64,000 bases of DNA. Origin: Candidatus Vogelbacteria bacterium RIFOXYD1_FULL_44_32. GTDB taxonomy: Bacteria; Patescibacteriota; Minisyncoccia; Phycocordibacterales; XYD1-FULL-46-19. The notes beneath the pieces are model-generated. The model did no database searches. It saw only the letters and a program-made list of their open reading frames with translations, and had not been told where the DNA came from. The stretch is taken from assembly GCA_001823065.1 (NCBI GenBank), contig MHTJ01000004.1, forward strand, positions 37,839 to 101,838, written 5' to 3'. A program made the translations under genes and the position numbers. Below, in pieces: positions 1-64,000 of this stretch (positions within the stretch are counted from its first letter, which is position 1; each line of letters opens with the position of its first letter).

Positions 1-783
1 GTAAAAAAACCGCTTAATATTGCGGTGGTTGGAAAATATTTTGATTCGGGTGATTTCGTTTTGTCCGATGTCTATATTTCGGTGTTGGAAGCGCTAAAAT
101 TGTCGGCCTATCACAACGGGATAAAGCCGGTTCTAACTTATATCAATTCTAAAAATATTGAAACGGGAAAAATGAAGGTGGCCGAGCTTGCCAAATACGA
201 CGGCATTTTGGTCCCGGGCGGTTTTGGGACGGCTGGTATCGAGGGGATTATTAAAGCCATTCAATATGCCCGCGAAAAAAAGATACCTTATTTTGGTTTG
301 TGCTACGGTATGCAGTTGGCAGTGATTGAATATGCGCGACATATGGCGGGTATTACCGGTGCTACTTCGCGCGAAATCAATCCTGAAGCTAAAGAATTAG
401 TGATAGATATTATGGAGGAGCAGAAAAAATTGTTGGAGAATAAAAACTATGGGGGCACGATGCGCCTCGGGGCCTATCCAGCATATTTGAAAAAGGGGAC
501 GATTGCCCGTGGTGCCTACAAAGCCGAGATGGTGTCCGAGCGCCATCGCCATCGCTATGAGGTCAACAATGCCTATGTGGAAAAATTGGAAAAGGCTGGC
601 TTGGTTTTTTCTGGTACCTCGCCGAGCGGCAAACTAATGGAGATTGCCGAACTACCAAAATCAAAACACCCATTTTTTCTTGGTACCCAATTTCATCCCG
701 AATTTACCGCTCGACCTTTTGCTCCTCACCCCTTGTTTACCGAATTTGTGAAGGCGGCTAAGGCGAGAAGTGGGAAGAAATAA
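1..783 (+). CDS. pyrG: CTP synthase, C-terminal glutamine-amidotransferase part (5'-truncated by window edge)
   Basis: Frame 1 is open from base 1 and translates ...IAVVGKYF... The ORF carries the GATase signature GLCYGMQLAVIEYARH and RHRHRYEVN. Confidence 0.85.
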   Translation, partial: VKKPLNIAVVGKYFDSGDFVLSDVYISVLEALKLSAYHNGIKPVLTYINSKNIETGKMKVAELAKYDGILVPGGFGTAGIEGIIKAIQYAREKKIPYFGLCYGMQLAVIEYARHMAGITGATSREINPEAKELVIDIMEEQKKLLENKNYGGTMRLGAYPAYLKKGTIARGAYKAEMVSERHRHRYEVNNAYVEKLEKAGLVFSGTSPSGKLMEIAELPKSKHPFFLGTQFHPEFTARPFAPHPLFTEFVKAAKARSGKK

Positions 784-796
784 TTCAGACAATAAA

Positions 797-826
797 TCAG
801 GCCGCGCTCCGCGCGGCCTGATTTAT
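797..826 (+). terminator. Rho-independent terminator after pyrG
   Basis: Perfect hairpin tcaggccgcgc-tcc-gcgcggcctga followed by a weak T tract (atttatcc). Confidence 0.6.
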
Positions 827-876
827 CCTAGTCAAATCATCATTTTTTTGTTAAAACTATAGGGTATTTACGATTT

Positions 877-947
877 TGCCAGATCGTCTAATGGTAGGAC
901 TTCGCCCTCTGAAGGCGAGTATCTTGGTTCGAATCCAAGTCTGGCAG
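877..947 (+). tRNA. tRNA-Gln (anticodon CUG)
   Basis: Cloverleaf folded by hand: acceptor TGCCAGA/TCTGGCA, U8, D stem GTCT/GGAC. Anticodon stem TCGCC/GGCGA with loop CT-CTG-AA. T arm CTTGG-TTCGAAT-CCAAG. U1:A72 pair and G73 discriminator match Gln identity; no encoded CCA. Confidence 0.8.
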
Positions 948-949
948 CT

Positions 950-1190
950 AGGAGTTTTTGGTAAAAAACGACGAGACAGCTAGACTTGGATTTGAACGGG
1001 AAAGGGGTCGGGGAAACGGGAGTTTCCCCGTGGTGGAGGCAGCGAAGCGTTGGAACCGCAAGGTGCCAAAGCGCAGTCCGCTTTCGGGCGGACGAGCAGG
1101 GGAGGTTCCAAGTCCCGCAGCTTTGCACCGAAAAATCAGAAATAGGGCCTTCTCAGGGGCAGTGGTAACAGTTGGAAAGTTCGGGATTAT
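950..1190. ncRNA. Candidate structured non-coding RNA downstream of tRNA-Gln (unassigned family)
   Basis: A ~240 nt GC-rich stretch in an otherwise AT-rich intergenic region, with no consistent ORF on either strand. It has a perfect hairpin ggggaaac-GGGA-gtttcccc (GNRA loop), a hairpin gtccgc-tttcgg-gcggac and further paired segments. Strand and class are unknown. Confidence 0.3.
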
Positions 1191-1243
1191 TTGACGAAAA
1201 GAAGCTTTAAACAAAAATCAGAAGTAGTGCTAAACTATAGCCA

Positions 1244-1672
1244 ATGACCGAAGTCACTAAAAACCCGCGAGTGGGTGTGGGAGTATTTGTCTTTAAGAGT
1301 GGTAAGTTTTTAATGGGCAAGAGGTTGGGCTCGCATGGGGAGGGGAGCTGGTCAGTGCCGGGTGGGCATTTGGAATTTAGTGAATCTTTTGCCGACACAG
1401 CCAAACGAGAAGTGCTAGAAGAGACGGGCCTGAAAATAAAAAATATTAGATTTGGAGCCGTAACAAATGATTATTTTAAAGATGAAAATAAACATTATGT
1501 GACAGTGTGGATGGTCTCTGATTATGAAAGTGGCGAAGCCACTATATTAGAGCCAGACAAGTATGTAGAACAAGATTGGTTTGATTTTAATAATCTACCG
1601 GCACCTCTTTTTCTGCCATGGGAACAACTGCTAAAGTCGGAGTTTATAAATAATATAAGAAAGCAAAACTGA
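1244..1672 (+). CDS. NUDIX hydrolase
   Basis: Nudix box GGHLEFSESFADTAKREVLEETGL (Gx5Ex7REUxEExGU). The start codon lies 9 nt after a TGcTAAACT extended -10, so the mRNA is probably leaderless. Confidence 0.8.
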   Translation: MTEVTKNPRVGVGVFVFKSGKFLMGKRLGSHGEGSWSVPGGHLEFSESFADTAKREVLEETGLKIKNIRFGAVTNDYFKDENKHYVTVWMVSDYESGEATILEPDKYVEQDWFDFNNLPAPLFLPWEQLLKSEFINNIRKQN

Positions 1673-1704
1673 AATATATTACCTAGAAGTTTGTATTATG
1701 TATA

Positions 1705-2247
1705 TTGAAGAATAATATAAATTCAATATATTTTATGAAACCATATATTCCAGCGGTATTTATTTTAGGTTTAGTTTTGGTTTCCATTGGTGGTTTTGGT
1801 TATTATCAAAGTGTTAATTTGGCCACTAGTGACAATGGTGCCGAGGTGGTGGTAGCCGATAAGGGTGGCGATCAAACTCCTACCCCAGTGGTGGCAAAGC
1901 CCACTCCGGCACCAAAACCAGTATCCACTCCAGCGCCGACCCCAAAACTTGTGCCTACACCGGTCCCAACTCCAACCCCCGTGGTTCCTGCTCCTATTCC
2001 TACCCCAACTCCTACCCCGTCTGGCTACACTTTAGCTGATGTTTCTATTCACGGTGGTCGTGGCTCTTGCTGGACAGCAATAAATGGTCAGGTTTATGAT
2101 ATTACTAGTTATATCAATCAGCACCCGGGTGGCTCGGCTATTTTGCGGGGGTGTGGGGTCGATGGTACCCATCTCTTTAATGGGGTCGGGGCGCATCGTG
2201 GAACAATTGGTCAGCTTTCTTCATATATTATCGGTAATTTGATTTGA
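1705..2247 (+). CDS. Membrane-anchored cytochrome b5-like heme-binding domain protein with Pro/Thr-rich linker
   Basis: N-terminal transmembrane helix, PTPxP low-complexity linker and a C-terminal b5-like domain with the HPGG motif (VYDITSYINQHPGGSAIL). Confidence 0.65.
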   Translation: MKNNINSIYFMKPYIPAVFILGLVLVSIGGFGYYQSVNLATSDNGAEVVVADKGGDQTPTPVVAKPTPAPKPVSTPAPTPKLVPTPVPTPTPVVPAPIPTPTPTPSGYTLADVSIHGGRGSCWTAINGQVYDITSYINQHPGGSAILRGCGVDGTHLFNGVGAHRGTIGQLSSYIIGNLI

Positions 2248-3539
2248 TGAATAAGACGGTTTTGTATTTAGTGTTAGTTGTAAATTTTATTGTGACTGGT
2301 TTTTTCTGGTGGGCGGGTTCTAGTGAATTGTTTGGTTTGGGTGGCGAGGGGGCACTTAAAGCCTTCGGTCGACTATTTGGTTTAATTGGTCAACTGCTAA
2401 TTTTGTTAGAGTTGGCTTTGGTCAGCCGTGTTCCCTTTATTGAAAAAGCAATCAGTCTCGATCGACGGGTCCAGCTCCACCGCTTTGTGGGTTATGGTAT
2501 TTTGTCGGCCTTTCTGATGCATCCACTTTTACTATCTTTTGGTTATGATGGTGGGGCGGGGGCGACGAACCAGTTTGTGAGTTTTATTTTAAATTGGGAA
2601 GATATTTTTAATGCCTTGGTGGCATTGGTAATTTTTATTTTTGTCATCATTATTTCCATCCCAGTGGTCCGGCGGAAGTTGCGCTACGACACTTGGTATT
2701 TTATGCATCTTCTGATGTATGTTGCTTTGTTTTTGTCATTTGGTCACCAAACTAAATCAGGCGACTTGGTGGCTGGTCCAGCTTTGTATTATTGGCTTGG
2801 TTTAAACTTCGCTGTTATTGGTTTGTTTTTAGCTTACCGGCTATTGCATCCAATTTATCTTTATTATCAACATCGTTTTGTGGTCGATGAAGTGGTGGCC
2901 GAGGGGCCAAATATTTGTTCGGTTTATATTAAAGGGCAAAATTTAGCCAGTTTTAAATATGAAGCAGGGCAATTTGCCAGCCTTATTTTTCTAGCGCGCG
3001 GACTGTGGTATCACCACCCGTTTTCTTTTTCTTTGCCCCCAGGCGGGGACCGTCTCCGTTTTACCATGAAGGCGCTGGGTGATTTTACAGTTCAAGCCGA
3101 TAAACTAAAACCGGGGACTAAAGTGTTGATTGATGGTCCGTTTGGCCACTTCACCACTATTTTTGGCTATAATACTAAATATTTACTAGTGGCTGGGGGG
3201 ATTGGGATTACCCCGATTCGTTCGCTCTTAGAAAAATTAAGGAAACAAAATAAAGATGTAAAATTTATTTACGGTGCTAAAACCGAGGCGGAGTTGGCAT
3301 TAAAATCAGAAATAGATCAGTTGGGGGCCAGTGGTGAATATGTTTTGTCGCAAGAAAAGAAAACTGGTTTTGGCGAGGGGATTATTGATTTACCTAAAAT
3401 TAAAAATTTAGCCCCCGATTTTCTGGAGCGAGATATTTATATTTGTGGGCCACACCTGATGACCAAAAACTTGCGTCAGAGTTTGGCCCTAGCTGGTGTG
3501 CCTAAAAATCAGATTCACTTTGAGGAGTTTAGTTTTTAG
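2244..3539 (+). CDS. Ferric-reductase/NOX-like transmembrane heme + FAD/NAD(P)-binding oxidoreductase
   Basis: Six-helix transmembrane N-terminus with conserved His residues. FAD-binding HPFSFS motif and NAD-binding LLVAGGIGITP. The start overlaps the upstream stop (ATGA), implying an operon with the b5 gene. Confidence 0.7.
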   Translation: MMNKTVLYLVLVVNFIVTGFFWWAGSSELFGLGGEGALKAFGRLFGLIGQLLILLELALVSRVPFIEKAISLDRRVQLHRFVGYGILSAFLMHPLLLSFGYDGGAGATNQFVSFILNWEDIFNALVALVIFIFVIIISIPVVRRKLRYDTWYFMHLLMYVALFLSFGHQTKSGDLVAGPALYYWLGLNFAVIGLFLAYRLLHPIYLYYQHRFVVDEVVAEGPNICSVYIKGQNLASFKYEAGQFASLIFLARGLWYHHPFSFSLPPGGDRLRFTMKALGDFTVQADKLKPGTKVLIDGPFGHFTTIFGYNTKYLLVAGGIGITPIRSLLEKLRKQNKDVKFIYGAKTEAELALKSEIDQLGASGEYVLSQEKKTGFGEGIIDLPKIKNLAPDFLERDIYICGPHLMTKNLRQSLALAGVPKNQIHFEEFSF

Positions 3540-3604
3540 GTGGCTCTAAATATAGTTGAAGTTGCTATTTTGACGATGGTCTTTAGGTGTGTTATACTTG
3601 GCAG

Positions 3605-5113
3605 ATGACCGAAATTCCCATCAAAATCTTAAAAGAACGTTTGGTGGAGATTTCTCACCTTACTTCTATTCTCAATCTCCTCGAGTGGGATCAAGAAGTA
3701 AATATGCCCCGCAAAGCCGGTGACGCGCGCGCCGAGGCCTTTGCTCACCTGGCGGGGATTATTCACAGTAAAATCCTTGCTTTAAACGAGGGGGGACATT
3801 TGGTCCAGCTTAAAAAATTATTTGATAGCGGAAAAATTAGTGGTGGTAATGGGGTAATTGTGAACGAAACTTGGCGGACCTATGACCGTGAAAAAAAGTT
3901 GCCGGCCAGTTTTGTGCAGGAACTAGCGACAACTATTTCCAAAGCCCAAGGGGTATGGGCTGAAGCCCGTACCAAAAATGATTTTGCAATTTTTCTACCT
4001 CATCTTGAAAAAATAGTGAAACTGAAAAAACAAGAAGCCGAGCTGGTGGGCTATACCGCTTCACCTTATGATGCCCTGCTCGATGCCTACGAGCCAGGGA
4101 TAGACACCGCGACGTTTTCAGCAATATTGTTGGACCTTAAAGAGTTTCTGGTACCATTTTTGAAGCGGATTAAAGAGTCGACGGTAAAAATAAAACCCGA
4201 GCGGGTGAAAGGGCGGTTTAAACTGCATCAGCAAATTATATTTAATGAATTAGTGTTAAATCAAATTGGTTTTGATTTAGAAGCGGGCCGGCTCGATGCC
4301 AGTGTACACCCCTTTTCGAGTGGTTTTCATCCGTATGACGTGCGCCTCACCACTCGGTATAAAGAAAATGATGTTTTGTATTCTTTGGGCTCGACTATTC
4401 ATGAAGCGGGGCACGGTTTGTATGAGCAGGGCTTGCCGGTGGAACACTTTGGCACACCGCTGGCCGAGACAGTGTCGCTTGGTATTCACGAATCGCAGTC
4501 ACGCTTGTGGGAAAATCAGATTGGTAAGAGTCGGCCGTTTTGGAAATTTTTTTATCCGAAATTACAACAGGCTTTCTCTAAACCGTTTCAGAATATTTTA
4601 CCAGCTGAATTTTATCAGATTATCAATCGGGTTCAGCCGTCACTTATTCGCACCGAGGCCGACGAGGTGACTTATAATCTGCATATTATTTTACGGTTTG
4701 AAATTGAAAAAGATTTAATTGAAGGCAAGATCAAAGCCAAAGATTTGCCGGCGCTTTGGCGAGCTAAAATGAAAGAATATTTAGATATTGAGGTCCCGTC
4801 CGATACTTTAGGTGTTTTACAAGATGTGCACTGGTCAGCTGGGTTGTTTGGCTACTTTCCGACCTATAGTTTTGGCAATTTATACGCGGCGCAGTTTTAT
4901 GCCAAAATGGAGAAAGACATTCCTAACTTAGACCGTAAAATCGCCATCGGCGATTTTACGGTGGTCATCGAGTGGCTCCGGCGCCATATTCACCTGACCG
5001 GCAAAACTGACACCGCTAGTGACTTGGTCAAAAAAGTGACCGGCGAGGCCCTTGATCCCAAATATTTCAACCAATATTTAGAAGAAAAATATAGTGAGAT
5101 TTATAATCTTTAA
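3605..5113 (+). CDS. Carboxypeptidase Taq-like M32 metallopeptidase
   Basis: HESQSRLWEN and HEAGHGLYE (HExxH) motifs characteristic of family M32. The start is taken at MTEIP, 7 nt after a TATACT box. Confidence 0.8.
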   Translation: MTEIPIKILKERLVEISHLTSILNLLEWDQEVNMPRKAGDARAEAFAHLAGIIHSKILALNEGGHLVQLKKLFDSGKISGGNGVIVNETWRTYDREKKLPASFVQELATTISKAQGVWAEARTKNDFAIFLPHLEKIVKLKKQEAELVGYTASPYDALLDAYEPGIDTATFSAILLDLKEFLVPFLKRIKESTVKIKPERVKGRFKLHQQIIFNELVLNQIGFDLEAGRLDASVHPFSSGFHPYDVRLTTRYKENDVLYSLGSTIHEAGHGLYEQGLPVEHFGTPLAETVSLGIHESQSRLWENQIGKSRPFWKFFYPKLQQAFSKPFQNILPAEFYQIINRVQPSLIRTEADEVTYNLHIILRFEIEKDLIEGKIKAKDLPALWRAKMKEYLDIEVPSDTLGVLQDVHWSAGLFGYFPTYSFGNLYAAQFYAKMEKDIPNLDRKIAIGDFTVVIEWLRRHIHLTGKTDTASDLVKKVTGEALDPKYFNQYLEEKYSEIYNL

Positions 5114-5137
5114 CTAATTATTAATTTACCGCATCTT

Positions 5138-6385
5138 ATGGCTGAAGTGAAAATATACGACCTGATTGTGATCGGCGGTGGGGCGTCGGGGATGATGGCG
5201 GCTGGCCGAGCGGCCGAGCGCGGTAAAAGTGTTTTGTTGCTGGAAAAAAATAAAAAATTAGGCGAAAAACTAAAGATTACCGGTGGTGGGCGGTGTAATA
5301 TTACCAATGCCGAAGAAGACGAACATATTTTACTAAAAAAGTATGGTTTGGCCGAACCATTTTTATATTCGACTTTTGCTCAGTTTGGAGTAAGCGACAC
5401 TTTCAAATTTTTCGAGCGACATGGCTTACCGCTGGTGGTACAAGCTGGTCAGCGGGTTTTTCCCCAGACAGAAAAAGCGGACGATGTTTTTAAAGTACTC
5501 GAAAAATATCTCACCACCGGTAAGGTAGTGGTCAAAGTTGGCCAGCCGGTGACGGCTATAACCAAAGAGGGGAATAAAATAAAAAATGTCGTGGTTGGGC
5601 AAACAGAATATTCAGCTTTGCATTATATTTTGGCCACTGGTGGTGTCTCGCATCCGGCCACCGGCTCGACTGGTGATGGTTTCACTTGGCTAGCCAAGCT
5701 GGGACATACTGTCATCCCACCGTCACCGACCATTGTGCCGCTTTCGGTTTCAGACCAGTGGGTGAAAAGTTCGGCGGGCGTAACTTTAGTGGATATGAAA
5801 ATTACTTTTTATGTGGACGGCGTTAAAAAATTTAACAAGCGAGGGTCACTTTTATTTACTCATTTTGGTTTGTCTGGTCCGCTAATTTTAAATAGTGCTA
5901 AAAAAGTGAGCGATCTTTTGCATGAGGGGGTAGTGACGGCCACGATTGATCTTTTTCCCACTCTTGATTTGGGTGAACTAGAGAAAAAAGTGGTAGCAAT
6001 TTTTGATAATAATAAAAATAAAAGTTTTAAAAATGTGTTGAAAGATATTTTGCCAGCTGGTTTAGCCTCTAGTTTACTGGGTGCAAAAATTTTAGCCATT
6101 GAGGCCGACAAAAAAATGCACAGTGTGACCAAAGAGGAAAGGAAAGCACTGGTTCGTCAATTAAAATTTTTACCGTTAACTATCACGGGGCTAATGGGTT
6201 TGGATCGAGCGGTGGTGGCCGATGGCGGGGTGTCACTGGCGGAAATTGATATGCGCACGATGCAGTCTAAAATTATTAACAACTTGTCGCTGACTGGTGA
6301 CTTGTTGCACATTACCCGCCCATCTGGTGGCTATTCGCTCCAGCTTTGCTGGACCACCGGCTATGTGGCGGGGAGTAATAACTAG
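5138..6385 (+). CDS. HI0933/YhiN-family FAD-dependent flavoprotein (aminoacetone-oxidase family)
   Basis: N-terminal dinucleotide-binding motif DLIVIGGGASGMMAAGRAA followed by ITGGGRCNITN. Confidence 0.75.
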   Translation: MAEVKIYDLIVIGGGASGMMAAGRAAERGKSVLLLEKNKKLGEKLKITGGGRCNITNAEEDEHILLKKYGLAEPFLYSTFAQFGVSDTFKFFERHGLPLVVQAGQRVFPQTEKADDVFKVLEKYLTTGKVVVKVGQPVTAITKEGNKIKNVVVGQTEYSALHYILATGGVSHPATGSTGDGFTWLAKLGHTVIPPSPTIVPLSVSDQWVKSSAGVTLVDMKITFYVDGVKKFNKRGSLLFTHFGLSGPLILNSAKKVSDLLHEGVVTATIDLFPTLDLGELEKKVVAIFDNNKNKSFKNVLKDILPAGLASSLLGAKILAIEADKKMHSVTKEERKALVRQLKFLPLTITGLMGLDRAVVADGGVSLAEIDMRTMQSKIINNLSLTGDLLHITRPSGGYSLQLCWTTGYVAGSNN

Positions 6386-6426
6386 TTTTGTAGCTTTACT
6401 AGTTAAATTGATCTAAAATTATAACT

Positions 6427-6783
6427 ATGGAAAAAATACCAACAAATGAAATGAATAATGGGGAGGGAGGAATAGAAAAAGTAGAAACTAAAGTTGAAAA
6501 AGCCGATTTAATTAAAGCCTTAGCGGAGAAAGGATTGTCTGACCCAGAGACCCAGGAAATGCTTACCCGCTGGACCGAGGAGCAAGAAAAATATGTCGAG
6601 AGCCAACCTCGACCAGATGCAGAAATTAAATTTAATATTGATCGGGCTGATTTGTATATAGCTCTAAATGATGTAACAGGGGCGCTTGAATGTTTGGAAG
6701 ATGCTCGTGTACAAGCGTCTCAAGAAAGTCGAGATGACTTATACAATCAAATCTGTGACAAGATGGATGAAATAGAAAAGTAA
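6427..6783 (+). CDS. Hypothetical acidic protein
   Basis: Clean ORF in an intergenic gap with no recognisable motif. Confidence 0.45.
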   Translation: MEKIPTNEMNNGEGGIEKVETKVEKADLIKALAEKGLSDPETQEMLTRWTEEQEKYVESQPRPDAEIKFNIDRADLYIALNDVTGALECLEDARVQASQESRDDLYNQICDKMDEIEK

Positions 6784-6847
6784 AAAATAAAATATTTCGG
6801 ACCAGAGAGTATTTTTAAAAGTAAAAACCGTGTTATAATAGCGCCTC

Positions 6848-8305
6848 ATGGTAAACGACGGCTCCATTGTGCGTTTCGAAGGCGTGTTTTTTGAACACGG
6901 CCCCAACAAACCCATTCTCAAAGATGTGGGTTTTTCGGTTCGGCGGGGGGCCAAAGTTACCCTTATGGGTCAAAACGGGGCTGGTAAAAGCACTATCTTT
7001 GGTCTAATCACGGGGGCACTAACACCCGATAGTGGTGAGATAAATATCGCGACTCGTCTGACTATTGCCACGGCTCGCCAAGTTTTTCCGCGTGCGGAGC
7101 TAGACCTCACCTTGCGCGAGTTTTTTCAAAAACAATTTAAGGAAAAAATATATGATATAGACCCACGGATTGAGGCCGTACTAGAAGCGGTCAACCTCGA
7201 GGCTGACCACGACCGCCTAGTACGGTCCTTTTCTGGTGGCCAGCAAGCGCGACTTCTGCTCGCCTCGGCCCTTATCCAAGATCCCGACCTTTTGCTTTTA
7301 GATGAGCCGACAAATAATCTCGACCGAGCGGGGATCGAGCATCTCACCAATTTTTTGGTGAACTATAAAAAATCTTGCATTGTTATTTCCCATGATGCCG
7401 ACTTTTTAAATTCATTTACTCACGGCGTGCTTTATCTCGATGTTTATACCCATCAGATTGAGCAATATGTGGGTGACTATTTCGATGTGATGAAAGAAAT
7501 CAGTGTCCGGATTGAGAAAGAAAATATGAAGAACGCCCAACTAGCGAAGGAGGTGCAGGCCAACAAAGACAAAGCCAACTTTTTTGCCCAAAAGGGTGGC
7601 CGGATGCGCGTGGTGGCGAAAAAAATGCGAACTAAAGCCGAGGAGCTTGAAGAAGCCAAAGTTGATGTGCGCAAAGAAGACCGCACTATTCGGCCGTTTA
7701 CTATTCCCGCTCAACCTCCAGAGGAGCTGGCCGGTGAGGTCCTGGGTTTGACGGCTTATACTATTGTTAAAAAAAGTAAAACGGTTGATAAAAAAACTAA
7801 AATTTCTTTGCGCAAAAATCAGCATCTACTTTTGGCGGGGCCTAATGGGATTGGCAAAAGTACTCTGCTCGAGAAAATTGCGACTGGTACGGCTTATGGG
7901 GCGACGATTGCGCCCCAAGTAAAAGTGGGTTACTACCGTCAAGATTTTTCGACACTCAATTTTGAGGATACAGTTTTTCGGTCACTAATGTCGGCCATGG
8001 TTAAACCCGATGAAGAACATATGCGAGCAGTCGCTGCCGGGTTTCTTATTCGGGGCGAACTAATTGATACTAAAATTGGTCATTTGTCCGAAGGACAAAA
8101 GGGGTTAGTGGCTTTTGCTCGTTTGGTGCTAGAGCGGCCAGGACTTCTTATTTTAGATGAACCGACCAATCATATTAACTTTCGCCACTTGCCGGTGATT
8201 GCCAAGGCTTTAAGCCAATACGAAGGGGCGATGATTTTAGTAAGTCATGTGCCCGAGTTTGTGGCGCAGATAAGGATTGATGAGGTGTTGGATTTGGAAA
8301 AATAG
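6848..8305 (+). CDS. ABC-F family tandem-ATPase protein (no transmembrane domain)
   Basis: Two ABC cassettes: GQNGAGKST...LSGGQQARLLLA...LLLDEPTNNLD and GPNGIGKST...LSEGQKGLVAFA...LILDEPTNH. The start is leaderless-like, 9 nt after TGTTATAAT. Confidence 0.8.
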   Translation: MVNDGSIVRFEGVFFEHGPNKPILKDVGFSVRRGAKVTLMGQNGAGKSTIFGLITGALTPDSGEINIATRLTIATARQVFPRAELDLTLREFFQKQFKEKIYDIDPRIEAVLEAVNLEADHDRLVRSFSGGQQARLLLASALIQDPDLLLLDEPTNNLDRAGIEHLTNFLVNYKKSCIVISHDADFLNSFTHGVLYLDVYTHQIEQYVGDYFDVMKEISVRIEKENMKNAQLAKEVQANKDKANFFAQKGGRMRVVAKKMRTKAEELEEAKVDVRKEDRTIRPFTIPAQPPEELAGEVLGLTAYTIVKKSKTVDKKTKISLRKNQHLLLAGPNGIGKSTLLEKIATGTAYGATIAPQVKVGYYRQDFSTLNFEDTVFRSLMSAMVKPDEEHMRAVAAGFLIRGELIDTKIGHLSEGQKGLVAFARLVLERPGLLILDEPTNHINFRHLPVIAKALSQYEGAMILVSHVPEFVAQIRIDEVLDLEK

Positions 8306-8312
8306 GACGCTC

Positions 8313-8439
8313 GGAAATGTTTTTCGGCGAGCACACATAATTTTCTGCTGAAAATTTGCTCTGCTCGGGCCGCCCGCCTGCCATGCGAGGCACGAGCGGG
8401 CAGGTCGCCCTTGCGCAAGGCTCGGCGAAAAACATTTCC
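8313..8439. repeat. Structured intergenic repeat, family A copy 1 (conserved core enclosed by 20-bp inverted arms)
   Basis: Arms ggaaatgtttttcggcgagc (8313-8332) and gctcggcgaaaaacatttcc (8420-8439) enclose the core cacacataattttctgctgaaaatttgctctgctcgggccg...tcgcccttgcgcaagg. The same core is found at 17191-17250. Confidence 0.7.
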
Positions 8440-8811
8440 TCGCTTAGTTGGAATAGAAACTTATTTGACTCAAACAGATGAAGTTTCCTGTTCGTCTCAT
8501 TGATTTTTAAACTAGCTCCCACGAAAGCGCCAAAAGGTGAGGGTTCGTTGGGGTGATGGGAAGAAGGGGGGGATTAAATACAGTTAATGAAAAGGCCACC
8601 AACCCCCCAAAAAACGCCCTAGACCGGACGTTTTTTGGAGGCAAAATTACCTTGACAAAACAGCATTTTATGTGCTAGGAATGGGTGGTACTTTTGATCG
8701 TTGAAATAACTCCGACCAGCCTATCGCTGGGCGGAGAACCATATAGATAGAAGAAGGGAAGAAGGAAAGAAACAAAGTTTTCGCCGTGAGGCTAAAACAG
8801 GAGGAAGCGTC

Positions 8812-10956
8812 ATGAAGAAGAGTCTGTCGTCGCTGGCCACCCTGGTGGCATTTGTTACAGTTTTGTCGGGTTGTGTCGGGGGGTGTTGCGTGGCTTTCGT
8901 GTCGTGGACAGACGAGTTCACAGATGATGCCGGCCGCATCCTCTTTCCAGTGCAGGTGGACGAAGTCCAGGGTCAAGGTGGCAACACCATGGCCCAGGAG
9001 TCGGCCGAAGTTCGGCTCATGAGGGTCGATTCACAAGGACGTGCCTTTGAGGTGGCGTCCAAAGTGGATGTGACCTTTGGGTCGCTCGGAGATGTTGAGG
9101 CCTACCCGATTTACTCGGGTGCCAAAGGTGCCAAAGATCTCCTGCCGTATGGCTACGTCACTCCTGGTGGCGTGGTCATGCAGAATTTTGGCATCGGCGG
9201 ACACGCCGTGCCGGCGATGTCTGGACAATTCCAGATTGTGAGCTGGGCGAGCGTTGTGCAGGAACACCCAGGTGCCTTTATCGGCGCCGCGTTGGTTTTA
9301 CTAACAGATGTTGAGTTGGTCCGCCCCGATTTTGGCGGACGGCTTTCCGTCTTGTTTACGATCAGCCAGCCTGGGGATTACTTGATTGAGGTTGATGGTT
9401 TTGCCAGCCCGATTTTGGGGGGTAGAGTCATTAGCTTTCTTACTTGCAACTTCTCTTGGACCTCGGAGGTGTTCACCCTGAACCCGCCGGGAATTGAGCC
9501 AGATCGTGATGGCGATGGTGTGCCGGACAGCGAAGATAACTGTCCAGCCACTTGGAATCCTGATCAACAAGATTCCGACCATGACGGTATTGGTGACGCG
9601 TGTGAACGTGACACCGACGGTGACGGCATTTCCGATGATGAGGACAACTGTCCTTTCATCTCCAATCCAAATCAGCTTGATACAGATGGAGATGGTGTTG
9701 GGGATGTTTGTGATAATTCTTCTGGTGAAGGTGAAGGTGAAGGTGAAGGTGAAGGTGAAGGTGAAGGTGAAGGTGAAGGTGAAGGTGAAGGTGAAGGTGA
9801 AGGTGAAGGTGAAGGTGAAGAACTCACGCTCGACTTGTCGATTAAAGAAGGTGGCAACACTTTCGAAGTCGGCGAAGATTTCACGTTGAAGCTTGATATT
9901 GACGGGGCGACAGAGCCTTACAATGTCACATTGCGTGGAACTGGGGCGGAGTTCGTCGCCTTTCGTTTTGAAGACGGTGTCATAACCGTCACGGACCGAA
10001 TCTTGGCCAACGACGTCATCGGCGAGCCAGTGCTTGTTGGTAGCAATATCGAATTGAATTACTTGCCAAAGGTGACGACTGGCGGTGAGTTTGCTTCGAT
10101 TGAGGCCCAGGTAACGGATGCCCAAAGCAACCAAGCCCAGGACTCAGTTGATGTCAAAGTCGTCGTGGCGACCGGTATCGTTCCCAATGTCATCGACCTC
10201 CCTCAACAAGAAGGAGGGGATGATGTCGAAGGAGCCGGTTTTGTAGTTGGTACAATCACGACCCGTTGCAGTGACACCATTGCCGCTGGCCGGATTATCG
10301 ACTACAACCCCAAGGGTGTTCAGCCTTTGGGCACCGCCATTAATCTGGTGGTTTCCACCGGGCCCTGTGGACCGGAGATGACCACCGTGCCCAACGTGGT
10401 TGGTGACTTACTGGTGAATGCGGATGCCGAAATCACTGGTGCCAACCTCGAGGTCGGTAATGTGACGGAAGTCTTCAGTACCGCACCAGTCGGGCAGGTG
10501 ACAATCCAAAGTCCTGTCGGTGGGACGCAAGTGCCCGTCGGTAGTGCGGTGAACCTCACTGTTTCGAAAGGTGAGGAACCGGTGCCTGGGCCATTGGCGC
10601 TAGTTGTTACTTCGGCCGACGAAGATTTTCCCAATAGTTACCAAACTAACGGGACGATGACGTTCAGGGCCAAGATCAACGGCGACGTGCCCGCTCCGTA
10701 TACCGTGCGGTTCCGTGGGTTGCAGAGTGATCAAATTACCGTCACTCTCAATGTCGATGGGTCGGTGACGTTTGTCAGCCGTTCTGGCGGGGCGACGATC
10801 ACCTACGACAGACATCCTTCCGACCCCCGGTCGGTGATGTTTTCCCAGATGATCTTGTTTTCGACGCAGGGTCAGCCAGCTGGTCTCTACTTCCAAGCCG
10901 AGGCAGGCGGGCAAACCGCTGATGTTGGAAACATCTCCGTCGTCGTGACGGATTAG
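8812..10956 (+). CDS. Surface lipoprotein with thrombospondin-type-3-like Ca-binding repeats, (Gly-Glu)16 tract and PASTA/Ig-like C-terminal domains
   Basis: Lipobox signal [21 protein letters not shown] and an AGGAGG SD. Repeated DxDxDGxxDxxDNCP motifs, a (GE)16 tract, and VPNVVGDLL...-type repeats. Confidence 0.75.
9724..9819 (+). repeat. Perfect (GGTGAA)16 hexanucleotide microsatellite inside the lipoprotein gene
   Basis: Read directly as ggtgaa x16; it encodes (GE)16 in frame. Confidence 0.95.
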
Positions 10957-10967
10957 TTTCTAATTGC

Positions 10968-11008
10968 ATCCCGAGGAGTTGCGTAAGCGACTCCTCGGGA
11001 TTTTTTTG
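10968..11008 (+). terminator. Rho-independent terminator
   Basis: Hairpin atcccgaggagt-tgcgtaagcg-actcctcgggat followed by TTTTTTT. Confidence 0.85.
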
Positions 11009-11157
11009 TCTAAAATGAGGTTACCATAACTACTTGCATTATTTTTCCATATGTGGTAGAAATACCCGGGTAAGCATTTACGCCTAAAATCCATTAAAAA
11101 GGGCGCGATTGCCAGTATAAGTCGATTTATTATAAATTTAAGTAAAATAGGCAAATT

Positions 11158-11784
11158 ATGACTATTCGTACTTTCGCAAAAGGAGCTCTTGTAGCAATGC
11201 TTGCTGTTGCGGTCATCGCGCCGTCGCTTGTACTTGCTGCCGCTCTTAATGTTCAGGTTACTACCCCTGCTAATAACGTAGTAGTGGGAGTAAATGAGAA
11301 TGTGTCTTTTGATGTGTCTGCAACCGGTGGGAACCCTGCTTCTTATGGTTACAGCTGGACTTTTGGTGATGGCCAAGGTGCTAACATCAAGAATCCAACT
11401 CACGCATATACATCTACTGGTACAACTACTGCCAGAGTTCAAGTGACTGATATCGCTGGTAATACTGGTGACGCCCAAGTTACCGTTGTTGTTACCGCCG
11501 GTGGTCCTTGCACCCCGCTGATTGTTGAGACTCCAGTTGAGGCCCAACCAAAAGCTACCAATGTTACCAAAGATAGTGCCACTATTGTTTGGACAACTTG
11601 TGAAGCTTCAACCAGCCGGGTTGTATATGACACTGTTTCTCATCCAACCGTAACTGATACTGCTAACCTAGGTTATGCAAACTCAACTACGATTGACAAC
11701 ACCAAAGTTACTACGCACTCGGTAAACTTGACTGGCCTTTCCGCCAACACCAAGTATTACTTCCGTGTTCTTTCGGCTCGCTAA
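11158..11784 (+). CDS. Secreted PKD-domain / fibronectin-III-like protein
   Basis: Signal peptide, then WTFGDGQGANIKNPTHAYTSTGTTTARVQVTD (PKD motif) and a TKYYFRV FN3-like C-terminus. Confidence 0.7.
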   Translation: MTIRTFAKGALVAMLAVAVIAPSLVLAAALNVQVTTPANNVVVGVNENVSFDVSATGGNPASYGYSWTFGDGQGANIKNPTHAYTSTGTTTARVQVTDIAGNTGDAQVTVVVTAGGPCTPLIVETPVEAQPKATNVTKDSATIVWTTCEASTSRVVYDTVSHPTVTDTANLGYANSTTIDNTKVTTHSVNLTGLSANTKYYFRVLSAR

Positions 11785-11816
11785 TTTAGATTAGCTAGTA
11801 GAAAAAAGTAAAAAAG

Positions 11817-11852
11817 AAAACCCCCGCGGCCTACGGCCGCGGGGGTTTTTGG
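11817..11852 (+). terminator. Rho-independent terminator
   Basis: Hairpin aaaacccccgcggcc-tac-ggccgcgggggtttttgg. Confidence 0.85.
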
Positions 11853-11885
11853 TTACCCCAAACGCTGGTGTTATACTATTAATTC

Positions 11886-12839
11886 ATGCAGGCCAAATTG
11901 CTAAAAAAAATATTTCCCGAACTTAAAACTAAGGTAAAAATTGCTCCTTTTACCGCTTTTGACATTGGTGGAACTGCCCCATTTTGGCTAGAAATCAGAG
12001 ATAAACACAAGCTGGTCGAGGTCATAAAAAAAGCCCAGGCCAACCATTTACCTTATTTTGTCTTTGCGGGCGGGAGCAACCTGGTTTTTCCTGACAAATT
12101 GCCCAAAAAAATTTTCATTTGTTATCGCGCTAAACCTCGTGCGGGAGTTACTCATTTTATTGAGAGTAAGTTGGTTTATGCCGAGGCGGGCTTGCCGCTG
12201 GCGATTTTGGTTGGGGCGACAATTAAAAATGGGTTGGCTGGGTTCGAGGCCTTGTCGGGTATCCCGGGTACAGTTGGTGGAGCAATTTTTGGTAATGCTG
12301 GCGCTTATGGCCAGACTATTAGTGACAAGCTGGTTGAGATAGAAATTTTTGATGGCCAAGATATAAAGTGGGTACCAGTGGCAACTGGTCAGTTTAGTTA
12401 TCGCGCTAGTATCTTTAAGAAAAAAGATTGGCTTATTTTGGGTGGTCGGTGGAGTCTGGCCAAAGGTGAAGCAAAAACTCTTAACCAAAAATCACGAGAA
12501 ATTATAAAAATGCGAAATAAAAAATACGCGCCTGGTATCAAATGTCCTGGTAGCTATTTTAAAAATCTTTTAGCCAGCGATTTGCCTAAAAAGGTGCTCA
12601 AGCAAATTCCAGCGGAAAAAATAATTGGGGGCAAGGTACCAACTGGTTATCTACTAGAGGTGGTGGGGGTCAAGGGTCTTAAGCGGGGGAAAATTATGGT
12701 GCCTGACTATCACGCTAATCTTATTTTAAACACCGGTGGGGGTAAGGCGGTTGATGTCTTGGCGCTCGCTAATATTATGAAGCAAAAGGTCAAAGACCGT
12801 TTTAATATCAAAATTGAAGAAGAAGTTAGGGTGATATAA
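11886..12839 (+). CDS. murB: UDP-N-acetylenolpyruvoylglucosamine reductase
   Basis: FAD-binding PCMH-type N-terminus (FDIGGTAPFW...FAGGSNLVFPD) and LSGIPGTVGGAIFGNAGAYG. Confidence 0.85.
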   Translation: MQAKLLKKIFPELKTKVKIAPFTAFDIGGTAPFWLEIRDKHKLVEVIKKAQANHLPYFVFAGGSNLVFPDKLPKKIFICYRAKPRAGVTHFIESKLVYAEAGLPLAILVGATIKNGLAGFEALSGIPGTVGGAIFGNAGAYGQTISDKLVEIEIFDGQDIKWVPVATGQFSYRASIFKKKDWLILGGRWSLAKGEAKTLNQKSREIIKMRNKKYAPGIKCPGSYFKNLLASDLPKKVLKQIPAEKIIGGKVPTGYLLEVVGVKGLKRGKIMVPDYHANLILNTGGGKAVDVLALANIMKQKVKDRFNIKIEEEVRVI

Positions 12840-12884
12840 GCCAAATGACAAGCTGGGGTTTTTCGTCTATACTTGGCCTAATAT

Positions 12885-14300
12885 ATGACAGAATCTAAAT
12901 ATACTTTAACTGTGGGTCTCGAAATTCATGTCGAGTTAAAAACCAAAACCAAGATGTTTTGTGCTTGCCATAATGACCCCGACGAGAAAGAACCAAATGT
13001 TAATATTTGCCCGATTTGTACCGCCCAGCCGGGGACTCTGCCGGTTATTAATAAGGAAGCGGTTAAAAGTGTGCTGAGGGTGGGGACCGCCTTGGGCAGT
13101 AATCTGGCTGACTTTACCGAGTTTGACCGTAAAAACTATTTTTACCCGGATATTCCCAAGGCCTATCAGATTAGCCAATACAAATACCCGCTGGTGTCGG
13201 GAGGTTCGTTGCGAGGGGTAGAGATTACCCGGGTGCACCTAGAGGAGGATACGGCGAGTTCTCAACACGACCCGGCCAACGATTTATCAATGGTCAATTT
13301 TAACCGGGCGGGGGTACCGCTAATGGAGCTGGTCACCGAGCCGGTCATGCATAGTGCCAAAGAGGCGGGCGATTTTGCACGTGAATTACAACTCCTTTTA
13401 TCTCCGCTCTATTTAAATGTATCAGAGGCCAATATGGAAAAAGGCGAGATGCGGGTGGAGGCAAACATTTCTATTTCCGCTGACCCAAATACATTAGGTA
13501 CCAAAGTAGAAGTAAAAAATCTCAATTCGTTTCGGACGATGGAAAAAGCCATTGAATATGAATACAAACGCCAAGTGAAAATTTTAGACGAAGGTGGCCA
13601 AGTGGAACAAGAGACGCTAGGTTGGGACGAAAACAAACAAGCAACTTTTTCCCAACGCAAAAAAGAATCTTCGCACGACTATCGCTATTTTCCTGACCCC
13701 GATTTACCAAAACTTTATATTAGTGAAATTGCTGAATTTCAAAATCTAACTGAAACTTTACCGGAGTTGCCGAGTGAAAAAAGGGTTCGTTATGCCAAAG
13801 ACTATGGGGTGAAGAGTGAGGATGTTGAGGTATTTTTGGTGAATCAAAAATATGCCGAAGTTTTTGAAGGAACGGTGGCTAAGGTGGGCAAAGACAAGGC
13901 GCAACTAGTGGCCAATTATCTTACTTCCGACCTGGCTGGTTTACATAAAAATGGAGCCACTCTGGTACCGACAACCGAAGCCATGATTGAATTGATGGAA
14001 TTGATTTCGGCCGGCGAGATTTCTTCCCGCGGGGCGAAAGATATTTTGGCGGTGCTCGCCAAAGACGGTGGCGCCCCGCGGGCCATTGCCGAGACCAAAG
14101 GCCTATTCCAAAAAAGTGATGAGGGGGAAATTCTAAAAATTGTGGAGCAGGTAATTGCGGAAAACGAAACAGTAGTCGCCGATTATAAAGCCGGCAATGA
14201 GAAGTCCCTGCAATTTCTCGTCGGCCAAGGGATGAAGCTGTCGAAGGGCTCGGCTAATCCGGGAGTACTAACTAAAATACTTAAGGATAAATTAACATAA
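12885..14300 (+). CDS. gatB: Asp/Glu-tRNA amidotransferase subunit B
   Basis: N-terminal VGLEIHVELKTKTKMFCAC and a GatB/YqeY C-terminal region. Confidence 0.9.
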   Translation: MTESKYTLTVGLEIHVELKTKTKMFCACHNDPDEKEPNVNICPICTAQPGTLPVINKEAVKSVLRVGTALGSNLADFTEFDRKNYFYPDIPKAYQISQYKYPLVSGGSLRGVEITRVHLEEDTASSQHDPANDLSMVNFNRAGVPLMELVTEPVMHSAKEAGDFARELQLLLSPLYLNVSEANMEKGEMRVEANISISADPNTLGTKVEVKNLNSFRTMEKAIEYEYKRQVKILDEGGQVEQETLGWDENKQATFSQRKKESSHDYRYFPDPDLPKLYISEIAEFQNLTETLPELPSEKRVRYAKDYGVKSEDVEVFLVNQKYAEVFEGTVAKVGKDKAQLVANYLTSDLAGLHKNGATLVPTTEAMIELMELISAGEISSRGAKDILAVLAKDGGAPRAIAETKGLFQKSDEGEILKIVEQVIAENETVVADYKAGNEKSLQFLVGQGMKLSKGSANPGVLTKILKDKLT

Positions 14301-14307
14301 TTTTTTT

Positions 14308-14841
14308 ATGATAATAAAGGAAGAAGGAATAATAAAAGATGGTAAGATTATAGTCCAAATAGGTAAGGGTTTGGGTGCTAGGTCTTTGGAATTTTGCTTT
14401 ACTGATTTTTTTAGTAGTATTAGTTTCCTTAAGGAACAAGAAAAAACCCCAGTCAAATCTGACGGTCTTCGCGCTGGGAGTTGGTTTTTTAAATCAAAAA
14501 TGTATATTGTTTCTGGGCAGACACCATATAGTGATGAAGAGATTAAACTGAGAATTAAACATTTTGTTATTAAAAAGGAAAAAGAACTCACTAAAATTTC
14601 AAAAGAAGTTGAGGCCTTTGAAAATTTTGACCAAGCACGGAGTGCCAGAAGAGGAAGAATTCCAGATGATGTACGATTATTTGTATGGCAAAGGGATGAG
14701 GGTAAGTGTATAAAATGTGGTACAAAAGAAAAATTAGAATTTGATCATATAATACCGGTCGTTGCTGGGGGAGCAAATACACAAAGAAACATTCAACTTT
14801 TGTGCGAATTGTGCAATAGAACTAAAGGTAAAAATATCTAA
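14308..14841 (+). CDS. HNH endonuclease domain protein (AT-rich, probably acquired)
   Basis: C-terminal HNH motif CIKCGTKEKLEFDHIIPVVAGGANTQRNIQLLCELCN. GC content is visibly lower than in the neighbouring genes. Confidence 0.7.
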   Translation: MIIKEEGIIKDGKIIVQIGKGLGARSLEFCFTDFFSSISFLKEQEKTPVKSDGLRAGSWFFKSKMYIVSGQTPYSDEEIKLRIKHFVIKKEKELTKISKEVEAFENFDQARSARRGRIPDDVRLFVWQRDEGKCIKCGTKEKLEFDHIIPVVAGGANTQRNIQLLCELCNRTKGKNI

Positions 14842-14983
14842 TATATGGCATATCAGACACCCATGTATAATGCTCCAGAAAATAATAAGACATATAACAT
14901 ATTACTTGTAATATTGGGTTTTATAACTATTTTAATCCCGATTGTTTTGTGGATACTTGATAAGTATTTGGTATAATAAATCT

Positions 14984-16003
14984 ATGCGTAAAACTAAAGT
15001 TGCTATCAACGGTTTAGGGCGGATTGGGCGTGCGTTTTTAAAGCTGGCTATCAAAAGACCGGAGATAGAAATAGTGGCGGTCAACGACTTGGGCGAGCTG
15101 GAAAACTTGGCTTATCTTTTAAAGTACGACAGTGCTTATGTCCGGTCGCGCCTAGATATCGATACTGCCGATGCTAATTTAAATATCGGTCCGCACGCGA
15201 TTAAATTTCTGCAAATTAAAGATCCGGCTCAGCTACCGTGGCGCGAGCTAGATATTGATGTCGTGGTCGAAGCAACGGGTGTCTTTGAAAGCTACGCCAA
15301 GTCCAAAGCGCACATTGATGCTGGGGCGCGCAAGGTAGTTATTTCCGCGCCGGTGAAAGACGAGCCACCAGTAGGCATACCCGGGGGCACTGTTTTAATG
15401 GGAGTCAATGATGAAAAATTAGCGAGTTGTCAGATTACCTCCAATGCCTCCTGCACGACCAACTCGGCTAGTCCCCTGATTGCGATTTTAAATGAGAAAA
15501 TTGGGATTGAAAAAGCTTTACTCAATACTGTTCACGGCTACACCGCCAGTCAGTCGCTGGTGGATGCACCCATGAAAGGCGACTGGCGGCGGGGTCGCGC
15601 GGCCGCTCATAATATTGTCCCGTCTTCCACGGGAGCGGCGGTCGCGGTGACCCAGGTGGTAACCGATCTGAAAGACAAGTTTGATGGTATCGCGATGAGG
15701 GTACCAGTCATTACTGGTTCACTAGTGGACATCACCTTTATTGCCAAAAGAAAAACTAGTGTGGAAGAAATAAATAATTTGCTTAAAGCCGGGGCGGAGG
15801 AAGGGCGTTGGCAAGATATTTTTATGGTGACCGAGGAACCTTTGGTTTCCTCAGATATTGCGGGCAATACTCACGCCTCGATTGCTGATCTATCTTTTAC
15901 CCGCGTGGTGGGGGGCAATTTGTGCAAGGTGCTCGCTTGGTATGACAATGAAATGGGGTATGCCAACACTTTAGTCGAGCATGTAATTAAAACGGGAAAA
16001 TAA
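14984..16003 (+). CDS. gap: Glyceraldehyde-3-phosphate dehydrogenase
   Basis: KVAINGLGRIGR NAD-binding motif and the active-site stretch SNASCTTNS. Start taken at MRKTKV, 6 nt after TGgTATAAT (leaderless). Confidence 0.9.
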   Translation: MRKTKVAINGLGRIGRAFLKLAIKRPEIEIVAVNDLGELENLAYLLKYDSAYVRSRLDIDTADANLNIGPHAIKFLQIKDPAQLPWRELDIDVVVEATGVFESYAKSKAHIDAGARKVVISAPVKDEPPVGIPGGTVLMGVNDEKLASCQITSNASCTTNSASPLIAILNEKIGIEKALLNTVHGYTASQSLVDAPMKGDWRRGRAAAHNIVPSSTGAAVAVTQVVTDLKDKFDGIAMRVPVITGSLVDITFIAKRKTSVEEINNLLKAGAEEGRWQDIFMVTEEPLVSSDIAGNTHASIADLSFTRVVGGNLCKVLAWYDNEMGYANTLVEHVIKTGK

Positions 16004-16527
16004 TGGCAGATTTAATTAATGATATGGAGTTGGGAGTGTCTGAAAATCAAATAGCAAAAACCGTTCTGTTGGCGACTGACCATGCTGGGTTTGAACTAAA
16101 AGAAAAAATCAAAAGTTTTTTGCGGGCCAATAATTTTGTCGTCGAAGATTTGGGTGCTTTTAGTATGGACGAGACCGACGACTATCCGGTGTATGTGCAT
16201 ATGGCGGGGAAAAGGGTTAGTGCCGAACCGGAAAAATATGTGGCCATAATTTTTGGTGGCTCGGGCCAAGGGGAGGCCATTGTGGCCAACCGCTACAAAA
16301 ATGTGCGAGCAGTGGTGTGTTACGAGATTAAAGAAGATATTGTCAAAATTGCGCGCGAGCACAACGATGCCAATGTCTTGTCGCTCGGTTCACGGTTTGG
16401 GCTCGACGAGGACGAGGCCAAAGAGGCGGTGCTCAAGTTTTTGACCACCCCTTTTTCGGGGGATAAGAGGCATATGAGGCGGATTGCCCAAATTGACAGT
16501 GAACCACGGAGTGAAAATTCTTTTTAA
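16003..16527 (+). CDS. rpiB: Ribose-5-phosphate isomerase B
   Basis: RpiB/LacAB-family motifs TDHAGFELKEKI and GGSGQGEAIVANR. Confidence 0.85.
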   Translation: MADLINDMELGVSENQIAKTVLLATDHAGFELKEKIKSFLRANNFVVEDLGAFSMDETDDYPVYVHMAGKRVSAEPEKYVAIIFGGSGQGEAIVANRYKNVRAVVCYEIKEDIVKIAREHNDANVLSLGSRFGLDEDEAKEAVLKFLTTPFSGDKRHMRRIAQIDSEPRSENSF

Positions 16528-16532
16528 ATATT

Positions 16533-17162
16533 ATGATTGAAATCACACCGGCAATTTTATCGAACACTTGGGGCGATATCGCAGATAAAATCAAAGAAAT
16601 TGGTGATGCTACCACTTGGGTGCAGATTGATGTCTGTGATGGTCATTTTGTACCCAATATTACTTGGGGAGCGCCCGATGATTTGGAACTATTGGATGGT
16701 AAAGCTAAGATTGAAATTCATTTAATGGTGGAGCGCCCTGAAGAAGTGGTGGCGGTGTGGATGAATGTCGCCGACCGACTGGTGGTGCATTTGGAAGCGA
16801 CCGAGAAAATTGAAGATTTGGTGGATGCTTTTCAGTCGACCAATGTTAAATTGGGTTTGGCTTTGCTTGTGGAAACACCAATCGATGATGTGGTGCCTTA
16901 TGTCGACAAAATAGATGTGGTGCAACTAATGGGAATAAAAAAGATAGGGTTTCAGGGTGAAAAATTTGACCCTCTAGTGTTGGAAAAAATAAAAGAGCTA
17001 AGGGCCAAGGCCCCAAATACAAAGATTCAAATTGATGGAGGAATAAATCTAGCCACCGGTCGCGACTGTGTCGCGGCCGGCGCCGACACCCTTGTTGTTG
17101 GCTCGACCTTGTGGGAAAGTGGGGATGTGGTGGATATGATTCATAAGTTTAAAGCGTTATAA
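16533..17162 (+). CDS. rpe: Ribulose-phosphate 3-epimerase
   Basis: Motifs DVCDGHFVPNIT, HLMVERPE and IDGGIN typical of Rpe. Confidence 0.85.
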   Translation: MIEITPAILSNTWGDIADKIKEIGDATTWVQIDVCDGHFVPNITWGAPDDLELLDGKAKIEIHLMVERPEEVVAVWMNVADRLVVHLEATEKIEDLVDAFQSTNVKLGLALLVETPIDDVVPYVDKIDVVQLMGIKKIGFQGEKFDPLVLEKIKELRAKAPNTKIQIDGGINLATGRDCVAAGADTLVVGSTLWESGDVVDMIHKFKAL

Positions 17163-17168
17163 TAAACA

Positions 17169-17275
17169 GAACGCCAGAAGTTAATTTTCATCACACACAT
17201 AATTTTCTGCTGAAAATTTGCTCTGCTCGGGCCGTCGCCCTTGCGCAAGGTTCTGAAAATTAACTTCTGGCGTTC
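17169..17275. repeat. Structured intergenic repeat, family A copy 2 (same core, different perfect 22-bp inverted arms)
   Basis: Arms gaacgccagaagttaattttca (17169-17190) and its exact reverse complement (17254-17275) enclose the family-A core. Confidence 0.7.
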
Positions 17276-17409
17276 CGTGTAGTTTTAAAACTAAAGGAGT
17301 ATCAAAACCTAAATTTGAGAAACTAGGGAGCGCGACGGCGCGAGCTCGAGGAATTTTTTAGCAAAAAAATATCCGTATTCTCAAAATTAGCGTTTTGATG
17401 TGACTCACC

Positions 17410-18279
17410 ATGCAAACCCTCACTGACGACAAGAAAAAATTATTAGCCGAAAAAGCTGGCGACATCCGCCGGTCGGTTATTGAGATGTTGGTGCAAGCGG
17501 GTTCAGGCCACACCGCGGGACCACTGGGGATGGCGGATATTTTTACTGCATTATATTTTCATGTTTTAGAACACGAACCAAGAAACCCCAGCTGGAGCGA
17601 GCGGGACCGGCTGGTGCTGTCCAATGGCCATATTTGTCCGGTGTATTACGCCACTTTGGCGCACGCTGGCTATTTTCCCGTGGAGGAACTGAAAACTTTA
17701 CGTCAGTTTGGGTCACGCTTGCAGGGGCACCCCCACCGCGAATATTTGCCTTATGTGGAGACTAGCTCTGGTCCCTTGGGGTCGGGGCTGTCGCAGGCTT
17801 GTGGTATGGCGCTCGCGGAGAAAATGGATCATGGCCAAAATTCCAACAAATATATTTATTGCCTAATGTCCGACGGCGAGTTGCAAGAAGGCAACACGTG
17901 GGAGGCGGTGCTCTTTGCCGGCAAACAGAAATTTTCTAATCTAATCGTTATTATTGACCGCAACAATATTCAGATTGATGGTTTTACGGAAGACATTATG
18001 CCGCTGGAACCCTTGGCCGAAAAATTTAGCGCATTTAATTGGCATGTCATAGAAATTGATGGTCACAACTTCGACGACATTATCTCGGCGGTGGGCGAGG
18101 GGCAAGCGGTATTTGGCCGGCCGGTGGTGATAATTGCTCACACCACGCCGGGCAAAGGTGTACCGGCTTTTGAGAAAAAGTACGAGTGGCATGGTAAACC
18201 ACCAACCAAAGAGGAGGGGGAGATGGCGTTAAAAGAATTGCGGACATTAGGAGGTAAAATTAAAAGTGAAAATGATTGA
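17410..18279 (+). CDS. Transketolase, N-terminal subunit (split transketolase)
   Basis: Thiamine-diphosphate-binding motifs GSGHTAGPLGMADIF and SNGH. Confidence 0.85.
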   Translation: MQTLTDDKKKLLAEKAGDIRRSVIEMLVQAGSGHTAGPLGMADIFTALYFHVLEHEPRNPSWSERDRLVLSNGHICPVYYATLAHAGYFPVEELKTLRQFGSRLQGHPHREYLPYVETSSGPLGSGLSQACGMALAEKMDHGQNSNKYIYCLMSDGELQEGNTWEAVLFAGKQKFSNLIVIIDRNNIQIDGFTEDIMPLEPLAEKFSAFNWHVIEIDGHNFDDIISAVGEGQAVFGRPVVIIAHTTPGKGVPAFEKKYEWHGKPPTKEEGEMALKELRTLGGKIKSEND

Positions 18280-18943
18280 TATGGAAAATAACTTTCAACA
18301 TTTTCCACTGACCGAAAAGCTTCACACTGATGTTTTGGAAGAAAAATATGGGCCAGTTAGAGCCGAGGTTTTAAGGCATGATAATGAAATTAGAGAAGTA
18401 CATATTGTTGATGAAAGTGGAGTGTCTAGGACTTATGCCCTTACTTTTTTAACTTTTGATAAAAATAATAAGGAAATAGCTGAAATTGATCAGGAAATAA
18501 AAAATGGAGGACTAATTGGTAAGACTTTTCGTGACCATGGTTATGAAATTAGAAAGAATGTTATTCACGTCTACACTGTGGAATTGCCTGATTGGCTTAA
18601 ATCTAGATTTGAAAATGAATCAAACGAAGCTAAAGCTCGACTGTCGGAATTTTATGCTAAAAAGAAAGATGAATCACCGCTAATTTATGGTATTGTAACT
18701 GAAATATATAGTCCAGATTTTAGAGAACCTGAAATAAATAACATTGATACTAAACAAGATAATCCTTCTACCAACGCTTTTGAGTTGGTGGGTATAACAA
18801 AAGGCGAGATTTGGGACAGGATTGGCGATGGTAATTTGTGGAGCGGTTTGCAAGAAAAATTAGACCGAGCCAAAGAATTGGCGAAAACTGAAGAAAATAA
18901 TTTGGCGGAGCGGGTGGCAAGATATTTAAATAAAGATAATTAA
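18266..18943 (+). CDS. Hypothetical protein inserted between the two transketolase subunit genes
   Basis: AT-rich ORF with no recognised motif. Its start overlaps the tkt-N stop by 14 nt and its stop abuts the tkt-C start. Confidence 0.55.
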   Translation: MKMIDMENNFQHFPLTEKLHTDVLEEKYGPVRAEVLRHDNEIREVHIVDESGVSRTYALTFLTFDKNNKEIAEIDQEIKNGGLIGKTFRDHGYEIRKNVIHVYTVELPDWLKSRFENESNEAKARLSEFYAKKKDESPLIYGIVTEIYSPDFREPEINNIDTKQDNPSTNAFELVGITKGEIWDRIGDGNLWSGLQEKLDRAKELAKTEENNLAERVARYLNKDN

Positions 18944-18944
18944 T

Positions 18945-19940
18945 ATGTTAAATACTTCCCAAAAACTAAACCCAAAACTTTTTGACCTCAATGTGGAGCA
19001 GGTGCCTATTCGTGACGGGTTTGGGCAGGGGTTGGTGGAAGCGGGCGAGAAAAACGAGCAAGTAGTGGCGCTGTGTGCCGACCTTGTTGAGTCCACACGC
19101 ATCGAAAAATTTGCCAAACAGTTTCCCGAGCGATTTGTGGAAATGGGGGTGGCTGAACAAAACTTGGTGACGGTCGCTTCGGGGCTCGCTTCGATGGGCA
19201 AAATCCCTTTTACCGCCTCGTACGCTTGTTTTTCGCCAGGGCGCAACTGGGAACAGATTCGTACGACCATTACCTACAACGATGTACCGGTGAAAATTGT
19301 GGGGGCTCATGCTGGTATCTCGGTTGGCCCCGATGGGGGCACCCACCAAATGCTTGAAGACATTGCCCTAATGCGGGTGTTACCCAATATGGTGGTGGTG
19401 GTGCCGTGCGACAGTGTGGAAGCCAAGAAGGCGACACTCGCAATAGCGGAAAATGGTAAACCTAGCTATATACGCCTCGCTCGCAACAAGTCGGCTGTGG
19501 TTACTACCGCCACGTCGCCGTTTGAAGTGGGGAAAGCTAATGTGCTAGTTGACCCGGATCGGGCCGAAGTGGCGGTGATTGCTTGTGGGCAAATGGTCTA
19601 CTATGCCCTAATGGCGGCGCGCCAACTGGAGGCCGAGGGGATAAAAGTCTCGGTGACCAATTTGCATACTATTAAGCCACTAGACATGGAAACTATTCAC
19701 CGCGTCGCCGCCAACTCGGGCGCGGTGGTGACAGTCGAGGAACACCAAGTGGTTGGTGGGATGGGGAGCGCGGTGGCGGAAAGTTTGGCAAAAACTTTTC
19801 CGGTGCCGATAGAGTTTCTCGGGGTGCAAGATAAATATGGCCAGTCGGGCGAGCCAGGCGAACTTTTGGAGCACTATGGTTTGGGGGTGAAAGATATTGT
19901 TGGGGCCGTGAAGAAAGTCATAGGACGGAAGAAACGGTAG
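18945..19940 (+). CDS. Transketolase, C-terminal subunit
   Basis: Transketolase pyrimidine-binding domain FVEMGVAEQNLVTVASGLA. Confidence 0.85.
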   Translation: MLNTSQKLNPKLFDLNVEQVPIRDGFGQGLVEAGEKNEQVVALCADLVESTRIEKFAKQFPERFVEMGVAEQNLVTVASGLASMGKIPFTASYACFSPGRNWEQIRTTITYNDVPVKIVGAHAGISVGPDGGTHQMLEDIALMRVLPNMVVVVPCDSVEAKKATLAIAENGKPSYIRLARNKSAVVTTATSPFEVGKANVLVDPDRAEVAVIACGQMVYYALMAARQLEAEGIKVSVTNLHTIKPLDMETIHRVAANSGAVVTVEEHQVVGGMGSAVAESLAKTFPVPIEFLGVQDKYGQSGEPGELLEHYGLGVKDIVGAVKKVIGRKKR

Positions 19941-19989
19941 ACATTTTGAGAGTTATTGCTATATTAAAAATAGAGAAAAGGAGGTGCGT

Positions 19990-20088
19990 ATGGGCCGTTT
20001 TAAAACAAGGGATTGGCTGGTGGCGGTGATTTTTGGAACGGTACTTTTTTTGTGTATTTTTGTTTCCGTTTACATTTTGGTTCGCTAG
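19990..20088 (+). CDS. Small hydrophobic protein (32 aa) with strong SD
   Basis: AAGGAGG 5 nt upstream of the ATG. Translation MGRFKTRDWLVAVIFGTVLFLCIFVSVYILVR. A strong terminator follows. Confidence 0.4.
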   Translation: MGRFKTRDWLVAVIFGTVLFLCIFVSVYILVR

Positions 20089-20112
20089 CGAATCAGAAAA
20101 CTGGCGGTGATA

Positions 20113-20170
20113 GCGCGGGCAAGGTTGGATGGCGGGTGCGCCATCCAACCTTGCCCGCGCTTTTTTGTTT
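20113..20170 (+). terminator. Rho-independent terminator (long GC hairpin + T tract)
   Basis: Hairpin gcgcgggcaaggttggatggcgggtgcgccatccaaccttgcccgcgc followed by ttttttg. Confidence 0.85.
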
Positions 20171-20195
20171 TGGTTATAAATAGTATAATTTTGAT

Positions 20196-21077
20196 ATGAA
20201 AAAAATCCTTATTATTGGGGGCGGGGAAATAGGCCAAGCCCTCGCCCAGCTTCTATTGGTTCACGAGCCAGTGATTTTTGATAAAGATGAAACTAAAAAT
20301 AAGGCCGGTCGGCCTTTAGCCGAATTATTAGCGGAAGCGGCCATTGTTTTTCTGGCGGTTCCAACTCAGGCCTTAGCGTCGGTTGGCAAGGAGATATCTT
20401 CGCATCTAAAAACCGAAGCTGTGGTCGTTTCTGTTTCTAAAGGCGCTAGTGCCAACGGAAATTTTTCTTTCGAAATTTTAGCCGAAGTATTACCCAATAA
20501 CCCGTTGGTGTTTATGGGTGGGCCGATGCTCGCTGCAGAAATTAAGGCGGGTAAAAAAGCGGGGGCCACCCTTGGTAGTGAATCAGCCGAGGCTCGTCTG
20601 GTGGTACGGGAGATTTTTGCCCACTCCAATCTGTTACTCAAAGAGTCGGATGATGCCACTGGGGTGGCCTTGGCTGGATTGTTAAAAAATTTTTATGCTT
20701 TGGGCCTGGCGGTAGCCGAAGAAGTTGGGGTCGGTGCCAATACTAAAGGGGCTTTAGTGGCCTCGGCCTTGGCTGAAATTACCGAGCTTTTGGTGTCATT
20801 TGGGGGTAAGGCCGAAACCGCTTATTCTTTAGCTGGTCTAGGCGACCTGGTGGCCACTGCTTCCAGTGAACATAGTCGCAATCGGACTGCTGGTCGCGAC
20901 CTAGTGAGGATTGGTAAATGTCCTATCGAAAGTGAGGGTAGCCTAGCCTTGCCTCTAGTTTGGCCACGGCTAGAAAGCAAGTTGGCGGGCATGCCATTTT
21001 TGGCAGCCATTGGCGAGGTGGTAGTCCACGGTAAAAATCCAAAAAATGTTTTTGAAAATATTCTCGAGAGGCTCTAA
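20196..21077 (+). CDS. gpsA: NAD(P)H-dependent glycerol-3-phosphate dehydrogenase
   Basis: IIGGGEIGQAL NAD-binding motif and the GpsA signature LAGLGDLVATASSEHSRNR. Confidence 0.75.
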   Translation: MKKILIIGGGEIGQALAQLLLVHEPVIFDKDETKNKAGRPLAELLAEAAIVFLAVPTQALASVGKEISSHLKTEAVVVSVSKGASANGNFSFEILAEVLPNNPLVFMGGPMLAAEIKAGKKAGATLGSESAEARLVVREIFAHSNLLLKESDDATGVALAGLLKNFYALGLAVAEEVGVGANTKGALVASALAEITELLVSFGGKAETAYSLAGLGDLVATASSEHSRNRTAGRDLVRIGKCPIESEGSLALPLVWPRLESKLAGMPFLAAIGEVVVHGKNPKNVFENILERL

Positions 21078-22260
21078 ATCTAAACAAAAAAAATTTCTAG
21101 TCCTTGATGTTGGTACTACTGGCGTCAAGGGTATTGTGTTTGCCGACGATGGTACTGTTTTAGCCAAGTCTTATCGTTTTTTAAAAAAGAATCATCCCAA
21201 GAAAGGTTGGGTTGAGCAAGACCCAATGGAAATGGTCTCGGCTAGTATTTTTGTTTTGCGCAATGCCCTAGATTTAGCCAAACTGACGGCTACAGATATT
21301 ACCGCTTGTGGTATTACCAACCAGCGCGAAACGACTATTTTGTGGGATAAAAATACCGGTTTGCCGGTTTGTCCGGCTATTGTGTGGGAAGATAATCGGA
21401 CCAAAGATTGGTGCGATGATCTGGCGCAAAAACATGGACCATTGGTTAGAGAAAAAACCGGACTTTTGATAGAACCATATTTTTCCGCTTCCAAAATTCG
21501 CTGGATTTTAAAAAATTCAGCTCAAGCCGAAAAGTTAAAACGGGAAGGTAATTTACTTTTTGGCACGGTCGACTCGTGGATTTTGTGGAACTTGTCCGAC
21601 GAGGCTGTTCATGCCACCGACTATACCAATGCTTCGCGGACCCTTTTGTATGATATTAAAGAGAAAAAATGGAACTCGGAATTGTTGGAAATTTTTTCAA
21701 TACCAAGCAATATCTTACCGCAAGTTTTAGATTCGGCCGGGCGTTTTGGTAGTCTACGTCGCGATATTGTTAGTGGGGAGATACCGATTGGAGCGATCAT
21801 TGGTGATCAAGAAGCCAGTGCTGTGGCTGCCGCGCTCGAGCGGGGGGTGACCAAAGTCACTTATGGTACCGGGGCGTTTATTGCCCAAGGGTTAGGCCAA
21901 AATTTTGAACTTCATGATGGTTTTTACACCACTTTAGTACCCGGCTTGTATGGGCCCGAGTATATGCTAGAGGCCAAAGTCAGTGGCTATGGCGACCAGG
22001 TAGGAAAATATTTAAAAGACCCAGTCAAACTAAAAGAAGTTTTGGAAAGTCTAACCAAAGAAGTGGGACAAGTGTTAGAGCGTCTGCCTTTACCGGTGTC
22101 TAAAGTTATGGCTGACGGAGGGATTACCCAAGCCGAGTTTTTGTTGGCGGAACAAGAACGAGTTTCGGGAATAAAAATGGTTAAACAAAAAATATACGAT
22201 GGTACCAGTCTGGGGGTGCTATATCTACTGCAAGACTTTTTGAAACAACCAAAAGTTTGA
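21046..22260 (+). CDS. glpK: Glycerol kinase-like FGGY carbohydrate kinase (short form)
   Basis: FGGY N-terminus LVLDVGTTGVKG and GlpK-like ITNQRETTILWDKNTG. It overlaps gpsA by 32 nt; the start is uncertain. Confidence 0.7.
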   Translation: MFLKIFSRGSKSKQKKFLVLDVGTTGVKGIVFADDGTVLAKSYRFLKKNHPKKGWVEQDPMEMVSASIFVLRNALDLAKLTATDITACGITNQRETTILWDKNTGLPVCPAIVWEDNRTKDWCDDLAQKHGPLVREKTGLLIEPYFSASKIRWILKNSAQAEKLKREGNLLFGTVDSWILWNLSDEAVHATDYTNASRTLLYDIKEKKWNSELLEIFSIPSNILPQVLDSAGRFGSLRRDIVSGEIPIGAIIGDQEASAVAAALERGVTKVTYGTGAFIAQGLGQNFELHDGFYTTLVPGLYGPEYMLEAKVSGYGDQVGKYLKDPVKLKEVLESLTKEVGQVLERLPLPVSKVMADGGITQAEFLLAEQERVSGIKMVKQKIYDGTSLGVLYLLQDFLKQPKV

Positions 22261-22297
22261 CAAATTTTATAAGAAGTATATAAAGAGAGAAGATTTT

Positions 22298-22458
22298 TCT
22301 CGTGGGCGACGCCAGCAATGCCGCAACGTGCTGGGATGCTCCCTCCTTGTTTGTCGCCCACGAGAACCTTTGGCCACCTTTCCCTATCCGGAAGAGAGGA
22401 CTTGCTGGTTTTACCCCATTCCAGCTCCTTACTCTCTTTCGGATAGGGGTTTTATTTT
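22298..22458 (+). terminator. Two nested long inverted repeats downstream of glpK, the second ending in a T tract
   Basis: Inverted repeat tctcgtgggcgac/gtcgcccacgaga (22298-22365), and ccctatccggaagagag/ctctctttcggataggg (22382-22449) followed by ttttatttt. Confidence 0.5.
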
Positions 22459-22463
22459 GCCTA

Positions 22464-22491
22464 TTGACAAAAAAGTAGGGGGTGCTATAAT
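22464..22491 (+). promoter_or_regulatory. Consensus sigma70-type promoter (TTGACA-16nt-TATAAT)
   Basis: TTGACA at 22464-22469 and TATAAT at 22486-22491. Confidence 0.6.
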
Positions 22492-22497
22492 GGGGAT

Positions 22498-22790
22498 TGA
22501 ACAAGTGAATGACCAACTGACGGAAGGAGGTGATGTCTATGTTGGCCACGAAGTCCCTTGAACATTATTTTGATATGAAGACGACGGCAACCACCGCCAC
22601 GGCCTGACCGGCCATCGGCGCGCGCCCCAACAAACCGGGCATAGGGCCCGGGGAGGAATACCCATGAACATTCGGCGTCCGCGCGACTCAGCCGGCTAGG
22701 TACTCTAGCCATCTGCGTCGCAAATAAATTTGCCGTCCCCCGACCACGTGCCTTTATGGCAATCGCGCACGGGGGGCGGCTTTTCTTTTA
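22498..22790 (+). ncRNA. Candidate ~290-nt GC-rich transcript (promoter to terminator), possibly dual-function with a micro-ORF
   Basis: The unit starts at a consensus promoter and ends at the hairpin gccgtccccc...ggggggcggc plus a T tract (22732-22790). It is GC-rich with several internal hairpins and contains no long ORF. Confidence 0.3.
22539..22607 (+). CDS. SD-led 22-codon micro-ORF (MLATKSLEHYFDMKTTATTATA)
   Basis: AGGAGG at 22525-22530, 8 nt before the ATG at 22539; TGA stop at 22605. Confidence 0.25.
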   Translation: MLATKSLEHYFDMKTTATTATA

Positions 22791-23783
22791 CAATTTTTTA
22801 GGAGCGTAATCAGCTGGAGCTTCAGCTAAATATTTTTCAATTTTTTCTTTGGTCAAAAGGCCAGATTGGGCACCAACAGATTGCACTACTGACATCGAGT
22901 TTATCGGCGCGCGCTTGAGCGCCTCCGGGACACTCATTCCTAAAGCAATAAAAGAAGTAAAGGTCGAGGCAAAAGCGTCACCGGCTCCCGTGCGACTTAT
23001 TGGTGATTTTGGGTCGGGGTAAATTGGCATTTGCCACATGTCGGTACCGTCAAAAGTGTAGGCGCCATTTGGCCCGTCAGTCAGACCCACTATTTTGGGA
23101 CCCAAATTTTTAATGCTGGTCAATAGATTTTTCACATCAGTCTCGTCTGGAGTTTTTAATATTCGCCGTGCTTCTTCTAGGTTGCAGACAAATATTTCGG
23201 TCCGAGCAAAAATATCGGGCAGTTTATCTGGGCCCAAATTTATTTGAAAAGTCCCTGGTTGAAAGGCTAATTTGGTTTCGGGGTGAGCCAAAAGCCAGGT
23301 CGCCAACTGGTGGTGAAAATCAAGCGAGTTTTCACCTAGCGAGCTAAGGTAAATCCAGCGCGGGTTGCCAATATCCGGCAAACTATAATCATATTTTTCG
23401 TGCTTAATTAAAATAGTCCGTTCGGCGCCATACCACAAAACATAATGATAATTGGTTTTTTGGCCGGCATTGGTTTTTACCAAATCAGTCGCGACATTTT
23501 CCTTAGCTAAACTTGCTAGGGCTTCTTTACCTTCGTCGTCATCACCAATATTAGTCAGAAGACCAGTAGTAAGGCCCAGACGGGAAGCCGAGACAGCGGC
23601 ATTGGGCGAATTGCCGACCGCAGGCACAATGGTGACCGACTCGTAGGGGATTTTGTCACCGAAAGCCAGACAGATTTTGCAATTGTCTTTATTAATATCA
23701 CAATTGACCTCGGCCTCTTGCAGTTTAATAAAAGCATCAGTAGTAATATCGCCAATTGCTAAAATGTCTAGTTTTTTATTCAT
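22788..23783 (-). CDS. PfkB-family carbohydrate kinase (ribokinase-like)
   Basis: LDILAIGDITTD N-terminal motif and the GAGDAF anion hole. Start chosen at MNKKLD, which has an upstream TATAAT and AAAGG. Confidence 0.8.
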   Translation of the reverse strand: MNKKLDILAIGDITTDAFIKLQEAEVNCDINKDNCKICLAFGDKIPYESVTIVPAVGNSPNAAVSASRLGLTTGLLTNIGDDDEGKEALASLAKENVATDLVKTNAGQKTNYHYVLWYGAERTILIKHEKYDYSLPDIGNPRWIYLSSLGENSLDFHHQLATWLLAHPETKLAFQPGTFQINLGPDKLPDIFARTEIFVCNLEEARRILKTPDETDVKNLLTSIKNLGPKIVGLTDGPNGAYTFDGTDMWQMPIYPDPKSPISRTGAGDAFASTFTSFIALGMSVPEALKRAPINSMSVVQSVGAQSGLLTKEKIEKYLAEAPADYAPKKL

Positions 23784-23819
23784 TTCTAAATTATACCTTT
23801 CTCTGTAATTATTCCCAAA

Positions 23820-24554
23820 AATATTGGACACCGAGTGTCCAATATTTTAAACTTATGATAATGAGAAAGATAAAAATTTGTGAGGGGGAGTATTATCACA
23901 TTTACAATCGTGGAGTAGATAAAAAAGACATTTTTATTGATAAACGAGATTACGCCCGGTTCTTATTTTGTGTTTTGTTTTTCCAATCGCCACTTTCATT
24001 AGTTAATCCTCCCTCCTATATTAATTATTTTATTGGACACTCGGTGTTCAATATTTCTCAAAAAATTAAAAAACAAATAATTAGTGATAAGTATGTTGAG
24101 TTGGTGTCTTTTATATTTATGCCCAATCATTTCCATTTAATTGTTAAGGAAAAGGTGGCAGGGGGAATTTCTCAATATATGCAAAGAATTCAAAATTCTT
24201 TTACAAAATATTTTAATACAAAATATAAAAAGAATGGGCATTTATTTCAGGGGCCATATCAAATTGTTTATATTGAAGATGATGAACAGTTACTTTATTT
24301 ATCATCATATATACATCGGAATTGTCGGGTACTTAATGGTTGGAAGAATAAGGAGGAAAAGTATCCGTGGTCAAGCTACTCTGATTTTTTAGGCCCAAAT
24401 CGGTTTGGTGGTCTATTAGAACCAGAAATTATTATGTCCGAATTTAATAATGCTGGTGATTATAAAATAGAGGTTCAAAACAGTGGCGCCAAAGAGATAA
24501 TTGAAGATTTATTAATTGATAATTGATAATATTGGACACTCGGTGTCCAATATT
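23820..24554 (+). mobile_element. IS200/IS605-family (or RAYT-like) element with 27-bp palindromic termini
   Basis: aatattggacaccgagtgtccaatatt at 23820-23846 and its reverse complement at 24528-24554 flank a HuH tyrosine-transposase ORF. Confidence 0.7.
23855..24526 (+). CDS. tnpA: IS200-like HuH tyrosine transposase (TnpA / REP-associated-like)
   Basis: HIYNRG, HuH motif MPNHFHLIV and catalytic-Tyr motif YIHRN. Start taken at MIMRKIKI. Confidence 0.75.
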   Translation: MIMRKIKICEGEYYHIYNRGVDKKDIFIDKRDYARFLFCVLFFQSPLSLVNPPSYINYFIGHSVFNISQKIKKQIISDKYVELVSFIFMPNHFHLIVKEKVAGGISQYMQRIQNSFTKYFNTKYKKNGHLFQGPYQIVYIEDDEQLLYLSSYIHRNCRVLNGWKNKEEKYPWSSYSDFLGPNRFGGLLEPEIIMSEFNNAGDYKIEVQNSGAKEIIEDLLIDN

Positions 24555-24601
24555 TTGTTTTTCTAGAGAAGATGTAAAGTCTTTATGGTAGAATAGGAGG
24601 A

Positions 24602-25468
24602 ATGAAGACATTAATTGAATATATTCAGGAGGCAGATAAGGGAGGTTGGGCCCTGGGGCATTTTAATATTTCTAATATTGAGGGCCTGTGGGGGGTGTTT
24701 CGGGCGGCCGAGGCTGAAAAATTACCAGTCATTATTGGGGTGTCCGAAGGGGAACGAAATTTTATTGGTATTAAACAGGTTAAAGCTTTGGTTGATAGCT
24801 TGAAGGCCGAATATAACTATCCCATATTTTTAAATGCGGACCATACTTACTCCCTAGAAGAAATAAAAAAAGTGGTGGATGCGGGGTATGACTCAGTGGT
24901 GGTGGATGGGTCGAAACTAAGTTTGGAAGATAATATTACCCTAACGAAAACCGCGGTGGCTTATGCTAAAAGTGTGAACCCTAATATCTTGGTAGAAGGG
25001 GAGATTGGTTATATTGGCACTTCGAGCAAATTGCTGGACGAAATACCAGAGGAGGCCGCGATTTCAGGCGAGGCCTTGCCCTCGCCTGAAATCGCGGCCC
25101 AGTTTGTGCAAGCTACCGGCGTGGACTTGCTCGCTCCAGCAGTGGGTAATTTGCATGGTATGTTAAAGTCGGGGACTGATCCGCGTTTGGATATTGAATT
25201 GATAAAAAATATGCGAACCAAATGTGGGGTGCCACTGGTTTTGCATGGTGGGTCGGGTATTACCGATGAAGATTTTCGGTCGGCGATTAAAGCCGGTGTC
25301 TCGATGATTCATATTAATACCGAAATTAGGATAGTTTTTCGTGATGCTTTAAAAATATATTTGCAAAATAATCCAGACGAGATTGCACCGTACAAAATAA
25401 TGGCTCCGTCTATGCACGCGATTGAACAGAAAACCACCGAGCGATTGCGTTTATTTGCTGGGCGCTAA
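24602..25468 (+). CDS. fba: Class II fructose-bisphosphate aldolase
   Basis: Motifs GHFNISNIEG, LNADHT and LHGGSG. AGGAGG SD. Confidence 0.85.
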   Translation: MKTLIEYIQEADKGGWALGHFNISNIEGLWGVFRAAEAEKLPVIIGVSEGERNFIGIKQVKALVDSLKAEYNYPIFLNADHTYSLEEIKKVVDAGYDSVVVDGSKLSLEDNITLTKTAVAYAKSVNPNILVEGEIGYIGTSSKLLDEIPEEAAISGEALPSPEIAAQFVQATGVDLLAPAVGNLHGMLKSGTDPRLDIELIKNMRTKCGVPLVLHGGSGITDEDFRSAIKAGVSMIHINTEIRIVFRDALKIYLQNNPDEIAPYKIMAPSMHAIEQKTTERLRLFAGR

Positions 25469-25471
25469 GAT

Positions 25472-27121
25472 ATGGCTATTTCCCTTGACCTCCAAAAAGA
25501 GCTAGCCAAACAGTTTAAGGGTGAAATTTCGACTGACCCTAAAGTTTTAGCGACTTATAGCCATGATGCGAGTTTGTTTGAAGTTTTGCCGGCATTGGTG
25601 GTCTGGCCTAAAGACGAGGCTGATATTAAAGCTCTGGTTGATTTTGTTAATAAAAACAAATCAGATAATCCGGAGTTGGCGATTACGGTTCGGGCGGCCG
25701 GCACTTGTATGTCGGGCGGGGCCATTGGTGAGTCTATCGTGGCTGACACCACAAAATATATGCGTGGCGTGTTTGACCTAGAAACTGGTCGAGCCACAGT
25801 GTTGCCCGGGACTTTCTATCGGGATTTTGAGGTGGAGGCGAAAAAAACTGGTCAAATGTTACCCTCTTATACCGCCTCTAAAGATCTAAACGCGATTGGC
25901 GGGATGATTGGCAACAATTCTGGGGGTGAAAAAAACTTACGCTATGGCAAGACCGAAAAATATGTGGAAACTTTAGAGGTAGTACTCGCGGATGGTGAGA
26001 CTTATGAAATAAAAGCTTTGACCAAATTTGAACTAGATCAGCAAATGAATCAAGATAATTTTTTGGGTAAAATTTATCGTGAGGTTTTTAGTTTACTGGA
26101 AAATAATAAAGCGATAATCGAGAAAGCTAGGCCGCGGGTGTCTAAAAATTCCGCCGGCTATTATTTGTGGAATATTTGGGATGGTCAAACTTTTAATTTA
26201 AATAAACTTTTTACGGGTGCGCAAGGCACCTTGGGAATTGTAACCAAGGCGACCTTAAAGCTGGTTCCGATTGAAGAAAAATCGGAGTTGGTTGTAGTTT
26301 TTTTGTCCGATGTGGCTCAAGTGGCGGAGATTGTAAATGAGGCGCTTGTTTTTGCTCCAGACAGTATCGAGTCTTATGACGACAAAACTATGAAGTTGGC
26401 GCTACGTTTTTTGCCTGCCCTCGCTAAAAAATTAAAATTTGGCGGTTTATGGAAGCTGGGCTGGTCGTTTTGGCCAGAATTTAAAATGGCTATACGAACT
26501 GGTTTGCCTAAGTTGGTTTTGTTGGTTGAATTTACCGGGCGAGCCGACGAAGATTTAAACAGTAAAGCGGGTCAGTTTGTTCAAAAAATGGAAGCAATGG
26601 GCATAAAAGCTCACCAGACTACTGGTCCAGCTGAAACCGAAAAATATTGGACGATCAGGCGCGAGGCTTTTAGTCTTTTGCGCCAACATTTAGGCAAAAA
26701 ACGTACCGCGCCGTTTATTGACGATATTATTGTCGAGCCAGCCAAAATGCCTGAGTTTTTGCCTAAATTGCGGGCGATTTTAGATGAGTATAATTTATTT
26801 TATACTATTGCCGGCCACGCCGGTGATGGTAATTTTCATATTATTCCCCTGATGGATATGCGTAACCCCAAAAATGTGGAGATTATTATAGGATTGTCAG
26901 ATAGGGTTTATGATTTAGTGATTAGTTTTGGGGGTTCAATCACCGCCGAACACAACGATGGTATTATTCGCACGCCCTACCTGGAAAAGATGTATGGCCC
27001 GGAAATAGTCAGGCTTTTTGCCGAGTTAAAGCAAATCTTTGACCCCCAAAATATCTTTAATCCAGGCAAGAAGGTGGGGGGGAGTAAAGAGTACCTCAAA
27101 GACCATTTAGCCCGGTCATAA
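25472..27121 (+). CDS. FAD-linked oxidase (GlcD/D-lactate dehydrogenase-like)
   Basis: PCMH-type FAD-binding N-terminus (VVWPKDEADIKALV...RAAGTCMSGGAIG) and an FAD-oxidase C-terminal region. Confidence 0.75.
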   Translation: MAISLDLQKELAKQFKGEISTDPKVLATYSHDASLFEVLPALVVWPKDEADIKALVDFVNKNKSDNPELAITVRAAGTCMSGGAIGESIVADTTKYMRGVFDLETGRATVLPGTFYRDFEVEAKKTGQMLPSYTASKDLNAIGGMIGNNSGGEKNLRYGKTEKYVETLEVVLADGETYEIKALTKFELDQQMNQDNFLGKIYREVFSLLENNKAIIEKARPRVSKNSAGYYLWNIWDGQTFNLNKLFTGAQGTLGIVTKATLKLVPIEEKSELVVVFLSDVAQVAEIVNEALVFAPDSIESYDDKTMKLALRFLPALAKKLKFGGLWKLGWSFWPEFKMAIRTGLPKLVLLVEFTGRADEDLNSKAGQFVQKMEAMGIKAHQTTGPAETEKYWTIRREAFSLLRQHLGKKRTAPFIDDIIVEPAKMPEFLPKLRAILDEYNLFYTIAGHAGDGNFHIIPLMDMRNPKNVEIIIGLSDRVYDLVISFGGSITAEHNDGIIRTPYLEKMYGPEIVRLFAELKQIFDPQNIFNPGKKVGGSKEYLKDHLARS

Positions 27122-27170
27122 CAGAAATAGCCTTGCATATTTTTGAAATTTCTTATATATTGTCTCCGTT

Positions 27171-27833
27171 ATGTTAACCCTAAATGCGCAAAAAAGGGAG
27201 ACCTTTGGCAAGAAGCTAGAGGGAGCCAGAAAAGACGGGAAACTCCCGGTGGTTATTTATGGCCCCAAAGAAGACGCCTCGTCTTATTTTGTGGACACCA
27301 AAGAGTTTAATAAAGTTTATCGTGAAGCGGGTGAATCAACGGTGATTGAATTTAAAACCGAAGCTGGCGACCACGATGTGCTAATTAAGGAAACTGACCA
27401 CAACCCGATTTCCGGGGAAGTTATTCATGTTGATTTTTACGTCATTGAAAAAGGTAAAAAGGTAGAGGTAGAGGTCCCATTGGTGTTTGAGGGTGAATCA
27501 CCAGCGGTGGAAAATTTGGCCGGTATCTTGGTCAAGGTTATTCACGACTTGCCAATTGAGGCCATGCCGAAAGATTTACCTCACGATATTAAGGTGGATA
27601 TTTCAGCTCTAGTTGATTTTGATAGTCAGATTACGGTGGCCGATTTGGTTGTTCCGGCTGGGGTAACAGTGCTGATTGATGCAACAGAAGTGGTGGCCCT
27701 AGTAACTGAAGCTAAAGAGGAGCCCGTAGAAGCAGAGCCAATCGATATTTCCACGATTGAGGTAGAAAAGAAGGGTAAGAAAGATGAGGAAGGGGCGGAA
27801 GCTAAAGAAGGGGAAGATAAAACCGCTGAATAA
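27171..27833 (+). CDS. rplY: 50S ribosomal protein L25 (Ctc form)
   Basis: L25 N-terminus LNAQKRETFGK...VIYG and an acidic C-terminal extension. Confidence 0.85.
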   Translation: MLTLNAQKRETFGKKLEGARKDGKLPVVIYGPKEDASSYFVDTKEFNKVYREAGESTVIEFKTEAGDHDVLIKETDHNPISGEVIHVDFYVIEKGKKVEVEVPLVFEGESPAVENLAGILVKVIHDLPIEAMPKDLPHDIKVDISALVDFDSQITVADLVVPAGVTVLIDATEVVALVTEAKEEPVEAEPIDISTIEVEKKGKKDEEGAEAKEGEDKTAE

Positions 27834-27846
27834 ACTGCCAGACAGA

Positions 27847-27885
27847 AAACCCCCAGCGGCGCTTCGCGCCGCTGGGGGTTTTTTG
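27847..27885 (+). terminator. Rho-independent terminator
   Basis: Hairpin aaaacccccagcggcgcttcgcgccgctgggggtttttt. Confidence 0.9.
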
Positions 27886-27898
27886 CTATAATGTAATT

Positions 27899-29224
27899 AT
27901 GAATTTTAAGCCCAAATTAAATCATTTGGTTTTGTTTTTTTTGGTTTTTACTCTCCTGCCAAGCTTGGTTATAGCTGAAACTCCCGAGCAAAAAGAAGCG
28001 CGCGAGTCGGCTTTGCGGAAGGAGCTGGCTCAAGTCGAGGCCGACATTGCGGCTAATACAAAAAAACTGCAAATCAAACAGGGTGAAGCCTCGTCTATTA
28101 GTCGTGACATCCAGATTTTGACTTATCAAATCAATCAGGCCAAATTAAAAATTCGGCAAAAACAAATAGAGATTGAGCGTCTAGGCGGGGATATCACTAA
28201 ACGAGAAAAAACTATTACCACTTTGTCGACCAAGATTGAAGAAGAGAAGGAGTCGCTGGCCGAGCTTTTGCGAAAAACCAAAGAACTTGACCATGTGACC
28301 ATGCCGGAGGTTATTTTAGGTAATGATATTTTGTCGGATTTTTTTGTGGATTTAAATTCTTTTAATTTTATTCAGGCTAGTGTCCATGGTTCTTTCCTGG
28401 TGATGCGTGATACGCAAGTAGAAACGACTAAAGAAAAAATTACTCTAGAAAGAAGGCGTGACGCTGAACGTGATGCCAAAAGGGTGATTGAGGAGGAAAC
28501 AAAAAAAATTCAAACGGCGGAAGCCGAGAAAAAACGGTTATTGGCTTTGACTAATCAAGCGGCCGCCTCGTATAAAGGGATTATCGCTGAGCGGGAAGCT
28601 AGGCGAGCTGTGATCCGGAGTGCCCTATTTAAATTGCGTGATACCACTAGTATTTCTTTTGGGGAAGCGGTTGATATGGCTATTCGTCTGTCTAAACAAA
28701 CTGGAGTCCGGCCGGCTTTTGCGCTCGCTATTTTAAAACAAGAAACAAATATTGGTCAAAATGTGGGGACATGTAATCGAGCCGGCGACCCACCAGAGAA
28801 ACACTGGAAAATGATTATGCATCCAACCCGTGACCAGGCTCCATATTTGAGGATAGTGACCGAATTGGGGCTTGATCCCGAGGCTACCCCACTTTCCTGT
28901 GCTATGAGTTATGGCTATGGTGGGGCCATGGGTCCAGCTCAATTTATTCCTTCAACTTGGGAGCCCTATAAGGCGCGTATTTCGGCTGTGACAGGCAATA
29001 CCCCACCAAACCCTTGGCGACCATTCGATGCCTTTGCTGCTTCCCAGCTTCTACTACGTGATCTGGGGGCGGCCGGTGGGGGCTATACCTCCGAGCGGAC
29101 GGCGGCCTTGCGGTACTATGCTGGTGGCAACTGGGCCGATCCCCGCAATGCTTTTTATGGGGACTCGGTGATGAGGTTGGCCACTGAAATGCAAGCCCAA
29201 ATTGACATCTTGCAGACCAACTAG
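27899..29224 (+). CDS. Secreted coiled-coil protein with C-terminal MltB-type lytic transglycosylase-like domain
   Basis: Signal peptide, a long coiled coil, then GAMGPAQFIPSTWEPY (SLT_2-like GAMGQxQFMPST motif). Start is 6 nt after TGCTATAAT. Confidence 0.65.
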   Translation: MNFKPKLNHLVLFFLVFTLLPSLVIAETPEQKEARESALRKELAQVEADIAANTKKLQIKQGEASSISRDIQILTYQINQAKLKIRQKQIEIERLGGDITKREKTITTLSTKIEEEKESLAELLRKTKELDHVTMPEVILGNDILSDFFVDLNSFNFIQASVHGSFLVMRDTQVETTKEKITLERRRDAERDAKRVIEEETKKIQTAEAEKKRLLALTNQAAASYKGIIAEREARRAVIRSALFKLRDTTSISFGEAVDMAIRLSKQTGVRPAFALAILKQETNIGQNVGTCNRAGDPPEKHWKMIMHPTRDQAPYLRIVTELGLDPEATPLSCAMSYGYGGAMGPAQFIPSTWEPYKARISAVTGNTPPNPWRPFDAFAASQLLLRDLGAAGGGYTSERTAALRYYAGGNWADPRNAFYGDSVMRLATEMQAQIDILQTN

Positions 29225-29245
29225 TCGTGTGTTAAACTCAAACCC

Positions 29246-29515
29246 ATGCAAAAAGACATCCACCCTACTTACTATCCGGATGCGAAAGTGACCTGCGCTT
29301 GCGGGAATTCTTTTACGGTGGGTTCAACTAAAGAAACCATTAGCGTGGAAGTTTGTGCCGCTTGTCACCCCTTTTTCACTGGTAATGAAAAAGTGATGGA
29401 TACGGCTGGCCGAGTGGAAAAATTCAAGGCTCGAGCCAAACAAGCGACCGCTCCTAAAAACAAAAAGACGGCGACCAAAAAAAAGGAGACCAAGCAGGCT
29501 GAAACAGAAGCTTAA
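29246..29515 (+). CDS. rpmE: 50S ribosomal protein L31
   Basis: [10 protein letters not shown]...CACGN...[10 protein letters not shown]. Confidence 0.9.
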
Positions 29516-29590
29516 ATTAAATCACTACCACCAACGCATTCATTTGATATGCGTTGGTTTCGTTTTGGCCTAGCGGTATAATGAAGCCAT

Positions 29591-30592
29591 ATGATAAATA
29601 TTGATGAGCAAAACTTAAATTTAGCTGATTACCGGCAAAATCAAAAGACGGCTTTTTTGATGATGGAATATGATCGTCTAACCAAAAAAATTAGCGAAGC
29701 CGAAACAGTGGCCGACGGTGATAAAGATCTGGCCGAATTGGTGGCGACCGAAATCAATGATTTACAGCGTCAGAGGGGGGATATTTTAACCAGTATTCAA
29801 AATATTGTCGCCAAGGAAGTGGCCGATGATGAAGTGATCAATGAAGTGATTATGGAAATTAGAGCTGGCGCGGGCGGAGAAGAATCGGCTTTGTTTGCGA
29901 CCAATCTTAAAGAAATGTACGAGGCCTACGCGGTGGTGCAGGGCTGGGTTTTTCAAGTTTTAGATGAATCGCCGTCAGAACTAGGTGGCTACAAAGAAGT
30001 TTCAATTGAAATAAAAGGGAGAAATATTTATGATAATTTGCGTTATGAAACTGGGGTGCATCGGGTGCAGAGAATTCCCGCGACCGAAAAGCAGGGCCGG
30101 GTCCATACCTCCACGGCCTCGGTGGCGGTGATGCCGATTCGCAAAAAAACCAAAGTAGTTATTAACCCGGCTGATCTGGAAATAGAGACAACCCGCTCGG
30201 GTGGGGCGGGTGGCCAAAATGTGAACAAGGTGGAAACGGCGGTGCGGATAGTACACAAGCCAACTGGTATTGCTGTCCGTAGCCAAAGTGAGCGATTTCA
30301 GCAAAGAAATCGCGAAAAGGCGATGTTAATTTTGGAAGCCAAATTAAATGAGTTACAAGAGGTGGCTGACAAAAAAGAGGAGACAGACGAAAGGCGGAGC
30401 CAGATTGGCACAGGCGACCGAAGTGAAAAAATCAGGACCTATAATATTTTACAAGACCGAGTCACCGACCATCGCATCAAGGAATCTTGGCATGGGATTG
30501 AACGGATTTTAGCCGGTGACATCGGGCCGATTGTGAGGGCCCTGGCCGAGGCTGGTGGGGGCGTGATTGTCGCCGGGGAAGAGGAGGAGTAA
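29591..30592 (+). CDS. prfA: Peptide chain release factor 1
   Basis: GGQ motif ([11 protein letters not shown]) and the RF1-type PAT tripeptide ([14 protein letters not shown]). Confidence 0.9.
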
Positions 30593-30645
30593 TTTGGGGT
30601 CTAAATATTGCCAATTTCCCTGATATTTGTTAGACTACTTGCCGT

Positions 30646-31410
30646 ATGCAAAATACCCCGACTAATGAAAAAACAACCGCGGTAGGCGATCTAGTGCACA
30701 ATCTTTTTAAGCTTGGTGCTCATTTTGGTTACAGTCGGGTGCGTCGTCACCCTTCGGCTGACAAGTTTATTTTTGGTTACAAAAACAAGACGGCCATTAT
30801 TGATTTGGAAAAGACAATTATTTCACTAACCAAAGCCAAAGATTTTGTGCGGACTTTGGGTAGCGAAGGTAAGGCAGTGTTGCTAGTTGGTAATAAAAAT
30901 GAAGCCCGAGTGGCAGTCAAAAAAGCGGCTCAATTGGCTGGGTTGCCTTATTCGGCCGAGCGTTGGATAGGTGGTACTCTCACCAACACTAAACAAATTA
31001 AGACCCGACTGAAACGGTTGGAGGAAATAAAAGCCGCTGAAACTTCGGGTGAGATAATGAAATATACTAAAAAAGAAAGAGGATTAATTAGTAAAGAAAA
31101 AAATGATTTAGAGCGTCACTTTGGTGGAATTGTGGAGATGGCCAAAATGCCGGCCGCCCTGTTTGTGATTGATTCTACCGCGGAGGCAATTGCGATTGCG
31201 GAAGCTAACAAATTAAATATTCCGGTGATTGCCTTGTCTAATTCTGATTGCGATATTCGTGGTATTGCCTATCCGATTATTGGCAATGACGGTTCGGTGG
31301 GAACGATTGCTTTTTTTGCCAATGAAATTGCGGGGGCCTATATTGAAGGCCAGAAAAACCCGGTGACTAAACCAGCCGAGGTCAAAGTGGAAAACAAAGA
31401 GGCAGAGTAA
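30646..31410 (+). CDS. rpsB: 30S ribosomal protein S2
   Basis: GAHFGYSRVRRHP...AIIDLEKT. Confidence 0.9.
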   Translation: MQNTPTNEKTTAVGDLVHNLFKLGAHFGYSRVRRHPSADKFIFGYKNKTAIIDLEKTIISLTKAKDFVRTLGSEGKAVLLVGNKNEARVAVKKAAQLAGLPYSAERWIGGTLTNTKQIKTRLKRLEEIKAAETSGEIMKYTKKERGLISKEKNDLERHFGGIVEMAKMPAALFVIDSTAEAIAIAEANKLNIPVIALSNSDCDIRGIAYPIIGNDGSVGTIAFFANEIAGAYIEGQKNPVTKPAEVKVENKEAE

Positions 31411-31438
31411 TGTTTTTTGTAATATAATTTTACACATT

Positions 31439-31894
31439 ATGGCAGATACCCAATCAATTAAAGTTCTGCGCGATCAGACGGGAATTTCTCTAGCCGAATG
31501 CAAGAAAGCGCTAGATGAGGCTGGTGGCGATTTGGCCAAAGCCCAGGTGGTTTTGAAAGCGAAGGGGGCTGAAACGGCGGACAAAAAATCTGACCGGAAC
31601 CTTGGTTCCGGGGTAGTGGAGTGTTATATTCACGGGGCAGGGGCGATTGGGGCTATGGTAGAATTGGCTTGCGAGACCGACTTTGTGGCCAAAAATGTTG
31701 ATTTTAAAGCTTTAGCTTCGGATATTGCACTACATATAGTGGCCAGTGCTCCCGAAACGGTAGCCGAGTTGCTGGCTCAAGAATTTGTCAAAGACCCGAG
31801 TCAGACGGTGGAGACGCTTATCCAACAGGGAACTCAAAAATTTGGCGAAAGGATTGTGCTCACTCGCTTTGCGCGCTTTGCTCTAGGGGCTTAG
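31439..31894 (+). CDS. tsf: Elongation factor Ts (short form)
   Basis: LRDQTGISLAECKKALDEAGGDLAKA UBA-like N-terminus. Confidence 0.85.
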   Translation: MADTQSIKVLRDQTGISLAECKKALDEAGGDLAKAQVVLKAKGAETADKKSDRNLGSGVVECYIHGAGAIGAMVELACETDFVAKNVDFKALASDIALHIVASAPETVAELLAQEFVKDPSQTVETLIQQGTQKFGERIVLTRFARFALGA

Positions 31895-31900
31895 TTTTCT

Positions 31901-32320
31901 ATGATTTTTCTTATTACTATGACGGTTATATGTTTTGGGCTGGTCGCCTACTTAGTAGGTCGTCAGCTTTTGTTGTTACGCCGAGGTGAAGTGCAATTAA
32001 ACCAAGAAGCACCCACCTTATCTTTTGCTGATTATTTAAGTCTTAGTCTTGATAAAATGGCCGGCCAACTTTCCCACTTTAGCCACGAGCTAATGCACTT
32101 GGTGTCTATTCTATCTTTACTGGGGGCAAAAAAGGTGGCGGCGGTGGTCAAGCATAACACCGGGCGGATTGAGCGAGTCTTGGGTCAGGTTTTGCGGGCG
32201 ACCCATGAGAGGCGCAAGCGGGGCCGAGGGGAGCGGGGCTCGACGTCTATGTTTCTGCGCGAGATTGAGTTGCATCAGTCGAAGGTAAAGGAAAATTTAA
32301 ATACTTATTCTAGGAATTAG
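31901..32320 (+). CDS. Hypothetical membrane protein
   Basis: N-terminal transmembrane helix followed by a basic C-terminus; no recognised motif. Confidence 0.45.
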   Translation: MIFLITMTVICFGLVAYLVGRQLLLLRRGEVQLNQEAPTLSFADYLSLSLDKMAGQLSHFSHELMHLVSILSLLGAKKVAAVVKHNTGRIERVLGQVLRATHERRKRGRGERGSTSMFLREIELHQSKVKENLNTYSRN

Positions 32321-32363
32321 AATTTGTCGATGTTTGTTAAAAAATAGGTTATAGTAGATTTTT

Positions 32364-32436
32364 GCCGGCATAGCTCAGTTGGTAGAGCGCCACTTTTGTA
32401 AAGTGGATGTCCGGGGTTCGAACCCTCGTGCCGGCT
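32364..32436 (+). tRNA. tRNA-Thr (anticodon UGU)
   Basis: Cloverleaf: acceptor GCCGGCA/TGCCGGC, D arm GCTC-AGTTGGTA-GAGC, anticodon stem CCACT/AGTGG with loop TT-TGT-AA, T arm CGGGG-TTCGAAC-CCTCG. Confidence 0.85.
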
Positions 32437-32570
32437 CAGAGAGACGACAAAGCAAGCAAACTGCTTTGCTTGTGTGAGGGTGAGAAAAGATTTTTGTTGT
32501 TTTTCCAGCCGGGAAAATCAAAAATCTGGGGTTGAGGAAAAAACTTTTGGCGAAAAGTTTTTGAGGTGAC

Positions 32571-32592
32571 CGAACCCTCGTGCCGGCTCAGA
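32571..32592 (+). repeat. Exact 22-nt direct repeat of the tRNA-Thr 3' end (att-like)
   Basis: cgaaccctcgtgccggctcaga occurs at 32419-32440 (within/after the tRNA) and again at 32571-32592. Confidence 0.8.
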
Positions 32593-32626
32593 AGGATCTT
32601 TTGGGAAGTAAGAAAAGAGAAAGGAA

Positions 32627-32827
32627 TTGATTATGACCGAGACAGAAGAAATGATTCACCAGCGTTTTAAGAAGGCACTGGAAGAACACGGTCGGCGTTT
32701 GGACGATCCCGATTATCGCCGAAGATTGGAGATCTCGGCACTCCAGACCTCTGTCGCCGTTTCAGTATCAATCCAGGCGCAAAGACAGGCGGCGGCTATG
32801 GAGCACAGAAGTGGTCGCCGATATTAG
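32627..32827 (+). CDS. Small hypothetical protein (66 aa)
   Basis: AAAGGAA SD; a terminator follows (acggcccacagttgtgggccgtttctttttt, 32838-32872). Confidence 0.45.
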   Translation: MIMTETEEMIHQRFKKALEEHGRRLDDPDYRRRLEISALQTSVAVSVSIQAQRQAAAMEHRSGRRY

Positions 32828-32894
32828 GACGAACTAAACGGCCCACAGTTGTGGGCCGTTTCTTTTTTGGGTTTTTTTCGCTATACTCACCTCT

Positions 32895-33602
32895 ATGGAA
32901 GAAACTAAACAGTTGGGACACCTACACCCTCTCACCCAAATGATGAGTGAGATGTCGGATATTTTTCGCGAAATGGGTTTTCGGGTGGCCGATGGGCCCG
33001 AGAAAGAGTCCGAATGGAATAACTTCGACGCTTTAAATATCCCGGCCAATCACCCGGCGCGAGCGATGCAAGATACCTTCTGGGTAAAGCCGCATACAGC
33101 TGGCCAGCTGCTTCGAACTCATACCACTTCAGTATCACTACGGGAATTGGCAAAAAAACAGCTGCCACTACGGGTAGTGTCGCCTGGTCGTGTTTTCCGT
33201 AATGAAGCGACTGATGCTACTCATGAGGCGCAGTTCTATCAGTTTGATGGTCTCGCTATCGACCGACCCGGGGTAATTTCGATGGCTCACCTGAAAGGGG
33301 TGTTGTCGACTTTGTATAAAAGACTTTTTGGCGAAAATATCGAGATGCGCTTCCGGGCTAGCTTCTTTCCGTTTGTGGAGCCGGGAGTAGAAGTGGATAT
33401 TAAATGGGGCGACCGCTGGCTGGAAGTGGTCGGTGCCGGACTTTTGCACCCCAATGTTTTTAAAGCAGCCGGGATAGACCCGAATGAGTGGCAGGGGCTC
33501 GCGTTTGGTGGTGGGGTGGACCGCTTGGCGATGATCAAATACGGTATTGAGGATGTCCGGCATTTTTACCAAGGGGATACGCGTTTTCTCAAACAATTTT
33601 AA
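32895..33602 (+). CDS. pheS: Phenylalanine-tRNA ligase alpha subunit (compact)
   Basis: Class II aaRS motifs FRNEATDATHEAQFYQFDG and FFPFVEPGVEVD. Start is 7 nt after TATACT. Confidence 0.9.
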   Translation: MEETKQLGHLHPLTQMMSEMSDIFREMGFRVADGPEKESEWNNFDALNIPANHPARAMQDTFWVKPHTAGQLLRTHTTSVSLRELAKKQLPLRVVSPGRVFRNEATDATHEAQFYQFDGLAIDRPGVISMAHLKGVLSTLYKRLFGENIEMRFRASFFPFVEPGVEVDIKWGDRWLEVVGAGLLHPNVFKAAGIDPNEWQGLAFGGGVDRLAMIKYGIEDVRHFYQGDTRFLKQF

Positions 33603-33604
33603 TT

Positions 33605-34870
33605 ATGTGGTTCAAATATAAAGAAATCGAGAGTCATTTTGTGACGTCCTTGCCGGGAGTAGGAGCGGTGGCCGAGGCGCTTATTAACCATGCATTTGAG
33701 GTGGAAGAAATGGTAGAAAAAGATGGTGATATGGAAATGGATATTAAAATTTTGCCTGATAGGGCTAGTGACGCTAAAAGTGTGTTAGGTGTCGCGCGAG
33801 AAGTATCGGCTGTTATGAATTTGCCGCTTAAAGATGAATATAAATTTACAACGACCAAAGAATCGGCTCGAACTACGATAGAATTTTCGGCCAAAGTCAT
33901 TTCCGATCTGGTTGGTGTCGAATTTTCAGTTGAAGATATAAAGAGTTACCTCTCTCGAGTAGGAGTACTCGTTGAAGGAGAAGAAACACTGACAGCTCAT
34001 ATCCCCGCTGAGCGACAAGATTTAAATATTAAAGAAGATTTGGCCGATGAGGTGGCTCGCCTTTATGGTTACGCTAATGTACCGGCGCGGGCACTGCTTG
34101 CGCCGGTTGTCGCCCCTGTCGACCACCCTGACTTTATCCTTTCTAACCAAATTCGTGAATTCTTCGCCCGCGGTGGCTTTACGGAAGTTTATGGCTACTC
34201 TTTTACCGCAAAAGGCGTGGTGGAAATTGAAAAACCCTTGGCTTCCGATAAGGCATATCTGCGCACTAATTTAACTGATTGGATGTCAGCTACTTTAGTT
34301 TCTAATATCAAGCACTCACTATTTCCCAAAGATGAAGTAAAACTTTTTGAGATTGGTAATGTTTTTGTTTCCGAAGACGAAGAACAAAAGCGGATTTGCG
34401 TGGCTGCTAATATTTCACTTCAGTCTGTTATTAACGAACTAAAACAAGAATTTAATATCACCGAATTACCCGAGATTAAAAAGATCGAAGGTGGAGAAGT
34501 AGTTGAACTTTTGCTTTCAAGCTTAAAAGCTAAGGACGGCGCGGCCGATCTTTCGCCGTTTATTAAATCCGATGTCAACTATAAACCAGTCTCGGTCTAC
34601 CCCCGCATTGTCCGTGATATCGCTCTTTTTGTACCAGCCGGTACTGCTAGTAGCGAAGTGGGGGAGATGATTAAACAAAACGCAGGCCCGCTCCTTGCCG
34701 AAGGTCCTATCCTTTTTGATGAATTCACGAAGCCGGGCGAAGACCGTACTTCGCTCGCATACCGCCTGGCTTTCCAGGCTTCCGATCGGACATTGGAAGA
34801 TGCTGAAGTAAATACCCTAATGGAAAAAGTTTATAAGGTGGTGAAGGAAAGAGGTTGGGAAGTCAGATAA
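33605..34870 (+). CDS. pheT: Phenylalanine-tRNA ligase beta subunit (compact, lacks N-terminal tRNA-binding domain)
   Basis: B3/4-like region and a C-terminal FDX-ACB-like domain (SLAYRLAFQASDRTLEDAEV). It immediately follows pheS. Confidence 0.8.
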   Translation: MWFKYKEIESHFVTSLPGVGAVAEALINHAFEVEEMVEKDGDMEMDIKILPDRASDAKSVLGVAREVSAVMNLPLKDEYKFTTTKESARTTIEFSAKVISDLVGVEFSVEDIKSYLSRVGVLVEGEETLTAHIPAERQDLNIKEDLADEVARLYGYANVPARALLAPVVAPVDHPDFILSNQIREFFARGGFTEVYGYSFTAKGVVEIEKPLASDKAYLRTNLTDWMSATLVSNIKHSLFPKDEVKLFEIGNVFVSEDEEQKRICVAANISLQSVINELKQEFNITELPEIKKIEGGEVVELLLSSLKAKDGAADLSPFIKSDVNYKPVSVYPRIVRDIALFVPAGTASSEVGEMIKQNAGPLLAEGPILFDEFTKPGEDRTSLAYRLAFQASDRTLEDAEVNTLMEKVYKVVKERGWEVR

Positions 34871-34987
34871 GTGTGGCTAAATCGCCTTCGGCGATTACCC
34901 GGCCTTACCGGATTTTTTGGCAAGGTTTAGGGGAAGTGAGATAAAAAAGTAAAAAATAAACAGAAAAAGCCCTGTAGGCAGGACTTT

Positions 34988-35015
34988 TTCTGTTTATTGA
35001 CAAAAAATATAGATA
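34988..35015 (+). promoter_or_regulatory. Consensus sigma70-type promoter (TTGACA-16nt-TATAAT)
   Basis: TTGACA at 34988-34993 and TATAAT at 35010-35015; it is preceded by a hairpin terminator at ~34960-34985. Confidence 0.6.
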
Positions 35016-35149
35016 GTGTATAATATACTCAGACTGATTTCTGCTCCAAAGAAGGTTTAAAAAAATTGGTCGGAGCGCTGTTGCTTTGGCCACTCACTGG
35101 GACGTAAAGTTTTTTGCCGGCCATTGTGCGATGGTTAAGGAGGTATGAG

Positions 35150-35476
35150 TTGAATTTTTTTAGGCTCCTGTCAAAGAACCTGATAAACTTATTTGACACG
35201 TTCTTTGTCAGTAAGTTTATGGTGGGGGCGATGGTGTTTTTGTTCATCCTTGTCTCCTACACAGCAGGGCGTGTCCCAGCTTGGGAAAAACCTTGGACCA
35301 CCATGGAGAAATTCATGGAAGGGGGAAAAGTGCTGGCGGCGTTTGGGTTACTCGTAGTGATCGCAACCGTGATGTTGGCGGTTGGGTACGCTCTACGGGG
35401 CGAGGAAGTCGTCAGTGATACCCCAGAGGGATGGAGGAGGTGGTTGAAGAGGAACGATAATAAAAGTAGAAAATAA
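35150..35476 (+). CDS. Small membrane protein (island cargo)
   Basis: AGGAGG 6 nt upstream of a TTG start. Two predicted transmembrane helices (MVGAMVFLFILVSY and VLAAFGLLVVIATVMLAVGYAL). Confidence 0.5.
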   Translation: MNFFRLLSKNLINLFDTFFVSKFMVGAMVFLFILVSYTAGRVPAWEKPWTTMEKFMEGGKVLAAFGLLVVIATVMLAVGYALRGEEVVSDTPEGWRRWLKRNDNKSRK

Positions 35477-35576
35477 TATGAGCCGTGGGATGATGTTCAT
35501 CCCACGGCCTTTGCATGTATAATCCAATTGATAAAATAAGGAAAAATGCTAGTATAAATTAAAATAATAAGATTTT

Positions 35577-37595
35577 ATGCCATTAAAGGAAGATAAATAT
35601 AAGCTCTACTTGGCTTCTGGCATCCGCCTGTGGACGCTATTTTTCAAAGATGGTTATTCCCCTTATTTCAATAAAAAAGTTTCCCTGTTTGAACCGGCGC
35701 TCATAGACAATCAGTACACCGGTGAGCATCGCAAAATACCGATCAAAATTGCGACTAAGGACTTGGGTGAGATAAACAAATGCGATGCGGTGTTAGCCTA
35801 TATGAAAATGTACGATACCCAAGGCAATGGGCCAACGGGTACCGACAGCTCTTGGGAATGTGGTTATGCTATTGGGCAGGAAAAACCGACTATTATGCTG
35901 GTGGAAGATTTGGAACACCTCGACTATTACACATCCCAGTGGATGGTGACTTTTAGTATTGGTGCCATTTTAACTACAGATAAAGAGGTGGCGGAAAGTG
36001 CCCGGCACAGTGATAAGTTTACCCATACCGCCATTTTACTCTGCGAAAACAAAGAGCAGTTTGAAGACAAAATTATAGAGTATTTAGACAAATACTACCG
36101 CTCTATCTATGCACGTGAAGGCGAGATAAACTATTCCGTTGACCAGGAAATTAGAAAGTATGTCGACGAGAAAAATTTGCAGGAGTTTTTTGAGGAGTGC
36201 CAGAGTGGTATACCAGTTGAAGATAAACCCACCACTTGGTATTACGACAAAAAAACTAAATATAATGACCCCACCACCTATCTGGCGGTCTGCACGTCCG
36301 AGGTGGAGCGGGCCGGGCGTCTGGAAAACATAATTGAAAATAATTTTAACGACTTGCCACAGGTCCTTAAAAGTGAAATCGGACAGTTGCTGGAGCAGAT
36401 GGAAAATGACGGAGCCAGTCACGTGGCCGAGATGGCAAGCTACTGGCTTAATATTCCAGCGGCCAAGGTTAAAGACCGCCGGCAGGGCAAGAAAAAAACT
36501 CGCCCAACTATTTTTTATGAGTTATTTGATTTGGTCAGCCACCACATTGTCGCTTCGGAAAGATATTTTGAAGCAGATTTTGTTTATAAAGCCGGAGCAG
36601 TAATTGAAATATATAATTGGCTAAATACCTATGCCATAGATGATGTGTTTGACAGTTCGGCCACTAGGCAGGGTGAGTCGACACTGCATGAAAAATATGG
36701 CAGCCGGCGCAATGCTCTTCTGGTGGGAGGTATTGGCCATTGTCTTGCTCTTTATTTACTGTACGAGTTGACCAAAAAACAACCGGAAGCAGCCAAGGAC
36801 CTGCTTTCGAGCTTAAACAATGTTCAGAAACTAATGTATCTGGGGCAACCTCACGACATTGCTCTCACTTTTGACAGTCGTTGGCAATTAAAATCTTTTA
36901 TAAAAAAGAATAGTTTAGATACGGCCTTACAGCTTTATTTTAAAAGAATATACGGCATTTGCGGGGCGTTTTACGAGGAGATTGGTCGGATGGCGATGAA
37001 GGCGACCAATGTTGGTGCACAATTTTATGATCAAGAGGAAGTCGAGGAAGCCTGTGTTTCCATTGCGCGGCAATTTGGCTTAGTGCAGATGATTCGCAAC
37101 GATCTCGGCGATTTTATTACGGCGGCAGATATGCCGGGGATGAGCAAGGGGATGAAAGATACCTCTCATAACGACATCGCCGAAGGCAAGCTAACACTAC
37201 CTGTCATCTATACACTATTTAGTCCAGAGGTGTCGACGCGCGATAAAAAAATAGTTATCCGGGCACTTGGTAATCGACGACTGAAAGATTCGGCACGAGC
37301 GGAAATCAGTCGAATCATCTGGGAAAGTGGGGCGATAGAATTTTCCCTGCAGTTTATCGACTACTATGTGCGGGCGGTGCGAAGACAATATGTGCGCCAT
37401 ATTAACGAGACGCCGACCCGTTTGAAATGGATTTTGAAGCTGATGGATATTACCCCGCTCATTGATATTTCTTTTCGGCGGGTGGCTTTGGACAGAAAGT
37501 GGCGCAAACTAGAGCCCTTGCCTTTTTCGGACGACATGGTCGGTGAGTTGGATAAACTGGCCGAGAGGGGTAATTTTTTGGAATCACGGAAGTAA
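35577..37595 (+). CDS. Fusion protein: N-terminal nucleoside 2-deoxyribosyltransferase/LOG-like domain + C-terminal trans-isoprenyl-diphosphate-synthase-like domain
   Basis: N-terminus YKLYLASGI...DLGEINKCDAVLAYMKMYD...GTDSSWECGYAIGQEKPTIML matches the NDT motif DxxLGxYIPDEEDxGxxxELGYAxxxGK, including the catalytic Glu. C-terminus has an FARM-like AIDDVFD...RRN, a SARM-like VQMIRNDLGDF and GKxxxxDIAEGKLTLPVIY. Confidence 0.7.
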   Translation: MPLKEDKYKLYLASGIRLWTLFFKDGYSPYFNKKVSLFEPALIDNQYTGEHRKIPIKIATKDLGEINKCDAVLAYMKMYDTQGNGPTGTDSSWECGYAIGQEKPTIMLVEDLEHLDYYTSQWMVTFSIGAILTTDKEVAESARHSDKFTHTAILLCENKEQFEDKIIEYLDKYYRSIYAREGEINYSVDQEIRKYVDEKNLQEFFEECQSGIPVEDKPTTWYYDKKTKYNDPTTYLAVCTSEVERAGRLENIIENNFNDLPQVLKSEIGQLLEQMENDGASHVAEMASYWLNIPAAKVKDRRQGKKKTRPTIFYELFDLVSHHIVASERYFEADFVYKAGAVIEIYNWLNTYAIDDVFDSSATRQGESTLHEKYGSRRNALLVGGIGHCLALYLLYELTKKQPEAAKDLLSSLNNVQKLMYLGQPHDIALTFDSRWQLKSFIKKNSLDTALQLYFKRIYGICGAFYEEIGRMAMKATNVGAQFYDQEEVEEACVSIARQFGLVQMIRNDLGDFITAADMPGMSKGMKDTSHNDIAEGKLTLPVIYTLFSPEVSTRDKKIVIRALGNRRLKDSARAEISRIIWESGAIEFSLQFIDYYVRAVRRQYVRHINETPTRLKWILKLMDITPLIDISFRRVALDRKWRKLEPLPFSDDMVGELDKLAERGNFLESRK

Positions 37596-37653
37596 ATACC
37601 CTAATGGAAAAAATTTATATGGTGATGAAGGAAAAGGGGTACGAAGTTAGATA
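37588..37653 (+). repeat. Second, diverged copy of the pheT 3' end (direct repeat of 34805-34870, ~80% identity, ORF-preserving)
   Basis: ggaagtaaataccctaatggaaaaaatttatatggtgatgaaggaaaaggggtacgaagttagatag corresponds to gaagtaaataccctaatggaaaaagtttataaggtggtgaaggaaagaggttgggaagtcagataa. In the pheT frame it translates EVNTLMEKIYMVMKEKGYEVR*. Confidence 0.85.
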
Positions 37654-37666
37654 GTCTAAAACTACA

Positions 37667-38392
37667 ATGAAAATTATCGGTGTTAAGACGCCTCTGTTAA
37701 AAGCAGGAGATGATCTAATTCAGTTTATAATAAAAAACATCCCATCTCTCTCGGAGGGAAGTGTTGTTGTGGTCACATCAAAAATTGTAGCCTTGGCTGA
37801 AGGTCGGCTTGCTCCTTTGTCGGCAAAGGAAGCTATTATCAAGCGCGAGTCAAAGGAGGTGATTGAAACTCCCTATGGTTTCCTAACACTAACTAAAGAT
37901 GGCTGGTGTGTAAATGCCGGCGTTGATGAATCTAATGCTAAAGATGGTCTTATTTTACTACCCCTTGATGCTTTTCAGTCGGCCGAAGTTTTGTGTCGCT
38001 CTTTGCGTCAGAAATTTAAAATAAAAAAACTGGGTGTGCTTATTACTGATACTAAGAGTGTGCCGCTTCGCGTGGGCACAGTTGGGCGGGCGCTTGGTTT
38101 TGCTGGCTTTCAGCCACTGCGGAGCTATATCAACAAGCGTGATCTTTTTGGCCGTAAAAGTCGTTTTACAGAAAGTAATCTGGCAGACTCTCTCGCGGCG
38201 GCGGCAGTACTTCTGATGGGCGAGGGAAGCGAGCGTGTTCCACTGGCTGTCATACAGGAGGCACCTGTTACTTTTGTGGGAGTTGGCACTAGTCAGACTA
38301 CTAAACTGTCGTTACCGCCACAGCTAGATATTTTTCGTTACGTTTTTAGTCGGGCGTCTTCACCTCGTGCAAAGAAAAAACCGAAACGCTAG
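37667..38392 (+). CDS. CofE-like F420-0:gamma-glutamyl ligase family protein
   Basis: VVTSKIVALAEGR and NAGVDESN-type motif GVDESNAK characteristic of the CofE/FbiB N-domain family. Confidence 0.55.
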   Translation: MKIIGVKTPLLKAGDDLIQFIIKNIPSLSEGSVVVVTSKIVALAEGRLAPLSAKEAIIKRESKEVIETPYGFLTLTKDGWCVNAGVDESNAKDGLILLPLDAFQSAEVLCRSLRQKFKIKKLGVLITDTKSVPLRVGTVGRALGFAGFQPLRSYINKRDLFGRKSRFTESNLADSLAAAAVLLMGEGSERVPLAVIQEAPVTFVGVGTSQTTKLSLPPQLDIFRYVFSRASSPRAKKKPKR

Positions 38393-38422
38393 GTCGCGTT
38401 TCGGCTCTAGGGGCCGATATGG

Positions 38423-39438
38423 TTACAGCCCCTTTTCCAAGCTCTTCAAGACTTTCAGGTAAAGTCTTTTCACGATTTCCTCCTGCTTCTTGCCGGAGGC
38501 GGCATAGTGGTCTAGACCGGGGGCGGCGTTGATCTCAATGACGGTGTAGCGACCGGGCGCTTTTGTGATGTCGCTTTTTACCATGAGGTCGACACCGCAC
38601 ATTCGCAGACCCATGTCGGCTGTCAGTCGGATTGCGATTTTCTTAAACTCAGGATGGACGGCACCGGTGACATCCACCGAGTCGCCGCCGGTAGACAGGT
38701 TGGCATTGTCGAGCAGGTAGACTACTTCGCCCAGTTTTGGCACCGAGGAAAAGGCGAGTCCTTGCCGAGCCAGTTTTCCCGCAATGCGAGGGTCTCGCAC
38801 CTTTATCTTGGTGTCACGGCTTGAAGCGATGAAGTTTTCCTGCTTTTTGCGCAGGAGGGCGCGGATACTCAAACGCCCGTCGCCTGTGACGCTAAGTGGT
38901 TGCCGCTCATAGGCCGAGATCAGCTCGCCATCAAGGATGACCAGTCGATAGTCTTTGCCGGCGATCGGTCTCTGGACGAGGGCGATCTTGTCGCGGGTAA
39001 ATATGTAGCGCATCGCTTCATAAAATTCCCGCCTGTTGTGGACAAAAGCCACGCCGGTGCCTTGGCTGCCGCTGTTTGGTTTTACGACCACCGGAAAGCC
39101 AATTTTCTTGGCGTATTGGTAGGCGGCAGACAGGTTGCGCTCGGATCCGATTGCCTTGCACCACCAGTCGGCATAAAATGCCTCGCCGGGGACAGTGGGG
39201 TAGCCCATCTTCTTCATAAAGAAGTTGGCCCAATCCTTATCCTTGGCGATGTCCGAGGCACCGACCGGGTTTAGGTCCACCGTATTGTACCGGATGTACC
39301 GTTTGCGCCCACTTTTGTAGACGATCTGGCCGACGATGCCCCATGTGGGTTCCATCAATACTTTCGCCCCGATCAAGGGAGCGATTTCTTGGAGTAGGGT
39401 GCCGACGAGCGGCGTGGTGTTGCGCTTTTTCTTCTTCA
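38423..39438 (-). CDS. Stand-alone ATP-grasp ligase with cyanophycin-synthetase-type ATP-grasp domain
   Basis: VVVKPNSGSQGTGV...NANLSTGGDSVDVTGAVHPEF...GVDLMV...VIEINAAPGLDHY. Start chosen at MKKKKRNTTP (RBS GAAGGA); a longer N-terminus is possible. Confidence 0.65.
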
Positions 39439-39776
39439 TAGGGTTAATCCTTCTTTCTGCTTTTTTCTGCTTTGTTTCAAAATCTTGTTCATTCATACCA
39501 CAAATAATAGTAGCTGGCAAAGATTTGAACTCCTGTTTCTGTGATAAAATATGACTACTTTGTCTAATTACCGTTCTCTCTAAATAGGACTTTTTGTACC
39601 TAATGGGTATAAATTGGCTAAAATGGTGGCAGAGATGGGAGGGGGAAATAAGTACTAATTTGACTTTGTTTTTAGTGACTAAATATGCTAAAATGGAGGT
39701 ATAAAAATAGTATTTTTTGACCATATTTTAAGCCAATTTTACCCCGTCTTGTCGAGGTATTTATTTACATATTAAG

Positions 39777-41849
39777 ATGCCTAAAAAACCTGAAACTACC
39801 AAACGCCACTATGGGGCCGATGATATTGTGGTCCTAGAGGGCCTAGAAGCCGTGCGCAAGCGCCCCGGCATGTATATTGGCTCAACCGGCGAAGAGGGTC
39901 TCCAGCACCTCATGGTGGAGATTTTTGACAACTCGCGTGACGAAGCGATGAACGGCTATGCCGATGAAATTGAGGTGGCCATTTTGCCGGGCAATGTTAT
40001 CCGCGTGGTGGACAATGGGACTGGTATCCCCGTGGAAAAGCATAAAAAAACTGGGGTTTCCACTTTGGAAACCGTGCTCACAGTGTTGCACGCTGGAGGT
40101 AAATTTGAGGGTGATAGCTACAAAATATCGGGTGGTCTACACGGGGTGGGTGCCTCGGTGGTAAACGCCCTGTCCGAGTGGCTCTCGGCCGAGGTGCACC
40201 GCGATGGTGGCCGGTTTGTCCAGAGTTTTAAAATTGGTAAGAAAGACAAAGATGTTAAAAAGGCGGGCGCTTCTGACAAGCATGGTACGATTATTGCTTT
40301 CAAACCCGACGCGACCATTTTTTCGGAAACAGTTTTTGATTGGCAGAAGGTGGTAAACCACTTGCGCGGGCAGGCTTATCTCGTAAAGGGGGTGCGTATT
40401 CGCGCCATTGATGCGCGTGACTATGCGGGAAAAATAGACACCGACGGTGTGTTTTATTTGTCCGAGCTAAAACTGCCGGTCCCATCTCAAACTTTCTATT
40501 TTGAAGGTGGACTTTTGTCACTTATCAAATTTTACAATCAAAAAGAAAAGCTGGCTCATCGCAATATTTTTTATGTGGAAAAAGAGGCGAGCAATATTAT
40601 GGTGGAAATTGCTTTGCAATATATCGATGATATAGACGCCAAAGAAATTACTTATACCAACAACACTCGTACGCCCGAAGGTGGTACGCACCTCACTGGT
40701 TTCCGCACGGCGCTGACACGAACACTCAACGACTACGGCCGGAAAAATAATTTGATTAAAGAAAACGAAGACAACTTTACCGGCGACGACGTGCGCGAGG
40801 GTATTGTGTGCGTAGTTTCGGTCAAATTGCGTGACCCGCAGTTTGAAGGCCAGACCAAAGCCAAGCTCGGTAGTGTCGAGGCGCGCGGGGCGGTGGAAAC
40901 AGTTTTTGGCGAATCTTTCCAGATGTTTTTGGAAGAAAACCCCGATGACGCCAAGTCGATTATTTCCAAGGTGGTGCTAGCTCTCAAGGCGCGGAAGGCC
41001 GCCAAAGCCGCCAAGGATTCGGTTTTGCGCAAGGGTGCCCTCGATGGCCTAGCCCTACCGGGGAAGCTCGCTGATTGCCAGACGAGGAATGCCGAAGAAT
41101 CTGAGCTATTTATTGTGGAGGGAGACTCGGCTGGTGGTACGGCCAAGACGGGGCGGGATCGGCGGACGCAAGCCATTTTGCCACTGCGGGGCAAGATTTT
41201 GAATGTGGAAAAAGCCCGGCTCGATAAAATGTTGGCCTCCAAAGAAGTGAAGTCACTGGTGATTGCACTCGGCGCTGCTATTGGGGACACTTTTGATATT
41301 TCTAAACTTCGTTATCACAAAATAATTCTGGCCTCCGATGCCGACGTGGACGGGGCGCATATTCGCACTCTATTGCTGACGCTTTTCTACCGCTACTACC
41401 GACCACTTATCGAGGCGGGGCATTTGTATATTGCGCTACCACCTTTGTATATGATTAAAAAAGGTAAGGAGGTGGCCTATGCCTACAATGATGACCAGAA
41501 GGATGAAATAGTGGCCGCCATGGGGGGTATGGCGGCCGAGGCGGTCGTGGAAGTAAGTGATGGTCCGGCCGATGAAGTCGAAGAAGAATCGGCTGACGCG
41601 GTGGAGGAAGCCGAAACCAAAAAACGTTTTGCCAAAATACAGCTCCAGCGCTACAAGGGTCTCGGGGAAATGAATGCCGAACAGCTGTGGGAAACTACCA
41701 TGGATCCGGACACGCGCATTTTAAAACAAGTTACCATTGAGGACGCTGAAGTAGCTGACGGGGTGTTTGATGTTTTAATGGGCGCCGAGGTAGAACCCCG
41801 CCGGCTGTTTATTCAGACGCATGCCAAGATGGCGAATTTGGATATCTAG
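39777..41849 (+). CDS. gyrB: DNA gyrase / topoisomerase IV subunit B
   Basis: GHKL ATPase N-terminus (LEAVRKRPGMYIGS...LHAGGKF), Toprim EGDSAGG, and a C-terminal QRYKGLGEM. Confidence 0.9.
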   Translation: MPKKPETTKRHYGADDIVVLEGLEAVRKRPGMYIGSTGEEGLQHLMVEIFDNSRDEAMNGYADEIEVAILPGNVIRVVDNGTGIPVEKHKKTGVSTLETVLTVLHAGGKFEGDSYKISGGLHGVGASVVNALSEWLSAEVHRDGGRFVQSFKIGKKDKDVKKAGASDKHGTIIAFKPDATIFSETVFDWQKVVNHLRGQAYLVKGVRIRAIDARDYAGKIDTDGVFYLSELKLPVPSQTFYFEGGLLSLIKFYNQKEKLAHRNIFYVEKEASNIMVEIALQYIDDIDAKEITYTNNTRTPEGGTHLTGFRTALTRTLNDYGRKNNLIKENEDNFTGDDVREGIVCVVSVKLRDPQFEGQTKAKLGSVEARGAVETVFGESFQMFLEENPDDAKSIISKVVLALKARKAAKAAKDSVLRKGALDGLALPGKLADCQTRNAEESELFIVEGDSAGGTAKTGRDRRTQAILPLRGKILNVEKARLDKMLASKEVKSLVIALGAAIGDTFDISKLRYHKIILASDADVDGAHIRTLLLTLFYRYYRPLIEAGHLYIALPPLYMIKKGKEVAYAYNDDQKDEIVAAMGGMAAEAVVEVSDGPADEVEEESADAVEEAETKKRFAKIQLQRYKGLGEMNAEQLWETTMDPDTRILKQVTIEDAEVADGVFDVLMGAEVEPRRLFIQTHAKMANLDI

Positions 41850-41860
41850 CATCTTGCCCA

Positions 41861-41894
41861 CAAAAAATCCCGACTACTGGTCGGGATTTTTTGT
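41861..41894 (+). terminator. Rho-independent terminator
   Basis: Hairpin aaaaaatcccgac-tact-ggtcgggattttttg. Confidence 0.85.
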
Positions 41895-42007
41895 GGTTGC
41901 AAATGCTTGACCCAGCCCCTGCCCAGGCCGAGGGCGGGTGCCGAATAGGCACATCTCCCTTGTGTGTGAAGCGCGAGGCCGTATGACCTCTGGGGCTTGG
42001 GTATTAG

Positions 42008-42228
42008 GGCGCTCGCCTAGCTTCCCTTTCAAAACACATCGCCACACCTCTAGAGGTGTGGCGATTCTGCTCCACCGTGGCCGTTTGGCCTTGCCCCTGC
42101 TGGGGCAAAATACCTAAGGCCAAAACCCTGCCGGCCGACAGCTCCGCAAGGTTTTGGAAAGGGAACTAGGCTCACTAACTCGAAAAAGATAAATGGTCAG
42201 CAAAAGGAGTAAGCTCGCTGGGTTGGGG
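42008..42228. repeat. Structured intergenic repeat, family B copy 1
   Basis: Shares a ~170-nt core with 51637-51810 and 54513-54690 (cctttccaaacaca...ctgctccagcggggccgtttggcc...ggccaaaaccctgccggccg...ccgcaaggtttggaaaggg...ctcgctgggttgg). This copy has an extra ~35-nt insert before the 3' tail. Confidence 0.75.
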
Positions 42229-42262
42229 GATTACGAAGCGCGCAGTAGAGCTTGTCTTAGGG

Positions 42263-42706
42263 TTATTCAGCCAAAGGCGAGCCAATTCGTTTCTCCTTTC
42301 TTTTAATATGAGATTCGATCAAATAATAGATAATAGGGTACCACAGTGGGAGCCAGACAAAGATATATAAATATTTAATCTCAACAATTCTTTGTAAATA
42401 TAAGCCGATTGGTAGTACCCAGTATAACAGACCCAAATATATGCGTAGGCCCATGGTCTGCATAACCAATGTCGTTTGTTTTTTGTCTTGATCTGATACT
42501 TTACCGCTTGCTAGTCCTATGGCTACTGCTACTCGTATCATTGTGAGATTGAGGAGTACGGTGACGATAACGATAACGTGAATACCGATAAATATATAGT
42601 TGATCAGGTTATTACTTATAACCAACTGCAATAGTAAATAAACAACAGATAAGCAGTAAGAAATTATACCTAAAGTAAGACTGGATTGTTTGCTGGTTGA
42701 ATTCAA
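42263..42706 (-). CDS. Hypothetical multi-pass membrane protein
   Basis: Four hydrophobic segments; no recognised motif. Confidence 0.45.
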   Translation of the reverse strand: MNSTSKQSSLTLGIISYCLSVVYLLLQLVISNNLINYIFIGIHVIVIVTVLLNLTMIRVAVAIGLASGKVSDQDKKQTTLVMQTMGLRIYLGLLYWVLPIGLYLQRIVEIKYLYIFVWLPLWYPIIYYLIESHIKRKEKRIGSPLAE

Positions 42707-42737
42707 AGTCCTTGTTTATTAAATAGATACAAAGGGT

Positions 42738-44486
42738 TCAGGAACGATTTTTTATTTCGGTTTGGAGTTTCTCAACCAATTTTTCAGTTAATATTTCTTC
42801 TTTATCTCCCGCGCGGTTTTCAATGGTCAAGTTGCCCGAATCTTTTTCCTTGTCGCCGATGACAACAAAATAGGGGACCTTGGAAGTTTTGACGGAGCGG
42901 ATGCGTTTGCCGAGGGAGTCACCACTGGCTAAATATTCCACGCGAACGCCAGCCTCTTTTAATTTTGTCACCACCTCTTCGGCAAATTTATCATGAGCTT
43001 CGGCTACCGGTAAAATAGCGACCTGGACAGGTGAGAGCCAAGTGGGGAAGGCACCGGCATAGTGTTCGATGAGGAAAGCCATAAAACGTTCGTGAGTAGA
43101 AAGAGGGGCACGATGAATAACAAACACCTCGTTGTTGTCCTTGCCTTCATTGTCGATATAAGTAAGTCCAAAGCGAGTTTTAGCCACAAAGTCGAGCTGG
43201 ATAGTGGACATAGTTTCCTCGCGACCAATGGCCGATTTAAATTGGACATCAACTTTTGGCCCATAAAAGGCGGCTTCATCTTCTACCTCGGTAAATTTTA
43301 CACCGAGTTCAACTAAAACTTCTCGCAAAACCGTCTCCGCAAAATCCCAGTTGGCTGGCTCATTGATATATTTATCCAAATGCTCGGGGCTCCACTTGGA
43401 CAAGCGAAACCAATAATCGGAAAGGTTAAATATTTTAAAATATTCCATTACTAAAGCCATCACATTTTTGAATTCGTCTTTGATTTGATCTTTACGACAG
43501 TAAATATGGGCATCGTTCATCGCTAAACCCCGAACCCGCAGGAGCCCAGCTAAAGTGCCAGATAATTCATTGCGATAGACGGTGCCGTATTCAGCGTAGC
43601 GGATTGGTAATTCGCGGTAGCTATGGGGCAGGTGTAAATAAATAGTGTGATGATGAGGACAATTCATCGCTCGCAGGTAATAGGTGCCATCGTCCATAAC
43701 CATTGGTGGGTACATTCCATCTTTATAGTAAGGTAAATGTCCTGAACGGAGGAAAAGTTCTTCTTTGGCGAGGTGAGGAGTAGAGACCCGCTGATAATTA
43801 CCCTTGTCTTCCATGGCTATCGCTAATTTTTCAATCTCATTGCGCATAATGGTACCGTTTGGTAGCCACATAATAAGACCCTTGCCCACTGTGTCGTCGA
43901 CAAAAAATAGATTTAGTTCTTTGCCGAGTTTGCGATGGTCTCTTTTTTCGGCCTCCTCGCGTTTGGCGACATAGTCTTCCAGTTCAACCTGGTTATCAAA
44001 GGCCAAGCCATAAATGCGGGTGAGCATAGTGTTGTTAGAGTCACCGCGCCAATAGGCACCGGCGAGGCGGTCTAACTTAAAGCCGGCTGGGTCAATATCG
44101 GTATTGGGAGCTTCCGAATGACCACCTCGACACAAGTCCGTAAAGTTTCCAATCGTGTATAAAGTAATTGGTTCGCCCTTGGCCACAATTTCGTCGATGA
44201 GTTCTAGCTTGTAGGGGTTGTTGGTGTAAATTACTTTGGCTTCTTTGTCGGTAACTTCTCGATGTTTAAATTGCGACCAAGAGGGGAGAATTTCCCGCAT
44301 CTTGGTTTCTATTTTTACTAGATCGTTTTCGGACAGGGGAGAAGTAAATTCAAAATCGTAGTAAAAGCCATTGTCGATGGCTGGTCCGATGGTGTTTTTT
44401 GCATCGGGATAAAGCTCGAGGATGGTTGCCGCGAGGAGGTGGGCGAGCGTGTGACGTTTATTAGCTAAAATATCAGCATTAGACAT
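42738..44486 (-). CDS. thrS: Threonine-tRNA ligase
   Basis: Class II aaRS core with HRKLGKELNLFF...MWLPNG and a C-terminal anticodon-binding domain. Start chosen at MSNADIL. Confidence 0.9.
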   Translation of the reverse strand: MSNADILANKRHTLAHLLAATILELYPDAKNTIGPAIDNGFYYDFEFTSPLSENDLVKIETKMREILPSWSQFKHREVTDKEAKVIYTNNPYKLELIDEIVAKGEPITLYTIGNFTDLCRGGHSEAPNTDIDPAGFKLDRLAGAYWRGDSNNTMLTRIYGLAFDNQVELEDYVAKREEAEKRDHRKLGKELNLFFVDDTVGKGLIMWLPNGTIMRNEIEKLAIAMEDKGNYQRVSTPHLAKEELFLRSGHLPYYKDGMYPPMVMDDGTYYLRAMNCPHHHTIYLHLPHSYRELPIRYAEYGTVYRNELSGTLAGLLRVRGLAMNDAHIYCRKDQIKDEFKNVMALVMEYFKIFNLSDYWFRLSKWSPEHLDKYINEPANWDFAETVLREVLVELGVKFTEVEDEAAFYGPKVDVQFKSAIGREETMSTIQLDFVAKTRFGLTYIDNEGKDNNEVFVIHRAPLSTHERFMAFLIEHYAGAFPTWLSPVQVAILPVAEAHDKFAEEVVTKLKEAGVRVEYLASGDSLGKRIRSVKTSKVPYFVVIGDKEKDSGNLTIENRAGDKEEILTEKLVEKLQTEIKNRS

Positions 44487-44616
44487 TTGTTTATAATAAC
44501 AGAAAGGCCTATTTTTCAAAATAGACAGGTCTTGCAAAAAAACTACAAATATGGTATGGTTGAGAAACAAACGGGTTCTGAGGCATCAATAGACGACTTA
44601 ATAAAAACTCATAAAT

Positions 44617-45378
44617 ATGACCAATAAACTTAAAACCATAATCCTAGCCCTTATTTTAGGCCTTTTAGTGGTGCCCACGGCTGGTCAGGCTATATCATTG
44701 TCTGACTTGGAACGGGAACTTTTACGTCTGCAGGGTTTATATGAAGCGCAGTTACTAAAAGTGGGCCGAGAAGAAAATTATGTGATACCAAAAACACCAA
44801 CGCTTATTACTACGGCCGATTATGACTGTACCAAAATAGAAACTACACTTCGCTACCAAATGGTGGATTATCGTGGCCATGAACCAATCAAGGCTCTCCA
44901 AAATTTTCTCAAAGCCAATGGTGATTATACTTTTCCTAGTGCCACTGGCTACTTTGGTAATGAAACCAAAAAAGCGGTGACTCGTTTTCAACAGCGGGTA
45001 GGGATTGTGCCGGCTGATGGTTATGGAGTAGTCGAAGCGACAACCCGAAATCGGATTGAAAGTATTTCCTGTGCAGATGATAAATTGGCTATTAAGCCAG
45101 CTATCCTACCTAGTACAATTGTTGGTGCCAATTATGACACGCTAATTTACGCCACCAATTTTCGGGGTGACCCATCTTTTTTAATTATAAATGGGCGGTT
45201 GCCAGTCGGTCTTAAGCTCATAAATTTGGCCGATGGCCAAGCGACTATTTCTGGTCGGACTCGCCGGGCTGGGGTTTACACTTTTACGGTGAAAGCGATT
45301 GGTACTGGTGAACAAGAAACTGAACGGACGTATACCATAATTTCTAATGATCGAGATGGAGCGTTGTTTGGACCGTAA
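44617..45378 (+). CDS. Secreted peptidoglycan-binding / putative-Ig-domain protein
   Basis: Signal peptide, a PG_binding_1-like region LQNFLKANGDY...GYFGNETKKAVTRFQQRVGIVPADGYGVV, and a He_PIG-like LPVGLKLINLADGQATISGRTRRAGVYTFTV. Confidence 0.65.
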   Translation: MTNKLKTIILALILGLLVVPTAGQAISLSDLERELLRLQGLYEAQLLKVGREENYVIPKTPTLITTADYDCTKIETTLRYQMVDYRGHEPIKALQNFLKANGDYTFPSATGYFGNETKKAVTRFQQRVGIVPADGYGVVEATTRNRIESISCADDKLAIKPAILPSTIVGANYDTLIYATNFRGDPSFLIINGRLPVGLKLINLADGQATISGRTRRAGVYTFTVKAIGTGEQETERTYTIISNDRDGALFGP

Positions 45379-45390
45379 AAATAAATAGAA

Positions 45391-45430
45391 AACCCGCCGC
45401 CGGCTCTGGTGCCGGCGGCGGGTTTTTATT
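45391..45430 (+). terminator. Rho-independent terminator
   Basis: Hairpin aaaacccgccgccggc-tctggt-gccggcggcgggttttt. Confidence 0.85.
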
Positions 45431-45444
45431 TTCCAACCAAGCGA

Positions 45445-45464
45445 GGAAATGTTTTTCGCCGAGC
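45445..45464. repeat. Solo copy of the family-A1 20-bp arm (ggaaatgtttttcgccgagc)
   Basis: Exact reverse complement of 8420-8439 with no partner arm or core nearby. Confidence 0.7.
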
Positions 45465-45491
45465 CTTTGATATATTTCCCAACCCAGCGAA

Positions 45492-45733
45492 CATTCTAAT
45501 TTTGGACTTTCGCGAGAGTGAATTTGGAAATCAAGGAAGCGAGCAGTAAATTCCATCTGTTTGACCCTGTGGAATAAGTAGACAAACTTTTTTAAGCAAT
45601 TAATATTCTGTTCTGAAGTTATATAATCACTAAATGTTAAAGTCTCTATTCCACGGGGGAGTTATGGAATTTGCGTCGTGAGATGAGTATGATTTCCAAT
45701 TTACGAAGCGTCCCCAGTCCAAAAATTAGAATG
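45492..45733. repeat. MITE-like nested inverted-repeat element abutting the dnaE stop
   Basis: Outer inverted repeat cattctaattttggact (45492-45508) / agtccaaaaattagaatg (45716-45733); inner repeat tgaatttggaaatca (45519-45533) / tgatttccaatttac (45690-45704). Confidence 0.5.
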
Positions 45734-45741
45734 TGAGCGCC

Positions 45742-48700
45742 CTATTCTAAGACTTTCACCGCTTCTACCAACAGACTGGGCTCGCCATTGCGATGATTTA
45801 TTTTTCCCTTTAGAGCCAGACAGGTATCGGGGACCAAAATATCTTTAAAATTTAGATAGCGGTCAGAAAAGAATACGGTTTCAATTTTGTCGGTTAGGTC
45901 GGCAATGCGGACAAAAGCCATAGCGTCACCTTTTTTAGTGTAAATGACTTTTACTTCCTCTACTATCCCGCCAATCGTGGTAGTGGTCCCGTCGTGGAGG
46001 TGTTTGTTATGGTGAATAGTATTTTCTGCTCGCGTAAATTTGTCTCGAAAAGCATCGAGGGGGTGGCCAGAAATATACAAGCCAAGTAATTCTTTTTCCC
46101 AAACTAGACGTTCTTTAGTTTCGATCGCCGGGTATGGTTTCAGGCGAAAAGCAGGGACGCTCGACTGGTCTGACATGGCGCCAAAGAGGGAATCTTGCCC
46201 ACCCGAGTGGATAGTCTGTTTGGCGTACTCTAAAGCGATTTCCATATTGCCGAGCATAGTGCCCCGGTCTTCGCCCAAAGAGTCGAGAGCGCCAGATTTT
46301 ATCAAAGCTTCTAATGATTTTTTGTTTAAATTCTTATGATTTATGCGGTCGAGAAATTCAGTAAAGTTTTTAAATAGCCCACCTCGTTTACGTTCGGCGA
46401 CAATCGCGTCACCAATGTCTTTGCCAAAGTTTTTAATTGTATACAAACCAAAACGAATTGCCCGACTAGTTTCAATCGTTTTATCGTCTTCGGCGACCAC
46501 AGTGAAATAGCCAAAACTTTCGTTCACATCAGGGGGCAATATTTTTATACCCATTCTTTTACCCTCGTCCACATAGATCGCCACTTGGTCAATATCACCC
46601 GATTCGGCGGTTAGACAGGCACACATGTAGGCGACTGGGAAGTTGGCTTTCATATAGGCCGTTTGATAGGCGACCCGACCGTATGAGGCGGAGTGCGCTT
46701 TGTTGAAACCATATGCCGCAAACGGCTCGAGCCAAGTCCAGATCTCGGTCGCTTTGTCTTTAGTCCAGCCGGTGTGTTCGATACAGCCCTTGATAAATTT
46801 CTCTCGTTGTTCGGCCATCAGTTCGGGAATTTTTTTACCCACCGCTTTGCGAAATTTGTCCACTTCACCCCAAGTGTAGCCAGCCAAGTCGTGGGCCATA
46901 ATCAAGAGGTCATCTTGATAAACCAACACCCCATAGGATTGTTTCAAAATATTTTCCAAAGCCGGGTCTAGATAGGAAATAAGTTTAGGATTGTGTTTTC
47001 TGGCAATATAGTCGGGGATAAATTGCATTGGTCCCGGTCGATAAAGAGCCACCATGGCGTTGATATCGTGGATAGTGCTGGGCTTTAATTCTTTTAGCCA
47101 GCGGGTCATGCCGGCGCCGTTTAGCTGGAACAAACCTTCGGTCTCACCTCGGGCCAACATGGCGAAAGTTGTTTTGTCATCCATCGGGATTGTTTCCAAA
47201 TCAACTTTGTGACCATAAATTTTGGCCACCAGTTTGACCGCATCGGCCAAAATAGATAGGTTGCGCAAACCCAAAAAATCAAATTTGGTTAGGCCGACAC
47301 CGTCTTCGCCCACACTGTACATATCGTATTGGGTAATAAGGGACTCACCTTTGGGGTCCCACTGGATCGGTACATATTCCAAAAGAGGCGAGGGGGCAAT
47401 GACCACGCCAGCGGCGTGGACCGAGATGTGGCGGGCCGAGCCTTCTATTTTTTTAGCCAAGTCTAAAATATTTTTAGTATCGTTTTCGTTGTCATAGGCC
47501 TCTTTTAGCTCGGGGACCATTTCCAGAGCGCGGTCAATTGTCATCGGGAAACCTTGGGAACCCATCGGGATCATTTTGGATAAGCGGTCGCCGACCGAGT
47601 AGGGGTAGCTCAGCGCGCGGGCCACATCGCGTACCGAGCCGCGCGCCATCATTGTTCCAAATGTTCCAATCTGAGCAACTTTGTCGGCGCCATATTTTTG
47701 TTTAGCATATTCAATAATCTCGTCGCGACGATTGTCGGCAAAGTCCATATCGATATCGGGGGCCGAGGGGCGCTCGGGGTTTAGGAAACGCTCAAAGGGG
47801 ATTTGATATTCCAGCGGATTAATCTTGGTAATATCTAGAGCATAAGTAGTGATCGAACCAGCCACCGACCCTCGAATATTATAATAAATATCATTTTCCC
47901 GAGCATAGCGGATTAGGTCTTCTACTACCAAAAAATAGCCGGCATAACCTTTAAATTTAATAATATCTAATTCGTATTCTAGGCGTTTGAGTGCCTCTTC
48001 ACTACTTGCTAGTTCGCGGTTAGCTAAACCAGCTAAAGCGAGTTTTTTAAGTTGGGTGTCAGCGGTTTCGCCCGCGGGTAATTGAAACTCAGGGAAAACA
48101 AATTTACCCAAAGTCATTTCGACTTTACATTTTTCCGCAATCTTTATTGTATTGGCCACAGCTTCGGGCCAGTCGGCATAAATTTCTTCCGCTTCAGCGG
48201 GACTAATGAAAGAATAGTCACCAGCCTTCATCGACATCCCACTTTTGCCGACTTCGGCGCCGGTGTTGATTGCGACTAGAGTGTCTTGGGCTTCGGCATC
48301 GGCTTTGTCTAAATAGTGTGAGTCCCAAGTGGCGACATATGGTAGGTCATATTCCTTGGCCAAAGTTTCTAGACCAGCATGAATATTTTGGATATTTTCT
48401 ACTTCTTTATGATTCATTACTTCTAAATAGAAATTATCGCGGCCAAAAATGGATAACCATTCATCTATTACCTTGCGACCACGGTCGAGATTGTTGGCCG
48501 CCAGCGCCTCGGCTAGTTCGCCCCCCGGACAGCCAGACAAACAGATCAGGCCATCGGCACATTCACGCAATAAGTCCTTGTCGACTCGCGGTTTGTAGTA
48601 ATAGCCCTCGGTGTGGGCCAGGGTGGTAAGTTTGATGAGGTTTCTGTAACCAGTATTGTCTTTAGCCAAGAGGGTGAGGTGGTAACGTTTAGAGTCGATA

Positions 48701-48939
48701 CCTGGTTCTTTGTCGTGGCGACTGCGGACAGCGACATAGACCTCGACCCCGATGACGGGATTTAGACCCTCCTTGGTACATTTTTCATAAAACTCAATAA
48801 TCCCGTACATTGTGCCGTGGTCGGTCAGACCGATAGCTGGCATACCCAAACTCTTGGCCTTTTTGACCAAGGCATCAATTTTAGACAGTCCGTCCAAAAG
48901 GGAATAATGACTATGAGTATGTAAGTGGACAAATGACAT
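45742..48939 (-). CDS. dnaE: DNA polymerase III alpha subunit
   Basis: PHP domain N-terminus MSFVHLHTHSHYSLLDG and the pol IIIα core. Confidence 0.9.
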   Translation of the reverse strand: MSFVHLHTHSHYSLLDGLSKIDALVKKAKSLGMPAIGLTDHGTMYGIIEFYEKCTKEGLNPVIGVEVYVAVRSRHDKEPGIDSKRYHLTLLAKDNTGYRNLIKLTTLAHTEGYYYKPRVDKDLLRECADGLICLSGCPGGELAEALAANNLDRGRKVIDEWLSIFGRDNFYLEVMNHKEVENIQNIHAGLETLAKEYDLPYVATWDSHYLDKADAEAQDTLVAINTGAEVGKSGMSMKAGDYSFISPAEAEEIYADWPEAVANTIKIAEKCKVEMTLGKFVFPEFQLPAGETADTQLKKLALAGLANRELASSEEALKRLEYELDIIKFKGYAGYFLVVEDLIRYARENDIYYNIRGSVAGSITTYALDITKINPLEYQIPFERFLNPERPSAPDIDMDFADNRRDEIIEYAKQKYGADKVAQIGTFGTMMARGSVRDVARALSYPYSVGDRLSKMIPMGSQGFPMTIDRALEMVPELKEAYDNENDTKNILDLAKKIEGSARHISVHAAGVVIAPSPLLEYVPIQWDPKGESLITQYDMYSVGEDGVGLTKFDFLGLRNLSILADAVKLVAKIYGHKVDLETIPMDDKTTFAMLARGETEGLFQLNGAGMTRWLKELKPSTIHDINAMVALYRPGPMQFIPDYIARKHNPKLISYLDPALENILKQSYGVLVYQDDLLIMAHDLAGYTWGEVDKFRKAVGKKIPELMAEQREKFIKGCIEHTGWTKDKATEIWTWLEPFAAYGFNKAHSASYGRVAYQTAYMKANFPVAYMCACLTAESGDIDQVAIYVDEGKRMGIKILPPDVNESFGYFTVVAEDDKTIETSRAIRFGLYTIKNFGKDIGDAIVAERKRGGLFKNFTEFLDRINHKNLNKKSLEALIKSGALDSLGEDRGTMLGNMEIALEYAKQTIHSGGQDSLFGAMSDQSSVPAFRLKPYPAIETKERLVWEKELLGLYISGHPLDAFRDKFTRAENTIHHNKHLHDGTTTTIGGIVEEVKVIYTKKGDAMAFVRIADLTDKIETVFFSDRYLNFKDILVPDTCLALKGKINHRNGEPSLLVEAVKVLE

Positions 48940-49043
48940 AGAGGTAAAGGTGGCTTGCCCCGTTAGATACGAGCTCGCGAGCTATCTAATGGGGACAAAA
49001 GACATTCCGCCTATTATAGCAGAGCCCGTGGTAGAATTTTAGG

Positions 49044-49700
49044 ATGGCAAAAAAGGAGAACATAAAATGGCTAATTGGGGTAGACGAAGCCGGGCGGGGG
49101 CCGGTCGCAGGGCCAGTGACAGTGGGGCTTCTAGCGATAAAATCAAAAAAACTAAATTTTCTAAAAAATAAATTTTTTGCTGGCGGGGTCAGAGATTCTA
49201 AAAAACTGTCAGCCAAAAAGCGGGAAGCAATTTTAGCCGAATTAAATATTTTGCAAAAAGAAGGTTGGCTGAAATTTGTTTGTGCTCATATCGAATCCAA
49301 AAAAATAGATAGCGAGGGTATTAATCAGTCGATAAAAAATGGCATCGTCCAAGTTTTAAATAAGATAAAAATTTCACCCAAAGAGTGTGAAGTTCGCCTC
49401 GATGGTCTTTTAAAGGCACCGGCCGTATTTACCAATCAAACCACTATTATAAAAGGCGATGAAACTGAGGTGGTGATAGCGCTGGCCTCGGTGGTGGCCA
49501 AAGTCAGTCGGGACCAATTGATGGTAAAATTGGCCCTAAAATACCCCGATTATGGTTTGGAGAGACACAAGGGTTATGGCACTAGGTTGCACCTAAAAGC
49601 CCTAAAAAGGCATGGTTTAAGCCCGATTCACCGTCAGACGTATCTTGGTCGGCTAGTTGGTTTGGTCCCGACTGGGGATTTGCATAAAAGAGGTAAATAA
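49044..49700 (+). CDS. rnhB: Ribonuclease HII
   Basis: LIGVDEAGRGPVAGPV motif. Start is 6 nt after TAGAAT. Confidence 0.85.
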   Translation: MAKKENIKWLIGVDEAGRGPVAGPVTVGLLAIKSKKLNFLKNKFFAGGVRDSKKLSAKKREAILAELNILQKEGWLKFVCAHIESKKIDSEGINQSIKNGIVQVLNKIKISPKECEVRLDGLLKAPAVFTNQTTIIKGDETEVVIALASVVAKVSRDQLMVKLALKYPDYGLERHKGYGTRLHLKALKRHGLSPIHRQTYLGRLVGLVPTGDLHKRGK

Positions 49701-49715
49701 TATATAGTTTCCGAT

Positions 49716-49952
49716 ATGTCAGTCCGAATGAGACACACTAGGGCCCACACCGGCAATCGCCGGTCACATCACGCGCTTACTACCGCGCGTCTTTCCAAGT
49801 GCACCAAATGTGGCGAGCTTCATCTGCGCCACCGGGCTTGTTTGTCTTGTGGTTCATACCGCGGTAAAGAAGTAGTAGATGTAGTGGCCAAAGCCGAGAA
49901 GAAAAATAAGAAAAGCCAAGCGCGTGCCAAAGTGGCGGGTGGTGTCAAATAG
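49716..49952 (+). CDS. rpmF: 50S ribosomal protein L32
   Basis: Basic N-terminus RHTRAHTGNRRSHHAL and the zinc ribbon CTKCGELHLRHRACLSCGSYRG. Confidence 0.75.
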   Translation: MSVRMRHTRAHTGNRRSHHALTTARLSKCTKCGELHLRHRACLSCGSYRGKEVVDVVAKAEKKNKKSQARAKVAGGVK

Positions 49953-50020
49953 TTTTTAGGTTTTTGGCTGGGGTTGGCAGTAGAGTTTTAATAAGTTTTT
50001 TAAAAACAGATCTTTCCCAT

Positions 50021-50935
50021 ATGGCCAATCGTCATTTATCGAGAAGCGTGGCAATGCAGGCCCTTTTCGAGTGGGATTTTAATGATATTTCAGCGTCTAA
50101 AGCTGATGAGCTAGTTAATCGGGTGATAGCCGACTTTGCCCCGGGTTTAGACAACCCGGGTTTTGCGCGGGAGCTAGTGACAGGGGTGGCCGAAAAGCAA
50201 GACAAGCTTGACGCGATTATTGAAAAGGCCGCCCCCGAGTGGCCACTCCAGCATATTGCGATTGTGGACCGTAATGTCTTGCGTCTGGGTCTCTATGAGC
50301 TTTTATTTGGCGACAAAAAAGAGGTGCCGGCGCGGGTCGCGATCAATGAAGCGATTGAACTCGCCAAAACTTTTGGTGGGGAAAATAGCGGTCGGTTTGT
50401 CAATGGGGTACTGGGGGCAGTTTATAAAGAAATGGGCGAGCCGGGTAAATTTGATGTTCCAGCCAAGAAAAAGCGCCCGAAAGATGTCCCCTATGAAGAA
50501 ATGCCGATTGAAAAGCTGGGTGGGGCGGTGGTTTTTTGTGAACATGACAGTGAAATATATTTAGCACTCGTGCATGATATTTTTGGCTACTGGACCTTGT
50601 CCAAGGGGCATATTGAAGCTGGTTTGGCAGTCGAGGACGGGACGGCCCAAGAGATTTTAGAGGAATTGTCGGTGCCGATTATAATCAAAGATAGTCTAGG
50701 AAAAAATGAATATATCGCGTCGGATCCAGAGAAAGGGAAAATTCGTAAACAGGTCAATTATTTTCTCGCCGAATGTACCGATGAAAATTTTGCCAAGCTA
50801 AAACTAGCCGCGGATAAGGGCGGATTAGATGATTTACGTTGGTTTAAACTGGAGGAAATTGCCGATTTGAAAATGTATGACGACATTTTACCTTTCGTGA
50901 CAAAAGGGATAAAACTTGTTATGGATAGTAGATAA
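50021..50935 (+). CDS. nusB: NusB antitermination factor fused to a C-terminal NUDIX-like domain
   Basis: NusB region SRSVAMQALFEWDF...LRLGLYELLF...AINEAIELAKTFGGE. C-terminal ~150 aa contain a degenerate Nudix-box-like GHIEAGLAVEDGTAQEILEELSV. Confidence 0.7.
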   Translation: MANRHLSRSVAMQALFEWDFNDISASKADELVNRVIADFAPGLDNPGFARELVTGVAEKQDKLDAIIEKAAPEWPLQHIAIVDRNVLRLGLYELLFGDKKEVPARVAINEAIELAKTFGGENSGRFVNGVLGAVYKEMGEPGKFDVPAKKKRPKDVPYEEMPIEKLGGAVVFCEHDSEIYLALVHDIFGYWTLSKGHIEAGLAVEDGTAQEILEELSVPIIIKDSLGKNEYIASDPEKGKIRKQVNYFLAECTDENFAKLKLAADKGGLDDLRWFKLEEIADLKMYDDILPFVTKGIKLVMDSR

Positions 50936-50940
50936 AAGAT

Positions 50941-51636
50941 ATGAATACAGAACCCCAGAAATTTGCAGAGGCCATTGGTATTGGTTTCACTAATATAGAT
51001 TTTTTGATTCAGGCCTTTACGCATCGGTCTTATTTAAATGAGCATCGGGAAATTAGCCACGACCACAACGAACGGCTCGAGTTTTTGGGTGACGCCGTCC
51101 TCGAGCTAGTGGTCACCAATTTTCTATACAAAACTTTTCCCGGGAAACCCGAGGGCGAGCTGACGGCCTACCGGGCCGCTTTGGTCAACACCACTACTCT
51201 GTCGGATGCGGCCAAAAAACTAGGGATGAATGATTATTTGCTATTGTCCAAAGGGGAAGCCAAAGACACCGGCCGGGCCCGCCAATATATTTTAGCCAAC
51301 ACTTTCGAGGCGGTGATTGGCGCCATTTATCTTGACCAGGGTTATGATGTGGCCACGGACTTTATCACGACCAACTTATTGTATTTGATTAAGGAAATTG
51401 TGGCCAAAAATTTGTGGCAAGATGCCAAAAGTTTTTTTCAAGAAAAGGCGCAGGAGGTAGAGGGGGTGACACCGGCTTATGAAGTATTGAAACAGATTGG
51501 ACCCGACCACAACAAATGCTTTACTGTTGGCGTGTATTTGCGGGACGAACTAGTCGCCGAAGGGGAGGGACACTCGAAACAAGAGGCGGAACAGGAGGCC
51601 GCAAAGGGGGGATTGGAGAAAAAGGGGTGGGGGTAA
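50941..51636 (+). CDS. rnc: Ribonuclease III
   Basis: RNase III signature ERLEFLGDAVLEL and a C-terminal dsRBD. Confidence 0.9.
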   Translation: MNTEPQKFAEAIGIGFTNIDFLIQAFTHRSYLNEHREISHDHNERLEFLGDAVLELVVTNFLYKTFPGKPEGELTAYRAALVNTTTLSDAAKKLGMNDYLLLSKGEAKDTGRARQYILANTFEAVIGAIYLDQGYDVATDFITTNLLYLIKEIVAKNLWQDAKSFFQEKAQEVEGVTPAYEVLKQIGPDHNKCFTVGVYLRDELVAEGEGHSKQEAEQEAAKGGLEKKGWG

Positions 51637-51810
51637 GCACTCGCCTAGCTTCCCTTTCCAAACACAGAAAAAGCCCCAGCGGGCTTTTCCTTCTGCTCCA
51701 GCGGGGCCGTTTGGCCTAGTGCCTACTGGCACAAAATTCTCCAAAGGCCAAAACCCTGCCGGCCGACACCTCCGCAAGGTTTGGAAAGGGAACTAGGCTC
51801 GCTGGGTTGG
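51637..51810. repeat. Structured intergenic repeat, family B copy 2
   Basis: Starts immediately after the rnc stop. Same core as copies 1 and 3 but with different hairpin inserts (aaaagccccagcgggctttt; gtgcctactggcac). Confidence 0.75.
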
Positions 51811-51843
51811 ATAATAAAGTAGAAGTATAGGTGTTTTTTGTCT

Positions 51844-51871
51844 TGACAGATTATCTGTGCATTCTATAATT
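51844..51871 (+). promoter_or_regulatory. Consensus sigma70-type promoter (TTGACA-16nt-TATAAT)
   Basis: TTGACA at 51844-51849 and TATAAT at 51866-51871. Confidence 0.6.
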
Positions 51872-51933
51872 TTACAAGAATAAAATTCAACCATCCTTGA
51901 GACTTTGTCAAAAGGACGAGAAGGAGAAGATAT

Positions 51934-52179
51934 ATGCATGGGTTCCCGGATGAAGACGACAATGATGTCGTCTTGGTTAGTCACGATCCACTGGTGTATT
52001 TGATAAAACCAGAAGGAGTGACCATTGGTCGATTTGAGGCTTATGAGGCCTTTGCTGGTGCTGTTGGTCGCCTTCGGAAACTTTGCCCGGATGTGAAGTT
52101 TCAATTCATTTCAGCTGGATTTGAGACTATTGAAGGCGCAGACCCGGCTTTGTCGGTCATTATGGCGATTGCGGACTAA
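51934..52179 (+). CDS. Small acidic protein (81 aa) with strong promoter, SD and terminator
   Basis: AAGGAG 7 nt upstream of the ATG. Terminator gtcgccgcagg-tttta-cctgcggcgac + T8 at 52194-52230. No recognised motif. Confidence 0.55.
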   Translation: MHGFPDEDDNDVVLVSHDPLVYLIKPEGVTIGRFEAYEAFAGAVGRLRKLCPDVKFQFISAGFETIEGADPALSVIMAIAD

Positions 52180-52280
52180 GTGTCGCTGAATCAGTCGCCG
52201 CAGGTTTTACCTGCGGCGACTTTCTTTTTTATGTTAAAATAATACAGACAAATACAAGCTATACTTTATACTAATTTTCT

Positions 52281-54512
52281 ATGCGTCTCCTTTCCCTTGA
52301 ACTATCTGGTTTCAAGTCGTTTGCTAAAAAGACGACGCTTCTTTTTGAGTCGCAGGTCACTTCGATTGTCGGCCCCAATGGTAGTGGCAAGTCCAATGTG
52401 GCCGAGGCCTTTCGTTGGGTGTTGGGCGAGCAGTCGCTAAAGTCACTGCGGGGTAAGCGGGGCGAGGATTTAATTTTTAATGGCGGTGGCGGCCACAGCC
52501 AGCAAAGCAAAGCCAGTGCCACGGTGGTTTTTGACAATCGTGACAAGCGCCTCGCTTTTGACTTTGACGAAGTAGCTATCACCCGTAGTGTCTATCGTGA
52601 TGGGACCAATGAATATAAAATAAACAATTCGGTCGTGCGTTTGAAAGATGTGCTCGAGCTGTTGTCGGGGGTGTCACTGGGGCCATCGGGACATCATATT
52701 ATTAGTCAGGGTGAAGCGGACCGAATTTTGAACGCGAGCTTGAAAGAAAGGCGCGAGATGATTGAAGAGGCGCTGGGGCTAAAGGCCTATCAGTGGAAAA
52801 TTGAAGAGAGCGAAAGAAAGTTGGCCAAAACGGAAGAAAATATCCGGCAGGTGGAGTCACTGCGGCGGGAAATTGCGCCCCATATTAAATTTCTTAAAAA
52901 ACAGGTAGAAAAAATCGAAAAGATTGATGAATTACGGCGTGATTTAAAAAAGAAATATCTCGACTATTTTATTCGCGAGGATGACTATCTCAAAAGTGAG
53001 CAAGCCGAAATCAATTCTCGACGCGCTAAACCGGAAGCGGAGCTGGCCGGGGTAATAAATAAATTGGCGCAAGTTGAAAATTTGTTAGCCTCACCCGATG
53101 AGGTGACCAAGGACAAGATGCAGGCGCTAGCTACCGCCGACCGAACTTTGCGGGAAATGCAAAGTCAGAAAGATGAATTGGCGCGCTCTTTGGGCCGGTT
53201 GGAGGGGATGATCGAAATTAGGTCTGAGGAAAAGCCTCTTACCGAGGGCGGTCGTAGTGTCCCTTTTGGAGAAATAAAAGATTTCACCGGCCGGCTGGCG
53301 GAGAGTATTGTGCGGGCCGAAGAAGCTGGTGATTTTTCAGTGCTTAAAAATATTTTAGGGCAGATTAAGGTGGAAATAAAAAGTTTTGTTGACCGGTTTC
53401 GCGAGGCACCGGCTGTGCGAGACAACCAAGTGGCTCTCTCGAGTTTAGTGCAGGAAAAAGAAGAAGCGACAAGGGAACTGGGCGAACTGGAAGCGCGTGA
53501 ACTAAATTTGCGGGAGGAAAGAAAAAATATGGCCAGTAGTTTGGAAGCGGGGCGCGAGCGTCTCCACGGGGCCGAGCGGGAACGTTATGAATTGCGGGCC
53601 CAAAAAAGTGAGTGGCAGGCAGTGTTGCACGACTTGTCGGCGCGCGAGCAAACCTTGACCCGCGAGCGGGAAAATTTTACTAAAGAAATAGCTGAAGCCC
53701 GGGTGCTGGTGGACAGCGAAGTGGCAGATTTTCGGCGGTTGGTACCGCTGGTACCGGATATGAATGAAGCGCGTGATGCTCAATATGACCGCTTACGCGA
53801 AATTGAAAAAATCAAAATTCGACTAGAGGATATGGGGGTCGAGACTGGGGATGTGCTCGAAGAATACAAAGAGGTGACCGACCGGGACCTTTTTCTAGAA
53901 AAAGAATTGGTCGATTTACATCAAAGTGCTGATTCGTTGCAGAAAATAATGGCGGAATTAAAAGAAAAACTGACGGTCGAGTTTAAAGAGGGTATCGATA
54001 AGATTAATAAAGAATTTAGTAATTATTTTACCCTCATGTTTGGTGGTGGCACCGCCGAGCTGAAAGTGGTGGCCCAGCCTAAACGTCGTTCGTTGGCGGA
54101 TGAAATACTAGAAGGGACTAATCTCGGCGAGTATGCCGAGACGGCTAAACCTGAAGAGGGTATTGATATTGGCGTATCTTTACCGCGCAAAAAAGTCAAA
54201 GGGCTGGTGATGATGTCGGGTGGGGAAAGAGCGCTGACCTCGATTGCACTCCTTTTTGCAATGTCGCAAGTTAACCCACCACCGTTTATTATTTTAGATG
54301 AAACTGATGCGGCCCTCGATGAAGCCAATTCACGCAAGTATGGCGATATGATAGAACGGCTGGCCAAAGAGTCACAACTGATTTTGATTACGCACAACCG
54401 CGAGACCATGTCGCGAGCTGGCGTTTTGTACGGGGTGACGATGGGCGCCGACGGGGTGTCAAAATTACTCTCAATCAAGTTTGATGAGGCCGCTTCAACT
54501 TTTGCAAAGTAG
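52281..54512 (+). CDS. smc: SMC-family chromosome-segregation ATPase (compact, 743 aa, no obvious hinge)
   Basis: N-terminus MRLLSLELSGFKSFAKKTTLLFE...IVGPNGSGKSNV. C-terminus LSGGERALTSIALLFA...ILDETDAALDEAN. A long coiled-coil region lies between them. Confidence 0.75.
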   Translation: MRLLSLELSGFKSFAKKTTLLFESQVTSIVGPNGSGKSNVAEAFRWVLGEQSLKSLRGKRGEDLIFNGGGGHSQQSKASATVVFDNRDKRLAFDFDEVAITRSVYRDGTNEYKINNSVVRLKDVLELLSGVSLGPSGHHIISQGEADRILNASLKERREMIEEALGLKAYQWKIEESERKLAKTEENIRQVESLRREIAPHIKFLKKQVEKIEKIDELRRDLKKKYLDYFIREDDYLKSEQAEINSRRAKPEAELAGVINKLAQVENLLASPDEVTKDKMQALATADRTLREMQSQKDELARSLGRLEGMIEIRSEEKPLTEGGRSVPFGEIKDFTGRLAESIVRAEEAGDFSVLKNILGQIKVEIKSFVDRFREAPAVRDNQVALSSLVQEKEEATRELGELEARELNLREERKNMASSLEAGRERLHGAERERYELRAQKSEWQAVLHDLSAREQTLTRERENFTKEIAEARVLVDSEVADFRRLVPLVPDMNEARDAQYDRLREIEKIKIRLEDMGVETGDVLEEYKEVTDRDLFLEKELVDLHQSADSLQKIMAELKEKLTVEFKEGIDKINKEFSNYFTLMFGGGTAELKVVAQPKRRSLADEILEGTNLGEYAETAKPEEGIDIGVSLPRKKVKGLVMMSGGERALTSIALLFAMSQVNPPPFIILDETDAALDEANSRKYGDMIERLAKESQLILITHNRETMSRAGVLYGVTMGADGVSKLLSIKFDEAASTFAK

Positions 54513-54690
54513 GGCACTCACCTCACTTCCTTTTCCAAACACATCGCCACACCTCTAGAGGTGTGGCGATTTTGCTCCAGCGGGGCCGTTTGGCCTCGTG
54601 TCTGCTGACACAACAATACCTAAGGCCAAAACCCTGCCGGCCGCCACCTCCGCAAGGTTTGGAAAAGGAAGGAGGTTCGCTGGGCTGGGG
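54513..54690. repeat. Structured intergenic repeat, family B copy 3
   Basis: Starts immediately after the smc stop. The outer stem changed compensatorily relative to copies 1 and 2 (cacttccttttccaaac / gtttggaaaaggaagg). Confidence 0.75.
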
Positions 54691-54810
54691 AGGGGAAGGG
54701 GTAAATGGTAAAACTAGGTCAGTGGTGGTAGGATATTTGAGATGGATGAATTGGAAAAAGTTAAACAAAAATTGGCGGAAATATTGGGTAGCGATAAGTG
54801 ATTTAACAAA

Positions 54811-55407
54811 ATGAATACTGAAATCGAAGCCAAGTTTTTAAATATAGACCATGATGATATCCGCCGCCGCCTCACGGCGGCGGGTGCGACTTGTGTTTCC
54901 CCTATGCGTCTTATGCGGCGGGCGATTATCGACTATCCTGACCGGCGTCTGCAGATTGGGCCGCCTAATTCGTACATTCGGGTTCGAGACGAGGGTGACA
55001 AGGTTACCCTGACCTACAAACAGTTCAGTTCCCTGAGTGTGGCTGGTGCCGAAGAGGTGGAGGTAGTTGTTGATTTGTTTGAAGACACGATCAAAGTTTT
55101 TACTTCTATCGGTTTGGAGGTAGTTTCGTTGCAAGAGTCAAAACGCGAGACCTGGGAGTGTGACGGTTGTGAAGTGGTTCTCGACGAGTGGCCGTGGCTT
55201 TCGCCGTATATTGAGATCGAGGGCGATTCGGAAGGGGAGTTAAAAATGCTTGCCGCCAAACTTGCTCTTGATTGGAGTAGTGCGGTTTTTGGTGATGTGA
55301 TGGTGGCCTATCGGGCCGAATACCCGAATCTTATTGCCGACCAGACGGTGGGAAAGTTGCCGGAAGTTAAGTTTGATGTGCCACCACCAGAGTTTATGAA
55401 AAAGTAA
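54811..55407 (+). CDS. CYTH-domain protein (class IV adenylyl cyclase / triphosphatase fold)
   Basis: N-terminal EIEAKFL motif and the acidic beta-barrel pattern typical of CYTH domains. Confidence 0.65.
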   Translation: MNTEIEAKFLNIDHDDIRRRLTAAGATCVSPMRLMRRAIIDYPDRRLQIGPPNSYIRVRDEGDKVTLTYKQFSSLSVAGAEEVEVVVDLFEDTIKVFTSIGLEVVSLQESKRETWECDGCEVVLDEWPWLSPYIEIEGDSEGELKMLAAKLALDWSSAVFGDVMVAYRAEYPNLIADQTVGKLPEVKFDVPPPEFMKK

Positions 55408-55545
55408 AATAGTGGCGGTGGCGCTTATATTTACTTTCGGCTATTGGAAGGGCGAAAAACCGCGCTGGCAGTGGGGCCCACCAAAAGACAAGGAATAAAC
55501 TAGAATCTTTTCTAATACGTAGTCTACAAAAGCAGACTAAGAACT

Positions 55546-57222
55546 ATGCTAAAAGTTAAGAAAATCAGCAAGAGCTATGGTACAAAAGTCGTGTTCTCCG
55601 ACGTTTCCTTTATCTTGGAGCGTGGGCAGAGAGCGGCTTTAGTTGGTGGTAATGGGGTTGGCAAGACGACCCTGCTTAAAATTGTAGCTGGTTTGAACGA
55701 GGTAGAAAGTGGTCAAGTTGAAGTCAGTCGGGGTACTTGCCTTGGCTACTTGCCTCAAGATACCAGCCTAGCTGGAAATGAGACGATTTGGGACTATCTA
55801 CATCGAGTGACCGGTGTCAAAGCCTTGGAGGAAGAATTGGCCAAGCTTGAGAGTGGTTTGAGTAATAAAACAACAGATGAACAATACGCTCTGCTTCGCG
55901 AGCGCTACGATCATCTTGATGGTTACTCTCTCAAACATCGTGCCGAGGTCATGATGTCAGGTTTTAGTATGGACGATATTGGGCTCGATCGGCCTATATC
56001 TGATCTGTCTAGTGGCCAAAAGAGCAAGGTTGCCTTGATTGGCATCCTACTTGCTAGTGTTGATCTACTCCTACTGGACGAGCCAACGAACAACCTAGAT
56101 CTTCCTGCTCTGATTTGGCTCGAAGATTTCTTGTTGAAGTCTGATGTTGCGTGCATTATTGTATCTCACGACCGGCGCTTTTTGGATCGAGTAACTGACC
56201 GAGTTTTTGAACTTGATCGTCAAACCCATTCGTTGAACGTGAGCAATGGCTCATACAGCGAGTATCTCGAGAGGAAAGCAAAGGATCGAAACCGACAGAA
56301 AGAGCAGTATCGCCAACAACAAGAGGAGATTGGTCGACTTACTGAACAGGCTAGGGAAAAGAAGGAAGCAGCAACTCGCGGTTCTCGCTGGCAAGGAAAG
56401 GACAATGATAAGTTTCTCCGTGGCTTCAAACGGGACAAAGCATCAAAGTCAGGCAAGGTCGCTAAAGTCCTGGAAAAGCGCATTGAGCAGATGGACAAAG
56501 TCGAACGAGTTGTTGATCGTGAACCCTTGTCGATTTTGCTTGAAGCACATAGCAACGGAAGTCCAATGGATATCTTGCTTGATCAAGTCGTCGCTGGTTA
56601 TTCTGGTCGGTTCCAAATAGGACCTATCAGTTTGGCTATTAGTTACGGTAATCGGGTGGGATTTCTTGGACTAAACGGCAGTGGTAAGTCTACAATCTTG
56701 AAGACAATCACTGGTAGCCTAACCCCAATTTCGGGCCAAATATCAATTGGTTCTGGATTGAGAATAGGCAACATGATGCAAGAGCATGAGACTCTTCCTC
56801 GTGATGACACCCTGCTCTCTTTTGTCAAAAGGCGGACGGGACGGATTGACCAGGAAGTTTTTGCTGTATTAGTCAAGTTTGGCTTCGACGAGAAAGGTAT
56901 TCGGGGCAAAATTGCCGAGATCAGTCCTGGGGGGCGGGCTCGACTACTGCTCAGTCTATTCTCCCTGTTGTCGGTCAACGCTTTGGTACTGGATGAACCA
57001 ACAAACCATCTTGACGCAGAAGCAGTTGATGCGCTCGAGGAAGTGCTGTCGGACTATCGGGGAACGGTAATCCTTGTCTCGCACGATCGAGATTTTCTTG
57101 AAAAGGCGAGGATTGATTTCGCTTATCTGGTAGCCGACAACAAGTTGACCAAAGTTGACGACTTTCATCAGTATGTCGCCATGGCCGAACAAAAGGCGCG
57201 CAAGTTGCTTAGAACCATTTAA
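55546..57222 (+). CDS. ABC-F family tandem-ATPase protein
   Basis: Two ABC cassettes (GGNGVGKTT...LSSGQKSKVALIG...LLLDEPTNNLD; GLNGSGKST...SPGGRARLLLS...LVLDEPTNHLD) with an inter-domain linker. Confidence 0.8.
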   Translation: MLKVKKISKSYGTKVVFSDVSFILERGQRAALVGGNGVGKTTLLKIVAGLNEVESGQVEVSRGTCLGYLPQDTSLAGNETIWDYLHRVTGVKALEEELAKLESGLSNKTTDEQYALLRERYDHLDGYSLKHRAEVMMSGFSMDDIGLDRPISDLSSGQKSKVALIGILLASVDLLLLDEPTNNLDLPALIWLEDFLLKSDVACIIVSHDRRFLDRVTDRVFELDRQTHSLNVSNGSYSEYLERKAKDRNRQKEQYRQQQEEIGRLTEQAREKKEAATRGSRWQGKDNDKFLRGFKRDKASKSGKVAKVLEKRIEQMDKVERVVDREPLSILLEAHSNGSPMDILLDQVVAGYSGRFQIGPISLAISYGNRVGFLGLNGSGKSTILKTITGSLTPISGQISIGSGLRIGNMMQEHETLPRDDTLLSFVKRRTGRIDQEVFAVLVKFGFDEKGIRGKIAEISPGGRARLLLSLFSLLSVNALVLDEPTNHLDAEAVDALEEVLSDYRGTVILVSHDRDFLEKARIDFAYLVADNKLTKVDDFHQYVAMAEQKARKLLRTI

Positions 57223-57227
57223 CACAG

Positions 57228-57324
57228 GGTCTGCATGGATTTATTCCAAGCAGGCCCTTTCTTTACCCTTAATAGCTAGTATTTTTTATAAAAATTCCCC
57301 TGACGCGCGAAGCGCGTCAGGAGG
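57228..57324. terminator. Two hairpins (gggtctgc...gcaggccc + T tract; perfect palindrome ctgacgcgcgaagcgcgtcag), probably a bidirectional terminator region
   Basis: Read directly from the sequence. The second palindrome shares the gcgcttcgcgc core seen in the terminators at 27861 and 60755. Confidence 0.6.
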
Positions 57325-57358
57325 TGGGTGGGGGTGGTAGAGAGAAAAGTGGAAGAGG

Positions 57359-57541
57359 CTAACGACTGACCCACTGTTCTTCCTTTTGCAACTCCAAGCG
57401 ATAGAGTAGGGCGAGCACGTCGCCCGCAATAGCCAAGACAGGGTGCGGGTACGGGCTGATGCGCTCGCTCGAGGTGTCGGTCTTCGGGTTCCAGTCTGGT
57501 GACACCGGCGGGTGGATAGGGGGAGTGTTTCCTTCTACCAT
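57359..57541 (-). CDS. Small hypothetical protein (60 aa), SD-led, minus strand
   Basis: Reverse complement shows AAGGAG 8 nt upstream of the ATG. The palindrome at 57301-57321 follows as a terminator. Confidence 0.4.
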   Translation of the reverse strand: MVEGNTPPIHPPVSPDWNPKTDTSSERISPYPHPVLAIAGDVLALLYRLELQKEEQWVSR

Positions 57542-57749
57542 TTTCTATTCTCCTTCTTTGTGTAAAGACCAAAGCAAAAGCCCTCCGGGTGGAGGGCTTG
57601 CGGGTATTTGATTCCAGACTTCGGAATTACGCACCAGCAAAACCTCCACTAGAGGTGGCAAGGAGGAGCTGTAGCAAATTAACATAATTAGCTTTCATAT
57701 TTATAGGGTAGCAGAGTGAAAAAATCTGGCAAGACTATTTTCTCCACAA

Positions 57750-59696
57750 CTATTTCACAAATTCAAAATCAACGGTTTTTTTGGACAGGTCGGCGCCAAC
57801 CAATTTCATCTTTACTTTGTCACCCAGTCGAAAGGCAGTGCCGCGCTTTTTGCCGATTAGGGCAAACTTTTTCTCGTCATATTCGTAAAAGTCATCACCA
57901 AGAGAACCAAGGCGGACCAGCCCCTCGGTCTTGGTTTCGCTTTCTTCCACAAACATTCCCCAGTCAGTGACACCAGAAATTATACCAGCAAAAGTTTGGC
58001 CAATTTTCTCCAGCATAAATTCTACTTGTTTGTAGCGAATAGAGTCGCGCTCGGCTTCGGCAGCTTTAATTTCCATTTCGGTCGAGTGGACCACGTCTTC
58101 GGCGATCGAGGTGAGAGTGGCGGGAGTGGGTTTTTTATCAGCTAGATAATCAGCGAGCAAGCGGTGGACCAAAACATCGGGGTAGCGACGAATCGGTGAA
58201 GTAAAGTGGGTGTAATAGGTGAAAGCCAAACCCCAATGGCCAATATTACGGGTTGAATAAATTGCTTTAGACATGGCGCGGACGGCGGCCCGATTGATAA
58301 TATCTTCTTCGGGTTGGCCTGAAGCTTTGGTGAGCAAAGCGTTTAAATCAATCGGTGATATTTTCTCGTCAACAATTTTAATATTATAGCCCAAGGGGGT
58401 GAGAAAATTTTGTAAATTAATTATTTTTTCAATATTAGGGTAGTCGTGAATCCGATAGACGAAAGCATCGTCCTTGCCTTGGTGGGCCTTAGCCGCGTAC
58501 TCGGCTACTTTTTTATTGGCCAAAAGCATAAAGTCTTCAATCAGTAAGTTGGACTCAATCCGCTCTTTTTTATAAACCTCGAGGGGTTTACCATCTTTAT
58601 CTAATTTAAACCGGACTTCAGAGTCTTCAAAAGAAATTGCTCCCGCTTCAATTTTTTTGGCCCGAAGACCGCGGGCAATATCACGCAGAGCTAGTAGGTT
58701 GTCATATTGTTCACCAGCTCCGGCATCTAATATGTTTTGGACTTCCTCGTAAGTAAAACGACGGTCGGAGTTGATAATAGTGCGACCATACCACTGGTCT
58801 TTAATCTGGCCCGTGCGGTCTAAAACAAACACCGAAGCAAAAGTGAGGCGGTCTTCGTGGGGGACCAAACTGCAGACATTGTTGGATAGGACCTCGGGCA
58901 ACATCGGAATAGTGCGGTCGACCAAGTAAATAGAAGTAGCGCGTTTGCGGGCCTCGCGGTCAAGCGCCGTACCAGGGCGAACATAGTGTGATACGTCAGC
59001 AATGTGGATACCAACTTCGAAATCACCATTGGGTAAAGTTTTAATCGATAGGGCGTCGTCGAAGTCTTTGGCGTCCAGCGGGTCAATCGTGCAGGTAAAA
59101 GTATCTCGAAAGTCCCGGCGGTTTTTAGCGTCGGCTTGTATATGAGCAGTGGCATCTCTTTCGATTAGTTTGGCTTCAGTTTCGACCGCTTCGGGAAAAT
59201 CGAGATCAAAACCTCGTTCGAGGACAATCGCGCGCATTTCGGTTTCGTGGGCGCCGGGCTGGCCGATGACAGATACAATCTGGCCGCGCGGATTTTTTTC
59301 GCCTGCTGGCCAGTCGGTCATCTCGACCAAAATTTTGTCGCCAAGATTAGCCCCGGTGGCTTTTAGGTCGGGAGTCGGGGAGAGTAAAATATCGACGTAT
59401 AATTTTTTGTCGTCAGGAACCAAAAAATACGAACCGTTGTCTTCGTCGAGAATGCCGACAAATTGATTTTTGGCCCGTTTGATAATATTTAGCACTTCAC
59501 CAGTCTGATCTTCACCACGTTTAGGGTGAAGGAGGATAGAGACAGTGTCGCCGTTTAGAGCGGTGTGTAAGAAGCCATTTTCAATTTCGACAAAATTACC
59601 AGTTTGGTCATTGAGGACAAAACCTAGACCTTTGCCGTTGATTTTTATGATGCCTTCGAGGGATTGTTTAGCAGATTGTTCTTTTTTAATATTCAT
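57750..59696 (-). CDS. rnr: Ribonuclease R
   Basis: RNB domain (DPLDAKDFDDALSI) and a C-terminal S1 domain. Confidence 0.9.
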   Translation of the reverse strand: MNIKKEQSAKQSLEGIIKINGKGLGFVLNDQTGNFVEIENGFLHTALNGDTVSILLHPKRGEDQTGEVLNIIKRAKNQFVGILDEDNGSYFLVPDDKKLYVDILLSPTPDLKATGANLGDKILVEMTDWPAGEKNPRGQIVSVIGQPGAHETEMRAIVLERGFDLDFPEAVETEAKLIERDATAHIQADAKNRRDFRDTFTCTIDPLDAKDFDDALSIKTLPNGDFEVGIHIADVSHYVRPGTALDREARKRATSIYLVDRTIPMLPEVLSNNVCSLVPHEDRLTFASVFVLDRTGQIKDQWYGRTIINSDRRFTYEEVQNILDAGAGEQYDNLLALRDIARGLRAKKIEAGAISFEDSEVRFKLDKDGKPLEVYKKERIESNLLIEDFMLLANKKVAEYAAKAHQGKDDAFVYRIHDYPNIEKIINLQNFLTPLGYNIKIVDEKISPIDLNALLTKASGQPEEDIINRAAVRAMSKAIYSTRNIGHWGLAFTYYTHFTSPIRRYPDVLVHRLLADYLADKKPTPATLTSIAEDVVHSTEMEIKAAEAERDSIRYKQVEFMLEKIGQTFAGIISGVTDWGMFVEESETKTEGLVRLGSLGDDFYEYDEKKFALIGKKRGTAFRLGDKVKMKLVGADLSKKTVDFEFVK

Positions 59697-59758
59697 GTAA
59701 GTGTGAGTATAGCAGTAAATATTGACCTCGACTAGGATTTCTGCTACGATACGGCGGT

Positions 59759-60268
59759 ATGTTAAAACTAAGATTACAACGGGTAGGACGCAAAAATGAC
59801 CCCTCGTTTCGGGTGGTTGTTACTGAGTCCCAAAATGGCCCCCAGAGTGGGAAATTTTTAGAAGTGCTTGGTTCTTATGATGCTCGTCAAGGTGTACCCC
59901 AATTAAAGGGTGACCGGATTAAACATTGGATTGCCATGGGGGCCCAGGTTTCTGCTACGATGCATAATATGCTGGTGCGGTTTGGCGTCATTGAAGGTAA
60001 AAAGATAAATAACTTACCGGCGCTAAAACCAGTAGAGCCTAAAGCTGACAGCTCGGCCACGGAAGCAAAACCAGAAGCCAAGCCAGAGGGGGTGGAGGAA
60101 AAGACTGAGGAAGTAAAGGCGGAGGCAGAAGTGGTTGCTGAAGAGCCGGTAGCAGAAGCTCCAGTAGTAGAAGCCCCCGCCGAAGTTGCAGAACCAGCCG
60201 AGGCGGTACCTGCTCCAGCCGAGGTAGCCGAGGAAGTAGTGACAGCAGAAGAAAAACCAGCCGAATAA
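59759..60268 (+). CDS. rpsP: 30S ribosomal protein S16 with Ala/Glu/Pro-rich C-terminal extension
   Basis: MLKLRLQRVGRKNDPSFRVVV S16 N-terminus. Confidence 0.85.
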   Translation: MLKLRLQRVGRKNDPSFRVVVTESQNGPQSGKFLEVLGSYDARQGVPQLKGDRIKHWIAMGAQVSATMHNMLVRFGVIEGKKINNLPALKPVEPKADSSATEAKPEAKPEGVEEKTEEVKAEAEVVAEEPVAEAPVVEAPAEVAEPAEAVPAPAEVAEEVVTAEEKPAE

Positions 60269-60413
60269 ATTAATTTTTTCAGCCAGCACGCTAAGTCACT
60301 TTTTAGTGATTAGCGTGCTTTGACTTTTGACCGGCTTTTTTTTAGAATTAAGTAAACAGATGCCGCTGATGTGGGCATCTAAAATTAATAAGAGTTTTTT
60401 AGCAAATACTAAA

Positions 60414-60731
60414 ATGGCTGAAAATTACGCTGATAAAGATTTTCTAGAAATGGTAGTCAAAGCATTGGTTGATCACCCGCAAGATGTAAAAGTTGAGCGT
60501 AAGGTAGATGAAATGGGTGTGCTGGTTTCTCTAGATGTGCATGCCGAGGATATGGGTAAGATTATTGGTCGGCAAGGCAACACGGCGAAGGCGATCCGAA
60601 CTTTGTTGCGAGTAGTTGGTATGAAAAATAATGCGCGGGTTAATTTGAAAATAAATGAGCCAGCCGGTAGTTTGCGGGGGCAAAGTGCCGCCGCGTCGGT
60701 GGACCAAGTGATGGAGGATTTGAAGATGTAA
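60414..60731 (+). CDS. KH-domain RNA-binding protein (YlqC-like)
   Basis: KH motif IGRQGNTAKAIRTLL. It has the conserved position between rpsP and trmD. Confidence 0.7.
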   Translation: MAENYADKDFLEMVVKALVDHPQDVKVERKVDEMGVLVSLDVHAEDMGKIIGRQGNTAKAIRTLLRVVGMKNNARVNLKINEPAGSLRGQSAAASVDQVMEDLKM

Positions 60732-60738
60732 ATTTTTT

Positions 60739-60778
60739 AAAACCCCCCAACGGCGCTTCGCGCCGTTGGGGGGTTTTG
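60739..60778 (+). terminator. Rho-independent terminator
   Basis: Hairpin aaaaccccccaacggcgcttcgcgccgttggggggttttgg. Confidence 0.85.
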
Positions 60779-60825
60779 GTTTTGACTATTTTCAAAACAA
60801 AAAAAATGTGTTATTGTTTTAATCA

Positions 60826-61476
60826 ATGAATTTCCATATTATTTCGGTGGTACCCGAGGCGCTGGCGAGCTATTTAAATAGCTCGATTATTGGTCGCGCT
60901 GTGGGGACCAAAAAAATCAAGGTCAAAATTTTGAACCCGCGCGACTTTACGAAAGACAAACACAAAAAAGCGGATGAGCGCCCGTATGGCGGTGGGCCGG
61001 GGATGGTGCTAAAGGCTCTGCCTATTTTACAGGCCACCGAAAAAATCCTCGCGCGCAAAGACCCAAAGAAAACCAAGGTCATTATTTTTTCACCGGGCGG
61101 AAAGTTATTTACGAATGAGCTTGCGGCTCAGTGGGCAAAAAAATATACCGATATTGTGATGATTTCCGGTCGCTACGAAGGTATTGATGGCCGAGTGAAG
61201 AAAATTTTAAAGGCCGAAGAGATATCGGTTGGGCCGTATGTGCTCACTGGTGGGGAACTGCCGGCACTGATTGTTTTGGATACAGTGACGCGCAAGCTGC
61301 CGGGGGTGCTAGGTAAAGACGCGTCGGTGGAGGAAAGGCGGGTGGCCTCGGGCGAGGTTTATACTCGGCCGGAAATTTTGGAATATAAAAAGAAAAAGTA
61401 TCGGGTGCCGAAAGTCCTCTTGTCGGGCCACCACCAGAATATCGACGGCTGGCGCGGGGAGAGGAAGTCGCTCTAA
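60826..61476 (+). CDS. trmD: tRNA (guanine37-N1)-methyltransferase
   Basis: TrmD motifs PYGGGPGMV and ISGRYEGIDGRV. Confidence 0.9.
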   Translation: MNFHIISVVPEALASYLNSSIIGRAVGTKKIKVKILNPRDFTKDKHKKADERPYGGGPGMVLKALPILQATEKILARKDPKKTKVIIFSPGGKLFTNELAAQWAKKYTDIVMISGRYEGIDGRVKKILKAEEISVGPYVLTGGELPALIVLDTVTRKLPGVLGKDASVEERRVASGEVYTRPEILEYKKKKYRVPKVLLSGHHQNIDGWRGERKSL

Positions 61477-61511
61477 TTTAACCGAGCACCAAGACTTTAG
61501 CTGGTGCTTGG

Positions 61512-61539
61512 TTGACACTTTTTTACCGTCTGGTATACT
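61512..61539 (+). promoter_or_regulatory. Near-consensus sigma70-type promoter (TTGACA-16nt-TATACT) for the rpoB leader
   Basis: TTGACA at 61512-61517 and TATACT at 61534-61539. Confidence 0.55.
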
Positions 61540-61812
61540 GTCCCCAATTCGGCAAGATTGAGTTGCGACCGCCGTCCGAAGCAACGTTTCTTGCATTTAT
61601 CTCAGATGGTTTTAAGCCCGAAGCGTCAAGCAGAGGGAGTTCTGTGGTTTGGTTTCATTTGTCATTTCTTTTTCGGCAGATGTTTTCTGGAGTACGGATA
61701 TTTTCTTGCTAGAAAATTCCTCGAGCTCGCGCCGCCGCGCTCCCTAGTCTCCAGCAAACACCCGCCTTCAACGAAATGATTTTGGGTAATTATTTTTTAA
61801 TAATAATTTTTA

Positions 61813-64000
61813 ATGGAGCAAAAAACTTTTTCGCGGTTTAAAAAACCGCTCGCTGAGATCCCGAATCTAATGGAACTACAGACCACCTCGTATCAGTGGC
61901 TGGTGAAGTTGGGGCTAAAAGAATTGTTTGAAGAATTTTCGTCAATCAAAGATTACTCGGAAAAGAAGTTTCAACTTGATTTTACTAGTTTTCAGCTCGA
62001 TGAACCAAAATACGACGAGCATTATGCGAAGGAAAACAAACTTTCTTATGACGCTCCCTTGCGCGTCAAGGTCAAGCTCCACAACAAGACTTTAAATCAG
62101 GACAAAGAACAGGAAATCTTTTTGGCTGATTTCCCACTTATGACCGCACACGGGACGTTTATTATCAACGGTATCGAGCGGGTGGTTGTGCCCCAGCTAG
62201 CGCGGTCGTTTGGTGTCTTTTTTACCGACAATGATATTCGTGGGAATAAATATTTTGGGGCAAAAATCATTCCCTCACGCGGGGTTTGGATTGAATTTGA
62301 GACGGAAGCGGATGGAGCTATTTATGTCCGCATCGACCGCAAGCGCAAGTTTCCGGTGAGTTCGCTGTTGCGGATTTTAGGTGATTTGGCAGGGCAAAAG
62401 ATGGAGGGGGAGGATATGGAAAAATTGTTTGCTGACCAAGGGGTAGATATAAATTATATTAAAGCCACCTTAGCCAAAGACCACGCCAAAACGGCCGAAG
62501 ATTCCTATGTCGAGGTCTATAAACGTTTGCGTGATTCTGACCTAGCCACGGCGGCCAATTCGAAAGAATTTGTGTCTAGTCTTTTTACGCGGGAAAAATA
62601 TGACTTTTCAGTGGTGGGGCGGATGCGGTTTAACGAGCGCTTCAACTTACCAAATACCGATAAAACTAGAGAAAAAAGAATCATCGATTTAGCCGATGTG
62701 GTTTTGATTATTGCCCATGTTATTACCCTAAACACCACTAAAGGGGCTAAAGCCGACGATATTGACCACCTCGGATTTAGACGAGTGCGGTCAGTGGGGG
62801 AAATGTTACAACAGAAATTGAAAGTGGGTATGACCCAAATGAAGCGTAATATTCAAGATCGGATGTCGACCGTGGAAGCGACCACTTTGCTTCCTATTCA
62901 ACTGATCTCACCTCGCCCCCTTCAGGCCCGCTTGAAAGAATTTTTTACGACTAACCAGCTGTCTCAATTTATGGGGCAGGAAAACGTCTTGGCCGAAATC
63001 GAGCACCTGCGTCGTTTGTCCGCTCTCGGACCGGGCGGTCTTACTCGCGAACGGGCTGGGCTCGAGGTACGTGATGTGCACACCTCCCACTATGGTCGGG
63101 TGTGTCCGATTCACACCCCCGAAGGGCCAAATATTGGTCTGATTCTTTATTTATCTTCTTACGCTCGAGTCAATGAATACGGTATTATTGAATCGCCTTA
63201 TCGCAAAGTGCTCAATGGTAAAATTACCGAGGAGCTAATATTCCTCAATGCTTTAGAGGAAGAAAAATATAATATTGCGCATGCGGGGGTACGTTACGAC
63301 GACACGGGCAAACTTTTAGATGAAATGGTGGAGGTGCGGGTAAATGCCAAACCGGGTTTGATTGCTGCCAAAGAGGTGAATTTGATTGATGTCGCTCCAA
63401 ACCAGGCGTACTCGATTGCTACTTCGATGATTCCATTTCTGGAGCACGATGATGCCAACCGCGCGCTGATGGGTTCAAATATGCAGAAACAGTCCGTACC
63501 TCTTTTGGTACCAGAAGCCCCCTTGGTTGCGACTGGAGTAGAAGGTAAAGTGGCTCGCGACTCGGGACGCATAATTTGTGCCCAGCGGAGCGGGGTGGTA
63601 AGCAAAGTTGATGGTCGTCATGTGGCGGTCAAAAATGATGATGGGAAAGTGGAAGCTTATGATTTGGTTACTTTTTCTAAAACTAATAATGACTCAATCT
63701 TTCACCAGCGAGCAGTGGTGGGGATTGGCCAGAAAGTGAAAAAAGGGGATTTGTTGGTAGACACCTCATCTTCAGACCAGGGCCAAGCGGCCGTGGGTCA
63801 AAATGCCTTGGTGGCTTTTATGTCTTGGTATGGGGCCAACTACGAAGATGCGATTATTATTTCCGAACGGTTGGTAAAAAACAGTAAATTTTCTTCTGTT
63901 TGTATTGAAGAATTTCAAGCCGATGTCCGTGATACTAAACTAGGGCCAGAAATTACGACCCATGATATTCCTAATGTGGGTGAAGGTAAGTTGCGCAATC
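61813..64000 (+). CDS. rpoB: DNA-directed RNA polymerase beta subunit (3'-truncated by window edge)
   Basis: Frame open from ATG 61813 to the window end. N-terminus LMELQTTSYQWL, then FFTTNQLSQFMGQEN and the signature GRVCPIHTPEGPNIGLI. Confidence 0.9.
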   Translation, partial: MEQKTFSRFKKPLAEIPNLMELQTTSYQWLVKLGLKELFEEFSSIKDYSEKKFQLDFTSFQLDEPKYDEHYAKENKLSYDAPLRVKVKLHNKTLNQDKEQEIFLADFPLMTAHGTFIINGIERVVVPQLARSFGVFFTDNDIRGNKYFGAKIIPSRGVWIEFETEADGAIYVRIDRKRKFPVSSLLRILGDLAGQKMEGEDMEKLFADQGVDINYIKATLAKDHAKTAEDSYVEVYKRLRDSDLATAANSKEFVSSLFTREKYDFSVVGRMRFNERFNLPNTDKTREKRIIDLADVVLIIAHVITLNTTKGAKADDIDHLGFRRVRSVGEMLQQKLKVGMTQMKRNIQDRMSTVEATTLLPIQLISPRPLQARLKEFFTTNQLSQFMGQENVLAEIEHLRRLSALGPGGLTRERAGLEVRDVHTSHYGRVCPIHTPEGPNIGLILYLSSYARVNEYGIIESPYRKVLNGKITEELIFLNALEEEKYNIAHAGVRYDDTGKLLDEMVEVRVNAKPGLIAAKEVNLIDVAPNQAYSIATSMIPFLEHDDANRALMGSNMQKQSVPLLVPEAPLVATGVEGKVARDSGRIICAQRSGVVSKVDGRHVAVKNDDGKVEAYDLVTFSKTNNDSIFHQRAVVGIGQKVKKGDLLVDTSSSDQGQAAVGQNALVAFMSWYGANYEDAIIISERLVKNSKFSSVCIEEFQADVRDTKLGPEITTHDIPNVGEGKLRN

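Follow-up and report, generated by a model that had tools for sequence, protein, structure and literature searches.

Promoter-like -10 elements at start codons of a Vogelbacteria genome and related Paceibacteria

Many start codons of Candidatus Vogelbacteria bacterium RIFOXYD1_FULL_44_32 (Parcubacteria/Paceibacteria, Candidate Phyla Radiation [CPR]) are preceded at a distance of a few nucleotides by a -10 promoter hexamer, and Shine-Dalgarno (SD) sequences are restricted to a small minority of genes. The feature is not peculiar to this ultra-small groundwater bacterium, as it is common to the Paceibacteria loci examined. The evidence supports the view that these starts behave as promoters; neither noise from base composition nor a ribosome-binding site rich in AU accounts for them as well, and the mRNA of most genes probably begins at the start codon, without a ribosome-binding site. 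The architecture is a known one, group C of GeneMarkS-2, in a lineage for which we found no report of it.

The -10 signal at start codons

An earlier note on this DNA had described pervasive leaderless starts, with a -10 box just before the ATG. We analyzed the same 64,000-nt stretch (the window) using 58 independently called genes. With a PWM score of at least 5 bits, a hexamer was found at a spacer (hexamer-to-ATG distance) of 6-9 nt in 21 genes. This is far above chance, since mononucleotide shuffles gave 3.8 ± 1.9 (maximum 16 in 2000 runs); other spacer windows of the same genes gave counts of 4-5. With the spacer widened to 5-11 nt, 27 of the 58 genes had a -10, including 11 with the TG of an extended -10. 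The box was present in 19-24 of the 47 genes with an upstream gap of at least 20 nt, and in 36-50% of all window genes. Matches to the -35 element at these sites were mostly limited to 2-4 of 6 positions. The regions upstream of the starts are A/T-rich, with G at only 0.06-0.16 between -12 and -1 and T at 0.59 at position -1. SD motifs showed no enrichment and were essentially absent from genes of at least 100 aa.

The site flagged in the note, that of gap, is exact in its coordinates: T14969 and G14970, a g, TATAAT (14972-14977), the 6-nt spacer aaatct and the ATG at 14984. A promoter scan also lists it, with its TG. All 13 genes named as leaderless examples carry the box, at spacers of 6 nt (gap, rnhB, gpsA, the M32 peptidase and the lytic transglycosylase), 7 nt (pheS, rpmE and NUDIX), 8 nt (murB, prfA and the ABC-F gene at 6848), 9 nt (rpsB) and 10 nt (tsf). 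The -10-proximal starts are as follows.

NUDIX, 1228..1246, plus strand: TGcTAAACT-7-ATG
M32 peptidase, 3590..3607, plus: TGtTATACT-6-ATG; TTGACG at the -35 position
hyp118, 6414..6429, plus: TAAAAT-7-ATG
ABC-F, 6831..6850, plus: TGtTATAAT-8-ATG
PKD-domain protein, 11143..11160, plus: TAAAAT-9-ATG
murB, 11869..11888, plus: TGtTATACT-8-ATG; bidirectional terminator 11817-11849 ends 36 nt 5'
gatB, 12868..12887, plus: TATACT-11-ATG; possibly a 4-5 nt leader
gap, 14969..14986, plus: TGgTATAAT-6-ATG
gpsA, 20184..20198, plus: TATAAT-6-ATG; terminator 20113-20166 ends ~30 nt 5'
pfkB, probable true start ATG 23783, 23781..23798, minus: GgTATAAT-6-ATG
Y1 transposase, 23848..23863, plus: TAAACT-7-ATG
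fba, 24586..24604, plus: TGgTAGAAT-7-ATG; AGGAGGA fills the spacer and adjoins the ATG
rplY (L25), 27156..27173, plus: TATATT-9-ATG
lytic transglycosylase (SLT), 27884..27901, plus: TGcTATAAT-6-ATG; T-tract of upstream terminator 27857-27884 adjoins the TG
rpmE (L31), 29230..29248, plus: TGtTAAACT-7-ATG
prfA, 29577..29593, plus: TATAAT-8-ATG
rpsB, 30628..30648, plus: TGtTAGACT-9-ATG
tsf, 31423..31441, plus: TATAAT-10-ATG
pheS, 32882..32897, plus: TATACT-7-ATG; terminator 32836-32878 ends ~16 nt 5'
class II aminoacyl-tRNA synthetase, 582 aa, 44484..44501, minus: TGtTATTAT-6-ATG 44486
rnhB, 49029..49046, plus: TGgTAGAAT-6-ATG
rpmF (L32), 49703..49718, plus: TATAGT-7-ATG
smc, 52267..52283, plus: TATACT-8-ATG; terminator 52193-52230 ends ~50 nt 5'
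rnr (RNase R), 59694..59714, minus: TGcTATACT-9-ATG 59696
rpsP (S16), 59742..59761, plus: TGcTACGAT-8-ATG
trmD, 60809..60828, plus: TGtTATTGT-8-ATG; weaker hexamer, 4.3 bits

At six of these starts (murB, gpsA, SLT, pheS, smc and fba) a strong intrinsic terminator is found 14-50 nt before the ATG, which leaves space for a proximal -10 only. The start called for pfkB, GTG 23831, is located inside an IS200-type hairpin, and the Pfam M32 profile begins at residue 9 counted from the ATG of the M32 peptidase. Where the spacer is 10-11 nt, as in tsf, gatB, ddl, Cyt-b5 and a 672-aa ORF, leaders of 3-5 nt are more likely. The second ABC-F gene (55546) has a weak box only, and about 15 window genes lack both a proximal -10 and an SD (e.g., dnaE, gyrB, tktN, rpoB, nusB and ABC-F_2).

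Conservation and alternative explanations

A contig scan for relatives yielded more than 585 matches; among the best 80 of them the highest identity was 67%, and the species itself was not represented. The clade set comprised 75 related loci with 1,051 genes, whose starts were set by a first-ATG rule without curated annotation, and two Bacillaceae loci analyzed in the same manner served as a control. In the clade the -10 rate at a spacer of 6 nt was 15.7 per 100 genes, against a background of ~1.5-2.5, with spacers of 7-9 nt forming a shoulder; the window shows the same peak and shoulder. SD-like tetramers, a crude measure, remained flat at a background of 4-5% in the 75 loci, and the same measure gave 55% in the Bacillaceae, where the -10 was found at 0%. 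The architecture, with these statistics, is conserved over about 75 related genomes.

Alignment of 238 clade sites on the hexamer revealed T at -15 (0.61) and G at -14 (0.67), neither of which had been selected for. T-12, A-11 and T-7 were invariant, and the -35 region was weak, with just a T at 0.53. The base preceding the ATG at spacer 6 was a pyrimidine in 99 of 120 cases. The signal was specific to the first ATG (31.8%, versus 1-9% at GTG, TTG and other codons). It was found at 238 of 651 first-in-unit genes (37%) and at 43 of 298 internal genes (14%), a 2.6-fold difference; SD-like tetramers were at background in both groups (37/651 and 15/298).

Orthologues retained the box at the ATG while their flanks and N-termini diverged. 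For gap, a -10 was present at 5-12 nt in 55 of 68 orthologues, at exactly 6 nt in 26, and an SD in none of the 68; the N-termini of these proteins are consistent with the assigned starts. The box was similarly kept in gatB (13/14, at 5-10 nt), fba (22/24), L25 (19/22) and dnaE (5/5), and orthologues of internal genes mostly lacked it (tktC 2/46, rpe 11/58). The idea that lineages whose loci score low for the -10 have swapped it for an SD was rejected, as there was no anticorrelation between the two and no locus exceeded 24% SD by the crude measure.

We conclude that the -10-proximal starts behave as promoters because of the sharp peak at 6 nt, the unselected TG, the pyrimidine before the ATG, the specificity for the first ATG, the enrichment at first-in-unit genes, the conservation in orthologues and the six terminators. 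The proximal -10 might nevertheless be genuine and secondary, with most mRNA coming from upstream promoters or read-through and the leaders being translated independently of SD. The boxes of rpmE, rpmF and tsf lie just 15-28 nt 3' of an upstream gene on the same strand, so that longer transcripts may also cover these genes, and in a few gap orthologues (L003, L006, L009 and L012) the only good -10 sits ~20-30 nt upstream. As a general account we consider this unlikely, because strong intrinsic terminators cut many genes off from the upstream unit, and because the exact spacer is kept across the 68 gap orthologues and other families, arguing for selection on the start-codon-proximal position itself.

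Slightly less probable again is that the motif acts at the RNA level, i.e., that TAnnnT or AU-rich sequences in ordinary leaders signal the start either as a non-SD ribosome-binding site or through an unstructured leader, in the manner of GeneMarkS-2 group B (Bacteroidota/FCB). Group B hardly uses SD, and neither do our loci, where the SD-led sites nonetheless imply a ribosomal anti-SD. Background SD levels at first and internal genes, the A/T-rich upstream regions and the motif at 14% of internal genes (4% in the control window) would all fit. However, group B motifs belong to leadered mRNAs and are equally common at first and internal genes (PMC6028130), whereas here the motif prefers first genes and has promoter anatomy. 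An RNA signal would need neither the TG at -15/-14, the T-12/A-11/T-7 pattern and the weak T at -35 nor the pyrimidine/purine at -1/+1. The spacer peak at exactly 6 nt is also the canonical distance from a -10 to the transcription start site, and terminators stand directly upstream of six such starts.

An artefact of AT-rich intergenic composition, of in-frame TAA/TAG before the first ATG or of mis-called starts is highly improbable: although TATAAT at spacer 8 and TAA/TAG hexamers at spacer 6 make in-frame stops, so that removing them lowers the counts at both spacers, the peak survived this removal in the clade (124 at spacer 6 and 67 at spacer 7 versus a background of ~7-19, still 5-10 times background), shuffles and other spacer windows gave about 4-5 against 21 observed, independent gene calls yielded the same starts, the gap N-termini match them, and the Bacillaceae have no such peak.

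SD-led mini-cistrons and operon-internal genes

SD-led starts, defined by a stretch of at least 5-6 nt that can pair with the 16S 3' tail and lies 4-10 nt 5' of the start codon, are a real, enriched minority, with 9 sites in the window (1.5 ± 1.2 expected from shuffles) and 70 in the 75 loci (25.4 ± 4.8). The ORFs described in the note as SD-led at 8812, 19990, 22539, 35150, 51934 and 57541 (minus strand) are all present.

SD-led lipoprotein, 714 aa, TSP_3 and PASTA domains, 8799..10956, plus strand: AGGAGG (8799)-7-ATG 8812
SD-led mini-cistron, 19938..20166, plus: TAGACA-16-TGcTATATT, AAGGAGGTG (19978), ATG 19990, 32-aa hydrophobic ORF, 20-bp terminator
SD-led mini-cistron, 22464..22790, plus: exact TTGACA-16-TATAAT, AAGGAGGTGAT (22524), ATG 22539, 22-aa ORF, GC-rich tail, terminator
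SD-led mini-cistron, 34997..35509, plus: exact TTGACA-16-TATAAT, ~119-nt leader, AAGGAGGT (35137), TTG 35150, 108-aa membrane ORFan
SD-led mini-cistron, 51843..52230, plus: exact TTGACA-16-TATAAT, ~57-nt leader, AAGGAG (51921), ATG 51934, 81-aa ORFan, terminator
SD-led 60-aa ORF, 57359..57555, minus: AAGGAG (57555-57550)-8-ATG 57541

As the note had proposed, the class is mostly small or accessory: its members are small or lineage-specific and stand alone, apart from one surface lipoprotein. Several were said to follow exact TTGACA-N16-TATAAT promoters, and the window holds three of these (22464, 34997 and 51843) where 0.05 are expected. At 35150 the SD is present but depends on the TTG start; gene callers took ATG 35219. 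The small SD-led ORFs had no Pfam matches, and the two searched against 5.8 billion database proteins, hyp81 and orf108, proved to be ORFans. Rfam searches of the window and of 22300-22850 returned two tRNAs only; the GC-rich transcript that follows the 22464 promoter matched no family. The mini-cistrons with perfect promoters form a small class that deserves attention.

Two other candidates left the class. The note had listed fba (24602) as SD-led, an assignment that does not hold: its AGGAGGA lies just 0-1 nt from the ATG, TGgTAGAAT is found 7 nt upstream, and 22 of 24 relatives have the -10 and none of the 24 an SD. A distance of 0-1 nt is too short for an SD, and since the AGGAGGA occupies the spacer right up to the ATG, fba is of the leaderless type. 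We also dropped hyp225 (18266), as at least 345 homologues begin where ATG 18281 lies (TGA-T-ATG coupling to tktN); the AGGAGGT 25 nt upstream of that position is probably just Gly-Gly coding sequence.

The two expression modes suggested in the note, leaderless and SD-led, are both supported, but it had missed a third class, operon-internal genes with neither signal. About 10 window genes are of this type.

rpiB, 16003..16005, plus strand: ATG overlaps the gap stop (TAATG); no SD, no -10
further starts of this class: 2247, 16533, 18945, 25472, 31901, 33605, 50941 and probably 18281

The commonest gaps between same-strand genes of the clade are -4 and +1, and the operon-internal genes are presumably translated by coupling.

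A model for gene starts and its relation to known systems

The explanation that accounts best for these data, and in which we have considerable confidence, combines leaderless first genes, coupled internal genes and a small SD-led group. From the sequences we infer where transcription starts, how ribosomes load at a 5' AUG and how coupling operates. Leaderless mRNA would be the default for genes that open a transcription unit. A sigma-70-type holoenzyme would read an extended -10 (TGnTAtAaT) with little or no -35 and start transcription at the A of the ATG, ~7 nt beyond the hexamer; the ribosome would bind the resulting 5'-AUG transcript directly, without SD:anti-SD pairing. Downstream genes of operons would need neither SD nor promoter, and their tight packing, with stop/start distances of -4 to ~+9 nt, suggests that termination-reinitiation is probably at work. 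Stand-alone, lineage-specific small ORFs and the surface lipoprotein would form the third group, expressed from a -35/-10 promoter through a leader and a strong SD.

Extended -10 promoters of the sigma-70 type likewise have a TG one base upstream of TAtAaT, recognized through contacts of sigma region 3.0, and can dispense with the -35. In contrast to the classical case, here they are the majority promoter type, placed so that +1 would coincide with the start codon.

Genomes in which leaderless mRNAs dominate are a familiar feature of Actinobacteria, Deinococcus-Thermus and archaea. Group C of GeneMarkS-2 is defined by a Pribnow box 6-8 nt from gene starts (PMC6028130) and includes Actinobacteria (Mycobacterium tuberculosis, Streptomyces, Corynebacterium), Deinococcus-Thermus (D. 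deserti) and some Mycoplasma (PMC6028130; bioRxiv 10.1101/2022.07.25.500264). Its box precedes first-in-operon starts by ~6-8 nt in ~25-50% of transcription units and depends on ATG (same sources); in our clade the box is localized at 6 nt and present at 37% of first-in-unit genes. However, the remaining and internal genes of group C use SD, whereas SD is at background (~5%) at both first and internal genes here. Code-11 genomes of group C are almost all high-GC, unlike the Paceibacteria loci (27-57% GC), and extended -10 elements with a weak -35 predominate among the promoters found here. The main texts of both studies name neither Paceibacteria nor CPR, and a full-text search of the literature on CPR, Patescibacteria, Parcubacteria and Saccharibacteria found no report of leaderless gene starts.

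In Parcubacteria, CCTCCT was detected in just 48% of 16S genes, bS21 is often missing and the bS1 protein short (Tsurumaki et al. 2022, RNA 28:1041, PMC9297842). These reductions, in the same clade, are consistent with little use of SD. That study mentions neither leaderless mRNA nor an alternative initiation route; it describes the role of h26, a conserved helix of the 16S rRNA, as unknown and the link between anti-SD and uL1 loss as unclear (PMC9297842). In contrast to the genomes lacking CCTCCT, the Vogelbacteria genome seems to retain a canonical anti-SD, judging from a few ORFs whose perfect complementarity extends to as much as 11 nt (AAGGAGGTGAT at 22524 being the 11-nt match); a search of the window and of all 86 fetched loci found no 16S rRNA gene.

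Taken together, we lean towards a broader reading, with little more than even confidence: Paceibacteria would have almost abandoned SD-directed initiation, and leaderless extended -10 mRNAs, together with SD-independent reinitiation in operons, would be their normal route to start. This would explain the reported loss of anti-SD and bS21 in many Parcubacteria, with the classical arrangement of -35/-10, leader and strong SD surviving only in self-contained, genome-specific mini-cistrons, which may be a class of genes under separate regulation or of recent acquisition.

If confirmed by 5'-end mapping, the architecture would give a concrete answer to how translation starts in Parcubacteria without an anti-SD. 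Annotation of thousands of metagenome-assembled CPR genomes would then need a promoter-at-start rather than an SD model for choosing starts, as exemplified by the GTG called inside a transposon hairpin for pfkB, and expression of CPR genes or CPR genetics would have a promoter/start architecture to copy. It would also bring a deep-branching lineage with reduced ribosomes into the debate on ancestral leaderless initiation.

The gap start and -10 boxes across the window

The sequence at 14969-14986, read directly, is TGgTATAAT-aaatct-ATG, exactly as the earlier note had described it: an extended -10 element that ends 6 nt before the gap ATG. In independent gene calls this gene encodes a 339-aa GAPDH (Pfam Gp_dh_N/Gp_dh_C). 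As the sigma-70 -10 hexamer spans -12 to -7, a 6-nt spacer between hexamer and ATG would place the +1 at the A of the start codon. Among 68 gap orthologues, 55 carry a strong -10 located 5-12 nt before the orthologue's ATG, with a spacer of exactly 6 nt in 26, and none has a Shine-Dalgarno (SD)-like tetramer at the start. Their upstream sequences are otherwise not conserved, and their N-termini differ in length.

Fifty-nine genes called independently in a public collection were mapped to window coordinates, and at each start the top-scoring -10 hexamer under an E. coli-type PWM was recorded together with any SD complementarity. One was dropped, leaving 58, as the public call for the lipoprotein ORF at 8812-10956 begins internally (a 373-aa PASTA product instead of 714 aa). 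Hexamers scoring 5 bits or more were found at a spacer of 6-9 nt in 21 of the 58 genes versus 3.8±1.9 for shuffled upstream sequences (maximum 16 in 2000), and at 5-11 nt in 27. Control windows 16-19 and 26-29 nt from the ATG gave 5 and 4 matches. The dinucleotide TG of extended -10 elements lies one base 5′ of the hexamer in 11 of the 27 sites, and in most cases the -35 position agrees with TTGACA at 2-4 of its 6 bases. Using unbiased first-ATG starts, TAnnnT occurred 10, 5, 7 and 7 times at spacers 6, 7, 8 and 9; the count at internal or random ATGs in the window was about 1. SD tetramers and pentamers upstream of window genes were at chance level only, G frequency at -12 to -1 was only 0.06-0.16, and 59% of genes have a T directly before the ATG. 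All thirteen examples of leaderless starts named in the earlier note (gap, murB, pheS, prfA, rpsB, tsf, rpmE, rnhB, gpsA, M32 peptidase, NUDIX, ABC-F and lytic transglycosylase) were borne out by this scoring. About 15 window genes, among them dnaE, gyrB, tktN, rpoB and nusB, have no recognisable start signal. Exact-protein matching puts the window on a 495-kb metagenome scaffold (ENA ERZ28563784, 'ANAN16-1 ... scaffold_3'), and two of the window's proteins are listed by NCBI under Candidatus Vogelbacteria bacterium RIFOXYD1_FULL_44_32. The window has a GC content of 41-50%, and an Rfam scan of its whole length returned no family besides one tRNA-Gln and one tRNA-Thr.

Six window genes have a strong intrinsic terminator ending 14-50 nt 5′ of their ATG:

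11817-11849, terminator upstream of murB
20113-20166, terminator upstream of gpsA
24528-24566, terminator upstream of fba
27857-27884, terminator upstream of the lytic transglycosylase gene, its T-tract abutting the TG of the -10
32836-32878, terminator upstream of pheS
52193-52230, terminator upstream of smc

Given these predicted positions, transcripts of the six genes must begin in the short remaining interval, where the only -10 is the proximal one, which speaks against long leaders.

Promoter-like anatomy in 75 related loci

The same first-ATG analysis was applied to the 75 nearest gap loci from a genome collection built at species level (metagenome-assembled Parcubacteria/Paceibacteria/Patescibacteria, 55-67% amino-acid identity; 1.27 Mb, 1,051 ORFs of 120 aa or longer). 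The -10 box peaks at spacer 6, with 15.7 per 100 genes versus 1.5-2.5 elsewhere and a shoulder at 7-9, and SD-like tetramers are flat at background, 4% of genes having one at 4-11 nt. Two Bacillaceae loci processed identically gave 55% SD and no -10 peak. By a crude SD measure, no locus exceeded 24% among the 55 with at least 12 genes (GC 27-57%).

Several features that were not selected for resemble a promoter. Alignment of 238 first-in-unit sites on the hexamer revealed T (0.61) at -15, G (0.67) at -14 and a weak T at -35. A pyrimidine lies directly 5′ of the ATG in 99 of 120 spacer-6 sites, in line with the preference of RNA polymerase for Y(-1)R(+1). The box occurs at 37% of first-in-unit versus 14% of operon-internal genes (controls, 6% and 4%). 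It is found at 31.8% of first ATGs versus 1-9% for GTG, TTG and unrelated codons, a specificity that fits the 5′ AUG requirement of leaderless translation. In-frame stop codons in TAA/TAG-containing hexamers were rejected as a spurious source of the signal, since spacers 6 and 7 keep 124 and 67 matches against a background of 7-19 when all such hexamers are removed.

In families whose window member is first in its unit, orthologues carry the box in 13/14 (gatB), 19/22 (L25), 5/5 (dnaE) and 29/54 cases (tktN, the first half of a split transketolase); for window-internal genes the figures are 2/46 (tktC, the second half) and 11/58 (rpe). The earlier note had placed fba in the SD-led group. In this gene AGGAGGA occupies the spacer right up to the ATG, with TGgTAGAAT 7 nt before that codon, and 22 of 24 relatives have the box and none an SD; on sequence grounds, fba belongs to the putatively leaderless class.

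SD-led ORFs, operon-internal genes and neighbouring elements

A site was counted as SD-led when AGGAGG, AAGGAG or GGAGGT lay outside coding sequence and 4-10 nt upstream of the start codon of an ORF with 20 or more codons. The window contains 9 (shuffles, 1.5±1.2), of which six are credible, the same six that we retain from the earlier note's list:

8812, lipoprotein, 714 aa, TSP_3 and PASTA domains
19990, 32-aa ORF, promoter TAGACA-16-TGcTATATT
22539, 22-aa ORF, exact promoter at 22464
35150, 108-aa ORF with a TTG start, exact promoter at 34997
51934, 81-aa ORF, exact promoter at 51843
57541 (-), 60-aa ORF

The claim that several follow exact TTGACA-N16-TATAAT promoters also held: all three in the window (0.05 expected) lie 5′ of an SD-led ORF, and the predicted leaders would be about 41-119 nt long. 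Four of the six ORFs form mini-cistrons that are complete in themselves, terminator included. The 81-aa and 108-aa products, the two searched, returned only self-matches from a 5.8-billion-protein database, and no homologue of the six, or of a weaker candidate at 32633, was found in the 75 loci. Those loci contain 70 SD-led sites (25.4±4.8 expected; median ORF, 64 codons), a lower density than in the window, and 8 exact promoters (1.25 expected), two followed by SD-led ORFs. The sequence AAGGAGGTGAT at 22524 is complementary over 11 nt to the canonical 3′ tail of 16S rRNA, which suggests that the organism keeps its anti-SD.

This site belongs to a unit at 22464-22790 in which a perfect promoter would give a transcript of about 300 nt; it contains an ORF for 22 aa rich in Thr and Ala (MLATKSLEHYFDMKTTATTATA), then a tail of high GC content (fold z = -2.5) and a terminator. 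The unit and pfkB are convergent, and no gene lies downstream of the unit, which has no Rfam match and could be a small RNA or leader-peptide-like unit. Copies of the hairpin TTGGACAC-NNN-GTGTCCAA at 23824-23842, 24033-24051 and 24532-24550 flank, and in one case lie within, an IS200/IS605-type Y1 transposase gene (Y1_Tnp, 23861-24526). The called pfkB GTG start (23831) falls inside the left hairpin, making ATG 23783 the likelier start.

A third class comprises about 10 operon-internal window genes with neither -10 nor SD, starting at 2247, 16003, 16533, 18945, 25472, 31901, 33605, 50941 and others, at distances of -1 to +7 nt relative to the preceding stop codon. Same-strand gene gaps in the clade peak at -4 and +1. 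These genes would use termination-reinitiation or 70S scanning. The earlier note's two expression modes are both supported; it did not describe this class.

The ORF at 18266 was rejected as SD-led: the starts of its 345+ homologues correspond to ATG 18281, one base past the tktN stop, so its AGGAGGT is probably mere coding sequence. This ORF (18266-18943) represents a conserved family of about 215 aa without a Pfam domain, present in Parcubacteria and also DPANN archaea (Woesearchaeota, Nanoarchaeota), inserted between transketolase halves that are directly adjacent in most related loci. The longest-ORF start of an FGGY kinase (21046) overlaps the gpsA end by 32 nt (21046-21077) and shows no recognised signal; the true start may lie further downstream.

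Several repeats were noted. A 48-nt repeat (94% identical; 8332-8379 and 17194-17241) occupies two unusually long intergenic regions, 5′ of the lipoprotein gene and of tktN (17410), which has neither proximal -10 nor SD. The lipoprotein ORF contains a GGTGAA (Gly-Glu) tandem repeat at 9688-9831, probably the location of a 113-nt excess in ENA ERZ28563784 scaffold_3 lying somewhere within 8305-11158. A 65-nt repeat (86% identical) is found at the pheT 3′ end (34805-34869) and at the 3′ end of a 672-aa polyprenyl-synthase-like ORF plus the spacer after it (37589-37653). An intergenic element rich in GC, some 180-200 nt long and without an Rfam family in the whole-window scan, has three copies 70-90% identical (42005-42182, 51691-51810, 54510-54688) after gyrB, rnc and smc; the first and third contain the perfect palindrome ATCGCCACACCTCT/AGAGGTGTGGCGAT.

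Proposed mechanism and known systems

What is observed directly is the sequence architecture with its statistics and conservation, and this confirms the observation in the earlier note; the note's interpretation is supported at the level of sequence. We infer that an extended -10 promoter would set the transcription start at the A of the ATG, that the ribosome would bind the resulting 5′-AUG mRNA directly, and that coupling would translate downstream cistrons. A few stand-alone accessory ORFs would rely on a classical promoter, leader and SD.

A Pribnow box 6-8 nt from starts, at 25-50% of operons, defines GeneMarkS-2 group C, typical of Actinobacteria and Deinococcus-Thermus (PMC6028130) and present in some Mycoplasma (bioRxiv 10.1101/2022.07.25.500264). 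The Vogelbacteria window shares this architecture but differs in GC content and lineage, and its non-leaderless genes do not use SD. Tsurumaki et al. detected CCTCCT in only 48% of Parcubacteria 16S genes, with bS21 often absent and bS1 short; the term leaderless does not occur in their paper, which gives no alternative initiation route (PMC9297842). Our search found no claim of leaderless expression in CPR, Patescibacteria, Parcubacteria or Saccharibacteria, although most subscription journals were outside its coverage and an earlier mention is possible. The finding represents a known gene-expression architecture in a lineage for which we found no report, and it stands out in that SD sites are hardly used at all, even within operons.

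Follow-up and report, generated by a model that had tools for sequence, protein, structure and literature searches.

A low-GC gene between the split transketolase genes of a Candidatus Vogelbacteria genome: a probable ancient passenger with a predicted chorismate-lyase/UTRA-type fold

The two halves of a split transketolase in Candidatus Vogelbacteria RIFOXYD1_FULL_44_32 are separated by an AT-rich gene, here called gene X, which is probably an anciently inserted, co-transcribed passenger whose product binds or converts a small anionic metabolite and has no role in transketolase. The family is scattered through the CPR (Patescibacteria) and the DPANN archaea. An ancestor of a clade related to Vogelbacteria would have gained one member by an insertion placed exactly between the tktN stop and the tktC start. 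This copy would then have been inherited with the tkt halves, expressed through read-through of the gap-rpiB-rpe-tkt array, and later lost from most related lineages, or would never have reached them.

Gene X and its place in the transketolase array

In the window (the whole 64-kb stretch of DNA analysed here), the longest open reading frame of gene X spans 18266..18943 on the + strand and encodes 225 aa from a GTG start. The earlier note had placed an ORF of this length between split transketolase genes, and Pfam confirms both flanking halves, with tktN (17410..18279, +), the N-terminal, TPP-binding half, matching PF00456 (Transketolase_N, 1.2e-66), and tktC (18945..19940, +), the pyrimidine-binding and C-terminal half, matching PF02779 (Transket_pyr, 3.5e-39) and PF02780 (Transketolase_C, 2.4e-29). 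The protein is 100% identical to 'hypothetical protein A2571_03210' of the same organism. NCBI's call is 223 aa long (P0001), matching ATG 18272, and we give the gene, a member of an unnamed CPR/DPANN family, as 18272..18943 (+); a start at ATG 18281 would yield 220 aa. Most family members in a 52-sequence alignment have 'MEHFPL' as their N-terminus. L143, whose copy is the closest homologue (81% identical), begins the gene at an ATG that corresponds to window position 18281 and follows the tktN stop by 2 nt; its counterpart of GTG 18266 is out of frame. L008 uses the ATG corresponding to 18272, which overlaps the tktN stop as ATGATTGA. Given these homologue starts, the overlap with tktN is 8 nt (ATG 18272) or zero (ATG 18281, 1-nt spacer), and the 14-nt overlap described earlier holds only from GTG 18266. 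At the other end, the TAA stop occupies 18941-18943 and the tktC ATG lies at 18945; the near-contiguity reported before is real, with a spacer of 1 nt instead of the 2 nt given. The sequence of the 3' end of tktN contains a Shine-Dalgarno-like GGAGG (18250..18254, +) upstream of all three possible starts, at a distance of 11 nt for GTG 18266, 17 nt for ATG 18272 and 26 nt for ATG 18281, and any one of them might be served by it.

Upstream of tktN lie gap (14942-16003, +), rpiB (16003-16527, +) and rpe (16533-17162, +), each assigned from its translation, and the order gap-rpiB-rpe-tktN-tktC is found again in dozens of related loci. Between 17410 and 19940, the + strand shows neither a promoter-like nor a terminator-like site, and the first intrinsic-terminator-like site 3' of tktC is a hairpin at 20113..20160 (+) with a 20-bp stem and a T tract. 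Since internal sites of either kind are lacking and the terminator hairpin stands at 20113-20160, gene X is likely to be co-transcribed with both tkt halves, which we infer from the layout rather than demonstrate; the earlier note had said that it must be.

Protein family and predicted fold

The earlier remark that gene X has no recognisable motif is borne out, as its sequence finds no match among the models of Pfam (E<=1), NCBIfam (E<=10) or PADLOC (E<=10), a PHROGs scan returns noise only (E>0.05), and neither the single sequence (phmmer) nor the family profile (hmmsearch) has a significant match among PDB sequences. We find more than 345 homologues, at 50-81% identity to X, which come from Parcubacteria and other CPR bacteria and, at ~50% identity, from archaea of the DPANN group (Woese-, Pace-, Nano-, Iain- and Parvarchaeota). 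On sequence comparison, gene X is a real protein-coding gene under strong purifying selection, with a dN of 0.13 and a dS of ~4 (saturated) between the window copy and L143, and with 32 invariant columns in the 52-sequence alignment that are rich in His, Arg, Lys, Glu, Asp and Tyr. When 1.84 billion cluster representatives were searched exhaustively with a profile, a wider superfamily of 403 clusters at 50% identity emerged, many of which are short forms of 160-200 aa, some of them from Bacteroidota and Chlorobi-like organisms, that match the first ~150 residues only. Superfamily-wide (residues counted from GTG 18266), R43, G85 and E146 are invariant, and conservation reaches 90% or more at T21, G29, D49, R55, T56, G81 and P150, with R55 and T56 near-invariant.

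The AlphaFold2 model of X, built on the family alignment, is a confident one, with a mean pLDDT of 92.6 and a pTM of 0.87. In this predicted structure, the core domain (18299..18721, +; residues 12-152) is assigned a chorismate-lyase/UTRA-type alpha+beta ligand-pocket fold, and it is followed by a C-terminal helical extension (18722..18940, +; residues 153-225) found in the long form only. The extension, with helices at residues 159-163, 169-174, 179-187 and 196-221 (all with pLDDT >=94), amounts to ~70 residues and is missing from the 160-200 aa relatives. The remote-homology and structure check suggested by the earlier note has returned no sequence family and this predicted fold. Going by the model, the X family would consist of a chorismate-lyase/UTRA fold with an added C-terminal helical module. 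It is not a sequence-level member of UbiC, DUF98 or UTRA; among 53 diverse family members, none matches PF04345, PF01947 or PF07702 at E<=10.

With respect to characterised structures, the predicted core has the same chorismate-lyase alpha+beta fold as E. coli UbiC (PDB 1fw9). At the profile level, hhalign pairs the X family profile with E. coli UbiC, or with an alignment of 14 UbiC sequences, at a probability of 0.6-0.7%, a weak test since that alignment is shallow (>=83% identity). UbiC has a catalytic Arg and Glu that line its buried product pocket; in X, candidates for such residues would be R43 and E146, invariant in the superfamily alignment, and the near-invariant R55. No ubiA or shikimate genes were seen adjoining X copies, and synthesis of chorismate is generally not known from CPR and DPANN organisms. 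The same fold is found in AF1396 of Archaeoglobus fulgidus (PDB 2nwi; DUF98/Rv2949c-like, PF01947), which differs from the predicted X in that identity is just 15-18% and X has an extra helical C-terminus of ~70 residues; the X family profile search of PDB sequences did not recover 2nwi. The function given for AF1396 is itself a prediction (PMC3089730).

The invariant Arg and Glu and the near-invariant R55, conserved across the 403 clusters, would be more typical of an active site than of an effector pocket. The ligand would be a small anionic (carboxylate- or phosphate-bearing) metabolite, bound or converted via Arg43/Arg55...Glu146 in the predicted pocket; we infer both this ligand and the role of X as enzyme or binder from the model, and X would most likely act independently of transketolase.

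Two operons with distant short forms are suggestive of aromatic-acid chemistry and, by analogy, would fit a chorismate-lyase-like supplier. The first, in Pontimicrobium aquaticum (L149), comprises a Dam-like methyltransferase, the X-like gene, a DrmC-like 239-aa protein, a beta-RFAP-synthase-family protein and a Ham1-nucleotide-kinase fusion. The beta-RFAP-synthase-family gene, two genes downstream of the X-like gene, scores 164.7 bits against TIGR00144 (cutoff 113.5), and beta-RFAP synthases condense an aromatic acid with PRPP (C-ribosylation). The second (L151) has the order arylsulfotransferase, sulfotransferase, MFS transporter, X-like gene and flavin monooxygenase, and arylsulfotransferases act on phenols. 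Both short forms are only ~30% identical to X and lack the C-terminal extension, and a search near long-form X for homologues of the partner genes in these two operons found none. A third short-form context (L152-5) was uninformative. Unlikely, in our estimate, is the wider proposal that X represents a new enzyme class on the chorismate-lyase fold, moved between CPR and DPANN by inter-domain transfer, which would act on a host-derived aromatic or anionic metabolite in salvage or signalling and would have been recruited to the pentose-phosphate operon of the Vogelbacteria clade through its substrate or product.

The UTRA-type pocket fold of the predicted X is also that of the UTRA domains of GntR/HutC repressors (DasR, NagR/YvoA, PhnF, TreR), and in predicted-structure comparison the fold neighbours of X are mostly GntR/HutC effector domains. 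In contrast to these repressors, X is acidic, lacks a winged-helix GntR domain at its N-terminus and does not match PF07702; because the pocket domain begins at about residue 12, there is no space for an N-terminal domain. A one-component transcription factor of reversed HutC architecture, with an N-terminal UTRA-like sensor and a C-terminal HTH-like segment (residues 169-187, 'AFELVGITKGEIWDRI'), would account for these neighbours, for a helix-turn-helix-like pair with a conserved Gly in its turn, and for the solitary position of the gene, with no fixed neighbours, which is frequent among regulators. We nevertheless consider it quite improbable. Scans up to E<=10 return no HTH family, X and its relatives are acidic (mean pI about 6.0), and the segment that would recognise DNA carries a net negative charge (-1.8 over residues 165-190). 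In addition, the short-form relatives lack the whole C-terminal part, and regulators that bind DNA seldom show ~50% identity between bacterial and archaeal members together with some 30 invariant residues. A DNA-binding regulator was dropped as the lead because of the acidic charge and the missing HTH model.

Occupancy of the junction, composition and age

The order tktN-X-tktC is observed in all six closest lineages. Besides the window, these are L143 (P0002, X 81% identical), L144-5 (P0004, 68%, with a 54-aa ORF and a ParE toxin between X and tktC), L004-6 (P0010, 64%, with an extra small membrane ORF), L146-7 (P0006, 63%) and Vogelbacteria RIFOXYD1_FULL_46_19 (L008, 62%). A synteny check of the tkt operon, as the earlier note had advised, finds the linkage confined to one clade of six lineages, and the tkt-located copies form one clade in a neighbour-joining X tree (unbootstrapped). 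X identities roughly track those of the tkt genes, and the closest pairs agree (window-L143, X 81% and tktN 86%; L144-L004, X 76% and tktN 72%). Outside this clade, no tkt gene was found within 6 kb of ~50 other X loci in CPR and DPANN genomes, and clustering of 757 ORFs from 59 loci reveals no recurrent X neighbour beyond close relatives; among 91 genes adjoining X, no Pfam family occurs in more than three. TrmB-family genes lie a few kb from X at variable positions in 5 of the 59 clustered loci and in L150, which we regard as synteny among relatives and not as linkage.

Conversely, X is present at none of 80 metagenomic loci whose tktN is 62-73% identical, and in the X-less sister lineage L079 only 3 nt separate the tktN stop from the tktC ATG. 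In a neighbour-joining tktN tree (unbootstrapped), X-bearing lineages stand at three separate places among X-less ones. Since the bearers are scattered in this way, a single gain of X needs several losses or recombinational spread. The simplest history would be an old, single insertion and then either several losses or spread through recombination in the flanking genes.

The earlier note had held that the tkt halves are normally adjacent. In 63 related loci, they are adjacent (<=30 nt) in 28, separated by 31-149 nt in 10, and separated by 150-3632 nt in 25, so that within this clade the claim is true in part only. Inserts of at least 150 nt between the halves have a lower GC than their flanks in 25/25 cases (mean 0.096 lower). 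Their cargo is unrelated to X and includes a PemK/MazF toxin with a PaaX/Cas2-like protein, a Gp49-type toxin with an HTH partner, nucleotidyltransferase+HEPN, nucleotidyltransferase+HepT, MazG-like and DUF1653 proteins, and several small membrane or Cys-rich proteins. A special hot spot at the tktN-tktC junction was considered and tempered, as other array junctions are interrupted about as often, with inserts of at least 150 nt at gap-rpiB (17/33), rpe-tktN (18/52) and rpiB-rpe (7/47) against 25/64 at tktN-tktC. Because other junctions also hold inserts, X would be one of many passengers in an interruption-tolerant conserved array. Gene X has the same placement and low-GC signature as the interstitial cargo of CPR arrays (toxin-antitoxin pairs, HNH proteins, small membrane proteins), but it surpasses typical cargo of this kind by far in conservation and in the breadth of its distribution, and it has been kept at its site across deep divergence. 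Of the three roles that the earlier note had offered, that of an acquired passenger is thereby upheld by the precise insertion, the 3-nt gap in L079, the location of most of the family elsewhere, and the unrelated cargo at the same junction.

A functional tie of X to the split transketolase and pentose-phosphate array within the clade, for example as a sugar-phosphate-sensing modulator or a TktN/TktC assembly factor, could be read from the long time that X has been kept and from its tight coupling (0-8 nt) to both tkt halves, which could reflect a clade-specific link. Such a tie is unlikely, given the absence of X from all 80 close tktN relatives, the directly adjacent halves in 28/63 loci, the ~50 family members near neither tkt nor any other pentose-phosphate gene, and the toxin-antitoxin pairs and membrane proteins that occupy the same junction. 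The two other roles in the earlier note find no support in the same evidence, namely a regulator, which also lacks any recognised DNA-binding domain and is acidic, and an assembly factor for the split enzyme. A transaldolase analogue, suggested by the size of ~215 aa and the pentose-phosphate setting, was rejected, as the fold is not a TIM barrel and the family is unlinked to pentose-phosphate genes.

The lower GC noted earlier is confirmed, with sliding GC (400-nt windows) of 0.32-0.35 over X and 0.47-0.55 in both flanks. Gene X has a GC of 0.34 and a GC3 of 0.25, about 2.6 sd below the mean GC3 of 0.454 (sd 0.078) of the 58 ORFs called in the 64-kb window, and GC3 is 0.54 in tktN and 0.59 in tktC. 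The only ORF of the window with an equally low GC3 (0.24) is an HNH-endonuclease ORF at 14308-14841, between gatB and gap, which is another case of cargo lodged in a conserved array. An IS200-like region of the window is also low in GC. Across the family, X has a lower GC than its neighbours in 48/59 loci and a lower GC3 in 51/59 (mean difference -0.065). The earlier note had set an insertion against a conserved operon member of normal composition; we observe X conserved between tktN and tktC in six lineages, with an abnormal composition, as GC3 lies below both flanks in 6/6 of them.

This AT-richness might be taken as the mark of a recent horizontal acquisition from a low-GC donor, in view of a GC3 of 0.25 against 0.45 for the window, matched by the HNH ORF only, and of the deficit seen in most family loci. 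That explanation is very unlikely. The closest tkt-located copies have reached saturation at synonymous sites and are nevertheless both low, and the deficit extends to all six syntenic lineages, including the high-GC lineage L144, in which the GC3 of X reaches 0.57 and still stays below flanks of 0.65-0.66. Because dS is saturated and all six syntenic lineages have the deficit, we consider it a maintained, gene-specific property, which weaker selection for GC-ending codons against AT-biased mutation pressure may possibly explain. Judged by the one clade of tkt-located copies, the saturated synonymous sites and the rough agreement of X and tkt identities, the acquisition of X is ancient and not recent, and since a low-GC signature can persist for a very long time, it provides no date.

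The company that X keeps raises the question of selfish or defence cargo (toxin, antitoxin or anti-phage), like other occupants of the junction. In relatives, the junction holds the PemK/MazF, Gp49-type and nucleotidyltransferase+HEPN or HepT sets listed above, the ParE toxin adjoins X in L144, and the distant short form of L149 lies within its Dam-like methyltransferase/DrmC-like/Ham1-kinase island. One X homologue has a TaqI-like restriction enzyme and an IS200-type transposase as neighbours. We hold this reading to be highly improbable, as PADLOC models do not match X, no partner gene is conserved, and X has been retained vertically for long under strong purifying selection. Furthermore, IMG/VR and phage records contain no X relatives, plasmid records have no match for the short-form homologue P0252 (used as query in place of window X), and BFVD returns weak GntR-like fold matches only. 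No credible direct or inverted repeats flank 18266-18943, and no integrase was found.

Implications for CPR and DPANN genomes

Because junctions of conserved arrays, including one that separates two halves of a single enzyme, commonly hold unrelated cargo, a CPR gene wedged into an operon may have no functional link with its neighbours. Conserved hypotheticals abound in CPR genomes, and cargo within operons is clearly a routine matter here. If our reading of X as an ancient passenger with a metabolite pocket is true, it would give a fold to an unannotated family of 403 clusters at 50% identity for which neither Pfam nor NCBIfam has a model, and would place X among the few families common to CPR bacteria and DPANN archaea at ~50% identity. 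The X family, strongly conserved, confidently modelled and present in both groups, would then be a concrete target for biochemical screening in organisms in which most accessory genes are opaque.

Base composition of X and insertions in the transketolase array

In all six lineages that share the tktN-X-tktC order (the window, 18281-18943, and the loci L004, L008, L143, L144 and L146), X, the AT-rich gene between the transketolase half-genes tktN and tktC, has a lower GC3 than the tkt gene on either side, despite saturated synonymous sites. The low GC3 of X at the tkt site is thus a maintained, gene-specific AT bias.

With respect to other genes at this junction, we observe unrelated low-GC cargo between the transketolase half-genes in 25 of 63 relatives of the window locus (set L063-L142), for example in L066 (871-2867), L071 (1022-2063), L073 (5858-6678) and L136 (5837-9473). 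The cargo includes toxin-antitoxin pairs (PemK/MazF, Gp49 with HTH, NTase with HEPN and NTase with HepT), as well as MazG-like, DUF1653 and small membrane or Cys-rich proteins. At its other junctions, the gap-rpiB-rpe-tkt array is interrupted with about the same frequency as at tktN|tktC.

The conserved array that contains X has a further interstitial insert, a 177-aa ORF on the plus strand (14308-14841) that is flanked by gatB and gap and carries a C-terminal HNH endonuclease domain (PF01844, 3.5e-12). With a GC3 of 0.24, it is the sole ORF in the window matching X in AT-richness.

Features downstream of tktC

Directly after tktC, a plus-strand mini-ORF encoding a hydrophobic 32-aa peptide (19990-20088) has an AGGAGG ribosome-binding site and is followed by a terminator hairpin with a 20-bp stem on the same strand (20113-20160). 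Farther downstream, between glpK and a pfkB-family gene, lies a GC-rich stretch of approximately 520 nt without an ORF (22270-22780; GC of ~0.53), which may be an unannotated structured RNA. Its minus strand gives a folding z of −4.4 relative to shuffles, and an Rfam search of the interval returned no family at gathering score and none at E <= 0.1. A 256-aa AT-rich ORF (23756-24526, plus strand; GC of ~0.30) with an IS200-like Y1 transposase domain (PF01797, 4.9e-11) adjoins the pfkB-family sugar kinase gene.

Homologues of X and their gene neighborhoods

In an unbootstrapped neighbor-joining tree of X, archaeal and bacterial copies are mostly apart, with exceptions. Two CPR-labelled copies (L011 and L020) are placed inside the DPANN clade, and the tree also includes one copy with a Geobacteraceae label (L053) and one with a Spirochaetaceae label (L048); these placements reflect either additional interdomain transfers or binning errors. 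Several DPANN loci (L001, L150 and the contig encoding the homologue P0085) have a gene for a TrmB-family regulator ~0.1 to 3 kb from X, which in L150 is divergent and directly beside it. Because the position of this gene relative to X differs among the loci, its proximity may reflect shared synteny rather than functional linkage.

Among the distant short-form homologues, the 176-aa protein of L151 is encoded in a region (1198-6864) resembling a small phenolic-metabolite cluster: its gene is bordered on one side by those for an arylsulfotransferase, a sulfotransferase and an MFS transporter, and on the opposite side by a flavin monooxygenase gene. The 164-aa homologue of Pontimicrobium aquaticum (L149, SUPL01000005.1, 4922-9782) is part of a putative operon in the order Dam-like methyltransferase, X-like protein, DrmC-like protein, beta-RFAP-synthase-family protein and Ham1/nucleotide-kinase fusion, flanked by a DEAD/ResIII helicase, RadC and an IS1 transposase. 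This region resembles an uncharacterized nucleotide- or DNA-modification or defense island, which could make a C-ribosylated aromatic compound.

Follow-up and report, generated by a model that had tools for sequence, protein, structure and literature searches.

A candidate small mRNA with a conserved 11-codon open reading frame beside pfkB in a narrow group of Vogelbacteria

Introduction

The 3' ends of two convergent genes in a metagenome-assembled genome of an uncultured Candidatus Vogelbacteria bacterium enclose a GC-rich segment with a consensus promoter at one end and a terminator at the other, and the question raised by this locus is what such a unit makes. A reading of the DNA on its own, here called the sequence-only reading, had described a stand-alone promoter-to-terminator unit with micro-ORFs led by Shine-Dalgarno (SD) sequences and no conventional gene, a layout that recurs in relatives. 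Its emphasis lay on a 22-codon frame (ORF1) with a Thr/Ala-rich C-terminus, and an 11-codon frame (ORF2) was mentioned in passing. Comparison with relatives overturned this single-sequence ranking: the eye-catching ORF1 is unconstrained and the inconspicuous ORF2 is constrained. Hardly any of the small proteins and non-coding RNAs of the Candidate Phyla Radiation have been charted, and standard gene callers overlook them. If it is translated, ORF2 would rank with the shortest free-standing bacterial genes for which purifying selection on the peptide is clear; a narrow and patchy distribution limits its practical impact.

Locus and gene neighbourhood

The window, by which we mean the whole stretch of 64,000 nt that was analysed and to which coordinates refer unless a relative is named, harbours the flagged region in a gap of 527 nt (22261-22787) with a GC content of 0.53, against 0.457 for the window. 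Two small units are housed in this gap, unit 1 upstream and unit 2, the flagged one, downstream. The surrounding genes encode enzymes of glycolysis and the pentose-phosphate pathway, and the neighbours recorded in the window and its relatives are gpsA, the glpK-like gene, pfkB, fba, tkt, rpe, rpiB, an FAD oxidase and an IS200-type transposase. The pfkB protein has 100% identity to one of Candidatus Vogelbacteria bacterium RIFOXYD1_FULL_44_32, and this DNA is also found on scaffold ANAN16-1_SAMN03842451 scaffold_3. A repeat and MITE check found one copy of unit 2 in the window. The main features are the following.

21046-22260, plus strand: glpK-like FGGY gene, left flank of the gap
22464-22491, plus strand: unit-2 promoter, TTGACA-16-TGcTATAAT
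22524-22534, plus strand: SD1, AAGGAGGTGAT
22539-22607, plus strand: ORF1, ATG at 22539, 22 codons, MLATKSLEHYFDMKTTATTATA and stop
22608-22634, plus strand: remnant of a GC-rich structured spacer
22635-22651, plus strand: hairpin CCGGGC-AUAGG-GCCCGG, immediately 5' of SD2
22652-22657, plus strand: SD2, GGAGGA, 6 nt 5' of the ORF2 start codon
22664-22699, plus strand: ORF2, 11 codons, MNIRRPRDSAG and TAG stop, the conserved core of unit 2
22683-22721, plus strand: stop-codon hairpin with an inner and an outer stem, spanning the last ORF2 codons and the UAG
22732-22789, plus strand: intrinsic terminator, an 11-bp GC stem around a small hairpin, then UUUUCUUUU
22788-23831, minus strand: pfkB-family kinase gene, right flank of the gap, convergent with the glpK-like gene

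The elements named in the sequence-only reading were thus located: the SD followed after 8 nt by the ATG of the 22-codon frame, the second SD-led frame with its ATG at 22664, the next gene on the opposite strand (pfkB), and a GC content above that of the surroundings, which amounts to 0.66 across 22585-22780 compared with 0.457 for the window.

Distribution among relatives

To gather relatives at graded distance, the pfkB protein was run against the GTDB species genomes, and its homologues were then looked up. Unit 2 was found in five Vogelbacteria lineages, always convergent with the 3' end of pfkB, whose product is 71-88% identical to that of the window. These lineages and their ORF2 peptides are as follows.

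Window: MNIRRPRDSAG
L043, pfkB 88% identical: MNIRRPRDAAG
L007 (L044 and L045 identical over the region), pfkB 83% identical: MNIRRPRDRPD
L040 (L041 identical over the region), pfkB 79% identical: MNIRRPRDAPE
L042, pfkB 71% identical: MPTRRPRDLPM

Unit 2 was not present beside pfkB in L049 (pfkB 82% identical) or L046 (73%), nor in L047/L048, L050 and L051 (66-67%), and it was not found at any GTDB locus with a pfkB of 62% identity or less. Being absent beside pfkB in L049, L046, L047, L050 and L051, the unit is therefore either dispensable or located elsewhere in those genomes. As far as these loci indicate, unit 2 is limited to a narrow subclade of the Vogelbacteria, where its occurrence is patchy. 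L040 no longer has the glpK gene, but units 1 and 2 still stand beside pfkB. At L049 1172-1180 and L046 1808-1811 the convergent stop codons of the glpK-like gene and pfkB are only a few bases apart, and no terminator separates them.

A metagenome collection scanned with the pattern ATGAAYATHCGNCGNCCNCGNGAY returned six matches, on contigs of 57-61% GC and in unrelated contexts, which we attribute to chance; this collection did not recover the source genome itself and says little about the distribution of unit 2. Viral contigs gave no match.

An IS200/IS605-type Y1 transposase gene (23756-24526, plus strand) lies between pfkB and fba of the window in a segment of about 0.28 GC, and is regarded as a recent insertion because it is missing at the same position in L040, L042, L050 and L051.

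Promoter, predicted transcript and terminator

The promoter proposed in the sequence-only reading was confirmed, with 12 of 12 matching positions and a TG extension in addition. Five sites of the form TTGACA-N16-TATAAT with at most one mismatch occur in the window, versus 0.32 expected from shuffles, and consensus promoters appear to be in use in this genome. Transcription from the unit-2 promoter would start at about 22497-22499. The promoter design is identical in L040 (TTGACA-16-TGcTATAAT) and near-consensus in L042 (TTGACA-17-TAATAT); L007 retains the -10 element only, and in L043 the promoter region is poorly alignable and the contig ends just upstream.

At the other end, the GC-rich stem and T tract of the sequence-only reading correspond to a hairpin at 22732-22780 and a U tract, TTTTCTTTT, at 22781-22789. 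A simple terminator scan missed this terminator because its loop is long. It runs into the stop codon of pfkB (22788-22790) and would plausibly work in both directions, serving the convergent pfkB as well. A hairpin with a U tract is found at the equivalent position in all five lineages, with differing stem sequences.

Within the unit, the sequence AAGGAGG-N8-ATG occurs once in the window; it is also found in 14% of shuffles, so the SD-plus-ATG signal alone is not significant. Unit 2 is nevertheless more than a chance assembly, because its promoter, SD and terminator are conserved in relatives. Promoter, SD, start, stop and terminator stand in the right order for a bacterial small-protein gene, and this order is kept in the relatives.

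ORF2, the 11-codon frame

In each of the five lineages ORF2 has exactly 11 codons, a TAG stop and an SD 6-11 nt upstream. All nucleotide differences within codons 4-8, which encode RRPRD, are synonymous across the five lineages. Pairwise pS for these codons is 0.44-1.07, near saturation, and pN is 0 by inspection, two non-zero computed entries being path-averaging artefacts of changes from CGC to AGG or AGA. Third positions carry up to four bases, all four Pro codons are seen, and the three Arg positions are occupied by CGG/AGG, by CGT/CGA/CGG and by CGC/CGG/AGG/AGA/CGA, with switches between CGN and AGR. The last three codons evolve freely, with pN about equal to pS. As a rough minimum, at least 11 substitutions would have occurred in the RRPRD codons, all of them synonymous; taking about a third of random changes to be synonymous, the chance of this outcome can be roughly put at the order of 1e-5. 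Within this one narrow clade, from which all five lineages come, the codon comparison shows purifying selection on ORF2 at the peptide level.

An antisense gene was considered as the cause of this codon periodicity and was excluded, for the antisense frame sharing the third positions runs into stops a short way upstream in four of the five lineages and undergoes R/L changes precisely where the sense strand switches from CGN to AGR. Read-through of the UAG into a longer frame was likewise rejected: the downstream frames, as we translated them ourselves with no separate computation, are not conserved between lineages.

ORF2 has also been spared by three independent rearrangements, namely the loss of 230 nt in the window, a deletion in L007 and, in L042, the lack of ORF1. 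In L007 everything between SD1 and the ORF2 start is deleted, and SD1 is fused directly to ORF2. The minimal module accordingly consists of an SD, ORF2 and the terminator, since these were kept through all three events.

That unit 2 is a decaying gene remnant or neutral intergenic filler is very unlikely. Its patchy occurrence among close relatives and its large length changes would fit such decay. Against it stand the length, start, stop and RRPRD core of ORF2, kept despite near-saturated synonymous sites, and the retained promoter and terminator. The sequence-only reading had named alignment to a degraded fragment of a known protein gene as a finding that would undo it, and no protein or Pfam homology was found in any frame.

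Hairpins around ORF2 and a possible role in cis

Immediately 5' of SD2, a hairpin of different sequence occupies the equivalent site in L040, L043 and L042. The hairpin at the ORF2 stop codon has, in the window and L043, the inner stem GGCUAG, the loop GUACU and the closing strand CUAGCC; the stem in L040 is GAGUAG/CUACUC, equivalent to two compensatory pair changes, and its outer stems differ yet still pair. L042 has a different fold here and L007 none. Covariation among the window, L043 and L040 shows a stop-codon hairpin that is common in the group, not universal. It could hint that the act of translation, not a free peptide, is what matters.

The main rival to a small-peptide function is accordingly that translating ORF2 matters in itself, through arrest or through remodelling of structure. 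ORF2 would then be a cis-acting regulatory frame of the arrest or leader type, in which a ribosome reaching the hairpin-buried UAG remodels the 3' region of the RNA and could set transcript stability or read-through of the shared terminator into antisense pfkB. The last codons and stop lie within a hairpin with compensatory changes in three lineages, as such a role would have it, and the TAG is invariant though TAA is the commonest stop of the long ORFs in the window (35 of 55, with TGA in 5 of 55). The conserved residues lie 4-8 positions from the C terminus, and nascent-chain residues at this distance contact the upper exit tunnel. The constant convergence with pfkB and the terminator common to both also agree with a role in cis.

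A precedent is provided by PepNL, a peptide of 14 residues that can arrest termination and stalls at its own stop codon (PMC11890864). PepNL and ORF2 share, at the level of sequence, a very short ORF, a conserved peptide and a special-looking stop, which in ORF2 is an invariant UAG in a hairpin. PepNL lies upstream of pepN, whereas ORF2 has no downstream cistron and its stop-adjacent residues are variable.

This freedom beside the stop codon speaks against a cis-acting ORF2. Residues in that position are usually critical in arrest peptides. The lack of a hairpin in L007 and its different form in L042 point the same way, as does the gene order. A same-strand gene follows unit 2 in no lineage: the next gene is the convergent pfkB in the window, L007 and L043, and in L040 and L042 pfkB comes after a mini-unit that carries a promoter of its own. 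On inspection of one predicted fold, the stop hairpin and the terminator showed no alternative pairing of the antiterminator kind. We therefore regard a cis-acting ORF2 as rather unlikely.

The same gene order tells against the leader-peptide regulatory RNA suggested by the sequence-only reading, and a leader-peptide attenuator was rejected for want of a same-strand downstream gene in every lineage. Like the thrL, hisL and pheL attenuators, unit 2 has an SD-led micro-ORF, hairpins, an intrinsic terminator and codon-rich runs (Thr in ORF1, Arg in ORF2). The attenuator codon run is not conserved, as the Thr run of ORF1 occurs in the window only, and ORF2, unlike an attenuator, fixes the whole of RRPRD and not only Arg. 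Because Pro and Asp are fixed besides Arg, it is the peptide motif that is selected and not mere regulatory codons.

The RNA body and ORF1

The distance from the -10 box to the U tract is about 170 nt in L007, 270 nt in L042, 300 nt in the window and 560 nt in L040. The GC-rich spacer ranges from 0 to about 330 nt and in the alignment is about 230 nt shorter in the window than in L040 and L043. A GC-rich RNA of about 290 nt, as described in the sequence-only reading, is predicted for the window; the comparison indicates that its body is a deletion derivative of the longer L040/L043 form, and it is therefore not the conserved element. Folding of the whole RNA gave z = -2.1, with 8 of 200 shuffles equally good, a modest gain only.

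A functional product that is the RNA itself, a trans-acting small RNA with incidental or stabilising micro-ORFs, is an improbable reading of unit 2. It would account for a GC-rich, hairpin-rich transcript with its own promoter and terminator, for the covarying hairpins and for the location among other small units arranged in tandem, namely unit 1 and, in L040 and L042, a third unit. Over the range of unit lengths, however, ORF2 alone is common to all, and its variation at third positions and between CGN and AGR fits protein coding, not RNA pairing. The modest fold score and the lack of any Rfam match also count against it. With an RNA body that is not conserved, a function at the RNA level alone is unlikely.

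ORF1 is present in the window, L040 and L043 only. Its SD, complementary to what we take to be the canonical 3' end of 16S rRNA (the window itself has no 16S gene), is kept as GGAAGGAGGTGA in L043 and as GAAAGGAGGG in L040 and L007. In all three versions ORF1 has this SD and an AUG, runs for 22-24 codons, carries Ala as its last residue and stops within a small hairpin loop, the hairpin being GGCC-UGACC-GGCC in the window. The versions share just 3-6 of 22-24 residues, and pN/pS from a hand-made codon alignment of the three is 0.7-1.4, a comparison that shows no peptide-level selection on ORF1. The Thr/Ala-rich tail TTATTATA is found in the window version only, where five Thr stand in the last nine codons. 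Shortened in the window and lost in L007 and L042 with ORF2 retained, ORF1 and the GC-rich spacer appear to be accessory and dispensable, and would at most modulate access to ORF2.

These comparisons leave next to no likelihood for ORF1 as a RiPP-like precursor, a dual-function peptide or the leader of a Thr-codon attenuator. A strong SD and ATG in three lineages, the near-constant length, the C-terminal Ala in all three and the Thr codons of the window made such readings attractive. The pN/pS ratio, the few shared residues, the restriction of the Thr run to the window, the missing ORF1 in L007 and L042 and the absence of both modifying enzymes and a downstream gene oppose them, and we consider the RiPP and attenuator readings of ORF1 largely refuted. 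The weight that the sequence-only reading gave to ORF1 was thus misplaced, and its brief mention of ORF2, correct as to the existence of the frame, ranked too low what proved to be the conserved core in five lineages.

Family searches and known systems

Rfam models were unmatched in the window, in 22150-22900 at E <= 10 and in relatives at E <= 1; the best match, to the P35 sRNA model, reached 25.7 bits against a gathering score of 70 and aligns to the terminator hairpin only. Pfam gave nothing above threshold in long frames of either strand. A literature search on RRPRD, Vogelbacteria and small RNAs of the Candidate Phyla Radiation found nothing relevant.

Gene callers place spurious ORFs of 77 and 163 residues over the region. 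Searched against 5.8 billion proteins, these returned self matches and P0002 only. P0002 is a JGI gene call of 69 residues that covers 22489-22699 (plus strand), beginning at the -10 box and ending with the ORF2 stop, and has both in-frame TGA codons translated as Trp. Most likely P0002 is this very DNA translated with genetic code 4, and it does not count as independent evidence.

A tmRNA was suggested by an Ala-ending ORF1 with its stop in a hairpin loop. Unit 2 resembles tmRNA (SsrA) in that ORF1 ends in Ala-Ala or Thr-Ala, in the position of the stop and in having a GC-rich RNA of about 300 nt, but tmRNA requires a tRNA-like domain, which was not found here. ARAGORN reported two tRNAs and no tmRNA in the window, no T-arm motif was seen on reading, and standard and permuted tmRNA covariance models were unmatched in 22150-22900 at E <= 10 and in relatives at E <= 1. 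ORF1 moreover has its own SD and AUG, and the candidate was rejected. A type I toxin was rejected as well, the peptides of ORF1 and ORF2 being hydrophilic or basic and lacking a hydrophobic stretch.

The RiPP-like core of the sequence-only reading found no support, as modification enzymes were not found near unit 2 in any lineage; a RiPP precursor in general was rejected, with modification, maturation and export genes all absent near unit 2 in the window and in the neighbourhoods of its relatives. Of the two possible cores, ORF1 is unconserved and that of ORF2 is conserved but unaccompanied by enzymes. The mccA-type minigene, a 7-codon precursor of microcin C followed by a hairpin, is similar in its very short SD-led ORF, its hairpin and its peptide product; unit 2 differs in the lack of mccB-like, modification or export genes and in the unconserved C-terminal residue of ORF2.

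Small proteins and dual-function RNAs include SR1/SR1P of B. subtilis and SgrS/SgrT and Spot 42/SpfP of E. coli. Unit 2 shares with them a short transcript of its own with promoter and intrinsic terminator, a structured RNA and a selected SD-led small ORF, and differs in that its ORF has merely 11 codons, its RNA body is unconserved and there is no sequence or Rfam relationship. Unit 2 is filed as a small-protein gene or dual-function transcript in the generic sense only, and no described family matches. As judged from these searches, ORF2 is a new, lineage-restricted small ORF.

Proposed function of unit 2

In our view unit 2 is probably a small mRNA in which selection acts on an 11-residue basic peptide, M-N-I-R-R-P-R-D-x-x-x, either as the product or as the element that is translated. 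A sigma-70-type promoter would start an RNA of about 290 nt that ends at the intrinsic terminator shared with the convergent pfkB. Selection would maintain the SD-led ORF2, presumably translated, with a fixed core, MNIRRPRD, and three free residues. The basic RRPR core may act within the cell through binding to RNA or to the ribosome, as a released 11-mer or while still a nascent chain. Against this reading, a chain of 11 residues, the last three of them free to vary, could hardly adopt a specific fold.

A further reading is speculative and has a low probability. ORF2 might be a free-standing module that senses translation or acts on the ribosome. The ribosome would be the target of the nascent RRPRD chain or of the released 11-mer, and the hairpin at the UAG would control whether the message is normally stopped or processed into a stop-less form. 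ORF2 would in that case encode a tiny factor for translation quality or stress, peculiar to a symbiont with a reduced genome. The arfA and brfA genes produce hairpin-truncated messages that make ribosome-rescue factors, and these messages resemble the stop-less processing proposed here for the ORF2 message.

Adjacent small units and other structured elements

Unit 1 (22257-22458, plus strand) is a small RNA unit of about 165 nt directly upstream of unit 2. Its promoter, TTGACA-N16-TATAAA, overlaps the glpK stop codon. A closing stem of 12 bp (22299-22310/22353-22364) encloses a small hairpin and an exposed CUCCCUCCUU (22339-22348) that resembles an anti-Shine-Dalgarno sequence, and the unit ends in a terminator hairpin of 18 bp, with a fold z of -7.5. 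Unit 1 is unmatched in Rfam. It is 91% identical in L007, exceeding the conservation of the flanking genes, and has the same architecture with a covarying closing stem in L040. Unit 1 could be a regulator that binds Shine-Dalgarno sequences. Its CUCCCUCCUU can pair with the SDs of unit 2 over 7-9 bp; the predicted duplex of the two units is no better than with shuffled partners, which gives no support to unit 1 as a specific antisense partner of unit 2. Unit 2 is present and unit 1 absent in L042.

Between unit 2 and pfkB, L040 (4000-4180, minus strand) and L042 (4010-4150, minus strand) have a third mini-unit that is absent from the window. It consists of a promoter-like site, an SD, an ORF of 6 or 7 codons, a GC-rich tail and a terminator, the ORFs being unconserved (MSVRRH and MRTMVIA, each followed by a stop). 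With this unit in L040 and L042, the 3' flank of pfkB is thus an island of tandem small units in the clade.

Elsewhere in the window, a stretch of 1.8 kb (61477-63293) downstream of a trmD-like gene contains no ORF of at least 100 residues on either strand, and a near-consensus promoter lies inside it at 61512-61539. A paralogous pair of structured GC-rich elements of about 165 nt, unmatched in Rfam at the gathering score, occurs at 42003-42185 and 51636-51812 (both plus strand). Both copies have the long closing stem CUAGCUUCCCUUUC/GAAAGGGAACUAG and a conserved core, and two hairpins vary, with five compensatory pair changes between the copies.

Follow-up and report, generated by a model that had tools for sequence, protein, structure and literature searches.

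Positions 23820 to 24554 of the window, by which we mean the whole 64-kb stretch of a groundwater Vogelbacteria genome that was analysed, probably represent a complete REPtron-like cassette consisting of a RAYT-like (class 2 TnpAY1) HUH gene and three cognate palindromes, two of them flanking the gene and one lying within it (Table 1). The cassette belongs to a large clade that is specific to Patescibacteria. RAYT/REP systems are among the commonest bacterial repeat systems, and hairpin recognition and the matching of genes to their repeats are poorly understood. A sequence-only reading of this DNA had described an IS200/IS605-like HuH transposase flanked by 27-bp palindromes, and both direct inspection of the sequence and the Pfam match confirmed an IS200/RAYT-type HUH tyrosine gene with cognate palindromes on either side.

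Table 1. Features of the cassette and its neighbours (positions in the window)
Feature	Position	Strand	Details
PfkB-family sugar kinase (pfkB), left neighbour	22788-23783	-	Pfam PF00294, 116 bits; 100% identical to a protein of Candidatus Vogelbacteria bacterium RIFOXYD1_FULL_44_32; outside the element
Promoter-like site, pfkB	23790-23818	-	TTGGGA-17 nt-TATAAT, 10/12 matches; within the 36-nt spacer next to the upstream palindrome
Upstream palindrome	23820-23846		AATATTGGACACCGAGTGTCCAATATT; perfect 12+3+12, 27 bp; + strand loop CGA
Promoter-like site, Y1 HUH gene	23825-23853	+	TGGACA-17 nt-TAAACT, 9/12 consensus matches
Y1 HUH tyrosine nuclease/transposase-like gene	23861-24526	+	221 aa + stop; Met 23861, stop 24524-24526
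Internal palindrome copy	24029-24055	+	in frame, codons 57-65, peptide FIGHSVFNI
Downstream palindrome	24528-24554		AATATTGGACACTCGGTGTCCAATATT; perfect 27 bp, stem as upstream, loop reverse-complemented (TCG on + strand)
Class II fructose-bisphosphate aldolase (fba), right neighbour	24602-25468	+	Pfam PF01116, 250 bits; outside the element

Three instances of the palindrome, ATTGGACAC-nnn-GTGTCCAAT, are present in the 64 kb. The upstream copy begins 36 nt away from the start codon of pfkB, which lies at 23783 on the minus strand, and the downstream copy begins 2 nt past the stop codon of the Y1 HUH gene and is followed by TTGTTTTTCT. Searching for ATTGGACACYSRGTGTCCAAT with up to 3 mismatches returned exactly three sites in the window; 0.01 matches were expected by chance, and three matches were reached in 0 of 100 shuffles. 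At 24032-24055 the internal copy reads ATTGGACACTCGGTGTTCAATATT, with a single C>T mismatch, which results in a G.T pair. Within its core (24032-24052) this mismatch gives TTC instead of TCC, whereby the nearly invariant Phe63 is kept. Folded as single-stranded DNA, the upstream, internal and downstream copies reached -12.5, -4.9 and -10.2 kcal/mol, respectively (z-scores of -6.4 to -8.7), and the internal hairpin is weak on the sense strand as well as on the antisense strand (-3.5 kcal/mol).

Outside the window, the exact 21-mer was found on other metagenome contigs in 36 distinct contexts, mostly intergenic, with a maximum of 3 per 46 kb, and the flanks of related loci contained 17 extra palindrome copies in 238 kb. 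The initial description of the palindrome as REP-type is only half borne out: the GTAG foot is absent from the aligned flanks and the 64-kb window contains no copy beyond the three, although the 21-mer is dispersed on those other metagenome contigs. Hairpin feet in the window read AATATT; those of relatives are mostly TGT...ACA. Dispersed solo palindromes were seen to occupy the tips of long perfect palindromes, and nested copies and flip/flop loops also occurred. No Rfam family matched at the locus.

The encoded protein, for which an alternative ATG exists at 23855, contains the motifs YYHIYNRG, MPNHFHLIV and SYIHRNC and matches the Pfam Y1_Tnp profile (PF01797) over residues 61-155 with 43.4 bits against a cut-off of 23. 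The only other Pfam hit was a sub-threshold one to FhaA_N, and no HTH domain was detected by Pfam. The HuH motif is formed by H90 and H92 (nt 24128-24136) and the catalytic-type tyrosine is Tyr150 in SYIHRNC (nt 24308-24310); N89-H90-F91-H92 and Y150 were invariant among 117 homologues. Around the tyrosine the family consensus is YIHRNP and the window copy has YIHRNC. Among NCBIfam models the top match was NF047646 (REP_Tyr_transpos) with 40.7 bits, which is under its cut-off of 80, and the IS200 model NF033573 scored 16.5 bits against a cut-off of 55. A single-sequence search of PDB sequences found nothing and a profile search gave weak matches to ISDra2 and 4ER8 only, so that a fold search was required. 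In the AlphaFold model of the 221-aa protein (pLDDT 94), Y150, whose catalytic role is predicted, lies on helix 141-152. Foldseek returned as the best solved structure 4ER8, E. coli TnpAREP with a REP hairpin (E 4e-7, TM 0.70), followed by IS608, ISDra2 and IS200 TnpA (E 3.6e-4 to 6e-3), and these matches support a TnpA-like four-stranded sheet with flanking helices. There is a single copy of the gene in the 64 kb; one MAG was found to have three paralogues that are 69-72% identical.

The sequence-only reading had proposed that a hairpin invaded its own transposase gene or was retained in it. Invasion of this particular gene was not borne out, since residues 57-65 align with a family-wide motif, F-[VI]-[KR]-H-x-V-F-N-I, that shows no length variation in 117 sequences. 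Nor does the copy make the protein longer than its kin: compared with its 221 aa, the best 120 of about 1945 homologue matches, which were examined for length, measure 212-284 aa and nearly all of them 212-235 aa. The palindrome does lie at the edge of a roughly 30-residue segment, located between beta1 and alphaB and N-terminal to HuH, that is extra in comparison with E. coli TnpAREP and ISDra2 TnpA. The expectation that the insert would map to a loop was not borne out, as the segment is not floppy and was modelled at a pLDDT of about 95 as a helix end and a short turn.

Although the segment is a normal conserved part of this subfamily, its nucleotide similarity to the termini is not coincidental, and the third in-frame copy proved to be a real copy of the DNA element by the ATTGGACACYSRGTGTCCAAT search, by agreement within loci, by recoding and by covariation. 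Synonymous recoding of the window sequence reproduced the observed identity to the flanks of 22/23 in 0 of 2000 recodings, the recoded mean being 16.8, and across loci 17 of 30 were at or below 1%. In a protein-guided alignment we counted 50 double-sided changes as opposed to 20 in shuffles (0/500), with a covariation score of 0.339 compared to 0.05-0.16 for slid controls. Similarity due to protein constraint alone was therefore rejected, based on the recoding and on loci that have the palindrome in another reading frame. The peptide at the internal site tracks the DNA (VKHSVFN, VQSRALD, EQHRMLL and others), the sole limit being a nearly invariant Phe/Leu. Both the window and the P0053 cluster have an internal site that matches the flanks only as far as the protein permits, Phe63 being kept with TTT>TTC but not TCC. 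We also rejected the idea that the encoded peptide chooses the palindrome to be recognised, because L110 and L125 share the flank palindrome of the window and have decayed internal sites, encoding LKHKIFK and IKHKKFK, respectively. Since the three copies change together within loci, it is the DNA site and not the nine encoded amino acids that is kept.

This arrangement recurs widely. We scored 72 related Patescibacteria loci for palindromes, regarding sites as matching when at least 19 of 23 positions were identical. The upstream and downstream palindromes matched in 48 loci, 25 of which also had a matching internal copy. Merely 1.9% of the between-locus comparisons reached 19/23, meaning that the palindrome varies across loci and agrees within a locus. 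In the other 23 of the 48 loci with intact flank palindromes (e.g., L014, L018, L110 and L125), the internal copy was lost and the ORF was intact. The upstream site is centred 17-75 nt before the ATG in 48/72 loci, and the internal site is centred at +181 nt in the close family and, in five distant loci, falls in a different frame. The three-site layout, with sites about 30 nt before the ATG, at about +181 nt and after the stop, was observed down to 32-35% protein identity, and the internal copy also in relatives at 33-37% identity. The family comprises 143 clusters at 50% identity with E<=1e-30.

The loops of the upstream and downstream palindromes were inverted in 13 loci and direct in 7, and all four orientation combinations occurred, so that a fixed relative orientation of asymmetric loops, direct as in IS608 or inverted as in REPtrons, was rejected. 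On the sense strand there was no bias between G.T and A.C mismatches across loci (8 versus 8 upstream, 3 versus 5 internally, 9 versus 3 downstream), and a strand or RNA signal in these counts was rejected as well. One site is a different and still perfect palindrome in L003, L006, L012, L019, L020 and L048, and the internal site of L006 is a perfect palindrome, yet unlike its own flanks. In strains of the P0053 cluster a 21-nt duplication ends exactly at CGA^GTG, the stem-loop junction, and nested palindromes are present in L084, L103 and L123. Recent multi-locus transposition in the P0053 cluster was rejected, as its many contigs turned out to be one conserved locus seen across many samples.

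An orthologous element was found in the same pfkB-fba context at one other locus (L136). It carries ATCAAACAC...GTGTTTGAT at all three sites, where the window has ATTGGACAC...GTGTCCAAT; three stem base pairs differ, in both arms and at all three sites. The comparison of the two genes gave a saturated dS of 2.07 and a dN/dS of 0.076, and the Y1 HUH gene is under strong purifying selection. The 36-nt spacer on the pfkB side is identical in L136 at 33 of 36 positions, unlike the spacers of empty sites. Such empty sites, a search for which had been suggested, do exist: in L131 and L133, which are closer host relatives, pfkB directly adjoins fba and the cassette is cleanly absent, and L134, with an N-terminal ORF fragment whose translation matches the aldolase of the window, is also empty. 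The empty pfkB-fba spacers measure 68-81 nt, and the flanks of the filled site 36+47 nt. An alignment of empty sites for defining the exact ends of the element and its target site was given up, the spacers being too diverged.

Promoter calls were made by consensus match only. The upstream palindrome overlaps the -35-like hexamer of the promoter-like site of the Y1 HUH gene, and the second hexamer ends 7 nt before the ATG at 23861, which suggests a leaderless or near-leaderless transcript. In L010, L016, L021 and L022 a similar layout is visible, with the palindrome end in the place of the -35 and TATAAT about 6 nt before the ATG. The downstream palindrome is the sole terminator-like site in 23600-24750; it has a T-run in the window, and in most loci no T-run follows the palindromes.

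Several other explanations of the internal copy were weighed. It may be a functionless passenger of molecular drive, that is, an old in-frame REP-like copy that the enzyme would still take as a substrate, that hairpin-targeted copying or replacement would repeatedly overwrite with the current flank sequence, and that would decay once it has mutated too far to be recognised. We regard this as unlikely, even though the patchy internal loss with retention of the ORF is in line with it, the different but perfect palindromes at single sites fit whole-site replacement, and the breakpoints at the stem-loop junction, both in P0053 and in the nested palindromes, point to enzyme-made nicks. Moreover, in-frame REPs inside tnpAREP are already known and were judged neutral (PMC6006769). 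However, no mechanism of in-place replacement is known for Y1 enzymes, the retention of Phe63 in the window and in P0053 looks more like point substitution subject to two constraints than like the replacement of a cassette, and the internal site of L006 is perfect despite differing from its flanks. A recent insertion or retention of a REP that lengthened this transposase gene, or else a coincidence of a conserved protein motif, is hardly credible. Extra sequence is indeed present before alphaB when compared to E. coli RAYT and ISDra2 TnpA, and in-frame REP insertions do occur in subclass 2.4 (PMC6006769), but the entire clade shares this length and motif and has no indel there, the site is also present in the L136 ortholog and in the relatives at 33-37% identity, and the controls by recoding and covariation exclude a coincidence. 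The insertion could be ancient and date from the base of the clade, which would be compatible with the reading as a REPtron-like cassette.

The internal copy could also act as an alternative end or recombination site, at which HUH strand exchange would delete or invert the promoter plus the N-terminal module (between the upstream and internal sites), or the catalytic module (between the internal and downstream sites), and make the gene self-inactivating or switchable. The sites are identical, two copies of a perfect palindrome are direct and inverted repeats at the same time, all combinations of loop orientation occur, and closer relatives of the host lack the entire cassette cleanly, as if it had been excised precisely between its outer sites. 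Nevertheless, this appears improbable: we found no inverted or deleted module among the 80 loci compared for collinearity (weak evidence, as the search patterns favoured intact genes), and all of these except L058, which is cut at a contig end, gave a collinear match along most of the protein length. A shuffling of modules at the internal site was likewise rejected, the N- and C-terminal pairwise identities being correlated (r = 0.64) with no outliers and no chimeras. Even less likely, in our view, are elements at the RNA level, in which transcript hairpins would serve as 5' and 3' stabilisers or terminators and as an internal pause or attenuator, their shared sequence reflecting a single RNA-binding factor. 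The downstream copy of the window with its T-run scores as an intrinsic terminator, and on the sense strand the internal mismatch would pair as G.U. Against this, there is no excess of G.T over A.C on the sense strand across loci, the T-run is missing in most loci, the upstream copy, because of its overlap with the promoter-like site, would for the most part not be transcribed, structure alone leaves one shared stem sequence unexplained, and Rfam gave no family match.

Returning to the REPtron-like cassette, E. coli TnpAREP and IS608/ISDra2 TnpA suggest by analogy that the encoded enzyme would recognise all three palindromes, either in hairpin form or as symmetric sites in duplex DNA. The flanking palindromes would mark the limits of the unit and also act as promoter -35 and terminator, and the in-ORF copy is presumably an ancient third site, retained as a substrate or binding site of the enzyme. 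A role of this internal site in cis self-control, whereby the enzyme would bind its own promoter and its own coding DNA and expression or activity would stay low, is the reading to which we would commit, though with less than even confidence; given that the internal copy was lost in 23 of 48 loci with the ORF intact, the site is dispensable, and a regulatory role is thereby weakened. The identity of the three sites could result from co-evolution by selection or from enzyme-mediated copying. It is conceivable, if rather doubtful, that the enzyme nicks hairpins at the stem-loop junction in a Rep-like and not an IS608-like manner, and that hairpin-templated copying keeps the palindromes perfect and copies them from site to site. 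If so, the enzyme would continually rewrite nine codons of its own gene, the coding sequence being its own substrate, and the dispersed solo palindromes, nested copies and flip/flop loops would be explained, too.

In this cassette the match between gene and repeat can be read inside the coding sequence, where nine codons obey a palindrome shared with two non-coding sites, and this constraint is seen in a great many diverse genes of Patescibacteria. The loci provide a natural series of enzyme/site pairs for studies of specificity, with a built-in test of constraint at the DNA versus the protein level, and they make it a tractable question whether short sites evolve in concert via selection or via enzyme-mediated copying. 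They also show that streamlined CPR genomes keep REPtron-like cassettes over long periods, and they are a caution to annotators, since what looks like a "conserved protein motif" can reflect an underlying DNA element.

Among known systems, the IS200/IS605 elements (IS200, IS608, ISDra2) resemble the cassette in being about 0.7 kb long, with one small HUH-Tyr gene between hairpins, in the hairpin-guided single-strand cleavage that would be expected by analogy, and in clean presence or absence at a site, as with precise excision. They differ by having Y---Q instead of Y---NP and imperfect instead of perfect palindromes, and the cassette protein misses the IS200 NCBIfam cut-off. Furthermore, IS200/IS605 elements form near-identical copies, whereas the cassette has no such set and was kept at one orthologous locus until dS became saturated. 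To our knowledge, no internal hairpin has been described for them. Subclass 2.1/TIRYT proteins (Di Nocera 2013, PMC3733652; PMC6006769) have the same NH[YF]H, FQ and Y[IV]HxNP flavour, a C-terminal tail with an "SS" motif (PWSSY here) and a length of about 220-240 aa. Their genes, however, are reported to be without REPs or to have long TIRs carrying GGGG[AT][CG]A[CG], in contrast to the 23-27-bp perfect palindromes of the cassette, and they possess an HTH-like distal domain that Pfam did not detect in the cassette protein. The Rickettsia RPEs and the intragenic GTAG/CGTC REPs (PMC3733652) are, like the internal site, repeats translated as tolerated short peptides, but they are scattered in unrelated genes and show neither co-evolution with flanks nor positional conservation, opposite to what we observed here.

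REPtrons (E. coli yafM/rayT, 4ER8; PMC3333891) share with the cassette the HUH + Tyr enzyme with Y-x-x-x-N-P and the same fold, the gene bracketed by gene-specific palindrome copies that co-vary with it, and the small number of copies, with paralogues in one genome that have diverged (69-72%), as well as vertical inheritance and purifying selection. The Y---NP motif distinguishes class 2 TnpAY1 (PMC6006769), TnpAREP proteins and their cognate REPs co-evolve (PMC8266576), and group 3 RAYTs have perfect-palindrome REPs with important loop bases (PMC3333891, PMC3479197, PMC8266576). In TnpAREP the hairpin-binding surface is formed by alphaB and alphaC (PMC3479197). Unlike REPtrons, the cassette lacks the GTAG/GTGG foot and dispersed copies within the 64-kb window, its protein falls below the cut-off of the RAYT model and has a roughly 30-aa insertion before alphaB and a C-terminal tail of roughly 60 aa, and there is a third cognate site, in frame with the gene and always in one place. 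Published RAYT classifications did not sample Patescibacteria, the hosts of this cassette. The nearest precedent for the internal site is provided by subclass 2.4 (Bertels group 4), in which tnpAREP genes contain in-frame REP insertions (Quentin et al. 2018, PMC6006769). In both cases the enzyme's gene harbours the cognate REP, at a place that is peripheral in the protein and with the frame intact. The motifs are WQ and YIxNNP in subclass 2.4 compared to FQ and YIHRNP in the cassette family, and in the latter the site is N-terminal to HuH (residues 57-65, before H90), keeps one length and position throughout a deep clade and changes together with the flanks.

Direct reading of the sequence found the three palindromes where the sequence-only reading had placed them, two flanking a Y1 HUH tyrosine gene and one inside its ORF. 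The motifs quoted for this ORF were present as well, and its product matched Pfam Y1_Tnp above threshold. Since the stem is self-complementary, the downstream copy differs from the upstream one only in the loop (TCG). The internal copy lies in frame and encodes FIGHSVFNI (residues 57 to 65). The product of the neighboring pfkB gene shows 100% identity to a protein of Candidatus Vogelbacteria bacterium RIFOXYD1_FULL_44_32. Allowing ≤3 mismatches, the palindrome occurs at exactly three sites in the 64-kb window, against 0.01 expected; the repeat finder grouped these as family D13 (pairs I4 and I5).

Coordinates of the cassette, its neighbors, and related or additional repeats (window positions unless a locus is named)
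Feature	Position	Remark
Upstream palindrome	23820-23846	perfect, 27 bp, AATATTGGACAC-CGA-GTGTCCAATATT
Internal palindrome copy	24032-24055	same element, one C>T change
Downstream palindrome	24528-24554	reverse complement of upstream copy
Y1 gene	ATG 23861 to stop 24526	221 aa, between outer palindromes
PfkB kinase gene, neighbor	22788-23783	minus strand
Left spacer	23784-23819	36 nt, pfkB to upstream palindrome
Class II aldolase gene (fba), neighbor	24602-25468
~175-nt intergenic element	42005-42190, 51637-51815, 54510-54690	three copies, + strand
GGTGAA (Gly-Glu) tandem coding repeat	9688-9831	
62-nt inverted repeat pair	17319-17380 / 61690-61751	44 kb apart, 92%
43- and 65-nt inverted repeats	8417-8534 / 45425-45564	37 kb apart
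48-nt direct repeat	8332-8379 / 17194-17241
50-nt hairpin	20112-20161	perfect
Solo or nested 21-mers	L084 3175-3225; L103 425-475; L123 1737-1790; L091 7036-7094; L116 6700-6754; L130 1217-1267
Extra half-palindromes	L001 3678-3735; L002 3646-3682; L030 ~3660-3705; L025, L038, L020	downstream sites in L025, L038, L020

Among the other repeats of the window, the ~175-nt element combines a strongly conserved core (GGCCGTTTGGCC ... AAGGCCAAAACCCTGCCGGCCG ... CTCCGCAAGGTTTGGAAAGGGAA) with two hairpins that vary in sequence by copy yet keep their pairing (for example, ATCGCCACACCTCTAGAGGTGTGGCGAT versus GAAAAAGCCCCAGCGGGCTTTTCC). It had no Rfam match even at an E value of ≤1 and appears to be an undescribed element, either a structured RNA or a small mobile one.

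The earlier interpretation of the in-ORF palindrome, as a REP-type hairpin that had invaded or been retained in its own transposase gene and lengthened the product, was only partly supported. A protein search matched ∼1,945 Y1 homologues, those bearing a source name coming from Parcubacteria-type MAGs. Almost all of the best 120 listed are 212 to 235 aa long, and alignments of 27 and 117 sequences contained no indel at the palindrome-encoded stretch, so relative to its kin the window gene has neither an insertion nor extra length. Both alignments gave the consensus F-V-K-H-x-V-F-N-I, with Phe63 nearly invariant. In profile alignments with ISDra2 TnpA and E. coli TnpAREP, query residue 62 fell opposite TnpAREP residue 31, and the clade thus carries ∼30 extra residues between β1 and αB, with the palindrome-encoded segment at their C-terminal edge. 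An additional segment relative to these two proteins does exist there, but it is a property of the clade rather than of this copy. An AlphaFold model (mean pLDDT, 94) places residues 57 to 65 at the end of helix 50-60 and in the next turn, directly before helix 67-75. The top solved-structure match was 4ER8, TnpAREP with a bound REP hairpin (E value, 4e-7; TM score, 0.70), followed by the IS608, ISDra2, and IS200 transposases.

The three sites evolve in concert. GTDB species genomes supplied 80 related loci for a palindrome scan; 72 of these loci were usable. The best palindromes before the ATG and after the stop were identical at ≥19 of 23 positions in 48 of these, and the best in-gene palindrome also matched in 25 of the 48, whereas only 1.9% of between-locus comparisons reached this level. 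The palindrome varies by locus (e.g., TGTTAAACAC, TGTCCAAAGC, TGTGCAAAGT, TGAGCAACAT, TGTTCGAAGC, and CTTCGGAGGT), with one sequence at all three places per locus, and the peptide at the internal site varies along with it (VKHSVFN, VQSRALD, VQSSTLH, and EQHRMLL). Members of the close family have the internal palindrome centered on +181 nt; in relatives with 33 to 37% identity, its center falls between +163 and +186, and five distant loci use another reading frame for it.

As a first control against circularity, 27-mers taken from the protein-guided alignment, not selected for palindromy, were synonymously recoded with family codon usage. The internal-to-flank identity of the window (22/23) was reached by none of 2,000 recodings (mean, 16.8), and 17 of 30 loci fell at ≤1%. 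As a second control, in the same unselected alignment, which comprised 33 sequences, 74% of the hairpin cells were paired (63% in shuffles), double-sided changes numbered 50 versus 20 (0/500 shuffles as high), and the covariation score was 0.339, compared to 0.05 to 0.16 with partner columns slid. Recoding and covariation together rule out chance resemblance of the internal site to the flanks: the stretch is indeed a conserved part of the subfamily, but its nucleotide likeness to the termini is not coincidental.

The nearest homologue, with 75% identity, occupies the same pfkB-fba context in the orthologous locus L136. All three sites there read ATCAAACAC-TCG-GTGTTTGAT, compared to ATTGGACAC...GTGTCCAAT in the window; each site shows three altered stem base pairs, with the change present in both arms. 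The two genes differ by a dN of 0.157 and a saturated dS of 2.07. The resulting dN/dS of 0.076 indicates strong purifying selection on the protein, and the saturation means that the palindromes were kept matched long past the randomization of synonymous sites. In the window, the internal copy matches the flank except at TTC (Phe), where a match would need TCC (Ser), and in the P0053 protein cluster, one conserved locus in many samples, the internal site tracks the flank at a synonymous TTT>TTC, yet Lys and Phe are retained. The DNA element and a hydrophobic residue that the protein requires seem to pull against each other here.

Relatives lacking the cassette could be found, as the sequence-only reading had proposed to check: in L131, L133, and L134, pfkB and fba lie back to back without a Y1 gene, separated by 68 to 81 nt, and the two spacers around the window cassette sum to 83 nt. 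Judged by PfkB/aldolase identity, the nearest host is L134 (85%/93%), then L131 and L133, and the filled site L136 belongs to the most distant one (66%/74%). The cassette either is ancestral and was cleanly removed at least twice or entered the same spacer twice. We favor the former, because the Y1 protein codiverges with the host genes and the left spacer is identical to that of L136 at 33 of 36 positions, above the ∼73% nucleotide identity of the genes. This left spacer has no resemblance to the empty-site spacers and contains a near-consensus promoter-like site (TTGGGA-17-TATAAT) facing pfkB. The cassette may supply the pfkB promoter, so its true left end may lie further left; the spacers are too diverged for empty-site alignment to fix the exact ends. 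At fba, pfkB, and Y1 genes (window 24555-24601 and the L131, L133, and L134 spacers), −10-like hexamers end just 6 to 8 nt before the ATG, in several cases with no obvious Shine-Dalgarno sequence, which hints at frequent leaderless or very-short-leader transcripts in these Vogelbacteria.

By the criteria of PMC6006769 and PMC8266576, the gene is RAYT-like in its Y---NP motif, fold, low copy number, divergence between paralogues (69 to 72% identity within one MAG), and vertical inheritance. It is unlike a RAYT in that the NCBIfam RAYT model scores 40.7 (cutoff, 80) and the palindromes have no GTAG foot. Dispersed copies give a mixed picture. No fourth copy occurs within the window; 238 kb of relatives' flanks yielded 17 extra copies. 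Metagenome contigs contain the window's exact 21-mer in 36 distinct contexts, of which 30 lie outside long open frames, at ≤3 per 46-kb contig. In two such contigs, L110 and L125, a 51 to 53% identical gene is flanked by the window's very palindrome, with a decayed internal site and a different peptide; this speaks against the palindrome-encoded peptide setting specificity.

Further variants accompany the family. In a distant subfamily (L041, L061, L063, and L077), a fourth locus-specific copy lies 204 to 232 nt before the ATG. Two further effects on the ORF ends concern L016, L021, L028, and L073 and protein P0003. The downstream palindrome runs over the last codons in some relatives, the C terminus there being palindrome encoded (e.g., ...VRHSVSNN). 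Gene callers also often carry the ORF upstream across the upstream palindrome (LDTECP...), creating spurious N-terminal extensions.

By analogy with TnpAREP and IS608/ISDra2, we infer that the encoded enzyme recognizes the palindromes. The window's upstream copy shares bases with a promoter-like TGGACA-17-TAAACT ending 7 nt before the ATG, and the downstream copy is the sole terminator-like hairpin in the region; several relatives have a similar layout, the palindrome end standing as −35, with TATAAT ∼6 nt before the ATG. Protein bound to the upstream site, and perhaps also to the internal one, would limit expression, and such self-limitation is the role that we would prefer for the internal copy. 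Against it count the loss of that copy in half of those loci whose flank palindromes are good, the varying loop orientation, and the lack of any strand-specific mismatch bias across loci. The main rival is that the internal site is a passenger without function, kept matched through enzyme-mediated copying. In its favor, one site carries a different yet perfect palindrome in six loci (L003, L006, L012, L019, L020, and L048), and rearrangement breakpoints fall at the stem-loop junction. Some of these rearrangements are nested palindromes, the loop of one being replaced by another copy (L084, L103, and L123). In another, a 21-nt tandem duplication (TTTCCAGTTGTTGGACACCGA) ending exactly at CGA^GTG separates otherwise near-identical strains (L142, L144, L145, and L147 from L140, L141, L143, L146, and L148 to L155); it lies ∼20 to 60 nt before the ATG, with its junction between the loop and right arm of the upstream palindrome. 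Haplotypes at that locus also differ in the downstream loop, which reads either TCA or TGA. The anatomy of the cassette and the concerted evolution of its sites stand as shown; the proposed role of the third site and the mechanism proposed to match the sites are inferences.

Solo copies of the window's 21-mer, found in other metagenome contigs, frequently cap far longer perfect palindromes (≤19 extra nt per side, each sequence unique), and others are nested in the loop of a family-type palindrome (TGTTAGACACC-TACT-[core]-AGTA-GGTGTCTAA), which points to hairpin loops as insertion targets or to flanks being copied by foldback. In several unrelated loci, extra half-palindromes (loop, right arm, and a few flank bases) follow the downstream palindrome in tandem.

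Intragenic REPs and Rickettsia RPEs are already known (PMC3733652); we found no description in the literature of a positionally fixed, clade-wide, coevolving in-ORF site or of this Patescibacteria clade of Y1 genes. The window protein resembles subclass 2.1 of class 2 TnpAY1 in motif flavor (NHFH, FQ, YIHRNP, and PWSSY) but is without the HTH-like tail and long TIRs of that subclass. Within the TnpAY1 classification, the closest precedent for the in-ORF site comes from subclass 2.4.
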